Of a stretch of 64,000 nt of DNA, positions 1 to 64,000 are shown one piece after another. A program made the translations under genes and the position numbers. The first letter of the stretch is position 1; each line of letters starts with the position of its first letter. A model generated the notes under the pieces. That model ran no database searches. It was not told where the DNA came from and saw nothing but the letters and a program-made list of their open reading frames with translations. Where the stretch lies: positions 1,665,832-1,729,831 of the forward strand of contig MNCI01000651.1 of the NCBI GenBank assembly GCA_015680685.1, in the 5' to 3' direction. Source of the stretch: Gnetum montanum (taxonomy: Eukaryota > Plantae > Gnetophyta).

Positions 1-752
1 GAACCATACCATGCAAAGACCCATGCATTTTTGTATTTATTGTGTCCAAGGGATGTGCTTTAAATCTTCATCTCTCTTCTTTTTTTTTTGATGAGGACCA
101 CACCATGCAAAGGCTTTTTTGACTTCCTATTGTGGAATGACACAGAATGGTGTGAAGCTCACGAGAAAACTCCCACACATAGGAAAATAGAAAAGTACAA
201 AGAATAACACATTACTTTAAAGCCACATCTTGTCCAAACCTTTGATTCCTTTCCAATTTTGGAAACTGTACAAGTCCCCAATTTATTAAGGTTGCATTAA
301 TGAAAAAGGAACTGCACATTTTCAAAATAAGGAAAACCATGGAGTATGTGGATGGGTGGATGATGTAGACTCACTACCTGTTACATGAAAAGAAACCATG
401 TCCTAGTTGTAATTAATGACATTGAAAGTCAGAAACTAGACATCAACAATCAAATTACAAATGAAACATACCACCATCGAGTAGCACATTACCATTGTAC
501 CTAACACCTTATTAGCAAAAAGAGTAGATAGATACATCAAACACAAGAAAATATATAAAAAAGTAAAAGATTATACAATAAATATCAAATATATTAGCGA
601 TTGTGTAAAAAAAAAAACTTAGAAAAGATCAATAACCTGAAAAATACAAAGATGTAAAACAAAGATGCAAAACAAAGAATATGAAAATGAAAAGTTGTAA
701 AACTAAAAATGTGTACAAAAAAAGTCAAAAGATTGAGGAGCCATGTAAAGTA

Positions 753-2120
753 TTAGTATGAGTGTCCATCTCCCCCATGACTAAGTTGGAAGGGGGAGAT
801 CCGAAAGATTGAGCATGGTTGTCCATTTGGCGAGGTGTCTGTGGAGTTGGTTGGATTGGGCTTATGGAAAGGTTTTACTTGTTGGATGTTGACTAATTGT
901 TTCTTATCTGGGTTGTCAAGTTTATAGATAATCATGGTCCTAAATTAAAAAGTCTCATCAATAATGTAAGGTCCTTCACAAAATGTTTGAAATTTGGTTC
1001 ATTGGGGTACGTGTGCAGGATTCTAGTAGAGGACCTTGTCTCCTAGTTGAAATGTGAATTTTCTTATTTTGAGGTCATGACATTTCTTATTAAATGGCTT
1101 ATGAATTTCATTGGATGATAGGACCATTAACTAATTTTCATCTAGCAAGTTGAGGTTCATTAATCATTTTTTCTATGCTAGACTTAGATTCAAGTTAAGA
1201 TCATAGGCTGTAGAGAGTGTACAGAGCTTGGATTGGATGGGTAGTGTTAGTAGTTTTTCATACATAAGCTCATAGGGAGAATAACCTATGGGAAGCTTCC
1301 ATGTGGAGTAATAGGCCCAAAGGGCATCATTTAATTTGGTGCTCTAGTCCCTTCAGTATTTGCTAATGGTGTGCATTAGAATTTTTGTAATCTCCCGATT
1401 AGTGACCTCAGCTTGACCATTGGGTTGGGGTGATATGGTGTTGTGAGTTTGTGCTCAATCCCCAAGCATTGCATAAGTTTTCAAAAAGTGGCACCCATAA
1501 AATGAGTTCCATTATTATAAATTAATGCATGAGGCACACCAAACCTATTTATGATATTTTGTTGTACAAATCGAGTAGCAGTAGTGGATGTATAGTTGGT
1601 TATAGCTACTGCTTCTGCCCACTTAGTGCAATAGTCAATTGTGACTATGATATATGAATTTCCATTTGACAAAGGTGCGATTGGACCCATAAAGTCAATG
1701 CCCCAAATATCAAATGGCTTAAGAGGCTAAATCCATTACTATGGCCCCTCCATTCAAGTTGTCATCCCACTAGCCCTTTGAAAATGATCACAAGCACAGA
1801 TGAATTGGTGTACATCCCTAAAGATTGTTGGCCAATAATATCCCGCCATGAGGATTTTTATGGCTGTGCATCTCCCAACATAATGGCCCCCACAAGGGCC
1901 TTCCTGAGCATCCTGGAGAATGCGTAGTTGATTTGTGTCAGGGACACACCAGTGTACTAGGCCATCAGGATAGACTTGGTAAAGGTTCCCATTAATTTCC
2001 ATGAAATGCTTAACTTGGTGAAGAAACTGTTGTTTCTTTCTAGTGTCTAGTCCTTGTGGTAGTTCTTTCTTAAGTAGATAAGTGAGGATGGTGTCATACC
2101 ATTTTGGTTCATCAAACATC
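753..2120 (-). pseudogene. pol: Gypsy integrase (zinc-binding, core, C-terminal), disrupted
   Basis: [65 protein letters not shown]; stops and frameshifts. Confidence 0.93.
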
Positions 2121-2249
2121 TATGCATTAATAGCCCCTGCAAGAAGAGATTTGTTAGGGAATTGATTAAATAAGGGGCTCTCTTTCTCCTTGTTGTCCCA
2201 TCTTCGCCATGATAAGTCATCGATGACCACATTCTCCACACCTTTTCAA

Positions 2250-3490
2250 TATACCATTGTGAGATCAAACTCTTGAAAAACCATGAGCCACCATATGAAA
2301 TAGGGGCTCACCATTGGTTTATTCATTAGAAATTAGATGGCACTATGATCTGTGTGCATGAACACTTTATAGCCAAGCACATAGTGCCTAAACTTCTCTA
2401 ATGCGAACACCACTACCATCAATTCCTTTCTATGGTGGTGTAGTTTAGTCATGCACTTGCAATGCTTTGGATTGTGCAATGAATGTAATATGGACATTTT
2501 TGGTCATCCATCTACGTAAGCACTACCCCCAAAGCATAATTTGATGCATTAGTCTTTACATGAAATAGTTTGGACCAATCAGGTGCTTGTAGAATTAGGG
2601 TTTCAACAAGCTTTTGCATTAGTTGCTAAAATGCTATTTCACATCTAGAGGTCTAGAAAAATGATGCATCCTTCTTTATTAATTCCACCAATTGCTTGAC
2701 GATTTTGGAGAAATTCTCAATGAAATGCCGATAGTAGCCTATATGATCAAGGAATGCTTGCACTTCTTTAACTGTTTCGAGTTGATAGGTTATTCCTTGG
2801 ATGATCCTTATTTTTTCAAGGTCCACCTCAATTCCTACTTTTGAGATACCATGCCCCAAGATTGTGCCTTCTTGGACCATAAGATGGCTCTTTTGCCAAT
2901 TGATCCGGAGGTTTTTTTCAACACATCTCCTCAACAACTGCTCAAGATGGTCCAAGGCTTGCTCGAACGTATCTCCATAGGTAGAAAAGTCATCCATGAA
3001 AACTTCTATCCCACTATTGATTTGTTATTGGAAAATGCTAAGGACTAGTCATTGAAATGTGGTTGGGGCATTAGATAGATAGAATGACATCTGATGGTAA
3101 GAAAAAGTCTCTTAAGAACTTGTGAAAGTTTTCTTCATCTGGTCCTCTGGTGTAATTTGAATTTGATTATAGCCATTATAACCATCCATAAAGCTATAAT
3201 AGCTATGCCTAGAAATGGTGTCCAACACTTGGTCAACAAAAGGCAATGGAAAATGATCTTTGAAAGTTGCCATGTTGAGTAGCCGAAAGTCAATGCACAC
3301 CCACCATTTGCCTTCTTTCTTGAGCACAATCATAAGTGTATTGACCCACTCACTGTCTACAGCAGGGAAGATGAATCCTGCCTTGAGGAGTTGTTCAATC
3401 TTCTCTTTGAGAATCTACTTTAATTTGGGATTTAAATGTCATTGCGGTTGTCATTTCAGCTTAATGGTAGGGTCAGTGTATATCCGATAC
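2250..3490 (-). pseudogene. pol: Gypsy reverse transcriptase and RNase H, disrupted
   Basis: WWVCIDFRLLNMATFKDHFPLPFVDQVL, FMDGYNGYNQI, FMDDFSTYG, FLDHIGYYRHFIENFSKI; RH motifs FHVKTNASNYA and FMHTDHSA. Confidence 0.93.
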
Positions 3491-3966
3491 TAGCATACTC
3501 TTGGATCTATACCAATGAGCTTGAAAGATGACCAGGCAAAGGCTACTGACCATTTTTCCACAACCTTCATCAACATTTTCTTTTGTTCTATAGCAAGCTT
3601 GACATTAATAATGACCAACCTTCCATTTTTCAAAAACACATACTCCATTTCAGCTAGTAGTGTCTTCAATTCAAGGGGTTCTTGTTTAAAATTGTCAAGA
3701 ATCTCCAACTCTTCCCAATTGGCATCATCATTTACTCCTTTGGAGTGTTGGTGATGAACTTACTCAAGTTCATCCATACTTTTAACATATTCATATGTTA
3801 GGCCCTCAGAAGGTTTCATGCACAATGTACTACTGCTAGAATTAGCTATTAGCCACTGGGTGCCTTCTTGTTTTGTGGCTGCTACATACAGACATATTTG
3901 GATTTTAGCTTCTGGTGCACATTGCTTGCATGTAGAGATAGATGTTTGCTTCATTGACCATAACTT

Positions 3967-4400
3967 CTACACATAATGACACCTTAAATCGCTATATGCG
4001 ATACATGGAACCCTCTTCTTCTCGATCTTTCGACATTCATTTTCTTTAGATATCTCCAAGGAAAGATCTCTAATGTGCATTTTGGCATCAATGGTACTTA
4101 AATATGCCCTTCCCATAATAATTGGGAAGTCCCCCTTGTAGTTCTTCACCTTGATTACTAGGAAGTCAATAGGATATGACCATCCACAAATAGTGGTTAT
4201 GATGTCCTCTACTAGTCCCAATGGAATAGTGATGGACTAGTTTGCCAGTTCCAGCTAGATGTTGCTCTTCTTCAAGGGAGGAAGGTTCCACATCATGTAC
4301 ATCTCATGCAAGATCAAATTAACATTGGAACTAGAGTCAAGAAGAGCTTTACAAGGCTCATTCCTAGCAATTTGTAAATATACTAGGGGACTCCTGGGAT
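3967..4400 (-). pseudogene. Gypsy aspartic protease, disrupted
   Basis: ALLDSSSNVNLI, then PLGLVEDIITTICGWSYPIDFLVI...PIIMGRAYLST (Athila-type). Confidence 0.85.
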
Positions 4401-4449
4401 TAGCTAACTTCTTGGGTAGGTTACCAGCTCAAATCCAATTAGATATAGC

Positions 4450-6894
4450 ATGGGTTAACATTACAAGATGGATTCGAGAGGGATTTGGTTTGAAGGGGAC
4501 TTGGATAAAGGTGAGACAGAGGAAGGTGGAGGAGTAGGGTTACCAACCACTGATGTGTCTAAGGGCTTTAGTGGACTATGAGGTTAGAAGAAGGGCCTTT
4601 TCTTTGATTGTGATTTCGACCCACTTGGTGGGTTAACCGGTTGTAGATTAACCACCCTTGTAGCATTTCTTTGCTATGGTTGGGTAGGTAATTCACCTGG
4701 TAGGGATAGAGGAGTAGGTGGTAGCTGTGTAGGAGATGGAGGAGTAGGTGTAAGGATAGGAGGAGCATGAGGATAGTAGGTGGCATCCCTCCTTGGATAG
4801 GGTGATTGGTATACTTCAAGAGGGTAGTGGTGAGGTTGGTAAGTGGCCACATGACTAGAGGAGTCTTGTGGAGATGAAGGTTCTAAACATAGTAGCCATA
4901 AGAATCTGGTTTTTGGTAAGGGTACTACTATCTTGGAGGTGTTAATGCTCATGATTGTGGTTTTTGCCACTGCTAGTATAATTTTTAGGATTGCGGCAGA
5001 GTTCCACTTGGATGGTACTATTGTGGTTGGTGGAACTATTGAGCATTGCCTTATGGATAAGGTAATATTTTGGGTGTTTGCCTTTGTGCAAGTCGTGGAT
5101 GTAGGGCATACACCCTAGATTCCTGCAAGTGTGACATAATTGGGTAACATCCCTTAGGATGTTCACACTGACAGGCGTCACATCCACCATCATCATTTGA
5201 GTGATTGTCTACAACCATATCTATTGCAACTATTTTACTCCTTGGACTCTTCAACAATTTTTAAGACAACTTGAATCTTGTTGTCCATAGAGTCCCATAA
5301 TTGATCAACCTTAGTCATGATTTTTGATTGCAACTTCTAGAGGGAGTGGAAAGGTTTTTTGGTTAGCCACCTCATCTCTAGTGAACTCATCCTCACTATA
5401 ACAAAATCAAACCCCCCTTTTGTAGATAGCAGGATTCCTGTTGTATTCCTCTATACTTTATCACTTTCTCAATTCTCCCTCCTCCTTGGCTACTTGCTTA
5501 AGTAACTTTTGAATCCAATGGACACTTAACTCTGTCAATATCCCTTGGGCATAGATGCCAAGGGTGTTCCTTGTTTCAAACTACAACCCATCTATGATAT
5601 GGTGAAGTTGATCAAGCTGAGAGTATCCATGGTCGGGACACCTATGCAATAGAGAGTAGTATTGGCTAATAGTGGCATCCAAGGGCTCATGGTTTCCTTG
5701 TTTCCACCCTTGGATCTGCTTCCTCAGATTGGACACTCAAGAGTATGTTTGATATTTGTCATTGAGAAATTCCAACATCGTACTCCACTGCTTGATTGAT
5801 TCTAGCTCCAAGGATTGGTACCAATTTTCTGCTTCCTTAATGAGTGTCCTTGGAAATAATTTTAACTTTTTCCAGTCATTCTCAATATTATGCAAAGCAC
5901 ATGCATCTTGGAAGGCCTAGAGATGATTATGCAAATCACCATCATAACCTCCCTCAAATTGAGAGATGTTGTTCATGTCTAGCCTCTTTATTCTGCTATC
6001 CTTTACATGCCTTATTGGAATCCTCATGGCCTGTACAATGTTTAAAATGCTCCAACTGGCAAGTAGAAGTTCATCAAGGCCATGGTAATGGTGCCTACAA
6101 TGTTCTCTACTAGCCCTTCTTTGTTGATGATGGGTTTATTTAGATTTCCCACACCTCTGATCATGACTATCCTGATGGTCCCTTCTATTGTTCTAGTCTT
6201 TTTGGTCACCTCCATCATGGTTATTCCCTATGTGGCCACAATTTGAGCCAGATGAAGAAGAAGATGATGATGATGAAGGGGAAGAGGAAGGAGAACTTGC
6301 TCTATGCTAAAGCCTATCACCGTTCCTTTGATGATCATGATCACAATCGCAATCATGACCTTCTTTTTCCCTTTTATCATGACTTGCCCCTCCAAATCCA
6401 TTTTTTTCCTTGGATCCATTTTAACTAGAACTTGGATTATGAATTGTGGATTGCACATTCTAGTTGAGGGCCCCCTGAACAAAGTCAAAGAGAGGAGAAT
6501 CACCAAAGAAGTGGTCACCTCCATCTAATGGGCCAAGCAAAGGTGGAAAAATGTTTGATCCCTTGCCCTTCACAAGCTCATGTTGGTGCTCTAGATGATG
6601 ATCCCTTAACCTTTGTGCTTCAGTTGAATGATAATCACTTGAATCAAGCTCGTACTCTCTGTGAAGATGTTGATGCCCATGTCATGCGAGCATTAGCTGG
6701 AGCATAGTTGGAACAGATTGATTAGGTGGCAACACAATGTTGTCTTCCATGTCACATCATCATAGCATTTCATCTTGATGCAAGATAAAGGTGAAGTCTG
6801 GTACATACTCATCAGGATGAGCATATACCACCTAGTATTGCTGAGCCACTTGGTCTACCCTGGGCAGAGATAGGCTCCTATGAGAAGAAGATAT
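4450..6894 (-). pseudogene. gag: gag with long low-complexity N-terminal extension and Pro-rich C-terminal region, disrupted
   Basis: Retrotransposon-gag-like block (KLKLFPRTLIKEAENWY...RCPDHGY) near 5550-5950; start homologous to MSSSHR at 28579. Confidence 0.75.
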
Positions 6895-7039
6895 TTTATG
6901 TTAATGAACTTATAGGTAGTGTGTAGTTAAGGTTTAATTGGATTATAATTCTAATTTTTTTTGGAAGATTTGACTCTTAGGGTTCGAACAACGAGGTTAC
7001 TAAGTTTCACTTGGTTTAGATAGTGCACATAGAACTAAA

Positions 7040-7058
7040 GTCCTTGATAATGGTGCCA
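7040..7058 (-). other. Primer-binding site, Athila type (tRNA-Asp-like), decayed
   Basis: Minus strand TGGCACCATTATCAAGGAC, 1 nt after the LTR end ...GCTCATCA; resembles the Athila PBS TGGCGCCGTTGCCGGGGA, differing mostly by G-to-A changes. Confidence 0.7.
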
Positions 7059-7059
7059 A

Positions 7060-7900
7060 TGATGAGCTACGAGGTACCCCTACACCCAACCATATGAATC
7101 ATAGGCATTTTCATACAATCTAGTTGAATTCTATAGACTTTAATTACCAAGTACGCTAGAGCTAAATAGTGTGTACGTGTTGTCTGTTCATTGTCTTTCC
7201 AATTCCACTTGTGAAATACAATTGTATGGTTAAGTGTGATTAAGGCATAAGATTTTTATTATTTTGTGTTTTATAAATTTTCTCACCTAGAACAAGAATA
7301 AAAATAAGAGTAATTAAGTGCTAAGTAAACTACGGTCTAATCTAGCCTAACATAAGTAACCATTCCGACTTCCCAGATACATCCTGAACTTTGTGTAAAC
7401 ACTGCTGGGTTGTCAAACACTAATCATTTCTAAGCTACCAAGTGTCATACATATGTTCGATGGGGTCATGCTTGTGTATTTTAATCAGTTGCTTAATGAA
7501 TCAAAATTAATTGTTGAATGAATAACATTAATGTAAATTAGATGAAATCACAATATAAATAAATGCATACGAAAGAAAGTCTCAAGTGCTGCAAGGTGAA
7601 TCAAAGAGCTCATCTTTATTACCAACACAATGGTGTGTTTAGGTACATCAATGCTTGAATAAAGATTCAATCACACTTAGATCTCCTACTGTGGGTACTT
7701 GGAAAATATTCTAACTCTCAAATGGACAAACTATAAGAGTTTTGCTACTTGACTACCAAAAACTACTCCCAATCATGTGCCCGGGGGCTATATTTATAGA
7801 CTCAGGAATAACCCTGTGATATCGAATGCACGATATCGCATCTTGGACTATGATATCACGTATTTGATATTGTGTACTCGATGTCATGGTTGCTCCGATA
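7060..7900 (-). repeat. 5' LTR of A1 (outer end truncated)
   Basis: Reverse-complement homology to LTR 27469-28427; TATA box CTATAAATATAG on minus strand near 7788-7799; GATATC-type repeats at 7815-7885. Confidence 0.85.
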
Positions 7901-7909
7901 TTGGAGCAT

Positions 7910-10900
7910 ATGAAAAACATGATTCATCAATTTGTAATGGGGTTATTTCCTTTCAAAATTTATGCTTTAGAATGGAAAAAATTTTACATGATATGGAAAT
8001 AAAAACTACAACTCTTAATTTTGAATGTTTATATCTTAAGAAAGGAAACTCAGAACTAATGATTGAGGTTCAAAAGTTAACAAGTGTTGTTGAGAAAACT
8101 AACAAGTTATCAGATGAAATGCTTAACATTGAAAGACACATTGAAGAGAGAGGTCAAGACCAAAGACATCTACATAGCAAAGCATCATCATCAAGTTTTT
8201 CAAACTTAAAGAAATATTCTTCTAGGTATAATAATGTAGTTAAATTTAAAAATATAAGTTATTTCTACTGTGAGAAAATTGGATATGTTAGAGCTTGTTG
8301 TTATTTATGGTTAACAAATTATGCTTGATATTTTCAAAAATAGCCTAAGAAAAGGTGCTTTGTTTGAGAATAAAGTTTGGAGGCAAATAGAGAAGAGCTT
8401 TGAATAAGGAATTATTACACAAGTTTCACTCTCTGTTGTTAAAACGAGCACATGGTGCATTGATAATGATTGTTCAAGATATATGATAAAAGAAAAATGT
8501 TAATTTGTACACTTCTCATTATAGAATTATGAAACTATCACCTTTTGAGATGATATGAAAGCTCCAATCAAAGGTATTGGTACCATTGGAGGTAAAGGTA
8601 AGGGTCAACCTATTGTCAATCAAGTCATTTTTTGTGAAGGACTAAAACATAATGGTCTTAGTATTAGTTAACTTTGTGATTCAAATTTTGATGTTAACTT
8701 TTCTAAAAATACTTGTAAAATAAAAGATTTGCTATCTAGAAAAATTATTATTGAAGGGAATAGAAAGGAAAATATTTATATTACTATTTTTAGTGATAAC
8801 CCTAACCTTGAATCTTAATTCTTGATTAGTAGTACAACTAATGTTCATATGTGGCATAGAAAATTAGGTCACATAAACAAATACATTCTTTTAACCCTTG
8901 TCTTCTAAGAGATGGGTTGAAGGTTGCTAAAAATTAAAAATTTCTCTTTGAATAGTTGTAAGGTTTGTTAAAAAAAAAAGCAAATAAGGGTAAGGTTTGG
9001 TAAAAAAAAATGCATATCTACCTCTCATTTGTTAGATTTATTTCACATGAATTTAGTTGGTCCTTCTCAAACTCTTAGTTTGGAAAAAAAGATCTTTTTT
9101 GATGATTTCTCTTGATTCACTTGGGTTACCTTCTTATATCATAAGGATAAAGTTTTTGATCATTTTATGAGAATTTGTAATTGGATACAAAATGAAAAAG
9201 GTTATGGTATCAAGGTCATCTCATCTAAAGTGACAATGGAGGTGAATTCAAGAATGCTAAATTTGAGCAATATTATTAAATGAATGACGTTCTACATTAA
9301 TTATTCCCTCATGAATCCTCAACAGAATGGTATTATGGAAAGAAAAAAAACAAGATCTTGAATGAAATGGAAAGAACTATTCTGAATGATAAAAATCTTC
9401 CCTATCACTTTTGGGCTAAAGTGATTAATACTACTTGCGATGTCTCCAACAAAGTTTTGGTAAGAAGATTCACTACTAAAACTCCTTATGAATTAGGGAC
9501 TAGTAAAAAGCCATCTATTGGTTATTTTCATGTTTTTGGTTCAAAATACTATATTCTTAATAAAAAAGATGCTTTGAGAAAATTTTATTTCAAAACTAAT
9601 GAGGAAAAAGTTTTAGAATATTCAACCATCAATAGGGCTTATAGAGTTTTGAACAAAAGAACTAATACTTTTGAAGAAACTCTAAATATTAAAATAGATG
9701 ATAGTGATGGTCCTACTGCACAATTTGATGATGAAGAAGTTCTTATCCAAAAGGTATCTAGCTCTTCCTAGGTTCAAATTAATAGGGTTAGAAATAGAAA
9801 GTGAGCATGAGATTACCTATTCAACTCAGCCCAAAATACCTAGATTTTATAGATCACATTCTATAAATGATGTTATTGGACAAGCAAAAGATAAAATTCA
9901 AAATAGGACACAAACAAAAGAAATGTGTGCTTATGCTACTTATCTTTCACAACATGAACCAAAAAAATTTAAAAAGGTAGAAATAAAAGAAGGATGGATC
10001 TTAGCTATGCAAGAGGAATTAAATTAATTCACTAGAAATGATGTGCAAAAATTGACTTCTAAAATTAATCACAAATAGATAAGTGGAAAAAAATGGAGTT
10101 TTAGGAATAAACAAATGAAAATGACAACATTATTGAAAACAAAGCAAGGTTAGTTACTAGAGGATACAACCAGTAAGAAGGAAATGATTTTAAAGAAATG
10201 TTTGCTCCTATGGCTAGACTTGAATCTATCACACTTCTCTTAGCCTATGCAAGTACTAAAAAAATATAATTATATTAAATGGATGTGAAGAGTTTCTTTT
10301 TAAATGGGAATATTGAAGAGAAATTTTATGTTGAACAACCTAAAGGATTTGTGAATCCAATTCATCGAAATTATGTTTTCAAATTAAATAGGATTCTCTA
10401 TGGACTCAAATAAACTCCTGGAGCTTGGTATCATAGAATTTCACATCACATCATATCATATCATTTAAATGAAAAAGGTAAATATTTAATTATTATGCAA
10501 ATTTATGTAGATGATATTATATTTGGATCTACTACTGAGATTTTGTGGAAGAAATTCTCTAACCTCATGCAAATAAAGTTTGAAATGAGCATGATGGGAG
10601 AACTCAATAATTTCCTTGGCTTTCAAATTAATGAAACAAAAGATGGAATCATCATTTTTCAAACTAATTACATCAAAGATCTTTTACACAAATTCAGTTT
10701 GGTAGATGTATAGTTAAAAGCTACACCTATGGATGCAAACTTCAAAATTACCAAAGATGATCAAGAAAAGTTTGTTGATCTCAAGCTCTATATATTTATG
10801 GTTGGTAGTTTACTCTACTTACATGCTCATAGGCCTGATATAGCCTTAAGTATTGGAATTTACACTAGGTATCAAGCTAATCCCAAAGAATTAGATTTAA

Positions 10901-11453
10901 AAGCTATCAAACAAAATTTTCATTACTTAAAAGGTACTACTAATTGGAGACTTTGGTATTCAAAGGACTCCTATCTTGATCTTGCTGGGTATTGTGATGT
11001 AGATTGGGTAGGTTGTACAAATGATTGTCAAAGCAAAAGTGGAAATTGCTTCTTTCTAGAAAAAAGTCTCATGTCTTGGGCAACAAAGAAGCAAATGTAT
11101 AAGCACTTTCTACAGTAGATGTAGAATACATTTCAGTTGAAAGTTGCTGTGCACAAATTTTATAGATAAAGAAAATTATTAAGGATCCAGGAATCCAATA
11201 AAATTTCACACCTATCTTCTATGTCAATAGAATTGCTATCAACATGAGAAAGAACCTTGTTCAATATTCTTGTACAAAACAAATTGAAATTCATCATGAT
11301 TTCATATGACAACATTATTAGCTTAGCCATATAAAGCTAGAATACATTGGGATCGATAGTCAACTTGTTGATGCATTCACCCAACCTCTTGATGAACGAT
11401 GAGTAATTGCCTTATGTAAAGACATGGGGATAGGACCTTGTCCTATCAGGTAA
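7910..11453 (+). pseudogene. pol: Copia gag-pol remnant
   Basis: FYCEKIGYVRACC; WCIDNDCSRYM; WHRKLGHIN; SDNGGEF; TPYELGTSKKPSIGYFHVFGSK; YVDDIIFGS; GYCDVDWVG; many stops. Confidence 0.92.
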
Positions 11454-11640
11454 GCAATTTTCTATTATTTATTTTGAAATAAAAATGAAAATACAAAAAT
11501 AAATATAAATTTTTTTATAGTAATAAAATTTTTAGCATATATTTAAGGGGAGTTTCCATATGAGAACTTCTTTAGGTTAATGTTCAAAAAGTGAGAGATT
11601 ATGTTTTATGCTAACCCATTTTCCATGTTTTGGACATTAC

Positions 11641-11655
11641 CAAAAAAAGGGAGAT
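11641..11655 (+). other. Polypurine tract of the copia element
   Basis: CAAAAAAAGGGAGAT directly before the TGTTG LTR start; related tracts near 11546 and 11585. Confidence 0.8.
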
Positions 11656-12650
11656 TGTTGATCTTTTGGTATGTAAAAACCTTAGAAAATGGAGAATGTT
11701 GAAAGTGTGTTTGTGTGGTCTGGTAGGACTAGGAAAGAATAGAGCATGAACAAGAGCAAATCAAAAGTATGATGAAATTAAGAGCTAGGATGAGAAAATA
11801 AGGGCAAGGATGCAAATATGAGATGACATAAAGTATCAATTGGAAAATGAAGTCTACAAGTCAAATAAAGATATTTCGAGATTCACCGAGATGTCAAAAT
11901 GTTAGAGGAATAGGCCAAAGTTCAAAGTACATTTGTAGGCTAGATGTTCCAAATAAACAGTAGACATCCCAATTGATGCTAGAACGTCCTAGTTGGGATG
12001 TCCCAAGTGAGATGTCATAATTTTCATTGGGACATCCCACCTGAATGTAGGCTATTTTTAGATAGACATTCCAAGTTTGAATGTGACATCTTGACTAGCC
12101 ATTTCTTATCTATTGCATGAATTGCAAGGAGTTTTTGGAAAGTAAAAGGTTATAAAACAAAGTGCAATTCTTGGAAAAGAAACCAACACTATTAATGTGA
12201 TTGTTTCATCATTTTTTATATATTGTGCTATTGTTGGTTCAATTTTTTCTACCATTCGAGAATTATTTTTTGTTATAAGAGTTTGAAAGTAAGAAACTTG
12301 TAAAGCTTAGTTACATTCTGTTTTTGATTCTTTCTTCTCTCTTTGTAGCCCTACAGGGTTGATGTGCTTCTTACAAGAAGGCATCTTATGAACTTGTTGG
12401 GATCTTATTGGGTTGAGTATGCTTCTAGTGAGAATAACTTTGTGTGAAGCTTACATCTTTGTAAAGGTTGTGGTACCCTTTAAACCACATTTTTTAAGGA
12501 ACAATGTCTGTATGTATGTAAGGATTCTATTCTCTAAGTGTGAACGTATCCAAGTTGGGGAATGACATATATTTATGTGCATTTTGATTTTCTTGGTCAT
12601 TAAAATTGGGAAACTTATTCATCCCCCCTTCTAAGTTCTTGGTCCTCACA
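11656..12650 (+). repeat. 3' LTR of the copia element
   Basis: TGTTG...CCTCACA; internal (A/G)GACATCC / GGATGTCC repeats at ~11880-12095; TATAAAA at ~12151. Confidence 0.82.
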
Positions 12651-15261
12651 AATGACATCACCTAAATTGAATAGTGTAGGCATCTCTCATGGGCAAGGCA
12701 AACTAAGGAACAAGTCCTTCATATGCACAAATCAAGATATGAATTATTTGAACTTAATGTCAAATGCATGCATAGTCTTCTATGACTCTTGGTGATGTGC
12801 CATTCTTCTTGCTGGGTTCTTTGTGGCTGACCACTAAACTTTAAACTTAAACTTAAGAACCTCAAGCTCTGCATTAGCTATCTCTATTTTTTTCTTAGTT
12901 TTCTTATTAAGATTAAACTCCATCTTGTACAAGAGGTAAGAGCTACTGACTTTCTTCTCTAATTTAGATCTTAGCTAGCCAATAATCAAAATTGTAAGAT
13001 TTTCATAACAAATGTTGTTCAATTCCATATATTCTATCATTATTTAATCTATAACTCCTTCACATGAATTTCTAGTTGATTGTATGCATTTAGTCCATCA
13101 AAGATGGGTAGTCATTCATCAGCATATATTTCCTATCTAGTTTGATCTTCTTCTCATTCATCTTCTTGAGTATGTTGACCTAGTTCCTATAGTGATTTTT
13201 CACTTACTCATATTTAAGGATCTCATTCTTCTAAACGATGATTTCAATAGCTATTTTTTGGTGAATAATTTACGTATTCTCCATTAATAGATTTATGTTC
13301 TCTATGACCAACCTCCTAACATCTTGATTCAATGTAGCGAGTTGTTCCTACTACTACTTAAGGTATTTCTACATTTATTCCTTTTTTTTCTCTACCTTAA
13401 GCAAGCACTAGTTTTTCTTGGTTAGGTTCTTGTTATCATGGTGCATCTAGATGAGATCATTAATGATGATATGGAGGATTTTATCTAATAATGCTACATA
13501 TTAGATACGCTTTTTCTTTCCTTCATTAATCATGTGTTATTGCACTTGAAGGTTTTGAAAAGCTTCATCCCTTATCATCTCTAGCTAGAAGATGGCTAGA
13601 TCTACTGGAAGGGCTCTAAGTTTAGTAACTTAAGCTACAAACCATTGATTAATGATAGTAGCCTCTTGAAGCTATGCTTCTTTAACTAGGAGCTTGCCCC
13701 TTATTTCTAGTAATTTTGACCAAGTTGCTAAGATATCTTTTGAGATATTGAATATCTCTAAAATTGCTTATCCAAATTTCCATTAGTTTTTCCCACACTT
13801 CCTCATGCTACATAGTGATCATTTTCCTACTCCTAGTTCCTATAGATACTTGAATATCTACCATAGTAGTAATATTAATCATGAGTACTATAGGAACCCT
13901 TGGAGCCTATCCAGTCTATTCCATGACCATCTCAACTACTGTCTCGTGGTTTATGTGTGAAATGACTAGAATTGTAGCATCTACCCCTTCTTTTAGGATC
14001 ATAAAGAAGGTTGCAACATTACTTAAGATTTTAGAAAGTCTCTTAAATGACAGAGATACCTTAACTTCCTTTGTAGTAGGATTGGGATGAATAGATGCAT
14101 GTAATCACTATGAGGAGAATAGATTACCTAAATTATTTGATGGCTAGCTAATGATTCTAGTAACCTTGTTCAAATAGCTCATGGTTGGATGATAGATAGA
14201 AGATTTGCCACTACTTCCAGATTCTTGCTACTATTGTCGCTCTCTAAGTGATCTTAGACTCTCTTTAGTTGTAGATGTTTCTTATATAATTGGTGGTAGT
14301 GGTGGTGATTTTTCTTAAACCTTTGCTGGTGCATTTTCTATAATCATCTCCTCCTAAGATGTAGTAAGAGCCTTGTGTAATACATCATTGGCATAGCTAG
14401 CTATCCCTTCCCTTTTATATAATTTTTTGATAAGACATAGAAAGAGGAGAATCTTCTTATCTTTTCATTCTCAAACCACTTCTCAATCTCTAGGAAAATC
14501 AATTAAGGTAGATTGATAGGAAAATTTCCACTTAAAGTAATGTAGAACTGGGAACAGAAAGAGGTGATATTACTTAGTCATACCATTGGATTTAGGTGAT
14601 AGGACAAAATCTTGAAGTAGATTTCCTCCATCTTGGTAAGAGCATTGTACTCCTTGCATTTCACTTCATAGCACTACTATTTATATTTCTTTGCCTAAAC
14701 ATCCACTTGGATGGACATCTTTGCAAGCTTTTCTCAAACATTAGGTAATTCCTAGGTCTCCACTATTACCTCCACTAAGTAGAAGATGATAATGTCCTTG
14801 ATTTTACTTGTTGCATCTCATTGGTGATTTTTTTAGAAGAGATATGTCTCTTCAAGGTACCATTCTCCATTGATAGAAATAGTAGGGCAAATTAGAGATG
14901 CTTGCAACTATGATTTGACTATGTTAGGTGTGAACTCAAGGAGTGTCCAAAGTTTAGCTTTTGAAGAATCATACTCTAGACTTTCTTGCTATGGATCCTT
15001 TCCAAAAATACCTCTCTAAGAGTCACTTTTAGATTTAGCCTAGGTCTAAGTGCTTCATTATACATAGACTATGTGGTTTCAATGGTTGAGATTTGTTAAA
15101 TAGATTCCATCTTTGGTTCCTCCAGTAGGATCTAGTGGCATGTGTTGTTTGGCTACTTGTTGCTACTATTGTTGTTGTTATTATTATCCATGTCCTTTTC
15201 TTGGATGCTTTTCCCTTATTTGTAATGGTTCACTTGCTTGAGGAACTTGCTTAGAAGCCAT
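12651..15261 (-). pseudogene. Extra (env-position) ORF of A0, coiled-coil C-terminus
   Basis: Starts MASKQVPQAS; ~12900-13120 translates as LPIFDGLNAYNQLEIHVKEL...SSSYLLYKMEF, matching ORF 41792-42088 of A2. Confidence 0.75.
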
Positions 15262-16550
15262 CTCTAATCACATGAATTAGACTTTAGTTGTAGGGCACAA
15301 GCATAAGAACCCTTCGATCATTCATGTGTTAGCTAAATTTCAAAAGATATGGTCTTAACACTTTTTTAAGTGGTTACAAATTCTAATGGTTTTGAAGTCC
15401 TAATATAGGTAAGTTCTTTTCACATGTTAAGTTTTAATTAATTTTTCATTATTCATGCCTTGATTATGCCATAATTACCTATGTTCGTTAACTATGAGGT
15501 GTTTTACTTTGTTGGAAAATTAGATGTTAAGTACACACATGACATAAAGCTCAACTCCAGTAGCTCATAGGATTAAAAATGGGTTGAACTGAATTTTTTA
15601 AGGGCAAGTTATTACTCTTGAAAGAGTTTGGGCTTAGAAAACCAAAAAAATCTTTGATGTGTTGGAATGAAAATGATGAAATTTTGGCTAAGTATCATGT
15701 GTGTGTATATATATATATATATTATACTATGTTGATGGGGATGCATTGACATATTTGATTATGTTGACACAACTAATTGACATAATTTATTCTTAATTTT
15801 AAGTGAAATTTTCAAAATTTTAAGTAATTTAAGGATTGAATAAAGGTCAAGAAGAAGATTTAGGGTTGAGGGAAACAATCATGATGTTTCAATGTAGATT
15901 CATGAAGATATAGAAGCTTGAATAATATAAAATAGAAGTTTATGATGACCAAAAAATTTCATGTGAAGCTAAATCAAATAGTAAGGATGCATTCATAATT
16001 AAAATTTCAACTAAATATTATTGGACACATGGTGGTGCATAGATGAGATGTTTAAGAGTTACAAAAGTGAATCCTTTGTAAAGAAATATTATGCCCTTAA
16101 TATCCTTGTATAATCATTTCACATAGTGTTCATAGGCACATTGAAAATTTATTATCATGCTAGTCTATTAGCCATAGCCACATAACCATGATCATCAAAA
16201 TCCCACACTATACCAAACAAAGTCCATTAGATCAACCATAATACTTGGCAAGTAGGTAGTGGTTGGAAAATAAAAGAGATTATAGGAATTTAGATGTGAG
16301 ATATCTTACCAATAATATAATAGGTCCATGTATGAGAATGTGGTTAAATGGTTAGAATACCTTTTCATCTAGGTTTGAGACCAAGTCCATACTTGAACTA
16401 GTGGCATTGCATTACATCATCCCAATCTTACAACTATGAGATCACCACAATTACGATAAACACCATTACTCAAAAATAGAAAAAATGGAAATGGTTAATT
16501 GATTAATTAATTACTAAACATTAATATTAAGAAAAATTGACCATGGGTCA

Positions 16551-16840
16551 GAGAAGTGCCTTTAGGCATGGGTAACATTTAGTTCTAGCCCTATAACGAA
16601 GACTAATCCCATTAGAGGATGGACTTCAAACATGTGTAATATGTCATTTTAGCCATGTAATTGGAATAGTCCAATAGATTTTATTAGGTTCCTAAGAAGT
16701 AGCCTACCTTTAAAGATGGGTAATATGTCTTTCCAATGGTACCTCCAAGAACATTTCTTATTTGAATTAATTAATTGATGTGTTAGCCTTACTAGAGAAC
16801 TACCTTCAGGCATGGGTAATATGTCATTCTATAACATGAC
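16551..16840. repeat. Four degenerate copies of a ~35-40-bp motif (CCTTYAGGCATGGGTAATATGTC)
   Basis: Copies near 16557, 16622, 16705 and 16801 in the INT-to-extra-ORF spacer. Confidence 0.6.
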
Positions 16841-17365
16841 AATGTGACACTTATTCAAGAACATGATTTCATTTAAGATTAAAACATGAGAAATGATACA
16901 ACCACACAATGTGATGAGACTGATAGAAGAAGCTTAAAGAATCAACAAATCCCATTGATGCCACACACTTTTCCATTTCCTCTTAGTTATTCTCCCTTTC
17001 TTGAGATAGATAGATCATAAATTTATTTTAGTTTCAATGTGAAAGAACCATATTACTTCCATGAGGTGGACCTCTTCTTTATAAAAATGGAGGGATGGAT
17101 GTTTTGGACTCATTGCTTTATATCATTATTTACTAGATAACTATTAACATAGAACATACTTTAAATAACAAGATTGGCTTATATAAAAAAATGAATATCC
17201 TTATTTAATTCAATGATAATAATAAATATAGGAATTAAAAAAAATAAATAAGTTAAAGAAATAAAATACTATAAGAAACTAAAATTTTTCAAGAAATGGA
17301 AAACATATGAAAAATGAGAAGAATGATGAAAAACAAAAAGGTTGAAAATGTACCCTTATAAGACA

Positions 17366-18800
17366 TTAGGCTAGATGGATATCTTCCCCATGATTGGGAT
17401 AGAAGGTGGAGATACAAAAAATGTAGTGAGCTTAGCCTTGAATTGAGGTATTATTGTGGGACATGATTACTTAGAAGTCATTGAAAGGTTTCACTTGTTG
17501 CATGTTAACCAGAATAGACTTATTTAGGCTAGTTTGATGATAACTCTTCAAGGAACTAGAGAGAATAGTAGAATGTAAAACTGAAATTAAAATTTTTTAC
17601 TTACATCCACTACGATGCATTGGATATATTAAACCAATGTTAGAATACCTTTTATAGAATTTTTGTTAATTCATAACCTAGTACTATCTAGTAGAATTGA
17701 ACCTTATTGAATCTCTTCTACAATGTTTAAATTTCTTTTGTTGAGGTAAATTGGTTGGATTTCAATAGAGAACCTTGTCTCCTAGTTAAAATTCTACCCT
17801 TTAGATCTTAGCATCATGAAATTATCTTTTATATGCCTTGTACACTTCATTCATCATGAGGACCACTCTTCTATTTTCATTTATTGATTATCTTGTTTAG
17901 GTTTTATGTAATCTCCCTGTTTGTTACTTTTGCTTGATTGTTGGCTTGGGGGTGATAAGGTGCTATAAGTTTCTACTTTACCTCGAAGGTTTGCATCAAG
18001 TTCTTAAATGTGGCACATGTGAAATGGGTTCCATTGTTAGAAATTTATTCTCAAGACATACCAAACATATTTACTATTTATTATTGAAAAACTCAAATTG
18101 TAGTTGTTGAAGTATGGTATGTGATAGTCGTAGCATTTCCCCATTTCATATAGTAATTAATAGTAATAATGATGGAAGATTTACCATTGGATATGGAAGT
18201 GATGAAATCCATGAAGTCAATTTTCTAGAAGTCAAAATGCTCTAGTGGATGAATCCACTTTTAGGATTCTTCCATCTTGGTGGACATGCCTTCATCTCTT
18301 TGGCAATGTTCACAAAAGTGAGCAAAGTGATGGACACCCCTAAAGATTATTACCTAGAAATATTCTACCATTAGGCTTTTCATGACTGTTTACCTTCTAG
18401 TGTAATGACCTCCATAAGAATTCTTGTTAGCATCTTGGAGAATATTTGGCTAATCTTCATTGGGCATAAACCATTGTGCTAGGTCATTAACACAAGTTTT
18501 ATAGAGGTTACCCTCTATCTCCATTTAATGCTTAATTTGGTAGAGGACCTATTGTTTCTTCCTTTAATCCAAATTAGTAAGGATCTCCTATGTGAGTAGA
18601 TAGGAGAGCAAATTAGCATAGCATGTTATTGTTCTCTTAATTGTCACCATAGCTACTTTTGTAAAAAGTAGCTCATCAAGGAATTAGTTGGAAAGGAGAT
18701 TTTCATTAGTCTAGTTATCCCATTGTAATCAAGATATATGATTAGCAACTATATTCTTGGTTCCCTTTCTATCCATAATTGTGAGATCAAACTCCTGCAA
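17366..18800 (-). pseudogene. pol: Integrase remnant of A0
   Basis: QEFDLTIMDRKGTKNIVANHIS; GGHYTRR; PLEHFDF*KIDFM; same C-terminal tail as A1/A2 (LVNMQQVKPF). Confidence 0.85.
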
Positions 18801-18829
18801 ATACCTACAATGATTTTGCTAGACTTTTT

Positions 18830-20512
18830 GGCCTAAAGAATGACCTTTTTTAAGGCATGTGCTCAAAACCACTTGAGTTGTCTTCCATCGATAAATTTAT
18901 GTCTATGCTAGCATTTTTTTTATTGAGGCTGTAGAGGTATTTCACCTTGCATTAGGGATGTAGGTAGTGAAGGTGGGGAGGTGTGTTGTGAATGATGATT
19001 TTGATGATGAGAAGTATATATAGAAGGATATTTAGCTTGAAAAGTGACAATTCTTTGGTACTATGAAGGATAATAGTAATGGATAGATGATGAATGGTGG
19101 AGCCACTGGGTGACAGATTATTGGACATATTATCCATATGGATTTGACTATCTAAAGGGATATTGCTACCTTGGTGGTGGCATTCTTTATGACTATAGTT
19201 TATGTCATTACTAATAGTTAATCTTAAGGTTGATATGGTAGTCCATTTGGATAGTATTATTTTTGTGAAATTGCTGCTTGTAGTTGCCTTGTGCACAAGG
19301 CAATTGCATGGGTGTCTAGATTTTAATAAATCTTGGATTTAAGGCACAAATTCAAACTCTTGTAAGTGTTACATGATTAGAAAGTAAGTGTTAAAATGTT
19401 CATATTTGTAAATATCACACCCATCATCTTTTGATTCAGAGTTTGCAACCTTCTCAACCACATCTACTTTTCCATTTTGATGATAATAGTCCTTTTTCAT
19501 GTTGTTCATTTTCTTTATATGTTTATATTTTTCTCTCCTATATTCTACCTTCTCCTCCATGATCTTCAATGTAGTTTGAAATTTCTCATCAATAAAGTCT
19601 CACATATTATTAACCTTAGTTGATATTTTAGTAACATGTTTTTGGATTGATAAGTTTTTTTACTACAAAACCTTTTCTAATTGTGCTCTTTCACTTGATT
19701 TACATAGAAGAACCTTCTTTTTATGGATGTATAAATATCTATTATACTCCACACTCTTTCTTTTTTTTTTCTCTTCTTCTTTTTATACTTGATCTATAAG
19801 CCTTTGTATCTGATGGGCTCTCATTTTTGATAGTTCCTCTTTGACATAGACTCCAAGATTTTTTTAATTTTCTTTTAGAGTCCATCTATGATGTTGTACA
19901 ATTGTTCCCTTTGAGATAAGACATGTCCTAGTAATCTATGAATTAGACAGTAGTACTTGCCTAAGGCTACATCATGGAACTCATGATTATCTTGTTTACA
20001 TCTTTAATATGTTTTTTCAAGTTGGATACTCTAGAGTATATTTGGTACTTTTCATTGAACAACTCCAACATCATATTCCATCTTTGTATAAATTTTTGTT
20101 TTAAGAAGTGGAACCAGTTTTTAGCTTTTTTGATGAGTATCTTTTGGAAATGTTTGAACTTTTACCAATTGTTCTCAATGTTCTGTAATACATAAGCATT
20201 ATAAAAGGCTTGTAGGTGATGCTTAGGATCAAGATTGTAGAATCCTTTGAATTTAAGGATATTGTTCATATCTAGCCATTTGATCTAGCTATCCCTCTCA
20301 TGTGTGGTAGAAATATAAACTATCTTTCAAATGTTAAGCATACTCATGATAGTAAATAATGGTTTGTCATATGTATGTTCCTTATGATCCCTATCATGGT
20401 CATGCCTCCTATGGCATTGTCTAATATGCCTTATTTTAAAGTGATATCCTCCATCTTTTTTCTCTTGCTTATGCTCTCTTCTCCTGATAGGAGTCCTATT
20501 GGCCATGGCCAA
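18830..20512 (-). pseudogene. gag: gag remnant of A0
   Basis: Homologous to A1 4600-6000 and A2 29450-30900 (FKHFQKILIKKAKNWF; DDGCDIYKYEH). Confidence 0.72.
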
Positions 20513-21759
20513 ATTATATGTTATGGAATGTGATGCAATTTGGTTCTAAGCTTCGAAGATGATGTTGAGTGGATTGCTAAGAATACTTGTGTATTTCATT
20601 GCATTCAATAAATATAAATGAGATTATAATACGTATCATATAATGAAATCCTATGTTGCTATGTTGAGGAGTTGAAAGAATATTTATAATTTTTATGTAT
20701 TATATGAATATTAAAATAAAATAATAATAAACACACACACATCACAATCTTACATGAGGATAGAAATAATCCTTATAAAACTTACATATGTTACAATCCT
20801 TTATAAGAAGGTGTAAAGCCACACATAGAAAGTTATAAATGACTCCTAGTCACAACCTCAATGACCTAACATCATGCCATATGGTTGTAACCTCCTTGGA
20901 TAAGGATGAATCATTGTAAATTGATGAAATAGAAATGAAATAAATATTTTAATTGTTTTAATGTTTTAAGCTATCAATGATTTAGAACAAAAGGAAAACC
21001 ATGAGATTTATTCACTATGTAAACATTAGACTCCACATTGACCAAATGGTTACAGGCTACATAAGCAAGGTAGCATTTTGATAGAGTCTAGCTTTACTTC
21101 TGAAAGTGATGACTTAAAACACATACACTAAATACCAAAAGCTTCAATGGAATCAATAAAAATAGATAGGTTATGAATGTTATGTAAGAGCTCATCTTGG
21201 ATATTTATAGTTTTTGCAAGATAATGGTATAGGTCTACCAACATCCCAGCATCAACAGAGGTTCTTCAACATAGCCTAGGCCATCCTGGGTCATACTATA
21301 GATGAAGTGCATCAAACTAGACATGGTAGGTGATGTGTTAGTGCTCCTGTGTTGGCACAGGGGATGCATTAGCATAGAATAGTGAACACATGTGATATTG
21401 CTCTTTAAACTACCAATCCTAGATAAAATTTGGAACACTAGAGAACATGTATAAAGGACCTTTTAAAACATGCACACAACTTGGAATTATGATATAAGAG
21501 ATAAGGATGCATCTCATAGAGATGCAAAACTTAACCAAACATGCTAGAACTATAACCAAAGGGCATGTGAAATACTTCTTGAGTTCAAGGCTTAAAATAT
21601 ACTTATAAAATGCCATTGGATAGCTCATTATTCCTTGAAGACTAAGCAAACCTAGTTTCATAGCATTAATGTCAAAGAAAAAAATTGGGGTTGAAACACA
21701 TGATAAGATCAATGTGGAGGAATTACAACTATACAAAATATAGACCATGATTATATTGC

Positions 21760-24433
21760 AACATAATCCATCTTACTAAGAAGTATCAGGGGATGGTGGT
21801 TGAGAAAAAAATCCACCATACATGCTTGCTTTGTATGAGAAGAAGGTAGAAGTACTTTGTGTAGATATGTGGAATCTTTGCAATTATGTTTTATGGTCCA
21901 TCATTCTATATTGGAGCTATGGGTTCTTCTCATGCATCATTCATTTCTCTTGTAGCAATGCTTGTCTATGTTCCTCTACATTCACTTGGAACTTCTTGTA
22001 ATTCCTCTTTGCTAGTGAGAGCTCACACTAGGTAACCTTCAAATTGACCACTACTTGATAAAGTATTTCTTCTAGCTTAGTACATGGTATATCTATAGAA
22101 GTTTAAACATGTATAGATATCTATTCCACTTTGTCTAAAAATCTTCGTTTGCCTTCTTAAGTCTCCTCTCAAGGAGTATGATTATTACTTCATGGTGAAG
22201 GATGTATATATTTACTAAGAGATCCATCTTCTCCTGTAGGGTTAACTTACTTATGATCATCTATCAGAGTTTGGTATAAAAGGTGTTGAATTTATCCTTC
22301 ATCTCATATCTTTCTTTAGTTACATGTTTATTCATTAAAGCTATAGGTTTGTATAATCTACATACCTTGACATCCTTATCATTTACTTTGATCAAGTGGA
22401 TATTTTTTAGCTCATTAGTCTCCTTAGTTTTCTTTATTGCCAATTGTTACCACAAGTTCCAGTGATCCTTTTCTATAAAAAGATATTTATCTTGAAATTA
22501 GACCATGATTTGACTCTTATCCTTAAGTCTTCATAGTTTCCAGAAAAGGAAGAGTACTTTCTTTTCTTTTTCTTGGCTCATATTCTTCCATTCTTGGGAT
22601 TGATGCTTTAGCATCTAGATTTTCCTCTCTAAATCATCTTTCATAAATAGGGATTCTTCCCCCACATGCTATACCTTGAATAATTTAGCTTGTAGGTGCT
22701 CAATTTGTACTTGAGATGTAACTGTAGATGCTGTTAGTGAAAATAGTATGATGGTTTCTAATTGCACTTATAACCATCATACCTTTGTGTGGCTCCTTTG
22801 TAGCTCTCTTAGATAGAATGTTCAATTAGCATCAATGGTTTCTAGTTTGACATCTACTTTAATAAGTTAAGTCTTCACTATACCATCAATTTTTTGCTTT
22901 ACTCTTCTTCTACCTAATAACTATTTTCAAGTGGACTAGTGGGTGCCTAGAGGACTTCTAGATCATGTTGGACATTGTGCATGTTGAGCCTTAAGATGTG
23001 CAATGAGGAAATACTCTTTGAGAGAACATAAGTGTCAAACTGAATAGGGCCATCATGATGGATCATGGGTGGATCATTTATTAAAGGAGGAGGAAATGTG
23101 AAAAGATCCTCCTTATATCTTTCCCACCTACAATGAATTCCATCATATCTAAAAATTTACTATCAATATCCTATGATTCCTCAATATGAATTATGATAGC
23201 CTATCCCTCATCTTTAATGTGCATCATAGACTGAAAACTAGCATTGGGAAGGAGTTCTTGGCTTTGCTTGATGCTGAATCTAGTTGGTTAGGAGAGTGAT
23301 TTGCTAGGTCACTGCACTTGCATGTGTTGAAAAGCCTAAGATACCAAAGGTGCTCCTATTGAACATATGCAAAGCTATTTTGATGGTCAAATGCATTATG
23401 CCTTTATGAAAGACATCTTATCTTCCTAATCAGGTACTACCTCAATGAACTTAGAATTTCATCTTGGGATTACCATGATAGAATTCTCCTAATTTTCCAT
23501 TCCTATAGAGGTGGAATGCTTTCCCACATGGTTAAGTACACTTGCTTGTTCTTGAAGCTTTTACATTAACCTTGGAAATACATACATCTCCCTTTTATCA
23601 TAAGAGACATCTTTAATTTTATGAGTTAGGGCCTTGAAAAGAAAATAAGGGATGTTGATGGAATACCTTTCCCTCATTATTATCATAATTTTAGCTCCTC
23701 AACTAAGATTTTTGATGGCCTTTTGGTGGGAAAGAAATTATAGATGATAATCTTGTACATAGCATTCCAGACTACAAAAAGCTCGGATATCTTTACATTT
23801 TCCTTGTTCATATAAAGGCCTTAAGAAGGACATTTATTCTAAGCCTAGGCTTAGTCTTTTGAGTTTGTGACTTCCATTTATTACCTAGCTCATTGGAGAA
23901 TCTTGTGGCTTTGATAATTATCCATGTTAAAATGGGCATAGGGATTCCATCCCAAAATGATATGGTAATATCAGTGAGATAGAAGTCTTCCACCTTTTGT
24001 TATTATCAAACAAAGAATTAGATGATATAGTCATAAAACGCCCATATGTAATAGTGACTTCTTGAGCTTAGGTGAACCAAGCTTAAGGAATTGATGAGAG
24101 TGGTATTCTTCATGGATTAGTCATTGTTACACATCATTTAAATCTACATTTTGTTGTACATCACTAGTCTCCAAATCTTTGTTGGCCAACTTCTCTAACA
24201 CTTTTTTAGTAGCTTACTACTATACACATGCTTTACTAGAATATTGAGAGTGTGATGGTCTTTCTCTTATTCTACCTCTGGATGGAGGACTTTCTAGTAT
24301 TGGTTTGAGATATGGTGATCTATGTTCTTCTTCCTTCTTCTCCTTCAGAATTAGTGATTCATGCATAGATTCATAGATAGAGGATTGAGATCTTTCAACC
24401 TCCTTGCTTCCTGATCTATGAAGTTTAGACCAT
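21760..24433 (-). pseudogene. Decayed extra ORF, putative plant transposon protein (Transposase_32-like), parent element unclear
   Basis: Starts ATG GTC (C/T)AA ACT; ~23560-23700 reads GAKIMIIMRERYSINIPYFLFKALTHKIKDVSYDKREMYVFPRLM; end coordinate approximate. Confidence 0.55.
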
Positions 24434-27400
24434 AATCATCCTAACATGATGATTTGTGAAAGCTACTAAAATCAAGTGGGTTCCCTGGGCATTATATTAC
24501 CATTGTAAAACATGTACATTAGAATAATGATAAACATAACCCTTGGGAACACTAGAAAAACATCATCACAAATATAAAATCATGGTATACATGGGTAAGA
24601 AAAAATTAAGATAGAAAAATTTAAATAACTACCAAGTTCATTAGATACATATCTAGATTGATGCCTCTCCCCCACAATTGAGTTACAAGATACTAGAAGT
24701 AAACCATGCTAATAACACTAATAAGAAGAATAGAAAGTAAAGAATGCAATAAAATTAGTAAATCCAACCTTGTTCTAAAAATTATATAAATTTTTTCTTG
24801 TTTGTGGCATTGGAGGCAAGGATGGGAAAAAAATAAATGGAAAGGAAAAATGCATGCATAATAACTTAAAAGGGTTCTTCTACTTATGATGGTTTGCTGA
24901 TGTAGGGGGTACATCAACTCACCCTGTAGAGAGAGAAAATTCCAAAATTTTAGTCTCCCATGCATTTTTCTTACTTGTAATAGCCTCTAGAGATGCAAAC
25001 AAGAAGATCAACATGTTCAATATATCAAGAATTAACCAAACAAGGTACAAGAAATTCAAGACAACCAAAACATTATAATCTTATCATGGAGGATGTTCAA
25101 GATCATGGAAAAGAGATCGTATGATTATTTTTGTGCATTTCCATGAACCAAGGGCTAGGAAAGAGGGTTTACAGAAATAGAAAAGGATTAGAGCGTAAAA
25201 ATATTTATATATAGGTACAAGTGAGGTAAACTAGGATGGATTTTTCATGATCAAACCTTGAATTTTGTAGAGTCAACACTCATACATGTGAAAGGCTAAT
25301 AAAGTACCTTATTCTATGTAGCTACCACCATCATCAAAGATAAGCTTAAGCTCACTCACTTACAATACAAAGCCACTAAGGATTCACAAGTTGGTACTTC
25401 ACATAGCAATCACCTATGTTTTTTGACGTTATGAGAGGTGTTGATGAAACACCCACAGATTCCCCAAAACTAGTGATACATCAACATCAAACACTAGTTC
25501 ATCCCCTTGCATGGACAAATCTCATTGTTCATTTTATTTGATCAAATTCTTATCACATACAACAATGGAAATGAATAGAAAGAAAGGGATAGAAAATGAA
25601 TGATTGAAAATAAAGATAAGGTAAAAGTACAACATTAGTGGATCCCTAGCCAATCATTCAATTAGCTTATGAGATCATGTGAGCATGTCCTACTTATCAT
25701 GAGAGATCCACTACTACATTCCTTCACTACTACTTATCCATAGAATAAGAATCAACCTCTAAGTCTTCCTTTTAAGCACTAAGTCAAACCTATTACTTGT
25801 GTTATTTAGACTTGATTGTTCATTGTTTTAATCATTGATGAAAACAAACCAAAAAAACATGCCCTAAACATCCATAAGTCAAGATTCTAGTTTGGTTTTC
25901 CTTCATTCATACATCTATGTACAATAGGTTCCTTAAATTTTACTTTACTAGAAACCTCTCATTGATCTGTTAGGTTGTACTAACCAATCCTAATCTCAAT
26001 AGTGATTGCAATGCCATGACCAAGCAATTTGAGTTTTCTAGGTTCATATATTATAATAGTTTAGGTCATAGTTTATGATATTAACCTAGAAATGGATTTA
26101 GAATTTAGATGCAAGTAGCATTAAATATTACTAAAGTTCACTAAGAGAGATACTTCTACAAATTTGTGATCATGGGTAGGAATGAACAAGAGATTGTCTT
26201 AGATTGTTACATTTTGGAAGTCAAGTGATCTAGGTAATAGGTTAACATGAAAAAGGATTCCATCAACATTATTTCAACCACATATTTTAATCTTAAGATT
26301 TTCCTGAGATCATAAGAATACCTATTTGTGTAGATTGATGAGCTTGAAGTTATATTTCTCTTCCCATTACGTCTTCTTATCATCATTTTTATTTTTATTA
26401 TTCTTATTTTTTTCTATCATTTTTCTTTTCTTTTCATTTTTCATGTACTTTTTCATCTTTTCTTTCATGAGAAAATGGGCTTTAGATGGTGCATGAGAAT
26501 CATGAAAATCACTGCAGTGTGGGATCATCATTTGAAGTGTTTGAATTGCAAAAAAATGAGAAATAATCCCTTATTACATGACAAATATAGATCCATGAGA
26601 TCATGAAGCTCTTGTAACCTGGGTGGCTAGGCATGACAAGCACATTCAACTTGGTTCAATTACATTGATTAGACCCATCTAGTGATCAAAAGAACCATTA
26701 ATGACACACCCTTTTCATTACTAGTGACCAAAAACTCTTTCAAGATTATGAAACTCACATCCTAAGATGTGGATTCCCCACATTCTCATGGTTCTATTAG
26801 TATTAGCTTTAACAACTCATACTATGAGTCCTAGTTCCCTATTGAATCTGAGCCTAGATCACTAGTAATAAATAGAGGAAAAATGGATGGATCAATTCTA
26901 TTATTTGAACATTTGATTGATCAAGGATCCACTTTGGACCCATTTGATACTCTTGCATCATCATCACATATGTAACTCACCCATCCACCATTAGGTTTTT
27001 GGATGAATAATTTTAGAATAAATTAATTGATTTTCCTACATGTTGCACTTGAAAAATTTGATCACTAGAAAATTAAAAATTTCAAGTGTGGAATATTTTT
27101 AACCTTGGATCCAAAGGCCTCTAAGAAAGAGGATCCAAGGCACCCTAGATGGTCTTGTCAACTACCCAGGGACATGAGAAGTGTAAATGGATGTATATAA
27201 GTTAAATAAATTTGAAAATTTGAGACAAAGAAAGCACAAAAATTAAATGTGAAATAAATTTAAATCACATATGAACTATAAAATTTATTACAATAATAAA
27301 ATATTGAAAATAAAGAGTTTAGAATGTGTACAAATTATTTTTATGAGTACACAAGGAATTTTCTTAGGTGAAGTTTGAAGCTTGTTGAAGCTACTAGTTT

Positions 27401-27468
27401 TCACTCTATAGTTAGCTCCATGATTTGGGTACCCCCCAACTTCCAACACAAAAAATCCTTATAGGTTT

Positions 27469-28427
27469 TGATGAGCATCAAAGTGTAGTGTCGAAAGGCA
27501 TCCATTGATGCAGCTCCATTGACAAGCCCTTGTCAATGGGGCCTCGTTTACGTGGTGTTCCCTGGTCGACAAGGCCATGTTGACATAGCATTTGCTAAAT
27601 CTATGGGGCCTCGTCAATGTAGCCCTAGAGTGAAAAATATAAATATGAGCTCCCAGCCATGTTTATGAGCATTCAAGTCATAGTATTATTAGAGCTCTTG
27701 CAGTTTTTCCATTTGAAAGTTAGAATATTTCTTTGAGTTCCAGCAGTAGGAGTTAGAAAGTGTATGGATCTTTATTCGAGCATTGTTGTACCTAAGCTAC
27801 ACTAGTCTAGTGTGTACAACAATAAAGATGAGCTTCTTGACAAGCCTTGCAACACTTAGAATAGATTAATGATTTATTTATGCATTTATTATTTTCATTA
27901 ATTATGTTTTTAAATAAGCTAAATTAGACTTCAAGTGATTAGTTAATTAATTAAGCTAAATAGATTAAGCACATAAGTATAACCATTTCGAGCATAAACA
28001 TGTATTCATTTCATATTCCCATCAGCATTATTGCTTGGTGCACCCAGTAGTGTAGCACTTGGTAACCCAATAGTGGATACATAGGTTTAGGACATGTATG
28101 GAAAGTGGGATTGGATACTTATGTTAGGACTAGTTAAAGATTAGTTAAATAGTTAAATTAAATTTGTTTTCAGTGTACTTCATCTCTCTCGTTAACCACT
28201 AAAACCATAAAATATAAAATGATAAAAATCATATACCTCGATTACACAACCATACTTTTGTACATCATAAGTGTAATTGGGAAGACAATGAACAACCATT
28301 GGGAAAGGCTCACTTTCTAGAAGACTAGTGCATTGGAAACTAGAGAGTCCACAGAATTTGAATGAATCATGTGTGAGCACTTTGTGATTCATATGGTTGG
28401 ATGTAGGGGTACCTCGACTGGTCATCA
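27469..28427 (+). repeat. 5' LTR of A2
   Basis: TGATGAGC...GGTCATCA; TATAAATA at ~27638; direct repeat of 42682-43568. Confidence 0.95.
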
Positions 28428-28428
28428 T

Positions 28429-28447
28429 TGTTGCCATTGCTAAGGAA
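28429..28447 (+). other. Primer-binding site of A2, decayed
   Basis: TGTTGCCATTGCTAAGGAA, 1 nt after the LTR; same type as 7040-7058. Confidence 0.65.
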
Positions 28448-28578
28448 TCTCTTTTTTTAAAACATGCACTATCTAGGCTTAGTGGATATTATTAATATCA
28501 TTGGATGAACCCCAAGGTTAATATCATTCTCAATTATATAACTACAAAAGCACACTGATATTTTATTTTTTTTACAAA

Positions 28579-31050
28579 ATGTCTTCTTCTTCTCACAGGT
28601 GAAATGATATGAAACCACTAGTCCCACAAGAGTGCAATGTGATATGTACTAATCCAGATAAATATGTGTCTAATTTCACCTTTATCCTACATTAGGATGA
28701 GCAATTGTGATGGCATGATATGGAAGGAAACATTATAATGCCTCCTGATTGATCTTTGCCCATGATGCTACTTCAAACCCTTAAGAAGTTAGGTAGCTCA
28801 AATCTTCAAGAGGAATACGTTGTGCATGGTTATGAAACTTGGGACTATCATCCCATTGAAACATAATGTAGGTGAGATCGACATCAAGAGAGGCACAATG
28901 AGGATGTGAAGAGGAAATGGTTCACCAATACATTATTCTTGCTAAACCAAGATGATAATGAGGACCCTCCCTTTGAGGGATCTCAACATAAAAATTATCT
29001 ACCCTTTGTTACTAGTAATGAGGGTGTGGCCCTGAATCTGCAGTCTACAATCAACAATTTGGGTTTTGGAAAAGATGGTAGTTAAGGCAAGGGATCGAAC
29101 AAGCATCAAGATGATAAGAAAATTGATGAACATGGCTATGATAACTAAAGGGAAATTGGTAGATATCATGGTGGAGGTAGTCCTACTCCCTCTTCATCCT
29201 CTTCATCTACATTTGCTTCTTCTTTCTCTTATGATTTTGAAAGAAATTGTAGAAGGAACAACTATGATGAAGATGAGCATGGGGGAAATAATACTAATCA
29301 TGATGCCCAAAATAATCAAAGGGGTAACAGAGGACATTATTAGCAACAATGAAATACTGATGACGATGAGCCTTTTTTGGCAACTCGAAGTATGCTAGAC
29401 ATTGTAGAGGTAGTTAGATTCCAACTAGGCATGTGAAAGATAGTCAGATCAAGTGCTTAGACATGAGTAATATCCCAAGATTTGAGGGGGATATAACTCT
29501 GATTCACAAAACCATCTACAAGCCTTTCAAAATTCCTACACCTTACAAAACATTAAAAATAATTGGTAGAAACTCAAGCTATTCCCCATGATACTCATTA
29601 AGGAAGCAAAAGGCTGGTACTGGTCCTTGATGTTGGAATTTATTCATCGATGAAGTTGGAACTATTTAATGATAAATACCAAACGTACTTTAGAGTGTCC
29701 ACTTTAAGAATGTAAATCAAAGGTTGGAAACAAGGAAGACATGAACTCTTGGATGCCACCATGGGTAGATAATATTATCTCTTACATCGATGCCCTAACC
29801 ATGGTTATTCTTAGAGGGAACAACTCCACCACATCATAGATGGAGTTAGAGCAGAAACCAAACGAACTCTTGGGGTTTATGCCTAAGGGAAACTATATGG
29901 ACTTAGAGCTCATTAGATACAAATGTTGATAGAGTAGGTTACAAAAGAAGGATATGAGTTGTGAAAAAGGAAAAATGTAGAAGAATATAATAGGGACCCT
30001 TCTATAAGGAAAAGGGAGATCCAATTTTGTGACAAGGAGGAGTCATCACTCGATGAAGTGGTGAACAAGAAAACCTTGTCAATCCAAAAATCTGTTTCTA
30101 ATATTTTAGCAAAGGTTGATAAATTATGAGACTCTTTGGATGAAGAATTCCAAACTACTATGAAGATTGCTAAAGAATCCAAAGAGTGAAACAGTGATTG
30201 CGACCATAGGAGGTGAAAAGAAGCTGAATGTGCTTACCAGAGAGGTAAGGGCAAAGTTACTGTAGTAGAAGAAGTTGTGGTGATGGACTCTGATGATGAT
30301 GTTGGATGTGAAATTTGTCAATATGAACATCCTAAGGAATGTTGCCTTGTGATGTCACACTTACAAGAGTCTAGGGTTTACGTATTGACTAGCAAGGAGG
30401 CAAGCACGTAGATGATTATCTTATTCTCAAGGCAATCTGAGGTAGTTCCATCAACAAAAACATGCTTACTATCCATGTGGAGCTCCACCATAGCCATATG
30501 AACAATATCAATAGTGGCACTAACCACAGTCATGGGGAATGCCATTGCTAAGACAGTAGCACCCTTGTAGGCAACTAGATCTATATGGGTACTATGTTCA
30601 GCAACCCATCTCTCCATGAAGTTCTACCAGCAATGCCTCATTTCACCATCACTATTACCCTCTAGAGTACCATCAAACTCATTCACCATCTATTCAAGGG
30701 AAACACCCATATGCATACCACCCTCCACATTCATCTACATACATCTCTCTACCTTTAACCTAGTTACCTCCTGATCCATTCATGTATAGAGAAATTCCCC
30801 CATAGCTGTAGCAACAAAATGCTATGAGGGTTGTACATTTAGAATCATCCCTCTAGTTGAGTGGTTCGGATAATTGATCTAAGAAATGACCCTTTTTTAG
30901 ACCCAACAGTCCTTCCAAACCCTCACAACCTAATGTGGCTGCTTGCCCTATATCTCCAACATGCTCATTTTCTACATTAAACACATTTGTGTATCCTTCC
31001 AACCAAATGTTGCCTTAGATCTACACTATGATGTTAACTCATGCTATTTC
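28579..31050 (+). pseudogene. gag: gag of A2, disrupted
   Basis: MSSSSHR start; IPRFEG, KLKLFPMILIKEAKGWY, HRCPNHGY; Pro-rich tail. Confidence 0.8.
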
Positions 31051-31099
31051 TAATTGGATCAAGGCTAGCAACCTTCCCATGAAGAGATTTGATCTAGAA

Positions 31100-34000
31100 A
31101 GTCCTATTATTTACTTATAGTTTTCTAGACATGAGCCATGTAAGGCTCTTCTTGATTCTAGTTCTAGTGTTAATCTCATCTCCCATGATACATACAAATC
31201 CTAGAACCTACCATCTCTCAAGAAGAGCAACATCCATTTAGAATTGGAAGACTAGTCAATTACTATTCCTTTGAAATTAGTGGAGAAATTTGTAACTATT
31301 ATTTTTGGGTGGTCCTATCCTATCAATTTTCTAGTGATCAAGGTCGAAAACCACAAAGGAGACTTCTCCATCATTATGGAATATGCATGGTTGAGCATTG
31401 TTGATGCACGAATGGGCATCAGAGACCTCTCCTTAAAAATATCCAAGGAGAACAAATTTGGATGCCTAGAGAAGAAGTGTGTTCCATGCATTGCGTACAG
31501 TGATAATGGGTGCAACTGTGTGTAGAAAATCTACTCCATTAAGCGTACATTCATTAAAGCATGTAATTAGTATGCACATGAAACAAATATGCAAAGGTGC
31601 CTATACGTAGCAACCATAAAATAGAAGGACACCTAGTGGCTGACAACTGACTCTAACAATAGCACACTATGCATGGAACTTATTGAGAGCCTAACATGTG
31701 CTTATGTCAAAGGCATGGATGAACTTAAGCAAGTTCATCACCAACTATTTGATGATGAAGATGATGGTACCTATTGGGCAGAGTTGGTAATTCTTGATAA
31801 TTTCAAGTAGGAGCCCCTAGAGTTAAAAACTCTACCAGTAGGCATGGAGTATGAAATTTTTAATAATGGAAAGCTGGTTATAATCAATATAAATCTTTCT
31901 CTTAAACAAAAGATAAGCTATTGAAGATGGTCAATAAATGGCCAACATCCTTTGCTTGATCATATCCTAAATTGATAAGAATTGATCTAAGGATATGCTA
32001 GCATTGTATCTACATTGACCTAGCCATGAAGCCAAGACGGTAGCCATAGAGGTAGCTAAATCCCAAATTGAAGTAGATCATCAAGAAGGAAATAGAACAA
32101 CTCCTTAAGGAAGGGTTCATCTATCCCATCGCAGATAGTGAGTGGATTAGCCCACTTGTTATTGTATCAAAGAAATGTGGCAAGTGGTAGATCTACATTA
32201 ACCTTAGGCTATTGAACATGGCAATATTTAAGGATCAATTTCCATTACCATTTGTGGACCAGGTTTTGGATACTATCTCCAAGCATTGCTATTATAGCTT
32301 CTTGGATTATTATAGTGGCTATAACCAGATCTAGATCATGTCGAAGGATTAGGCTAAGAGAAGATTCACAAGTCCCTAGGGGACTTTTGCATATTATAAG
32401 ATTCCATTTGGTTTATGCAATGCCCTTGCAACATTTCAATGGCTAGTCTTTAGAATTTTTCAATAGCAGATTGGTAGTAGGGCAGAAGTCTTTATGGATG
32501 ACTTCTCTACTTATGGGGCTATATTTGAGCAAGCCTTGGATCACCTCGAGTAGGTATTGAAAAGATGTATTGAAACAAACATCAGGCTCAATTGGTAGAA
32601 AATCCATTTAATAGTTTAGAAAGGCATAGTACTCGGGCATAGAATTACTTAGATAGGGATTGAGGTAGACTTGGAAAAGATAAGGGTCATCCAAGGAATC
32701 ACACGCCAACTAGAGATAGTCAAAGACATCCACTCATTCCTTGAACAAACTAGCTACTATTGACGATTCATAGAGAATTTCTCTAAGATCGCAAAGCCAT
32801 TGGTTGAGCTTATAAAGAAAGATTCACCATTTGTTTAGAACAAGAAGTGTGAACATGCATTCTAACTAGGAAAGGAGAAACTCATAGAAACTCCAATTCT
32901 ATGGGCACCAGACTGGTCTAGACCATTTCATATAATGATAGATGTATTTAATTATGCCTTGGGAGCCATGCTTATGTAGTTGGATAATAAGAAACATCCA
33001 TATTACATCCACTACACAAGTTGAAGCATTGTGGGTGCATAGTTGAATTACACCATAACTGAGAAAGAACTGATAGCAGTGGTGTATGCTATTGAAAAGT
33101 TCAAGCACTATGTACTTGGATACAAAGTATTTATGCACATAGATCATAGTGCCATATGCTTTCTAATGAACAAGGTAATAGTAAGTCCTGTATCATACAA
33201 TGGCTCTTGATCTTGTAGGAATTTGATCTCACAATGGTAGATTAGAAAGGGATTGAGAATGTGGTTGTTGACCACCTCGCTCAATTAAGATGGGATAATA
33301 AAGAGGAGGAGAGCCCACTCTCTAATCAATTTCTAGATGAACTGCTCTTTATAGGAGTAATAAATAACCGATTTCCCCTTAAAAAATGGTATGATGACAT
33401 CCTCACTTACCTTCTCACTCAGGAGATGCCACAAGATTTGGACCATAGGAAGAAACAGCAGTTCTTCATTGGGCATAGTACTTCATGGAAATCAATGGAT
33501 ACCTTTACAAGGTGTGTGCTAATGGCCTACTTCATTGGTGTGTCCCTAATGTAGATCAATTGCATGTTCTCCAAGATTCTCTTGAAGGTCCTTGTAGAGG
33601 CCACTATGTAGAAAGATGCACAACCATAAAAATCTTGATGATAGGATACTATTGGCCTACAATCTTCAAGGAAGATGACCAATTTGTCCAATCCTGTGAG
33701 TGCTGTCAAAGAGATGGTGGAATGACTGCTTAAATAGAGGGTCCTCAATAGTGGATTCAACCATTGAAACCATTTGACATATGGGGCATAGAATTCATGG
33801 GTCCCATCATATCCATGTCCAATGGAAAGACGTATATCATCGTAGCACTCAACTACTATAGAAAATGGGTAGAAATAGTAGCTTTCATTGACTGTACATC
33901 AGCTACTGCTAATTTATTTGTACAAAAAAATGTTGTAAATAGGTTTGGGGTGCCATGTGCACTAATTGCTAATAATGGAACTCATTTTATAGGTCCCACA

Positions 34001-34734
34001 TTTTGAAAGTTGATGCAACACTTGGGGGTTGAACATAAATTAACAACACCCTATCACCCTAAGCCAATAGTCAAGTAGAAGTCACCAATAGGGAGATTAC
34101 AAAGATCCTAATAAGGACCATAAGAAACTATAGGAGAAATTAGAGCACAAAACTCAATGATTCCCTTTGGGCCTATTGCTCAACATGAAAACTTTCTATT
34201 GGCTACTTTTCCTATGAGCTAGTGTACAAAAAACTTTCAATGCTCCTAATGCAATTCGAGCTTCATACACTCTCAATAGCCTATGACTTTGACCTTGACC
34301 TAAGTCTAGCACAAAAAGAAAGATTTATCAACCTTAACATGCTGGACAAAAATTATTTAGTGGCCTTATATTTGAATGACTTGCACAAGGCATACAACAA
34401 ATAACAACATGACCTTAGAATACAGAAAGTAAGATTTCAACTAGGAGATAAGGTTCTTTACTAGAATCCCACACATATACCTTAGAAAACTAAATTCTAA
34501 ACATTGTGGGAGGGATCTTATGTAATTGATGAAACCTTTTCTTTTGGGGCCATGACTATATACAAACCTGAGAGACTAGGCAAAATGCAATTGATCAACA
34601 TCCAACAAATAAAGCCTTTCTAATAGCCAAGACAAGCCAATGAAAGAACTACCTCAACGGATAGATAACCACACTTAATTTTTCAGATCTCCTCCTTCCA
34701 ACTTAGTCATGAGAGAGATGGACATCCAAGCTAA
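31100..34734 (+). pseudogene. pol: pol of A2 (PR-RT-RH-INT), disrupted
   Basis: ALLDSSSSVNLI; FPLPFVDQVL; FMDDFSTYG; GYYWPTIFKE; PFDIWGIEFMGP; FGVPCALIANNGTHF. Confidence 0.94.
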
Positions 34735-37700
34735 TCATCCATATGACTCAGTTTTTTCTATTTTTTGTTTTTCATGTTTTTAATTTTGGAAGTTATTTTA
34801 CAACTTTTTGATTTTAAAATTTCTTCCTATTTTACCTCATTTTTTTGTTTTACATCATTGTTAGTACATTTGAATCTTTCTAGAATATTTTACACTTTCT
34901 TATATATATTTTACTTTGTTTTGTTTAAGTGTGATTTTTAAATTTTTGCTAATAAACATGCTTTGTGCCAATAGGACACAATGGTGTTGTAGCTATTACT
35001 AATGCTAGTTTGTGCTTTTTTTTTTGGTTGCTCATGTTTGGTTTCTATTTCTAAATTTTTGTACCAATGGCTAAGTCATTGTTTCTTTTTTATGGAACAA
35101 GCAGTGAGCCCATAACATCCACCCATTCACAAACTCTATGGTTTTCCTTGTTTTGAAAGTTTGAGGTCCCTTTCATTAAATGAACTTTTAATAAATTTGT
35201 AACCTTGGTAGTTTCTATAATTGGAAAGGATTCAAAAGTTTGTATAGCATGTGACTTGAAGGGGACTCAATATTCTTTGTACTCTTCTACTTACATGGGT
35301 GCTCAAGTGTTTTCATGGGCTTCTTACCATTCCATTTTGACTAATAATAGGAAGTAAAATAAAGTCTTTACATGGTGTGGTTCCCATACCTTCAAAGAAA
35401 ATAAAAATATAAAAAGAAAAACATGATGGGAATTCAAAGCACACTCCTTAGATAAATAAATGAGCTACAAGCATTGGTTATGGAACTAGAAAGACATGTT
35501 ATCCATGCTTGAAGGTCCCCTCTAACTAAGGCACTCGCTCACTTGCTACTTCTCTTTTTTTCTATTTATGAAGCGGTGGTTGTTTTGTGGGAGCACTCTT
35601 GTGTCTCAAGGAGGTGGATTGGTCTTAGAGTGGTAATGCAAAGTCACTAAAAGAGAATGGTTTTGGTTTGGACTAAGGGTAGATCTTCTTAGGTCATTTT
35701 AAACACAAACTCCACAAGGGACTTATTATGACCTTAGTTTGGAATTCTAGTCCACCTTCTCCATCATCCATCTATGCTATCTAATAATCACCTTACTAAT
35801 AGTATCCATGTTCTTGATTTCATGTCTTGGTTTACTGTATTTGAATTCTTAGGTAGATTCTTCCAGGTTTTGGTTCTTAACTTCCATCAACCATTAATCA
35901 CCTATGGGGCTGTCGATGACTGTTTGGGACACGATTGCCAATGAGTGACTCAAACACGATTTAGGTGTTCACTAGTCCTGGCAACACCAAGGCCCAGATA
36001 CCTTCAAATAGACTTAGTAGTTAAACATGAGTATGTTTTTACTATTGTAAATGTTGAAATAGTTGGATTCCATATAAAACTGTAGTTAGGTATCATGAAA
36101 GAGATTCGACCAACTTTGTAAAATACTGTGAGTTGTCAGAGATTCCTATTTTGTTTGATTAGTCTATATAGTCCTTATAATACCTACTTATAACAAATAA
36201 AATCTTGCAAAAATTATTTGAGCACAACTTTGCCAATCTACTCCTAATTTTTCCCAGAGAGAGAAAGTTCCACAAGAAAAATAGAAATAGAGCAAGATTC
36301 AATGGAAATAGAAAGAAAAGATAGTAGATTTGTGTAAAAATCTCAAATATTTAAGCAAGGTAAATTGATATTAGGAAACACTTCACAATAAAGTTATCCC
36401 TAATTTAATATCTATGAATTGTTCAAACTTTATAGGCTCAAAAGAGCAATTTGTTAAAGACAATTCTACTATACTACCAAAAATTGCTATGTAAACTACC
36501 ATGTACGAGTTTCTATTTTGGCTAGATAATAGTTGTCAATGATTGCATACAACAAAACTTTTAAAGATTTGACAATTTTTGATTGAAATACCAAGGGAAT
36601 ATACTTTAAAAATGAAAAAGCTATTTCAGTCCTATCAAAATGCCAAATATTTTTTAACCCTCTAAACTATTGAATTTCTCAATTGGCTTATCTATAGCAG
36701 AGGGTCTCTTACAAAAATTGTAATAGCAGCCTTAAACATTGCATAATAATAAACATTTTTATTAAATTACTCTTGAGGCTTTCTAGCATGAGCTCTTCTA
36801 TGGAAAATATTAATAGGAGTCTACTATCATGAAACAAGGAACTATAAAAGTGATCCAAAAATCCCAAATTTAAATGCCAAGCATAATACTACCTAAAACA
36901 CTAGCTATGTAACTAAAACAAAATAGAAAAGAATGAACTCATAGGATTAAAAAAAGTGGTCAAAATAATATTTTTAGCAAGCCATCTTCCAAGCAATTTT
37001 CAAAATGTCTTCTTGATTCACTCCCTCCAAAAGCCCCTTACATTCTACCCTTGAAGCCCTTTTATAGTGGCTTCAAGGTAGTTAAAATCATTATCTAGGT
37101 TAGTTATAACCACTATACAAAAAAATGCTATACTTGACATATGTGTGGTAGTTACAACCATCATGGAGACTAGGAAGCTATAGTTGACAAGTGCCTGGTA
37201 GTTACAACTACAATGGTATTTAATTGTAACTACTATAGAGAAAATAGGTATGATGGCCAAATGTCCCATTTTTCCTAAATAACAGCTCTCTCCTTTTTAA
37301 AAAGAAAATGTATAGAAATAAACTGATTATATCAATGATTATGTTGTCAATAATAGAAAAACTCTAAATCATAAAATTTCATAAGGTCATGTTCCTCCAT
37401 ACACGAAATGCACCACATTTACTAGCAAATTGTGGACCCAAATTTTTTCTCTTTTCTTGGAGTTAAAAAATCAATTTAAAAAAAATGTTTGATCACCAAA
37501 ACCCTATAAATAAAACTACACATTTCTTCCACTATTGTGACATCATCCATCGCATTCTCCACCACCCAACTGTAGGGAGACAAGTCCATATCTCTAATAG
37601 ATCGCTTGTTAGCAAAATTGATGGCTTATTCCTGCTCAATTTTGGAAAAATAAATGAGTGATAGCTATAGTCCAAGGTAACACTCCTGGAACTCTAAATG

Positions 37701-39059
37701 TAAATTCCCTTGTAACCACCTATGATAGTAAAAATTTGGACTATAGTGTTAACGCACACATCGAGGTCTCTAGGGTATTGTTAACTATTGCCATGGAGCA
37801 CCTGCGATCGGAGTTGAAGGTAGTCATTATAGCATTGGCATAATGTGCATGATGCTCTTGAAACCCTTGCCATTACTGTCAAATGCTGAGAAAACCTTGC
37901 ACTTAAACTCCGTGGTTACGAAACATGACTCCAGAAGTAGCCATGATGGAGGCATGATGAAATTCAACTGCCATGCTAGTATCGTGGACATCATGCTGCT
38001 ACCACAGATGTAAGTGGTATTGAACTCAATGGTGGTATTGAAATCCATTGTAGTCTATATGTGGTTAATGATGAGGGTAGAGGTTATGTTGGTAACATGT
38101 TTGTTGCCACCACGGATCAAAACCCTGCTGCTGTGTCTAGTTGTGTTGCCCTCTACATCCAGCTGCTACCATGGATCAAAACCCTGCAGCTACCATTTCT
38201 TGTAGTTTTCGTATTAGAGGTAAATCCAGAAATTCTTGACTTAAATCCAATAGTCTTGACTTGAATCCAATAGCCTATTTATTTTCATTCTTAGGTTATT
38301 TGCACACTTATGTGCTCATTTCCTAGTAATTGATATTTGGGTAATCCCGTGTTCTATAGATTTTAGGGCTTTTATTCAACTTGTTTAATCAACTGCAAAA
38401 TATTGTTCGGATTCAAATTTCCAAATACAAATTTGTTGTTTTCAGTTATGGATTGCACACATAATGGATCTATTGCAAGAAACTTGAATAATATGAACAA
38501 TAACTTTTTATTTTTGCTTCATCCAATTCTTGCTCTTTAACTTGGATTTTTTATTTTAATTAAAGATGGGTATTGCACATCCGTTTCTTGTTTGGTGTCC
38601 TTAAGAATGGAACTCAGAACTTATTGTATCTATTAAAGTTTTTTAAAATTTGAAATAGACCATATAATAAACAAAATTCCTTGTTATGCCTATTCCATTA
38701 AATGGTCAAATGTAAAAACAAGGGCCTACTGACTCAGGTTGAGGATATGCAAGGGAAAAAAGGACATGAGCTTGCTATGGGAAGGATCCACTTGCATATC
38801 TCTTGATTGGGTTCATTAAGTACCTTATCATTAGACATTCTTGAAATTAGGACCTTTTGCACATCCATCTTCTGCATCAAACCATGTGTTCCTTTACAAA
38901 TTCTATTTAATAAAAGCATTCTTTATCAAATTTCTCAATTTTGAGCTTTCAAAGATCCTCTTTAATGATTTCATCATATTCTTGGCTTTTCTAGGACTCC
39001 ATGGACTCCAATTTCATTGAAAAGTTTGTTATATTTTTTGAGATATTCAAATTCCAAAT

Positions 39060-39165
39060 TTTTGCCTATGGGCCTCATATACAGGGCCTCGTTGACAAAG
39101 TAGAGCTATATATGAGGCCTTGTATATGGGGCCCCATCAATGTAAGGGAAAAATTCTATATATAT
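39060..39165 (+). promoter_or_regulatory. Internal cluster of LTR-U3-like motifs followed by a TATA-like box
   Basis: GGGCCTCGTTGAC and TATGGGGCCCCATCAATGTA match LTR 27537-27625 (CTATGGGGCCTCGTCAATGTA); CTATATATAT at ~39156. Confidence 0.5.
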
Positions 39166-39597
39166 GTGCAACCCCACTTGAAAATTTTTACATTTTATTA
39201 AAAATGCCAAGGGAGTTTTTTAATTTTTTAGAGCCTAGAACTTTCCAGAGCCCATAACTTCCTAACTGTTTTTCCAAATCACTCTGTTCTTTGACTTTGC
39301 AAGTACAAGAGGTAAGCTCTTCATTGTGGGGATCACAAATGTGCCATTTTTGAGGAATTTTTTTTTCATAATTTTTCTAACTCCTAAAAATGTTTAACTA
39401 AAAAATCAACCATTAAACACTAAATTAAAAGAGTTAAACCTTTCCAACAAGCTCTAGTAACATCTACAATAAATAATTAATAACATAATAATAAAATAAT
39501 CAATATGCCATGGTTCAACCTTAGCCAAAGTGTAACTAACTAATGAGAGAAGGTATTTAAAAATTTAAAGCTACACATTATATCTACTAATCCATCG

Positions 39598-42450
39598 ATG
39601 TGTTGTGATCGTAGATGATACCAAAAGGAAAGCACATGTAGGAAGTAGGACCATCTCAACCAAAGGAGAAATGGCCTAGAATGGGAAAAGACCAAGAATA
39701 GCCCTAAGAAGAACCACTTGCAACCCATGCCACAGGTCCTCTTAGGGAAGAGACCAAGGTGGAATCTATCCAATAGATTCCAAAACTAGCAGCAATAATA
39801 GAACACTCGCATTCAGATGATGTACTAGCACAACCAGCAAATCTTAAGGTGATCTTGAAAAAGGCTTGCCTAAATAGAGAGGTCCAAAAATCGGTGCTCT
39901 AGGAGTTCAATTTTGGCCCTTTCCTAGAGAAAGCACCAAAAGAAGTGCAAGACCAATTAAAGGCCTCTCCCATGTGGCCAATCATCACTTCCACCAAGGA
40001 GTGGTACATGGGAGAGATGTGTTTATTCTAGAATAATAAGTAGCCTAGATCAATAGTAAAAGTAAAGAACATCTTAGTGTCCTACTTGATATACATAATT
40101 GATACAGTGCTTGGGTTGCTAGAAATGGGGGCAAGTATTATTGAGATCCCAATGTAGATAAATCCCAATATCAAGAAAGAATGGCTGCAATGGTGCTATA
40201 GCATCGACTACAAGGATTTTGGCATGCTCACACCAGCAGAGAGGATTTATTACAAGACCTCAATACAATGATAAGGCCAAGAAAAATCACTACCTTCTCT
40301 ACTTGAGCATGTGCCACTCTATGTGGGATATTCCCTGTCAACTTTCCATAGTTGATATATCTAGAGATGAAGAAGTAGTTTAAAGAAAATAAACATAGAA
40401 GGAAGGCACTCCCATTCCCATGCCTCATCAAGAAACTTTGTTGAAGGGGAGGAATAGTTCATTACATCAATGGTACTATCAGAACTATTCTAGGCACTAA
40501 TTGGGTAGAAGTGATGAAGGATAAGATGCTTGCAACCACTATCCAAGAAGAGGAGTAGTAACCACCACTTCCAACTGCCACTCAAACAACTATGCCAGAC
40601 GTCGATGCTACTACCTAACAGTTGTGCGAATATTGAAAATGGTTCTTGAGTGAACAAGAGCAATAAGTAGGCATGAGTGGTGGGTACCTATCTATATATA
40701 GAGCAGCAATGGGTCACCTCAATGAGATGGTCCAACAATTAGTTTGATGGGTGTAGGCGGATCCATTTTCTCTACTCAAAGAACACAGCTACTCGCAAGG
40801 TCGAATCAGAGTACTAGAGAGGTCACAGTATCTCTTGCAAAATAGTAGTCACTCCTAGAAATCTCTGGAAATGATACGAGAGTTTTGGTATGCTTGTTGA
40901 AAGGTGAGGGGGTAACTGTATTGGTCATGTAGCACTAAGGATAAGAGATAGTAGTCGAGTTGGTTTTTGATTACATTGTTAAAATACTCAATGCACCTAC
41001 AACATCTGCACCAAATGTCACTATACTCAAGGATGTGAAAATGTCTGTAGGAATCACAAGTTGTAGAATAAATGTAGCATAACATGAAAAACTACTGAAC
41101 TGATTGGTAGGAACCAAGCAACCACCTCTAGATGTATTTGACCTTTCAAAAAATATCATTGTAACCTAGTTGGAGCTACTTGGGGCAAGGGGTAAGAACA
41201 TCATGTTAGATGGACAACTTGAAATAGCCAAGAAACTGAATGAATGATTGGTTACTAGAGTTGCCAAATTAAGATCCTAGATTGTTGACCTTGCATTTCT
41301 TAACCCAACATTGATAAGAGATAAAACTATGGAATAAATTCACACCAAAATCAAAGGGGTTGAGGATGTAATGGAAATGGCATTATTCTATCGATCCTTG
41401 GTAGAGGCCACATAACATAAAATTTAGAAGGCCTTGGATAAAACCCACTAGGAGAATGTATAGTTGATCATAGAGAACCATCACCTATAGAATGTTGATG
41501 AGCATAAGAAATAATTAACCAACTTCATCCATCAATAGTAGGAGCAACTGTCTAGAGCCAACATAGAATTAAGGAGATTGGTAATAGAAACTAGAAATCT
41601 CTCCATGGAGGAGGTTTGTGCCCTTCACCAAAAAATTGTGATTGAGGTAGCTGCCTAGGAATTGGAGGCTCTTAAATTTGAGAGTCAAGAACCATTATAG
41701 AGAATAGGTCAATCTACAAAAGGAGGTGAATGAAAAACACATCCATTTGGTGAAGGGAAAAGTGAATGAAACCCTTCAGAAACTCTAGCAAGTGAGAGAA
41801 TTATGGGAACCCATCATTGATGGAATAGATGCCTACAACAAAGTAGAAATCTACATGAAGGAGTTGCAAATTGAGAAGATGACAGAATGCATGGACCTTT
41901 CCAATCTCCATTATGCAAATTTTGCCATGTTGACTATTAGATGGCTATGGTTAGAGCTTGAGAAACTAGTGGCTAGCTCATACTTATTCTATGAGGCCAA
42001 GTTCAAGCATCACAAAGACACCAAGCAAAAGCTTGTAGTGGAAAATGATGAACTCGAAGTCCTCAAGGCACAATTTACTAATCAATGATCAACTATAGAG
42101 AACCCAGCTAGGAGGATGAATGACTACTAGGAGCTATAGAATGTAGTTAGGACATTCAACATTGAATGCAAATAATTCATTGCCTGGTTTGTCAATGTAA
42201 AGGAAATGTTTCCACTAATTCCCTATTCATGGGTCCCATTCTAGCCCACGTTGGTGATGCCATGTGGACTATGAATGATCTCGAAAGTAAGGAGGAGAAG
42301 ATGAAGGCTTTATTGGATGCCTTTTGTCTTTTACCAGAAGGTGTAGTTGTAATAGGGTAGCCATAGCCACCTTAGCTACCCCACATGCTTGAAGGAAGTG
42401 AAGGTTCTTTAGAACCTCAGAAGCCTCCACCACCTAGGATTGTTTGATCT
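39598..42450 (+). pseudogene. Extra (env-position) ORF of A2: putative plant transposon protein (Transposase_32-like) plus coiled coil
   Basis: ~40320-40455 reads CGIFPVNFP*LIYLEMKK*FKENKHRRKALPFPCLIKKLC*RGGI (LPFPxLIxxLC motif); homologous to 12651-15261; ends approximate. Confidence 0.75.
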
Positions 42451-42681
42451 TCTCCACTACCTTCATGCCACCAAATTATGTGCTATCCAATTTTGTGTTG
42501 TCATGTCATGGTGTTCAATTTTGTGTCATGAACACCACAATTTTTGTAGTGTGTGATCTGTACACTCGAGCACTCAGTTTTGTCAAGTCAGTTTGTTTTG
42601 TTAAGAGTTAGTCAATAATCCCATACCTTTCCAATGTTGTAAAGGAATGTGAGGATGAGTTTTCATTCAGTCATGGAGGTA

Positions 42682-43568
42682 TGATGAGCATCAAAGTGTG
42701 ACATTGATGGGACCCTATTTATGTGGTGTTGCCCCATTGATGGGGCCATTTCAATGTATAGTTTGCTATGTCTATGGGGCCCTGTCAATGCAGCCCTAGA
42801 GAAAAAATGATAAATACAAGCTCCCATGTTTATGGGAATTCAAGTCATAGTAGTACTAGAGCTCTTGGAGTTTGTCCATTTGAAAGTTAGAATATTTCTC
42901 TAGGTGCTTGCACCAGGAGTCATAAAGTGTATGAATCTTTATTCGAGCACTATTGTACCAGAACCATACCAATGTGTATAGCAATAAAGACAAGATTTTT
43001 GATAAGCCTTGTAGCACATAGAATATATTAATGATTTATTTATGGATTTATTGTTTTCATTAATTATGTCATTGATCAAGCTAAATTAGACTTTGATTTA
43101 TTAGTTAATTAATTAAGCTAAATAAATTAAGCATATAAGTACAACCACTTTAAGTGTAAACATGTATTCACTTGGTAATCCCAATAGTTTTATTACTTGG
43201 TGCACCCAATAGCATATATGTGGGTTCAAAAAGTGTATGGAAAGTGGGACCGGATACTTATGTTAGGACTAGTTAAAGATTAGTTAAATAGTTAAATTAA
43301 ATTAGTTCTCAATTTACTTCATCTCTCTCTTTAAGCATAAAAAACATATAATATAAAATGAAAAAAATCATATGCCTTGATTACACTTAACCACACTTTT
43401 GTACACCACAAGTGTAATTGGGAAGAAAACAAATGATCATTAGGGTAAGGTTTACTTCCTAGAAGACTAGTGCATCAAAAACTAGAGAGGCCATGGAATT
43501 TGACCAGATTGTGCATGAGTGCTTTGTGATTCATATGGTTGGGCATAGGGTACCTTTATTGCTCATTA
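42682..43568 (+). repeat. 3' LTR of A2
   Basis: TGATGAGCATCAAAGTGT...GCTCATTA (terminal CA changed to TA), followed by the TSD. Confidence 0.95.
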
Positions 43569-45638
43569 GGTTTTTAGCCTAGATCTTCAAAATTAGTCAC
43601 TAGTGGGGTAAGGTATGTGTTTACATTTTTTTGCAAAGGGGGTACCACACCAAGAGTCTCTTATGCTTAGCTAGTTGAAAATTTGCCTCAAAAGTCTTAC
43701 AAAATGCTCAAGATTGCCACAAGTTCTAGCACTCAAGAATTGCCAAAAAAGCTTTAGGAATTTGGAATCAAAGAACTCATTCCAGGTATTTTAGATTGGC
43801 TTTTATAGATTCTCACAATTATTGGTTTTTGTGCTGCAAATTTTTGCCATGATTGTTGATAGATTGATTTGATTTGCACAGGTGGAAAGCTATAATTCCC
43901 AATCTAGTTTTCCTTTTTAGGTAAGTTTTGATGCACCTAGGCCACCAAAATACTTTGGATGCTAAGAATAGTAAATGGATTTTACCAACTACATTGGATT
44001 CAACCATCCATGCTGGGCTTTATGGGAACTATGTTGAAATCATGGGATCCATGATGGCATGATGGAGCAACAATGGGATTGTTGAATTATGAAACCCAAA
44101 CTGCTCTAATGCTGACTTCATGTGAAAATGGAAACTTCTACAACCTAAACACTAGCCTCATGTTATCTATGCTAGGCGTTATGGCAACTACACTAGGTTT
44201 TACTAGGAAAATGAAAATCCAATACCACCAACATTGGGTGCAAGTAGTTTTAGCGTAGTTGAGGTTATGGCCCATGTAAAACCAATGAAAATGCCATATT
44301 TGGTAGTTACCAAGGTATTTTAAGCCTTCAAGCTCAACTATAGATATGAAATAATGTTTTTCACTTGGGAAGTGAGGCTATAACAACTTATGAGGCATTT
44401 TTCAGCCTTAAAAGTTCATTTATATGGGATTGTAACTCATGGGCTTCCAGCCTCACAACTTTACAATGAAAATATAGTCTCAAGTGTAGGGGTGAAGGTT
44501 ACAATGCTAGAAAACATTAGAACATGCATTTTATTGGTGGTCTTTCATTGGACCCTCTTTATTGTTGTTTGTAGAATTGACTCAAGAGACATTGATAAAG
44601 AATATAAAACACCACTGCATGTCCATCATCAATGTTTCCTCTTCATGCTTGATTCAGTAGTGTCAAACCATGCTAAAGAGTTCTTGTAATGATGGGATAA
44701 GTATTATGATTAGATGATATAGGATAAAGAGCATATTTTATCATAAGGAAATGGTCACAAGGTTAACAATGATTTCCAAATGTTGACATCATGGTTATAG
44801 TTATGGTGGTGATACTTTGGCTAATCAATATGGTCTTTGCACTTCATGATGTGAAGTGTTGATTACTTAGTAATGTTTTTTAGGAAGAAACATCTTGATC
44901 CAAAGTTTCTTTGGTCATTAGGCTCTTTCCTTTGCTTGTTTGGAGCCTCTAGTTTATCTTTTAGTCTTCATTAGTCTCTCAGCTTTTTGGTAATTTGCTT
45001 CCCTTTTCTTTTCTGGGGTGAAACCTTCATTGGGTTTCATTGTCAAGGCCATATTTGATTTGTTTTTTCCATTGAATGAGATGTGTAACATTTAATGAAC
45101 TTGATGGTAAAGTATGATGAAGGAAATGTCACATGGCCATGGTGGATGAGTGTCAAACATAGGTTATCATTGTTGTTTTGAGTAAAGAAGGTTATAATTA
45201 GGCTGTAGGGTTGGTATCAAGAAATGGTAATGATAATAATGTGAAATAAGAACTCTTGATATAGTAGGACAAGATAATCAAATATTATGCATCAAGGTCA
45301 AATGGTAATTTGTTGCCATGATGAGATAAACCTTTACAATGACTCTACGCTTCATCCTACAAGCACAACCCTAAGAGGACAAGAAAACAAGATAAAGAAA
45401 ACATGTTGTTACATGATAATGCATAAGGTCACATGAGACAACTAGAAAAATAGGTCACCATAGGTTACTATTGTTACAACATAGGGATATCTATGCATTA
45501 TGCATCAAATTTACAAAGTTTACTATTCATTCATTATGCAAAATAGAGAGATAGAGAAAGCATGTGTAGGCTCACTTATCATTCGATGTAAGGGCCATTA
45601 ATGTCAATTGTTGATTTGTACCTATAAAGAAAATTACA

Positions 45639-48600
45639 TTATATGTAATAAGTCTTTAGATAGGAATCATGTTTGCTATTTTGAAGGCTTTGTTACCATA
45701 GGCCTTGGTGATCAAGAAAGGTCCCTCCCAGTTGGTTGAGAACATGTCCACATGCTCACAAACAACCTTGAGAACTAGGTCTCCCTCCTTGATCTTCCAT
45801 TTGTTCAAGTCATGGCGATGCTATTGATTTTGCCTCTCTTGGTACCATTTGATGTGAGTAAACATTCATACTTGATGCTCTTCCACTGAATCTAGGTCAA
45901 TGATGCTTAGCTCCTTTTTCTATTCATCATTGATGAAGTTCGATAGAGCTACTCTTGGTTATGGAACCTACAATTCAAGAGGTAAAATAGCTTTAAAATA
46001 ATAAGCTAGGCTATATGAGATTATTTGTTATAGTTCAAAGTGCTTTAAAAGAGCTTCAGAATTATAGTTCAAAAGATCATTTGTTAGGCCCAAAGTGCAT
46101 GGACAAGCCCCTCATGCCACTTGCATTTGCTATTATTGAGCATCATTTTGAGCAAGTTTCTGATACTAGCTTTACCTTGTCCATTTGCTTGAGGCTAGTA
46201 TGGTGATGAAAAGGAATATTTAATACCTAGGTCTTGACAAAAGGCTTCATTTTATTGGATACTAAGTTTTTGATCAATTATTTATGATTATGATCAAAGG
46301 TATGTCAAAATAGACTACTATGTTATTGAGTATGAATCTATATACTTGTTGAGACATCATCTTTCTTAGGAGAATAGCTTCAGTCCACTTTATAAATTAT
46401 TCGATTGTAGTGATGATAAAGCTAGGTCCTATAAAAGACTTAGGTTTTATAGGTCCAATAATGTTGAGTCCCCATCATTGAAATGGCTAGTTTATCTAAG
46501 TAGTGTGTAATTGAATTGGTGGAACATATATTAGGTTGCTATGTCGTTGATAGGTGTCATAAATTTTAACCTTCTATAGGTAGTTGCTTTCCATAGAGGG
46601 TCAATAATAGCATAGTTGTATAATCTTGGAGGTGATGGCTCTAGGTCCTATATGTTCCCTATATACACCTTCATGCACTTTCTTAAGAACTATGTAGGGT
46701 TTATTTTGTTCAAGCACACTAACAATACTCCATCATAAGACTGTTGAAATAATGTGTTATCACCTATAATGACATATTGTTTTGATCTCTTATGTACAAA
46801 TTCCTTTTGAGAAGTAGTTAGGCCCTATGGAGATTCATAATGCATAAGGTAAAACTTAATATCGTCATACAATTCCTTTGGAGGAGCAGTATTAATAGAG
46901 GCTATAGAGTCACCTTTAGTGTTTTGCATAATGGGAATAACATAGTTCATAGTTAAAGAGGGTAACTTGCTAAAAAAAAAAGCATCACACTTAGGGCTAA
47001 TATCACAATGGCATTGACTAACATATTCTTGGTTTAGGGTATATGTTAGATACCAATGTTTATAAATTATTGCATCAGTTTCTTGCCTGGGTCATAATAA
47101 GGTTGCAAATTTTTGGCTTTACAAGTGTAAACCTCAGCCACTTGGTTAACTACTAGTTGTGAATAATCTTTTATCATTAGGAAATTGATTCCTTGATCAA
47201 TAGGTACCATCATTCCTTTGATCAATCCTTCATACTCCACCATGTTGTTGGTACATGAAAATTAAAAATGGTAGATGAAGGATTGGATTTCACTAGAAGG
47301 TGATGTTATGATAGCAACACCACTAGTCCAATGGGTAGTTGAAGCTCCATCAAATTGCATAATTACCTGATAGCTCTTAGGTACTTTGCTAATAAGGTTG
47401 ACATGTTCATTAGGAAATTTAGGGTCAATGGCTACATGGTCTTCTATTGGGAAAATGGTAAGTTGTGCAGCTATAGCTTTTCCTTTTTTTTGAGGCTTGG
47501 GACACATAATGGAGGTCAAAATTGGCTGTTATGGCTTTTCAATGGGTTATATGAATACTTTCATAGATATTGGTCATTATGGCTCTAAGCACATTGTCCT
47601 TGCAAAGGACATTGACTTGGCTTCTAAGGAGGTAGTGTCTCCACTTCTTCAATGAGAAGGTTAGGGCTATATAATACTTCTCCACTTCAATGTATTAGGT
47701 CTCATAGGAAATTAATGCAAGACTTAGGTAGTATATGAGTAACTCTACTCCATTACCTTGTTTTTGATAGATTAGAGAGCCAATGGACATGTTAGAGATA
47801 GTAAGTTAGATATAAAAAGATTTATCCTTATGTGGTGGATAGACTATGGGTAGTTGTGCCAACTCTTGCTTAAGGTTTTTAAAGGCTCCTTGGCATTGAG
47901 CCATCCACTCATAGTGGACTTCTTTCTTAAGCAAGTGTTGTATGGATTGTAATTTATCTATAAGCTTGACGATTGACCTATAGATAAATTGTAATCTACC
48001 TTGCAATTCCTAAAGCTCCTTAAGGTTAGTTGGTACTGCTAGGTTGGATATGGCTTTAACCTTATCAAGATTGACATGTATTCCCACTTCAAATGCTACA
48101 AAGCCAAGCATCTTACTAGTTTTGACACCACAGACACACTTCTTGGGATTAATTCTAAGATCATATTTGAGGCATCATTAAAACATAAGCTCAAGGTCAT
48201 GTGCATGATCACTAACCATTTTGGACTTAATAGCTATATCATCCACATAGTCATTAAGAAATCCTAGCACGTAATCTATAAAGATATACACCATGGCTTA
48301 TTAATACTTGGCACCTGCATTCTTTAGACCAAAGGGAATCATGATGTAATAGAAGATTCCCTAAGAGGTTATGAAGGTCATACAAAGTTGATGTTCTAGG
48401 TTAATCCTAACTTGGTTGTATCTTGAGACACCATCCATGAAGGATAGCAAGGCATGTCTTATCATAGCATTAATAAGTTGGCCAGTACTAGACAAAGGGA
48501 AGTCATCTTTGATAGTTATCTTACTCAGTTTTTGGATATCAATACAAATACGTATACTCCCATTTTTCTTAGGGACTACCACTATGTTGGATACCCATTT

Positions 48601-49154
48601 CGAATAATTGATAACTCGAATGAAAATATCTTGATATAAATTTGTGATTTCATTATGAACTACCAGGGCTAAATTTGATCTAATCTTACAAATGTTTTGC
48701 TTAACTGGCTTGATACTAGGTCAAGTATAAGGTTATGTTGCACTAGGCGTGGGTCAAGAATTGGCATATCTTCATATGACCATGCAAAGGCCTTAATGTT
48801 GTCTTGAAGGATCTTGGTGATGTCTTGAGCTTATTGAGGTTCAAGTGAGGAACTTAGTTTTACTATTTTCTCTTCACTACTATGTGTTCTGATAGAAAAC
48901 TTAACTAAAGACTCATTAGTAATGTCGCTAACCTTGAGATCAAGGGCCTTGACTAGGTTTTCATGCCACTTAAGGGGTTTCTTTATCGAGGCTATGTGGT
49001 CGATGGAAATCTTAGGTTCAAGATCTAAACACTTGAAGTCAATGAATCATTCAACATCACCATGAGGTGCACTTAGGTTCAAAGGTAAACTAATTTACCT
49101 CTAGGTGCCCATACTCCAATCTTGCATATCAATCATAAGCATATTAAGTAGCAC
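45639..49154 (-). pseudogene. pol: pol of T1 (RT, RH, archaeal-type RH, INT), disrupted
   Basis: VVPKKNGSIRICIDIQKLSK, LSFMDGVSRYNQV, YVDD, LQGRLQFI, KGKAIAAQL, QFDGAS, HEGVYREHIG, NWEGPFLI. Confidence 0.9.
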
Positions 49155-49229
49155 CTATGTGACAAAATGAGCAAATAATGCCAAAATAATGTAAAATACT
49201 TTAGCAATAATGCATGGATAAGCCAAAAC

Positions 49230-49800
49230 ACATTTCATCAATGGTTAAACAAGGTTCAAACAAGGTCAACCAAGGCTATAAGAGATAGGTGAAAATAAAT
49301 AAGATGAAACAAAGGATACATAAGGTCAAATGAAGGCCAAATGATGGTTGAATGGGATTAAGTAAAGGCCAAATGAGTGTCTAATGATGATCAAGTGTCA
49401 TCAAATGAGATTGAATAAGGCTAAAACATGGTCAACAAGGATTATAGGGGATAGGATAAGGTAGATGGCATAAACCAAAGGCCAACTAGCATGAAATCAA
49501 GCCAAATGATGACAAATGAGGCCAAATGGAAACAAAATGATGTTCAAACCCCATCAAATATTTTCTAGAGGATCAAACAAGGTCATAATGATGTTAACTA
49601 AGGTTAAACCAAGTTTACTAAGGTCAAAAGATGCCAAAAGACAAGAACATTTACATGAAACAAGGCTCAAATGATAAGAAAATCATGAAAATAAATCCAA
49701 ATGAGATCAAATGATAGGGCATTGAAGGTCAGTAATGCATACCAAGGTCAAATCAAGTTAAACTGCAATGAAACAAGGTAAAATTGTTCAAGGTAGGTGA
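49230..49800. repeat. Degenerate short repeats (AAGGTCAAATGA / AAGGCCAAATGA) upstream of T1 RT
   Basis: Many imperfect copies, at the position equivalent to the array upstream of RT in T2. Confidence 0.5.
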
Positions 49801-49891
49801 CATGGGATAAAACATGATCAATATTGGTTAATTAGGGTTAGATTTTACCAGTTTTAGGCATTAGTAGGCCATGGTATGAGGCTACAGGGTT

Positions 49892-51365
49892 TGTAGTGAA
49901 TGAAAACGTTGGTGGTTGGAACACCGAGAGGTTGCCGAGCGAACAGTTTAACCTCGGATTCATGCAAGGGCCGTGCTAGAGAGAAATGAAAGCGAGGCAC
50001 CGTGAACGGTCTAGTTGATCAGACAGGGACTTAGTTGGTGTATCTTAACCTTATGTAAACATTGTTTCAGAAGCAAGACATGTGAGGTAAATTGATGATC
50101 AATAAATGTAGAATGGAGAAAATAATGCAAAACAATGATAATAGCAAAGAAATATTAGAACAAACTTGGGTAAGAAAGTGCACCACCCCAAGGTCATGGA
50201 TTCAATTCCTTTCCTTTTTTGAAAGATATACAATAGGTTATGCAATGCTAGAGATGCACTGCTTACTCAGAGGTAACTAAAGTGCTCAAGAAAGATGCCA
50301 ACTATGCCTTCTGAAAGTCAACTTAAAAGCCAACTGCAACAAGAAGCCAACTCTGTTTGCTAAGAAGCCAATCAAGAAGCTGATCAACCTATGCAAAAAA
50401 GGCAATAAGCCAACTACTCTTGTCGATGTAAAAAAATGCCAACTCTTTGAATGAAAAGCCAACCCTTTGAGCGTTGTTTACCAGGGTATTTATAGGGCTA
50501 GGAGCAGGCGAGAAATGGGGCCTAGATGCCACGTGTCTTGGACCCCACAAGATGCTAACGTGCCCGTACCGTGTAGGTGTGTAATGCTGGACATGAACTT
50601 GGCTACACTATGACTATACCTCTGAGGCTACATGTGCTAAGATCAGTGTGCTAACAATGCAAAAAAAAAAGGAGCTTACGCTTTAGGACTACGTATTCCT
50701 TGCTCTTATGAGTGGGATCAAGTGTAGGAACAATGTTTTGTGAGCTAACCAGGGGGTATGCAAAATGAAGTAACATTGCTAATTCTACCAAGGAGATGCC
50801 AGAATGAGGGAGATTGTTGTCAACAAGTTCTAGAACTACCCAAAGACATCTTGATGCTTTTGTACCAGTGTTGTATTACTCATGCTATTGAGTACATTGT
50901 TGTAGCATAAGTGGCTGCTTGCTACACTGTGCTACGCTACGTAGCGTAGCATAGCGTAGCCACTGGTCTTAACTGAAACTTGTGTTGGAGCTAAAAGCAT
51001 TTGTCTGAGGCTTGGTCATGCTAACAATGACAGCTTTTGTCCTTTATGTTAGGAAGCCTTTAAACCTGTTGAACTCATGTTTGAAACACCCTTGCTGCTT
51101 TTGTGTTGTTGCTACGCTGTGCTACGCTTGAGAAACTGTCTTTCAAGGCTTGCTACACTGCATAGCGTAGCAAACTTTCTTCACTAGAAAAATTGCTAAA
51201 CTGCTTTACTTATCCTAAACACTTTTAGTAACTCCTAGCATAGTTTTTGAGTAGATTGTCAGCCGGGTGAATTGTCTAGGTGGGTAGGTCAGAGGGTCCA
51301 TCAGGCTTGTTAACTTTGGAGATAGAAAACTTGTCGGACTGGATAGTCTAACCTTAGTGTCTACA
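49892..51365 (-). repeat. 3' LTR of T2
   Basis: Terminal inverted TGTAG/CTACA; minus-strand CTATAAATA at 50487-50495; adjacent purine tract; GCCAAC(T) repeats at ~50297-50463. The partner LTR is outside the window. Confidence 0.8.
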
Positions 51366-51376
51366 TTTTCCTACTG
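51366..51376 (-). other. Polypurine tract of T2
   Basis: Minus strand CAGTAGGAAAA directly before TGTAGACAC. Confidence 0.6.
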
Positions 51377-52788
51377 AACTATCATGACATTGCACTTGTG
51401 GAAGTCCTTGCCTAAATTCCAAGACCCTGTTGAGATATGAGGGTCATGAAACACCATGAAGGACAAGTCGTGAACATCGCTCTCTGGTGGTTGCTTGGAA
51501 GTTTCTTTGCTATGCTTAGAAGTAATAAGATAGTTGTGCAAGGGAAAGGGGAAAGGGTGGACTTGAGGGGATAGGTTTAGGAAAAGATAAGATGAAACTT
51601 AGTGCGGTTCCTCATTGGAGTGCTTGTGAGGGAATCAGCCCATGTGGACATCTGTTCTTTTACTAGCCTCTGATCTCTCATCGGGATGCTTGAAGAGGGT
51701 CATTGGCAAACAATTGGTGTGCCCTTTGTTTTGGGCACACACTCTTTTTCTTTTCTCTCTTTTTTTTTGCGTTACACTTTTGTGCTTTTGTTTTGCTATT
51801 TAGCCATATTCATTTGCAAACAACCTTATTGTTATAGGACAAGTGTTTTCTCCCCAAGACTAGTTGCATTACATCCATGTGGGGCTTTTACCTACCTACA
51901 GATGCTTCCCATGTGGTGAGTTATGTTGTGCATGTCATGGACTTTGTGGTTGAGCATATGGAAGGGCTTTACATGCATCAAGAAATCTTGTAAAAGGGGT
52001 TTAAAAAGGGAAACTACGGAATTGAGAAATGAGATGATGAAGGTTAAAGGGGAGGGGTAGGATGGGAACTCCCAAGTAGCTAAGCTAGTTAGAGAAGTCA
52101 CCTTGGAACGATGTGGTGTCTTGTCCTCCTGGTGAAACACATCTCTGACTGATGCCATCTCATCTCATATCTTGCAAGTGCAACAAAGGGCAGACTAGAA
52201 AAATGTGATCATGAAGTGTAGTTAGGCAAAGGTCTTACTTGCTTTAGACATTACCGAATTGACATGCACTATTGTTAAGCCATGCGACGTCTAAAGCAGG
52301 AAGGTTGGTAGCAGCTCTAGTAGCGGCAGGCTAAAGGGGTCGGCACCGAGGGGGCTAGGAGTTGCGCGATGCGAGTGCTTAGGAGTCCCCACCCAAGGCA
52401 AACATCATGTAGTTTAGCTATAAGGTGAGAGGCCTAACAGCTGAACCTCTTTTAAGCTTAGATGATGGTGGGTGCTGGAGGTTAGCAACTTTGTGGTTGG
52501 GCCACAATAGTGCTGGGGCTCCAGCAGTAGGTGCTAATAACGGAAGCTACTGCCAGGGCAATGGGCCGTGGTAGCGGTAGTTCTAAAAGGTCAAAAAGAT
52601 GTTAGATGTCATCTTTGGAGGATCAGCAAGATGCTAGGGGCAGTGGCATCACATTCATTCCAGAGGGTTCTTTCTTGCCATCATGAACTGTGTTCTGGAA
52701 TTGCAACACTCCACCCCGCATCAGCACTATTCATGCTCGTTTATTTGAATGGTAGTGGATTTTGAGCTAGGAACGTTGTGCCGCGAAC

Positions 52789-53085
52789 CTAGTTTAAGGT
52801 CCTGGTAGACCATTTGATGTACTAGTTTAAGGTCCTAGTAGACCGTTGTGCTAGTTTAAGGTCCTAGCAGACCGCTGTGCTAGTTTAAGGTCCTAGTAGA
52901 CCACTGTGCTAGTTTATCATCGTAGTGGATGGTGGACGGGCTAGTTTAACATCATAGCAGATGTTTTGTGCCAGTTTATAGTCATGGTGGACTATCTATG
53001 CTAGTTTATAGTTATGGCAGACTATGAATGCCAATTTATAATCGTAGTAGACTATGGATGCCAGTTTATAGTTGTAGCTAACTAT
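52789..53085. repeat. Tandem array of 10 units (~29-33 bp): CYAGTTT + inverted arms around a 6-nt loop
   Basis: Units such as CTAGTTTAAGGTCCTAGTAGACCGTTGTG; begins ~20 bp past the pol stop codon. Confidence 0.92.
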
Positions 53086-53106
53086 GGCGCTTACCTTGCT
53101 ACTACA

Positions 53107-56100
53107 TTAGATGAAGTACGGCTTCAAGTATAGGTGGTTTACAGGGTTTGCAAAATCTCTGCCATTCGTGTCTGCTAGCTTAAAGGCTCCATTCTCGTAG
53201 GCTTTTGTGACTACGAATGGACCTTCCTAATTTTCCAAAAACTTATCTACATGTTCATGCACAACTTTGAGGAGTAGGTCCCCCTTTTTAATTGATCGTC
53301 GATGTAGGTCTGCATGATGCTTTTGCCACTGCTTTTCCTGATACCATTTGATGCGGCCTAGTGTTTATGCATGCTCTTCCTCTAGGATGTCAAGATCAAT
53401 GATCCTTGACTCATTATTCTGAGCTTCATTTACAACACTTGAAAGGATCATCCGCAGTGATCATACTTGCAATTCAAGAGGAAACACTACTTCAGATCTG
53501 TAGATTAGGTTGTAGGGGGTCTTACCTGTAGCTTTCCTACATGTTGTACGGTAGGCCTAGAGAACATAGAGGATTTACTCATGCCATCACCTCTTGCCAT
53601 TACTAAACATTCTTTTAAGCAAGTTGATGATGGCTTTGTTTGTTGCTTCTGCTTGACCGTTAGCCTATGGGTAATATGGCGATGAGAAAGATTTCTTAAT
53701 GCCAAGGTTGCTACAAAAGGTTTTGGTTTCCACACTACTAAACTATGGCCTATTATCTATCACAATAGTCATGGGAAGACCAAACCTTATTACGATGTTG
53801 TCCAGGATGAAGTGCCAAACTTGCTGAGATGTAGTTTTCCTAAGGGGAATAGCTTCTGCCCACTTCGTAAAGTACTTAGTGGCAGTAATGATGAAGCTAT
53901 ATCCTGCAAAAGACTTAGGTGTTATGGGTCCTATGATATCTAGTCCCCATCATTGGAATGGCCACGTGATCTGTGTAGGGTGCAACTTAGTAGGTGACAC
54001 GTGCATGAGATTTGCGTGATGTTGGCACGTGTCACACTTCTTGACTTTAGCAAAAAAATCACGTTCCATGCAAGGCTAGTAATACCCTAGGTGTCTAATC
54101 TTAGCTGCCATGGGCCTGGGAGCTATGTGTCCTCCACACAGTCCTTCATGGACCTTGCTAACTATTTTTTGTGCCTCCTCCCCACCAACGCAAGTTAACA
54201 ATATTCCATCGAAGGAGCGTTTACTCAAGGTATTATCTCCTACTAGGACATACGACCGTGCTCTCTTTTTGATTGCATCCCTTTGGGTGAATGTCAAGCC
54301 ATGTGGGGGTTCACCATGTTGTAGGTAGGATTTCATGTTAGCGTACCACTCTTGGGTGTTGGTAGCGCTTATGGAGGACACGTGTACTACTTGGGTGATG
54401 CGGTCTGTGCACTCTATTATCGAAGTAGGTAGAGTCGTGAATAGGTGTGACGACACGTTTAATGCTAGCATAGCTAAGGCATCGGCTACAGTGTTCTCAT
54501 TGCGTGGCACATGCTGGATGTCTGTTGTGGTGAACTGTTGCAATAGGTTTTTATCCAAATCACAGTAAGGCTATAAATGTGAAGCTTTACAGGTGTAGAC
54601 CTTAGTGATTTGATTGACAACAAGCTAAGAGTCACCTCGAACTGCGAAATGTTGAATTTTTAATTGCTGGGCTGCTAAGAGGCCTCTGAGGAGTCCTTCG
54701 TACTCAGCTACATTGTTCATACAAAGGAATGAGAAGTAGTAAGTAAAGGGTTGCATGTCCCCTGAGGGAAATGTAATGACAAAGGAAGCACTACCACCTC
54801 GTGTGGTTGAGGCATCGTCGAAATGCAAAGTGGCCTCGAAATGCGATGGTACAGGTTGACACTACTAACATGTTCATTAGGAAATTTGGGTTCTATGGTT
54901 ACATAATCATCAACGGGTGAGGTAGCTAGTTGCGTAGCTATTGCTTGTCCTTTCATTGATGATTGGGTTACATAGTGTAAGTTGAATTCCACTGTTATTG
55001 CCTTCCATCAGACTATCCTACTACTTTCATATAAGTTGTTCGTGATAGCCCGAAGTACATTTCTTTTGCATATAATGTTCACTTGACTATGGAATAGGTA
55101 GTGTCTCCACTTTTTTAGTGCAAACACTAAAGCAAGACAATTCCTTTCCACTTTGTTGTATTTGGCTTCATATGCTATCAATGCGTGGCTTAAGTAATAG
55201 ACTGGGGTTTCGGAGCCGTTCTCTCTTTTTTGGCATAAAGTGCTACGATAGACATGTTCAAGGTAGCAAGGTAGATGTAGAAAGGCTTATCCCTCTATGG
55301 TGGGTAAACAGTTGGGAGGTGTAAAAGCTCTTTCTTCAAGTCATTGAAGGCTTGTGGGCATTGCTTTAGTAAGTGTTGCATGGGGTGTAACTTGTTAGTC
55401 AACCTTGCTATAAACCTTCTGATGAACTATATTCTACCTTGCAACCTATGCAATTCTTTAAGGTTAGTAGGGGATGTTAGGTTAATGATGACCTTAACTT
55501 TGTTAGGGTCCACTTGTATTCCAGTCTTCGATCCTACAAACCCTAGCATGTGCCCAATTTTTATGCCAAAAACACACTTCTTTGGATTAAGGCATAGGTC
55601 ATGCCTATGACAATTCTTCAGGACTACATCTAGATCAGTGGGATGATTAATAGCTATCTTAGACTTGACCACTATGTCATCCACGTAATCGTTTAGTCTC
55701 TCTAGGAGGTAGTCACTGAATATGTAGGTCATGACTCATTAGTAAGTTGCTTCGACGTTCTTTAGACCAAAGGGCATCATAGTGTAACAAAAGGTACCCC
55801 CAGGGGTCATGAACATAGTTGTCAATTGATGCTTTAGATTTATGCAAATTTGATTGTAACTCAAGAACCCATCCATGAAGGATAGTAAAGCATGACCAGC
55901 CATTATATCGATAAGCTAGTCAATACTTGGTAATTGAAAGTCATCTTTAATCATTGCCTTGTTTAGATCCTGGAAGTCTAAATAGATTTGTATCCCTCCA
56001 ATTTTCTTAGGTACTACCACAATGTTTGACACCCATTTCGAGTAATTGACCGCACGAATGAAACTTGCTTGGTATAGCTTAGTGATTTCATCACGTACAG

Positions 56101-56593
56101 CTAGTGCAATTTCTGGTTTAATCTTTCAAGCCTTTTGTTTAACAGGTTTGACACGTGGGTCCAATACAATGTTATGTTGTATTAGCCATGGGTCTAAGCC
56201 TGGCATGTCATTGTAAGACCATGAGAATACTATGATGTTATCTTGAAGGACTCTGGATACATATTTTTGCATTTGTTGATCTAGGAGAGAACTTAGTTTT
56301 AGTGTTTTCATTTTCCCCTTGGATGTCGTTATTGGTGCTTCGATGAGAGGGTCCTCAGTCACATCCCTAGCCTCTAAGTCTAAGGCTTGAACCAAGTGTT
56401 CAGGCCAATCTAGGGACATTTCCAGGGACACTACAGTGTTATCAGTTGATGAATCCCAGTCTATCGACTCTAAGTTCGGGTATCTTGCAAACTTGCCATG
56501 AGGACCTGTTAAGGTTAAAAGTGAGTGTAGATCACGTTGCATGGCCATCTTGTTCAACCTTACACAATAAGAAGAAGCATGGTCAAGTGATAC
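53107..56593 (-). pseudogene. pol: pol of T2 (RT, RH, archaeal-type RH, INT), disrupted
   Basis: FSWSYNDMPGLDP, LSFMDGFLSYNQI, YVDDIVVKS, NPKKCVFG, LQGRI, KGQAIA, HFDDAS...NNVAEYEGLL...RGDS, HVPRNENTVADALA, VHEGLCGGH, LKPYFI*. Confidence 0.95.
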
Positions 56594-56685
56594 CTATTTG
56601 ACGCTATGGCGCATCATAGTAAATATTTGCAAAGCAATAATGAAACATGCAATGATTGTCAAACATTCGGCCGAATCTGCAAATT

Positions 56686-57423
56686 ACCAATTTAAGGTCT
56701 TGGTGGACCATGAACATATTCGAACATGCAATTGATGCTAGGTCTGCTAGTTTAAGGTCATGGTGGACCATGGTGCATAGGTTTTTGAATAAAGTTACTA
56801 GTTTAAGGTCTTTGCGGACCGTGAACAGGTTTTTAGATAAAGTTGCTAGTTTAAGGTCTTTGTGGACTGTGAGTGGATTTGAACATGAAATTGATGCTAG
56901 GTCTACTAGTTTAAGGTCATGGTGGACCGTTAATAGGTCGTTAAGGTAAAGTTACTAGTTTAAGGTCTTTGCAGACCATTAATAGGTTGATAGATAAGGT
57001 TATTAGTTTAAGGTCTTTTCGAACTGTTAACAGGTAGGCTTCGTAGAATGTTACTAGTTTAAGGTCTTTGTAGACCGTGGTGCATAGGTTTTTGAATAAA
57101 GTTACTAGTTTAAGGTCTTTACAGACCGTGAACAAGTTTTTAGATAAAGTTGCTTGTTTAAGGTCTTTATGGACCGTGAGCAGATTCGAACATGCAATTG
57201 ACGCTAGGTCTGCCACTTTAAGGTCGTGGTGGACTATTAATAGGTCATGAGGGTAAAGTTATTAGTTTAAGATATTTGCAGACCATTAATAGGTTGATAG
57301 ATAAGGTTACTAGTTTAAGGTCTTTTTGAACCATTAATAGGTAGGCTTCGTAGAATGTTACTAGTTTAAGGTCTTTGCGGATCGTGGTGCATAGGTTTTT
57401 GAATAAAGTTACTAGTTTAAGGT
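56686..57423. repeat. Higher-order tandem repeat: 14 monomers of 48-60 bp plus a partial one, 6-monomer period of 307 bp
   Basis: Core RCTAGTTTAAGGTC-N6-GACC; tail types run A,B,C,A,D,E,F,B,C,A,D,E,F,B; B units start at 56746, 57053 and 57360. Confidence 0.95.
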
Positions 57424-57994
57424 ATGGCTAGTGTAGCGTGCTACCTTCAAGAGGGCTTTGGCCTTTTGCATGATTTGACAAATGAGACATGTGTTTAACA
57501 TAGTACAATGCGAGTTATTTTGTATAGCCGAATTATGGTTGGGATGGCTGTAGCACAGTAAACTCTTACTTGTTTGTACTTTGTAATGCTTTTACTGTAG
57601 TATGTCAGTACGTTGCAAGGTTTAGTAGGTTTGTCATATTGTTATGCTGTTAAGCCTACAATACCACTGCGTTTCCCAAATTTGTTAAGCTTGCCATATT
57701 GCCATGCTTGTCGTAGTAATGTGTTGATTACATTGTGTTGCATGTCTACCTGTCCTTGTTCATTTGCTTTAGTACGTTGTTGCATTGTGTAAGGTTTAAT
57801 GGCCATACTACGCTATGAGGCTTGTTTTTTTGTTTTTTGTTTATATTTGTTTTTTTGTGACTGCGAAATCCTGCTATGCTACATGTAATGAGAATGCCAT
57901 ACTACACTATACATAATGAGAGGGTCATGCTACGCTACATGTAAAATTTGCATGTACATAGTGCTAACGTTTTCTTCTTCATTGGTGTAGGGTT

Positions 57995-60900
57995 ATGTTG
58001 AAACCCATTTTGATTGTCCTAGAAATTGTAGGAGTCCTGTGCTGCCTTAGCGAACCAGTGGCCAATGTCCCTCCCCCTCAAGCACGTGTGGAGTGGAAGG
58101 TGGTTTGGTTCCAGGAGAGTTCACGGGACTTCCTATAATTCCTCCTCCAGCATTTTAGTGTGATCGTTTGGTCACACTTATCGATGGAGATAGTAGCCAC
58201 AATCATAGAAACCCTATTGCCTGGGGTAAAACAGGGTATTCTAGAATTTTTGACTAATGGGTCAATTGGGGGTGAGCAGGCAGAAGGTTTCAACCAACAT
58301 CCAAAAAGCCTGAGGTGCTTAAGTTGGATTTGGGAGATGCTTGAGGATAAGTGTTACCACTTATACAATACATTTTTTATTGCCTGCCACATGGGCACCT
58401 GCTTTCAGAACCCACCTAGAACCGTTTACTATGCTAGTGGGTGAGTTCTACGATGGTATTTTCTCATGTAATCCATGCTACACTAGACACAGGTATTAAT
58501 AGCATATATGTTCATTTTTTGTGTTACTAGTTTTTTTATTGACAAGAGTGGTCTTCACAGTGACACGAATGCCTTGGCGTTGGCACAGATGGCCTTGCGG
58601 GATTTTTCCTCCACTGGGAATGTGAGTGTCAGTGTGATAGGCTAGTTTGGAGGTGAGTTCAGAACCTATCCAACCTAGTATTCCCAATTTTATGGGAAAT
58701 GTAAAGAAGCTGATTGGTTGGATAAGGAATGGGCATCCCTTAGGCCACTTACCATCGAAGATGTGTTGGTGGATCTTCCACCATTTCCCATGTCATTTAA
58801 ACCTAGTACGCTAAATTGTAAATTCCCTGCTAAATGTTTTAGTGATACTTATGTTTTGCTAACCCTCTTTCTCTTTTTTTTTTGTGAATCATTTTAGTAG
58901 CGAAGGAATCCCAAGAGGTGACTGTGATTACCTTTGGGTGCAATGAGACCAACCTCTTTTTTAAGTACGGGGAGGTGGAGGAGACCCAATGCTAGCTCTA
59001 CAATGGGGCACTAACCACACTGGTCCATAACCTTCAGGAGGTTGGGCTTATGGACCTATTTTTGGTAGTTAACCCAAGTGTCCCTCCTACTGAGATGCTT
59101 GCCCTAGCTGACTCCTTCTCTGAAAAGGCAGACTTCTTCTGCACATGTGTTCATGGTGTGTGCATGGTACTTGATGCCAATGATCAATTATTTGTGGATA
59201 TTTTCAATGTCCCCTTTGATGGTCTCCTCATGGGAGAAAAATCCAAGAAAGATGCATACAATCAAGAGGACATCGAGGAGTGGCTAGGGGCTTCCAAGGA
59301 CCGAAAGGGGATTTACATTGAGAAATTTAGGCTATGGGTGGCCAAAACGGTTTACCCTATCTTCTATGCCCAGGCCTTCCCCAAGCTTCTATCCTAAGGA
59401 AAAATCATTGGGATTGAGCAGGCTTAGATAATGAAGGATGTCATGGAAGAAGGGAACCGTTACAATTGGGCCAAGCATCTTTGTAGAGGTATGTAGGTTG
59501 AACTGGTCAAGCTTCACAAGAAGCTTGAATCCTGTTTCAACGTGCACCATGTCTTTTTCATAGCCTACCTATGGAATTTTGTGGAATTCTTGGTAGTCCA
59601 CAAGAATGAGGTCTGGGTACTACATGATCGTAGCTAGATCTCCAAATCGTGGATCTTCCAAGTCTTCCATATCACCCAATCTCAGGACCCCCTAGAAGCT
59701 ATTAGGGAGTCATTCTCAATGAAAACTAGGGATTGGGTGGCACACAACTTTTGGGCCAAAGATAGCATGGGAGAGACACCCCCCATTACCACTGACAGTG
59801 TGACAAGGGGGGAACACCTCATTGCAGAGATGGTGACGACCAAGCTACAATGCAAGAGGTCTCGTCCTGCCGACGAGACCTTCCGTACTAACAAAGAGAG
59901 GGGGAAGAAGCTGCAATTCAAGCTTTGTAGAGTGTAGCCTCCAATTGGTAAGTATTCACTTCTTTTTTTTCTATTTTTTTTTATTTTTTTTGGGTAACGC
60001 TTGCTACGCTGTGTTACGCTAGGTAGCGTAGCACAGCGTAGCATTTTCTTTAGGTTAGTATAGTTTACTTACTGTGACTATGCTTTATCAGTGGAGGAGG
60101 AAGAAGAACAAGAGGGAGAAGAGGTGGTGGCCCCTACAACAGGGGTGATTGGTGAAAACAAGGAGGCCTTGACTATAGAGGAGAAGTCCCTTGTAGAAGA
60201 AAAAGGGGCACTTGCTACAGAAGAAAGGGTCTCAGCTAGTGAGGAGGAGGTCTCTGACGATGAAGAGGAGGAGGAGGAGGAGGCCCCTATTAATGAAGAA
60301 AGGGGCCCAACCAATGATGAAGAGGCTCCTAGCAACTAGGATGAGGCTCCTGCTGATGACCCTTTCATAGAGAGTAGCTTAATTCTAGAGGGGCACATGA
60401 GCATTGAGGATGCTGCTACCTTATTGGGTTAGCTAGAAGGAGAGGGGCTCCATTTGGATGTTGGTGAGTTTGATCATATATTTGACAATGTGCCGATGGG
60501 CGACCCCCCCTCTATCACCCCTAAGGATTTGCTAGGTAGGAGCTTTACACTATCATTTATGCCATTCATTAGCCCTATTATGGTTCTCTCCATTTTAACT
60601 AACACATTTTACCATGCAGCTAATACCACTTTTGACATCTCTAGCTCATCCTTGATCTACTTGTGACCATGGACTAAAACCCGTGATAAATTTACTTTGA
60701 TGGAAGGGGTGGTCAATGACATGATTGACCATGTAAGGCAGGTCGACCAAGAAGTGGGTAGGTTAATGTGCTACGCTAGACTCTACATTATTGTTGCATT
60801 CACTATGCCTCTGTGACTAATGCATTTTTTATTACACATGGTTGGTAGCTTCTAGTCTCAAGTGGGATCCTAAGTGGGTGGTTAAGGTCGACATGATGCC

Positions 60901-61818
60901 TGTATTTCCACTAGAGGTAACTGAAGTACCTCGTCACCTATACGATGAGTCAAGCCAATGTGCCTTGTACTCAGCACGCTCTTTGTGGGAATGTAGGCGC
61001 ATGAACAAAGACCTCTAGAAATGGGTCCAGAGGCTTGAGAAGGGGAAGGCCAACCTGACCATTGAGGTAGGAGATCTCTATTTCAAGAATGAATTCTTGT
61101 TGGCCCAAGACACCAATGATGGTAGTTGGTGCATGGCCATCATTAACTATGCAAGGTATTGGATGGCCATGCAGCGTAACAATGAGGCCACCTGTGAGAT
61201 AATAGAGTAGCACATGAAAATGGACCTGTTAGCCTAGAAAAACCAAGACTGGAAAGATTATAGCACCAAGGTTTATGAGTGGGGATAGGCACAGAAAAAC
61301 AAAAGCATATGTATAAGCTAGAACATGCCACCTATTGTAGCCAATACAAGGATGCCTCAGTCAAGTTACATACTCACAAGATTTTCCTTGATATTATTGG
61401 TGCTTATGGAACTTACGACATATTCATGCAACAAGTGACAGTGAGTGAGTCCCCTGAAAGGGAAGTGACCTTTCCTGCGGGTGAGACCACGACTACTGCC
61501 TTTTCTCCTGGACCCCCAAGATGGACATCTGTAGAGAAGGAGAAATTTGCTGCAAGCACTAATTTGGACAATAGAAATTGGGCTGACATCATGGAAGAGG
61601 AGATCGTACGACTCCTGGCAATAGGTTTGGATCAAATGCCCCTTGATATAGACATGGGGCCATCTCGGGTCAGTCATCCTTCGGCGTAGCGACAATTTAT
61701 TTTGTTGGAGTCTTTATTGTAGCTTTAGCTGACTAATCCATTTTTTATGGTGTAGGATCTAGGTGAAAACATGGGGCCTAATGAAGCAGGGAACGATGGA
61801 ACGGGCGAAGGGTCGTAG
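57995..61818 (+). pseudogene. Seven-exon gene antisense to T2: FCP1/NIF-like HAD domain + PMD/Transposase_32-like domain + acidic region + helical C-terminus (~1,075 codons; premature stops, one frameshift)
   Basis: Exons 57995-58440, 58546-58805, 58898-59947, 60092-60535, 60620-60757, 60840-61668, 61756-61818. All six donors are GT and four acceptors are intact AG; two acceptors need a single-base repair (CAA at 58543-45, CAT at 60837-39). Splice phases keep the frame. Confidence 0.8.
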
Positions 61819-62249
61819 CATAGCAGCTAACCATTTTATTTGAATTCAAAGAATGTTACAAACATTATTAATTTATAAAAGAAAAATTGAAATAAAAAGA
61901 GATTTATTTTGCTCATGTGTTATGTGTTGTATTCATTTTTATTTTATTTCATTCTCCTTTTATTTATGAATTGAATTCATTAGGAACATCTTGTTTTAGT
62001 TTTAGGCCATTTTCGATAGTGGGATGATGGTAAGGGAAAATTTTGCTAGTTTTAGGCCTTAGCAGGCCATGGTGTAATGCAAATGGAGGACATGTGAATG
62101 ACTTAAAGAATAAGTTAGACACTTAGCGTAAATGAGTAAATGTGAAGCAAATAGGGAATAAATGAATAATGGACATTAATTAGATAAGAAGAAATGGAGT
62201 TGTTACGCTACACTAGTAATGATCATCCTTGCAACTGCTTCCTAACCCA

Positions 62250-62870
62250 TCATGGGCTTGGCGACACGTAAGGCTGAGAGGCTTTGTTGCAGCATTCTTC
62301 TACGTCATCGTCTACCACTTGAAATGGCAACTCAGCCCATGCAGTTTCATTTTCTAAACCAGCATTTTGGACCAGCTCTTTTGTCAAACAATTAGTATCG
62401 AAAAAAATAGGTGCCTCATTCTTAGAGGTTATGACCTTTAAACCCTGCTCTATATCTATGTTATTTATTTCCTGGGTTGTCACTTTATCACAATGGATCA
62501 CCACCTCCTTACCTGCATAAGGTAGATGGATTTCCTGATGTATGGATGAAGAGACAGCCCTGAGTTGGGCTAACAACGATCTCCCCAAGATCAGGTTAAA
62601 CCTGGGCATCTCTTCCACCACAATAAACATCACACTTATGGGGAACTAGTCCTACAAAGTCAATGTGGATAGTGCCTTTCACTGCTACCCATGCCTCGTT
62701 GAATGACTTCAGACATGACGTTGTCGTGGGTTTGATTTGGTCTACCAAACCTAGTTTTTCCACTATGGGGAATGGGATGCCATTTGTAGCAGCCTTGTCA
62801 TCAATGTGTACTCTTTGGATCTTATGTTGGCTAACCCGAATTGTGATGAATAGGGGTGCTATCATCACCT
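62250..62870 (-). pseudogene. Aspartic protease of T2, frameshifted
   Basis: PLFITIRVSQHKIQRVHIDDKAATN; FIVVEEMPRFNLILGRSLLAQLRAVSSSIHQ. Confidence 0.88.
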
Positions 62871-64000
62871 AACCCTTTTCAGGGTCTTCCTTAATGGACT
62901 CATCACAGAATGTCAATTGGGATGGTTGTGGTTCTTCAGGCATAGAAGGAAGCATGATCGAATGTATTACTTTATGCTCTGTTGGCATGTTCTTGTCAAT
63001 TGGTATGGACATTAGCATGCGAACCAAAACCTCACGGTATGCAATGGAAGTCATTACCAGGTCGTACAGGCTCAACGTTGTGTTCTTTTTTTAGAGCTGA
63101 TTTTACCTAAGTAAGAGCACTTAGGAGGTCCTGTTCACCTTCCTATTGTTTACCAACTTTCTCTTCCTCCATTCATCCTAGAAGACAAATTTCCCGAGGA
63201 GGAGCAGTTTTGGGTTTGGGGCTAGACCCTTTCGGGTGAGGTGGCGATGACCATGTGTGCATAGTGACGTTAACTTTTTGTGATGAGGTGGGCGTAGATA
63301 CAGAGGACGAAGGAGTAGGCTTGGAAGGACCTGGGGTGATATGTTTCGTAGCTATTTCACTTGTCAGAAGCTCTTCCTGTTTCCTTGAATGAGAAGGCTC
63401 TGATGCCTTCATATGTTGGTTTTGTGGGATGGGGGCAGTTGAGTGGTTTGGGCCCCTAATGATGAATGGTGTTTTTGGAATTAGTGTGGGTGGTGGTGTA
63501 GTTTTGTTTACAAAGGGTATAGGGGCAGACGTTCGAGGAGGAACCTTAAGGACAAATGGTTGCTATGGTATCTTTTTTGCCATTATTGGTGTCGCTATGC
63601 TACGTTGAGGTATGCGAACCAGAAATGGCTGCTATGGCAGTTCCAGATTACCATCTACGCCAATCGTGTTGATGATGTACCTTGAATCGTTAGCATTGAG
63701 GGGGTCCTTGTAAACATGCATGGATTGATTTTCAGGGTGGATGATGTTGCTTTCTTCTAGCACCAGCTTTCCCTGATCGATCATCTATTGAATCTCATCT
63801 TTTAAGGCTAGACAGTAATCCGTGTCATGACCACAAAGTTGGTGGTAGTCACAGAACCGCTCCAGCTTGAAGTTCTTAGGAACTGGGGGCTCGTTGGGCA
63901 TAGCCAAGGAGGGGTTCCTAAGGAGTTCACAATATCACTGATGCCATTTGGTCACCTCCTCTGACATCCACTTATGTTGAATGTACCCTACCCCTAGCAC
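62871..64000 (-). pseudogene. gag: gag C-terminal part of T2
   Basis: FCDYHQLCGHDTDYCLALKDEIQ*MIDQGKL at ~63770-63860; Ogre-like SLYDLVMTSIAYREVLVRML. Confidence 0.85.

Follow-up and report, generated by a model that had tools for sequence, protein, structure and literature searches.

In the 64-kb stretch of DNA analysed here (the window), an old and decayed copy of a Tat/Ogre-type Ty3/gypsy retrotransposon, T2, lies on the minus strand, and we found that it contains a real, decayed, intron-containing gene in antisense orientation. This gene covers 57995-61818 of the plus strand, where seven coding exons are separated by six short GT-AG introns (84-144 nt), and amounts to about 1,068 codons with 15 in-frame stops and one frameshift. 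Most likely it was already part of T2 when T2 integrated. As a fuller interpretation, we hold it rather probable that the gap between the two sense-strand ORFs of T2 houses a self-contained antisense gene, carried by the element and serving it in a nuclear accessory role.

The domains of T2 pol were found in the order characteristic of the Tat lineage, RT, Ty3/gypsy RNase H, archaeal-type RNase H and integrase. Because this copy is fragmented, some of the scores fell slightly below the Pfam cut-offs. The features of T2, and one of the neighbouring and related element T1, are as follows.

49842-49875: hairpin motif of T1, homologous to the lone copy in T2
53107-56593, minus strand: T2 pol, decayed, with RT, RNase H, second (archaeal-type) RNase H and integrase core (Pfam and decay count)
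53746-53949, minus strand: rve (Pfam)
54076-54828, minus strand: RVT_3 (Pfam)
55008-55181, minus strand: RT_RNaseH (Pfam)
55427-55732, minus strand: RVT_1 (Pfam)
56594-62246, minus strand: gap between the T2 sense ORFs, a putative sense-strand intron (donor G/GTTAGG, acceptor AAATAG/GT, phase 0 to phase 0)
56685-57440, unstranded: hairpin-motif array (CTAGTTTAAGGTC..GACC, 13 copies) with a higher-order repeat of 307 bp, bordering the antisense cassette on the RT side
62044-62074, unstranded: fourteenth copy of the hairpin motif, standing alone at the gag-side border of the cassette
62250-64000, minus strand: T2 gag-side ORF, coding-like, continuing past the window end
63785-63907, minus strand: zinc-knuckle-like motif in the gag-side ORF

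A purine tract and the LTR start TGTTGC were located near 52708, and only about 400 bp separate the pol stop from the LTR. The 5' part of T2, including the 5' LTR, lies outside the window, and a search by terminal inverted repeat did not fix the far end of the 3' LTR. The initial annotation had set a protease, ending at about 62250, upstream of the gap, but neither Pfam nor PDB searches gave a match for a protease in the gag-side ORF, and the putative protease is placed by its position only. The T2 spacer gave no match in Rfam.

The antisense cassette (57441-62043) fills about 4.6 kb of the 5.65-kb gap. The model of its gene was rebuilt by hand and then checked by script, in which the exons were joined unaltered and the stops were left in place for counting.

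57441-57990, plus strand: upstream region, likely promoter and 5' UTR, without coding signal
57990/57991, plus strand: 3' splice site of a candidate 5'-UTR intron, with CTAAC from 57962 (branch A at about -26) and a pyrimidine tract
57995-58440, plus strand: exon 1, ATG at 57995, one in-frame TAA at 58136, hydrophobic N-terminus
58441-58560, plus strand: intron 1, 120 nt, phase 2, TGG/GTGAGT...CACAG/T, 41% T
58561-58805, plus strand: exon 2, two in-frame TAG (58643 and 58676)
58806-58897, plus strand: intron 2, 92 nt, phase 1, weak donor CTA/GTACGC, acceptor TTTAG/T, 49% T, CTAAC branch at -36
58898-59947, plus strand: exon 3, 350 codons, six in-frame stops
58996-59394, plus strand: 133-aa stop-free piece of exon 3, a helical domain in the predicted fold
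59854-59910, plus strand: candidate bipartite nuclear localisation signal in exon 3
59948-60091, plus strand: intron 3, 144 nt, phase 1, TTG/GTAAGT...ATCAG/T, 47% T
60092-60535, plus strand: exon 4, two in-frame TAG
60094-60336, plus strand: acidic Glu/Asp-rich tract in exon 4
60536-60619, plus strand: intron 4, 84 nt, phase 1, TAG/GTAGGA...TGCAG/C, CTAAC branch at -18
60620-60757, plus strand: exon 5, one in-frame TGA
60758-60848, plus strand: intron 5, 91 nt, phase 1, TGG/GTAGGT...GGTAG/C, TGACTAAT branch at -29
60849-61668, plus strand: exon 6, three in-frame TAG, one frameshift near 61277
61669-61755, plus strand: intron 6, 87 nt, phase 0, CGG/GTCAGT...TGTAG/G, TGACTAAT branch at -20
61756-61818, plus strand: exon 7, terminal TAG at 61816-61818
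61819-62043, plus strand: A+T-rich 3' flank with a T-rich span and AATAAA at 61891-61896, probable 3' UTR/poly(A) region

The rebuilt model confirmed the architecture first proposed for this region, that is, seven plus-strand exons and six introns with phases 2, 1, 1, 1, 1 and 0, together with a single frameshift, which had been put near 61280. Its details were corrected in three respects: the frame is about 1,068 rather than about 1,075 codons long; within the proposed intron sizes of 82-144 nt the upper limit held, but the shortest intron is of 84 nt; and single substitutions had been assigned to two acceptors, whereas all six acceptors end in AG and it is a donor, GTACGC, that is weak. Upstream of exon 1, the candidate 5'-UTR intron has possible donors in GTAAGG at 57790 or GTAATG near 57884, its acceptor matches that of intron 6 as a repeat, and the motif GCTAYGCTAC occurs twice, at 57873 and 57929. 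Judged by these features, the cassette appears to form a self-contained nuclear gene, with upstream region, probable 5'-UTR intron, seven exons, six introns, stop and AATAAA. Two side observations were made on the model. An extra intron at 58622-58708 (GTGAGT...AAAG, phase 0) would remove both TAG codons of exon 2, and this segment is not T-rich. The frame continuing through intron 4 is open, but without coding signal.

To evaluate the coding potential of the cassette, we used dynamic programming, by which the end-to-end reading with the fewest stops was found for up to six GT-AG introns and one frameshift. The minimum was 9 stops on the plus strand and 17 on the minus strand. In 80 dinucleotide shuffles it was 25.9 +/- 3.1 (lowest 19), the plus-strand score thus being more than 5 sd under the shuffle mean; non-coding parts of the window gave 30-40, and T2's own pol gave 9. 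Codon-position heterogeneity of the exons was also high (chi2 143 vs 4-10 in controls), periodicity with a purine-first codon signature was observed on the plus strand only, and the frame of the model was preferred in all eight segments of a leave-one-out test.

The introns are set apart from the exons by base composition (43% T and 35% GC vs 25% T and 46% GC), and the six introns account for all but one of the seven T-rich islands. A CTAAY branch site is present at -18 to -36 in four of the six (P ~3e-4), and the donors carry G at +5 in all six cases and G at -1 in five. With GT-AG borders, U-rich introns, these branch sites and frames kept across the junctions, the region has the properties of a gene with spliceosomal introns. 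Its internal stops had been explained by decay of CAG, CGA, CAA or TGG codons. By itself this remark proves nothing because any stop codon is one transition away from one of these four, but TAG accounts for 12 of 15 stops in frame as against 32% of stop triplets out of frame (p = 2e-4), an excess that fits C-to-T decay at CAG.

Relatives of the encoded protein were then sought; in all protein searches and fold predictions, single stop-free pieces served as queries rather than the joined spliced model. Ten such pieces, which are short (46-136 aa), matched no Pfam family at E <= 1, so that neither the PMD (PF10536) nor the Transposase_28 (PF04195) domain was detected in them. No relative of the pieces was found among PDB sequences or in the ESM Atlas, nor by protein search of metagenome and viral contigs, and HMMER returned no homologue of the 133-aa piece among 1.84 billion representative proteins. 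A word-based protein search with the 133-aa piece and a 101-aa piece was likewise blank, a result whose length window says nothing on proteins of about 1,000 aa. As a calibration, T2's own RT-linker and RT pieces also came back blank, and hence the collections and length windows may miss plant retrotransposon proteins. When DNA was scanned with the hairpin motif, 18 loci were returned, none of which was related at the protein level. One of these loci lies on a picorna-like virus contig, as a chance-like pair of similar hairpins.

For the 133-aa piece, the fold predicted from the single sequence reached pLDDT 74.5 and pTM 0.67, one of five AF2 models being confident, and comparison of this model with solved folds gave no match (Foldseek E > 1; best Z 5.4). 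The AF2 model of the 101-aa piece was poor (pLDDT 53). An FCP1/NIF (HAD) phosphatase was also considered for the pieces 57968-58135 and 58139-58441 and was not supported: no Pfam or PDB match and no relatives were found, the AF2 pLDDT was 53, and the position of the DxDxT motif reads EIVGV, the resemblance being one noticed by eye that no tool supported.

Several observations bear on the relationship between the cassette and T2. Disruptions per 100 codons number 1.50 in the antisense gene, 1.48 in T2 pol and 1.71 in T2 gag. The rare 10-mer GCTACGCTAC occurs 14 times vs 0.43 expected, and 13 of these occurrences are in T2, in its LTR and, within the cassette, in non-coding sequence, while a 42-nt palindrome in intron 3 (60002-60043) recurs in the LTR at 50917-50960. 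The initial annotation had named TIR/TSD or Helitron ends as the mark of an independent insert; no TIR, TSD, LTR or Helitron ends were found at the cassette borders. Pfam also detected no transposase domain in any of the ten stop-free gene pieces, and both results speak against a nested DNA transposon or Helitron carrying the gene. Equal decay, the shared rare 10-mer and the lack of transposon ends make it most likely that the cassette was part of T2 at integration. The original proposal is thus supported in part: it holds for the antisense gene and for its carriage by the element, while the upstream protease and the gap as a spliced intron stay putative.

Several observations count against the element-gene reading. 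No homologue was found in any of the searches, the window has one copy of the cassette, one of the five AF2 models of the 133-aa piece was confident, and the protease was not confirmed. Two further observations concern the surroundings of the cassette. In T1 the lone hairpin motif adjoins the repeat array with no cassette between, an absence that is ambiguous because T1 is cut about 50 nt further on, and in T2 direct copies of the motif flank the cassette, as in insertion into an array. Both fit the capture of a host gene by the T2 lineage through DNA-level recombination (transduction), after which the gene was carried for a time with no role for the element: lying within hairpin repeats, between the lone copy and the array, the cassette resembles an insertion into an older, shorter spacer, and capture of host sequence is reported to explain some extra ORFs (PMC7264820). 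However, no host paralogue or other relative was found among the 1.84 billion proteins, and GCTACGCTAC is common to the cassette and the LTR. Captured genes are, moreover, usually fragments, intronless and present in few copies (PMC7264820), whereas here a complete gene is found with promoter-side and poly(A)-side flanks. We regard such capture as unlikely. Insertion into this single copy after T2 had integrated, either of a nested gene-carrying transposon or of other DNA, would agree with the same two observations and with the lack of a second cassette copy in the 64-kb window. A later arrival is expected to be less decayed, however, whereas the disruption density equals that of T2's own genes; neither TIRs, LTRs or a target-site duplication nor a transposase domain in any piece was found, and both the rare 10-mer and the palindrome are common to the cassette and the T2 LTR, so that late insertion is more improbable still. 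A spacer without any gene, in which open frames and GT-AG pairs arose by chance, is very unlikely: such a view could draw on the lack of homologues and on the minus strand, which also scores under the shuffles (17 vs 25.9), but against it stand the 9 stops of the plus strand, more than 5 sd below the shuffles, the purine-first periodicity on that strand only, the frame preference of all eight segments, and the agreement of branch sites, T-rich islands and TAG bias with the gene model.

If the gene belonged to the element, as we prefer to think, it was presumably open when T2 integrated and would have travelled as a part of it. The introns could persist in this orientation, as had been argued before, by strand logic: GT..AG on one strand is CT..AC on the other, and since antisense introns thus lack splice sites in the genomic RNA of the element, they escape its splicing and would survive each round of reverse transcription. 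From integrated copies, the gene would be transcribed by its own promoter, independent of the LTR, and its predicted product, about 1,070 residues long, would combine a helical domain with a stretch resembling a bipartite NLS and an extended acidic tract. By analogy with the extra ORFs that run antisense in other elements of the Tat lineage, our best guess is a nuclear accessory factor of the element, which might modulate element transcription or host silencing.

As to the sense strand, T2 pol might be produced by removal of the 5.65-kb gap as an intron, in an Ogre-like manner, or by separate initiation at RT. The proposed 5.65-kb junction is frame-compatible, and a TGA is located two codons ahead of the proposed donor. 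The layout of the sequence also allows a lineage of plant LTR retrotransposons with a gene within a gene, in which the element's own 5.65-kb spliceosomal intron, on whose removal gag(-protease) and pol would be joined, would house an element-owned multi-exon antisense gene; we put this forward as a tentative and rather doubtful reading. If it is true, accessory transcription would collide head-on with splicing or read-through of the element RNA and the two could cross-regulate, and the accessory protein would represent a retroelement factor that is new and confined to this lineage.

The presence of an intron-bearing gene inside the coding region of an element implies that spliced genes of the ordinary kind can be carried by an element that replicates through reverse transcription, provided that they are antisense, and also that T2 pol cannot be made by simple read-through or frameshift from gag. 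The gene also points to a concrete predicted protein whose part in transposition or silencing can be tested. In annotation, such cassettes may be reported as host genes by gene finders, and repeat tools that expect gag-pol without a break may divide one element into two.

The strand logic of the T2 gene is identical to that of the antisense-intron indicator cassettes of retrotransposition assays, in which only introns sense to the element RNA are removed in each round (PMC12786077). Those cassettes are engineered with the intron sense to the element, whereas in T2 both gene and introns are antisense, and hence the introns are kept. HBZ of HTLV-1 is described as a spliced antisense retrovirus gene with a nuclear regulatory role (cited in PMC11963269). 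It resembles the T2 gene in being a spliced antisense gene of a retroelement, and it is an example of antisense introns being retained in a genome that passes through reverse transcription. HBZ differs in belonging to an animal retrovirus, in its transcription from the 3' LTR rather than from a promoter inside pol, and in having one intron and a small bZIP product, and there is no sequence relation between the two.

Among plant elements, Ogre has its gag-pro and RT-RH-INT ORFs split by a spliced intron, with a mean of 274 bp and no gene inside (PMC6317226). In T2 the coding region breaks at the corresponding point, the gag-side ORF ending before RT with a frame-compatible putative junction, but the gap measures 5.65 kb and accommodates a repeat array besides an entire antisense gene. 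T2 also shares with angiosperm Tat lineages the second RNase H following the first (PMC4408406). The closest counterparts of the gene are the antisense extra ORFs of Tat-lineage Ty3/gypsy elements (Retand, Grande gene23, RIRE2, and TatIII and TatV eORFs), which are accessory, run opposite to gag-pol and are suspected of a nuclear role, that of Grande, at least, having its own promoter (PMC7264820, PMC11963269, PMC4408406). The T2 gene is likewise a coding sequence opposite to gag-pol and presumably accessory. Those ORFs, however, are located downstream of pol, before the 3' LTR, and have been described as single ORFs with PMD or Transposase_28, whereas the T2 gene is placed in the gap that separates the gag-side ORF from RT, contains at least six introns and shows neither domain in any piece. 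In the literature cited here, extra ORFs of plant LTR retrotransposons are plain ORFs that in every case precede gag or follow pol; the T2 gene lies neither upstream of gag nor between pol and the 3' LTR, and its placement between gag and RT is new there. The T2 antisense gene thus extends the known extra ORFs of the Tat lineage by a new position and by introns.

The host of the antisense gene, the decayed element T2, is a Tat-type Ty3/gypsy element as judged from its pol on the minus strand. Beyond the gap next to pol, the minus strand was again coding-like, starting at 62250 and continuing as far as the window reaches (583 codons, with 5 stops and 5 frameshifts). This gag-side ORF carries a zinc-knuckle-like motif. 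The protease placed there in the initial annotation gave no match with Pfam or PDB sequences, and is thus a putative one, assigned by position only. The stretch separating the pol stop from the LTR is only about 400 bp long and is occupied by hairpin repeats, and thus the site usual for an extra ORF is empty in T2.

Features of T2 and of its gap
53107-56593, minus strand: T2 pol (Pfam domains)
53746-53949, minus strand: integrase core (Pfam)
54076-54828, minus strand: RVT_3, second archaeal-type RNase H (Pfam)
55008-55181, minus strand: RT_RNaseH (Pfam)
55427-55732, minus strand: RVT_1 (Pfam)
56594-62246: gap between gag-side ORF and pol, 5.65 kb
56685-57440: array of 13 hairpin-motif repeats, RT side of the cassette
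57441-62043: cassette (antisense gene plus its own flanks), 4.6 kb
62044-62074: lone further hairpin-motif copy, gag side of the cassette
63785-63907, minus strand: zinc-knuckle-like motif of the gag-side ORF

The model of the antisense gene was rebuilt from the sequence and its stop-free stretches. Seven coding exons and six introns, with phases 2,1,1,1,1,0, were obtained in agreement with the initial annotation.

Coding exons of the antisense gene
57995-58440, plus strand: exon 1
58561-58805, plus strand: exon 2
58898-59947, plus strand: exon 3
60092-60535, plus strand: exon 4
60620-60757, plus strand: exon 5
60849-61668, plus strand: exon 6
61756-61818, plus strand: exon 7

All six introns (120, 92, 144, 84, 91, and 87 nt in order) are of GT...AG type. 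Unaltered concatenation of the exons gave about 1,068 codons, slightly fewer than the 1,075 proposed, with 15 in-frame stops and one frameshift near 61277, confirming that proposed near 61280. A strong 3' splice site was found four bases 5' of the ATG, with TAG|G at 57990|57991, CTAAC from 57962, and a pyrimidine tract; it is similar to the intron 6 acceptor (repeat D14). The frame-preference test detected no coding signal upstream of the ATG. The gene therefore probably has a 5'-UTR intron preceded by a first exon that is non-coding, making eight exons; the coding part of the seven-exon model stands, and this first exon was missing from it. AATAAA is located 3' of the gene at 61891-61896. Although intron 4 is open in frame, its composition is intron-like and its branch site is perfect. 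Judging from the sequence, a further small intron (58622-58708) may exist in exon 2 and would take out both exon-2 stops; this stretch is not T-rich.

Six lines of evidence indicate that this gene model is more than chance. The stop-count test, a dynamic programme finding the fewest stops end to end while allowing up to six GT-AG introns (80-150 nt each) and a single frameshift, gave the same value for the plus strand as for the decayed T2 pol.

Fewest stops in the stop-count test
Plus strand, 57995-61818: 9
Minus strand, 57995-61818: 17
80 dinucleotide shuffles: 25.9 +/- 3.1 (lowest 19)
Non-coding stretches of the window: 30-40
Decayed T2 pol: 9

The introns differ from the exons in both T content (43% against 25%) and GC content (35% against 46%), and six of the seven T-rich islands within the gene (40% T or more in 80 nt) are its six introns. 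Codon-position heterogeneity of the exon segments in the model frames reached a chi2 of 143, whereas T2 pol gave 63 and the non-coding controls 4-10. A purine-first signature, with 34% G and 63% purines at codon position 1, was observed on the plus strand only. In the leave-one-out test the model frame was favoured by all eight exon segments, and no coding signal was detected in the introns. In four of the six introns, a CTAAY branch consensus places the branch A between -18 and -36 (P about 2-3e-4); the donors carry G at +5 in all six cases and at -1 in five. TAG accounts for 12 of the 15 in-frame stops, against 32% among out-of-frame stop triplets (p = 2e-4), and the stops of T2 pol are 4 TAG, 4 TGA, and 1 TAA. 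That the internal stops could be explained as transitions, as initially argued, holds for any stop codon and is no proof by itself; the TAG excess has weight and fits late stops by C-to-T change at CAG in a once-open frame. Such decay of CAG corresponds to the CHG methylation context.

For protein searches and folding, single stop-free pieces were used; the joined exons were only concatenated, with stops kept, for counting. Ten pieces gave no match in Pfam, no relative was detected among PDB sequences or among metagenome and viral contigs, and the ESM Atlas returned nothing usable. Word-based searches, which cover only proteins similar in length to the query piece, gave no relative, and HMMER with a 133-aa piece (58996-59394) gave zero matches among 1.84 billion representatives. 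Single-sequence prediction for this piece yielded a helical domain (pLDDT 74.5, pTM 0.67; one of five models confident), for which no matching solved fold was found; the model of a 101-aa piece of exon 1 was poor. Exon 1 recalls the FCP1/NIF phosphatase family by eye, but neither a degenerate domain of this family in exons 1-2 nor a plant-mobile-domain-like region in exon 3 was supported by any tool. The protein is predicted to be hydrophobic at its N-terminus and to contain a stretch resembling a bipartite NLS (59854-59910) and an extended Glu/Asp tract (60094-60336).

Neither blastn nor tblastn found a second copy in the window. Three observations within the window speak for membership of the gene in T2. 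Disruptions per 100 codons were 1.50 for the antisense gene, 1.48 for T2 pol, and 1.71 for the gag-side ORF, against 2.71 for the older, related neighbour T1. This equal decay speaks for membership, because a later insertion is expected to be less decayed. When one mismatch is allowed, the window contains 14 sites of the 10-mer GCTACGCTAC, compared with 0.43 expected, and all but one belong to T2. Of these 13, five fall within the LTR (50931-51171) and two at 57873 and 57929, 60-120 nt before the ATG; others are in introns 3 and 5, at the stop/3'-UTR border, and at 62202. A 42-nt palindrome built from it is common to intron 3 (60002-60043) and the LTR (50917-50960) with 90% identity. GCTACGCTAC may be a regulatory site common to the LTR and the gene's promoter. 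The check proposed initially for transposon ends of the insert agreed with membership: the borders of the cassette showed neither terminal repeats (inverted or direct) nor LTRs or target duplications, and Pfam recognised no transposase in any piece of the gene.

Pointing against membership, the cassette is flanked by copies of a hairpin motif (CTAGTTTAAGGTC..GACC), the arrangement expected of an insertion into an older motif array. The motif occurs 20 times in the window (2 expected), in arrays directly after the T2 pol stop (52789-53085) and directly before RT, and as a lone copy near the gag-side stop. A copy of about 60 nt is conserved in T1, which is otherwise 65% identical, and the motif probably acts in cis in these Tat elements. 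The neighbouring element also bears on this point.

45700-49925, minus strand: T1 (pol about 45700-49082; DNA about 65% identical to T2)

In T1, the lone motif has a homologue at 49842-49875, with 88% identity across 34 nt and similarity for about 60 nt. This homologue directly abuts T1's own spacer before RT, an A-rich AAGGTCAAATGA-like repeat (49100-49840), with no cassette between, which also points against membership. T1 may be without the gene, may have lost it when motif copies recombined, or may carry it elsewhere; all three stand because T1 ends about 50 nt past the motif, near 49925, and no T1 gag or protease follows in the window. This break is probably the start of the T2 3' LTR, and T2 may be nested in T1. 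Downstream of T1 pol, on the strand opposite to T1, there is a 98-codon, coiled-coil-like open frame (41792-42088, plus strand); the stop-count test around it gave no coding signal. A resemblance to the T2 motif (76% over 74 nt), most likely coincidental, was noted for two hairpins 46 nt apart (6590-6665) that lie between the two ORFs of a picorna-like RNA virus on a metagenome contig (2019-aa ORF with RdRP_1), in antisense to these ORFs.

A complete intron-bearing antisense gene, equal in age to T2, thus lies between two sense ORFs. On the genomic RNA of the element, its introns would read CT...AC, and would thus not be removed but copied in each round of reverse transcription. This part of the initial annotation follows from established strand logic, which also underlies intron-based retrotransposition reporters (PMC12786077). 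The gene would be expressed from integrated copies, from its own promoter within 57441-57990 that includes the motif also found in the LTR. The antisense extra ORFs of Tat elements such as Grande and Retand offer an analogy, on which the product of the T2 antisense gene could be a nuclear accessory factor (PMC7264820, PMC11963269, PMC4408406).

For the expression of T2 pol, splicing of a 5.65-kb intron is possible: a candidate sense-strand junction links the donor G|GTTAGG (62246) with the acceptor AAATAG|GT (56594), both in phase 0; the reading frame stays open beyond this acceptor, and T1 carries a similar one. In the decayed T2 copy, however, TGA is present two codons before the donor. Separate initiation at RT or supply of pol in trans is also possible. 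Of the accessory gene initially proposed to be nested in an intron of its element, the decayed gene in the gap and evidence for membership were thus obtained, while the gap as an intron is represented by a candidate junction.

Extra ORFs of the Tat lineage are located either 5' of gag or in the interval from pol to the 3' LTR, and bear PMD or Transposase_28 domains (PMC4408406, PMC11963269, PMC7264820). Neither introns in these ORFs nor a location inside gag-pol is mentioned in these papers or in a survey of plant elements (PMC6317226). No description of the T2 layout was found in the literature searched, of which coverage was incomplete, and an earlier description may exist. That survey gives a mean of 274 bp for the Ogre gap separating gag-pro from RT, a gene-free intron, whereas the T2 gap extends over 5.65 kb and contains a whole antisense gene. 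In contrast to the Tat extra ORFs at the gag-upstream or pol-3' LTR sites, the antisense gene of T2 is intron-bearing and located inside gag-pol.
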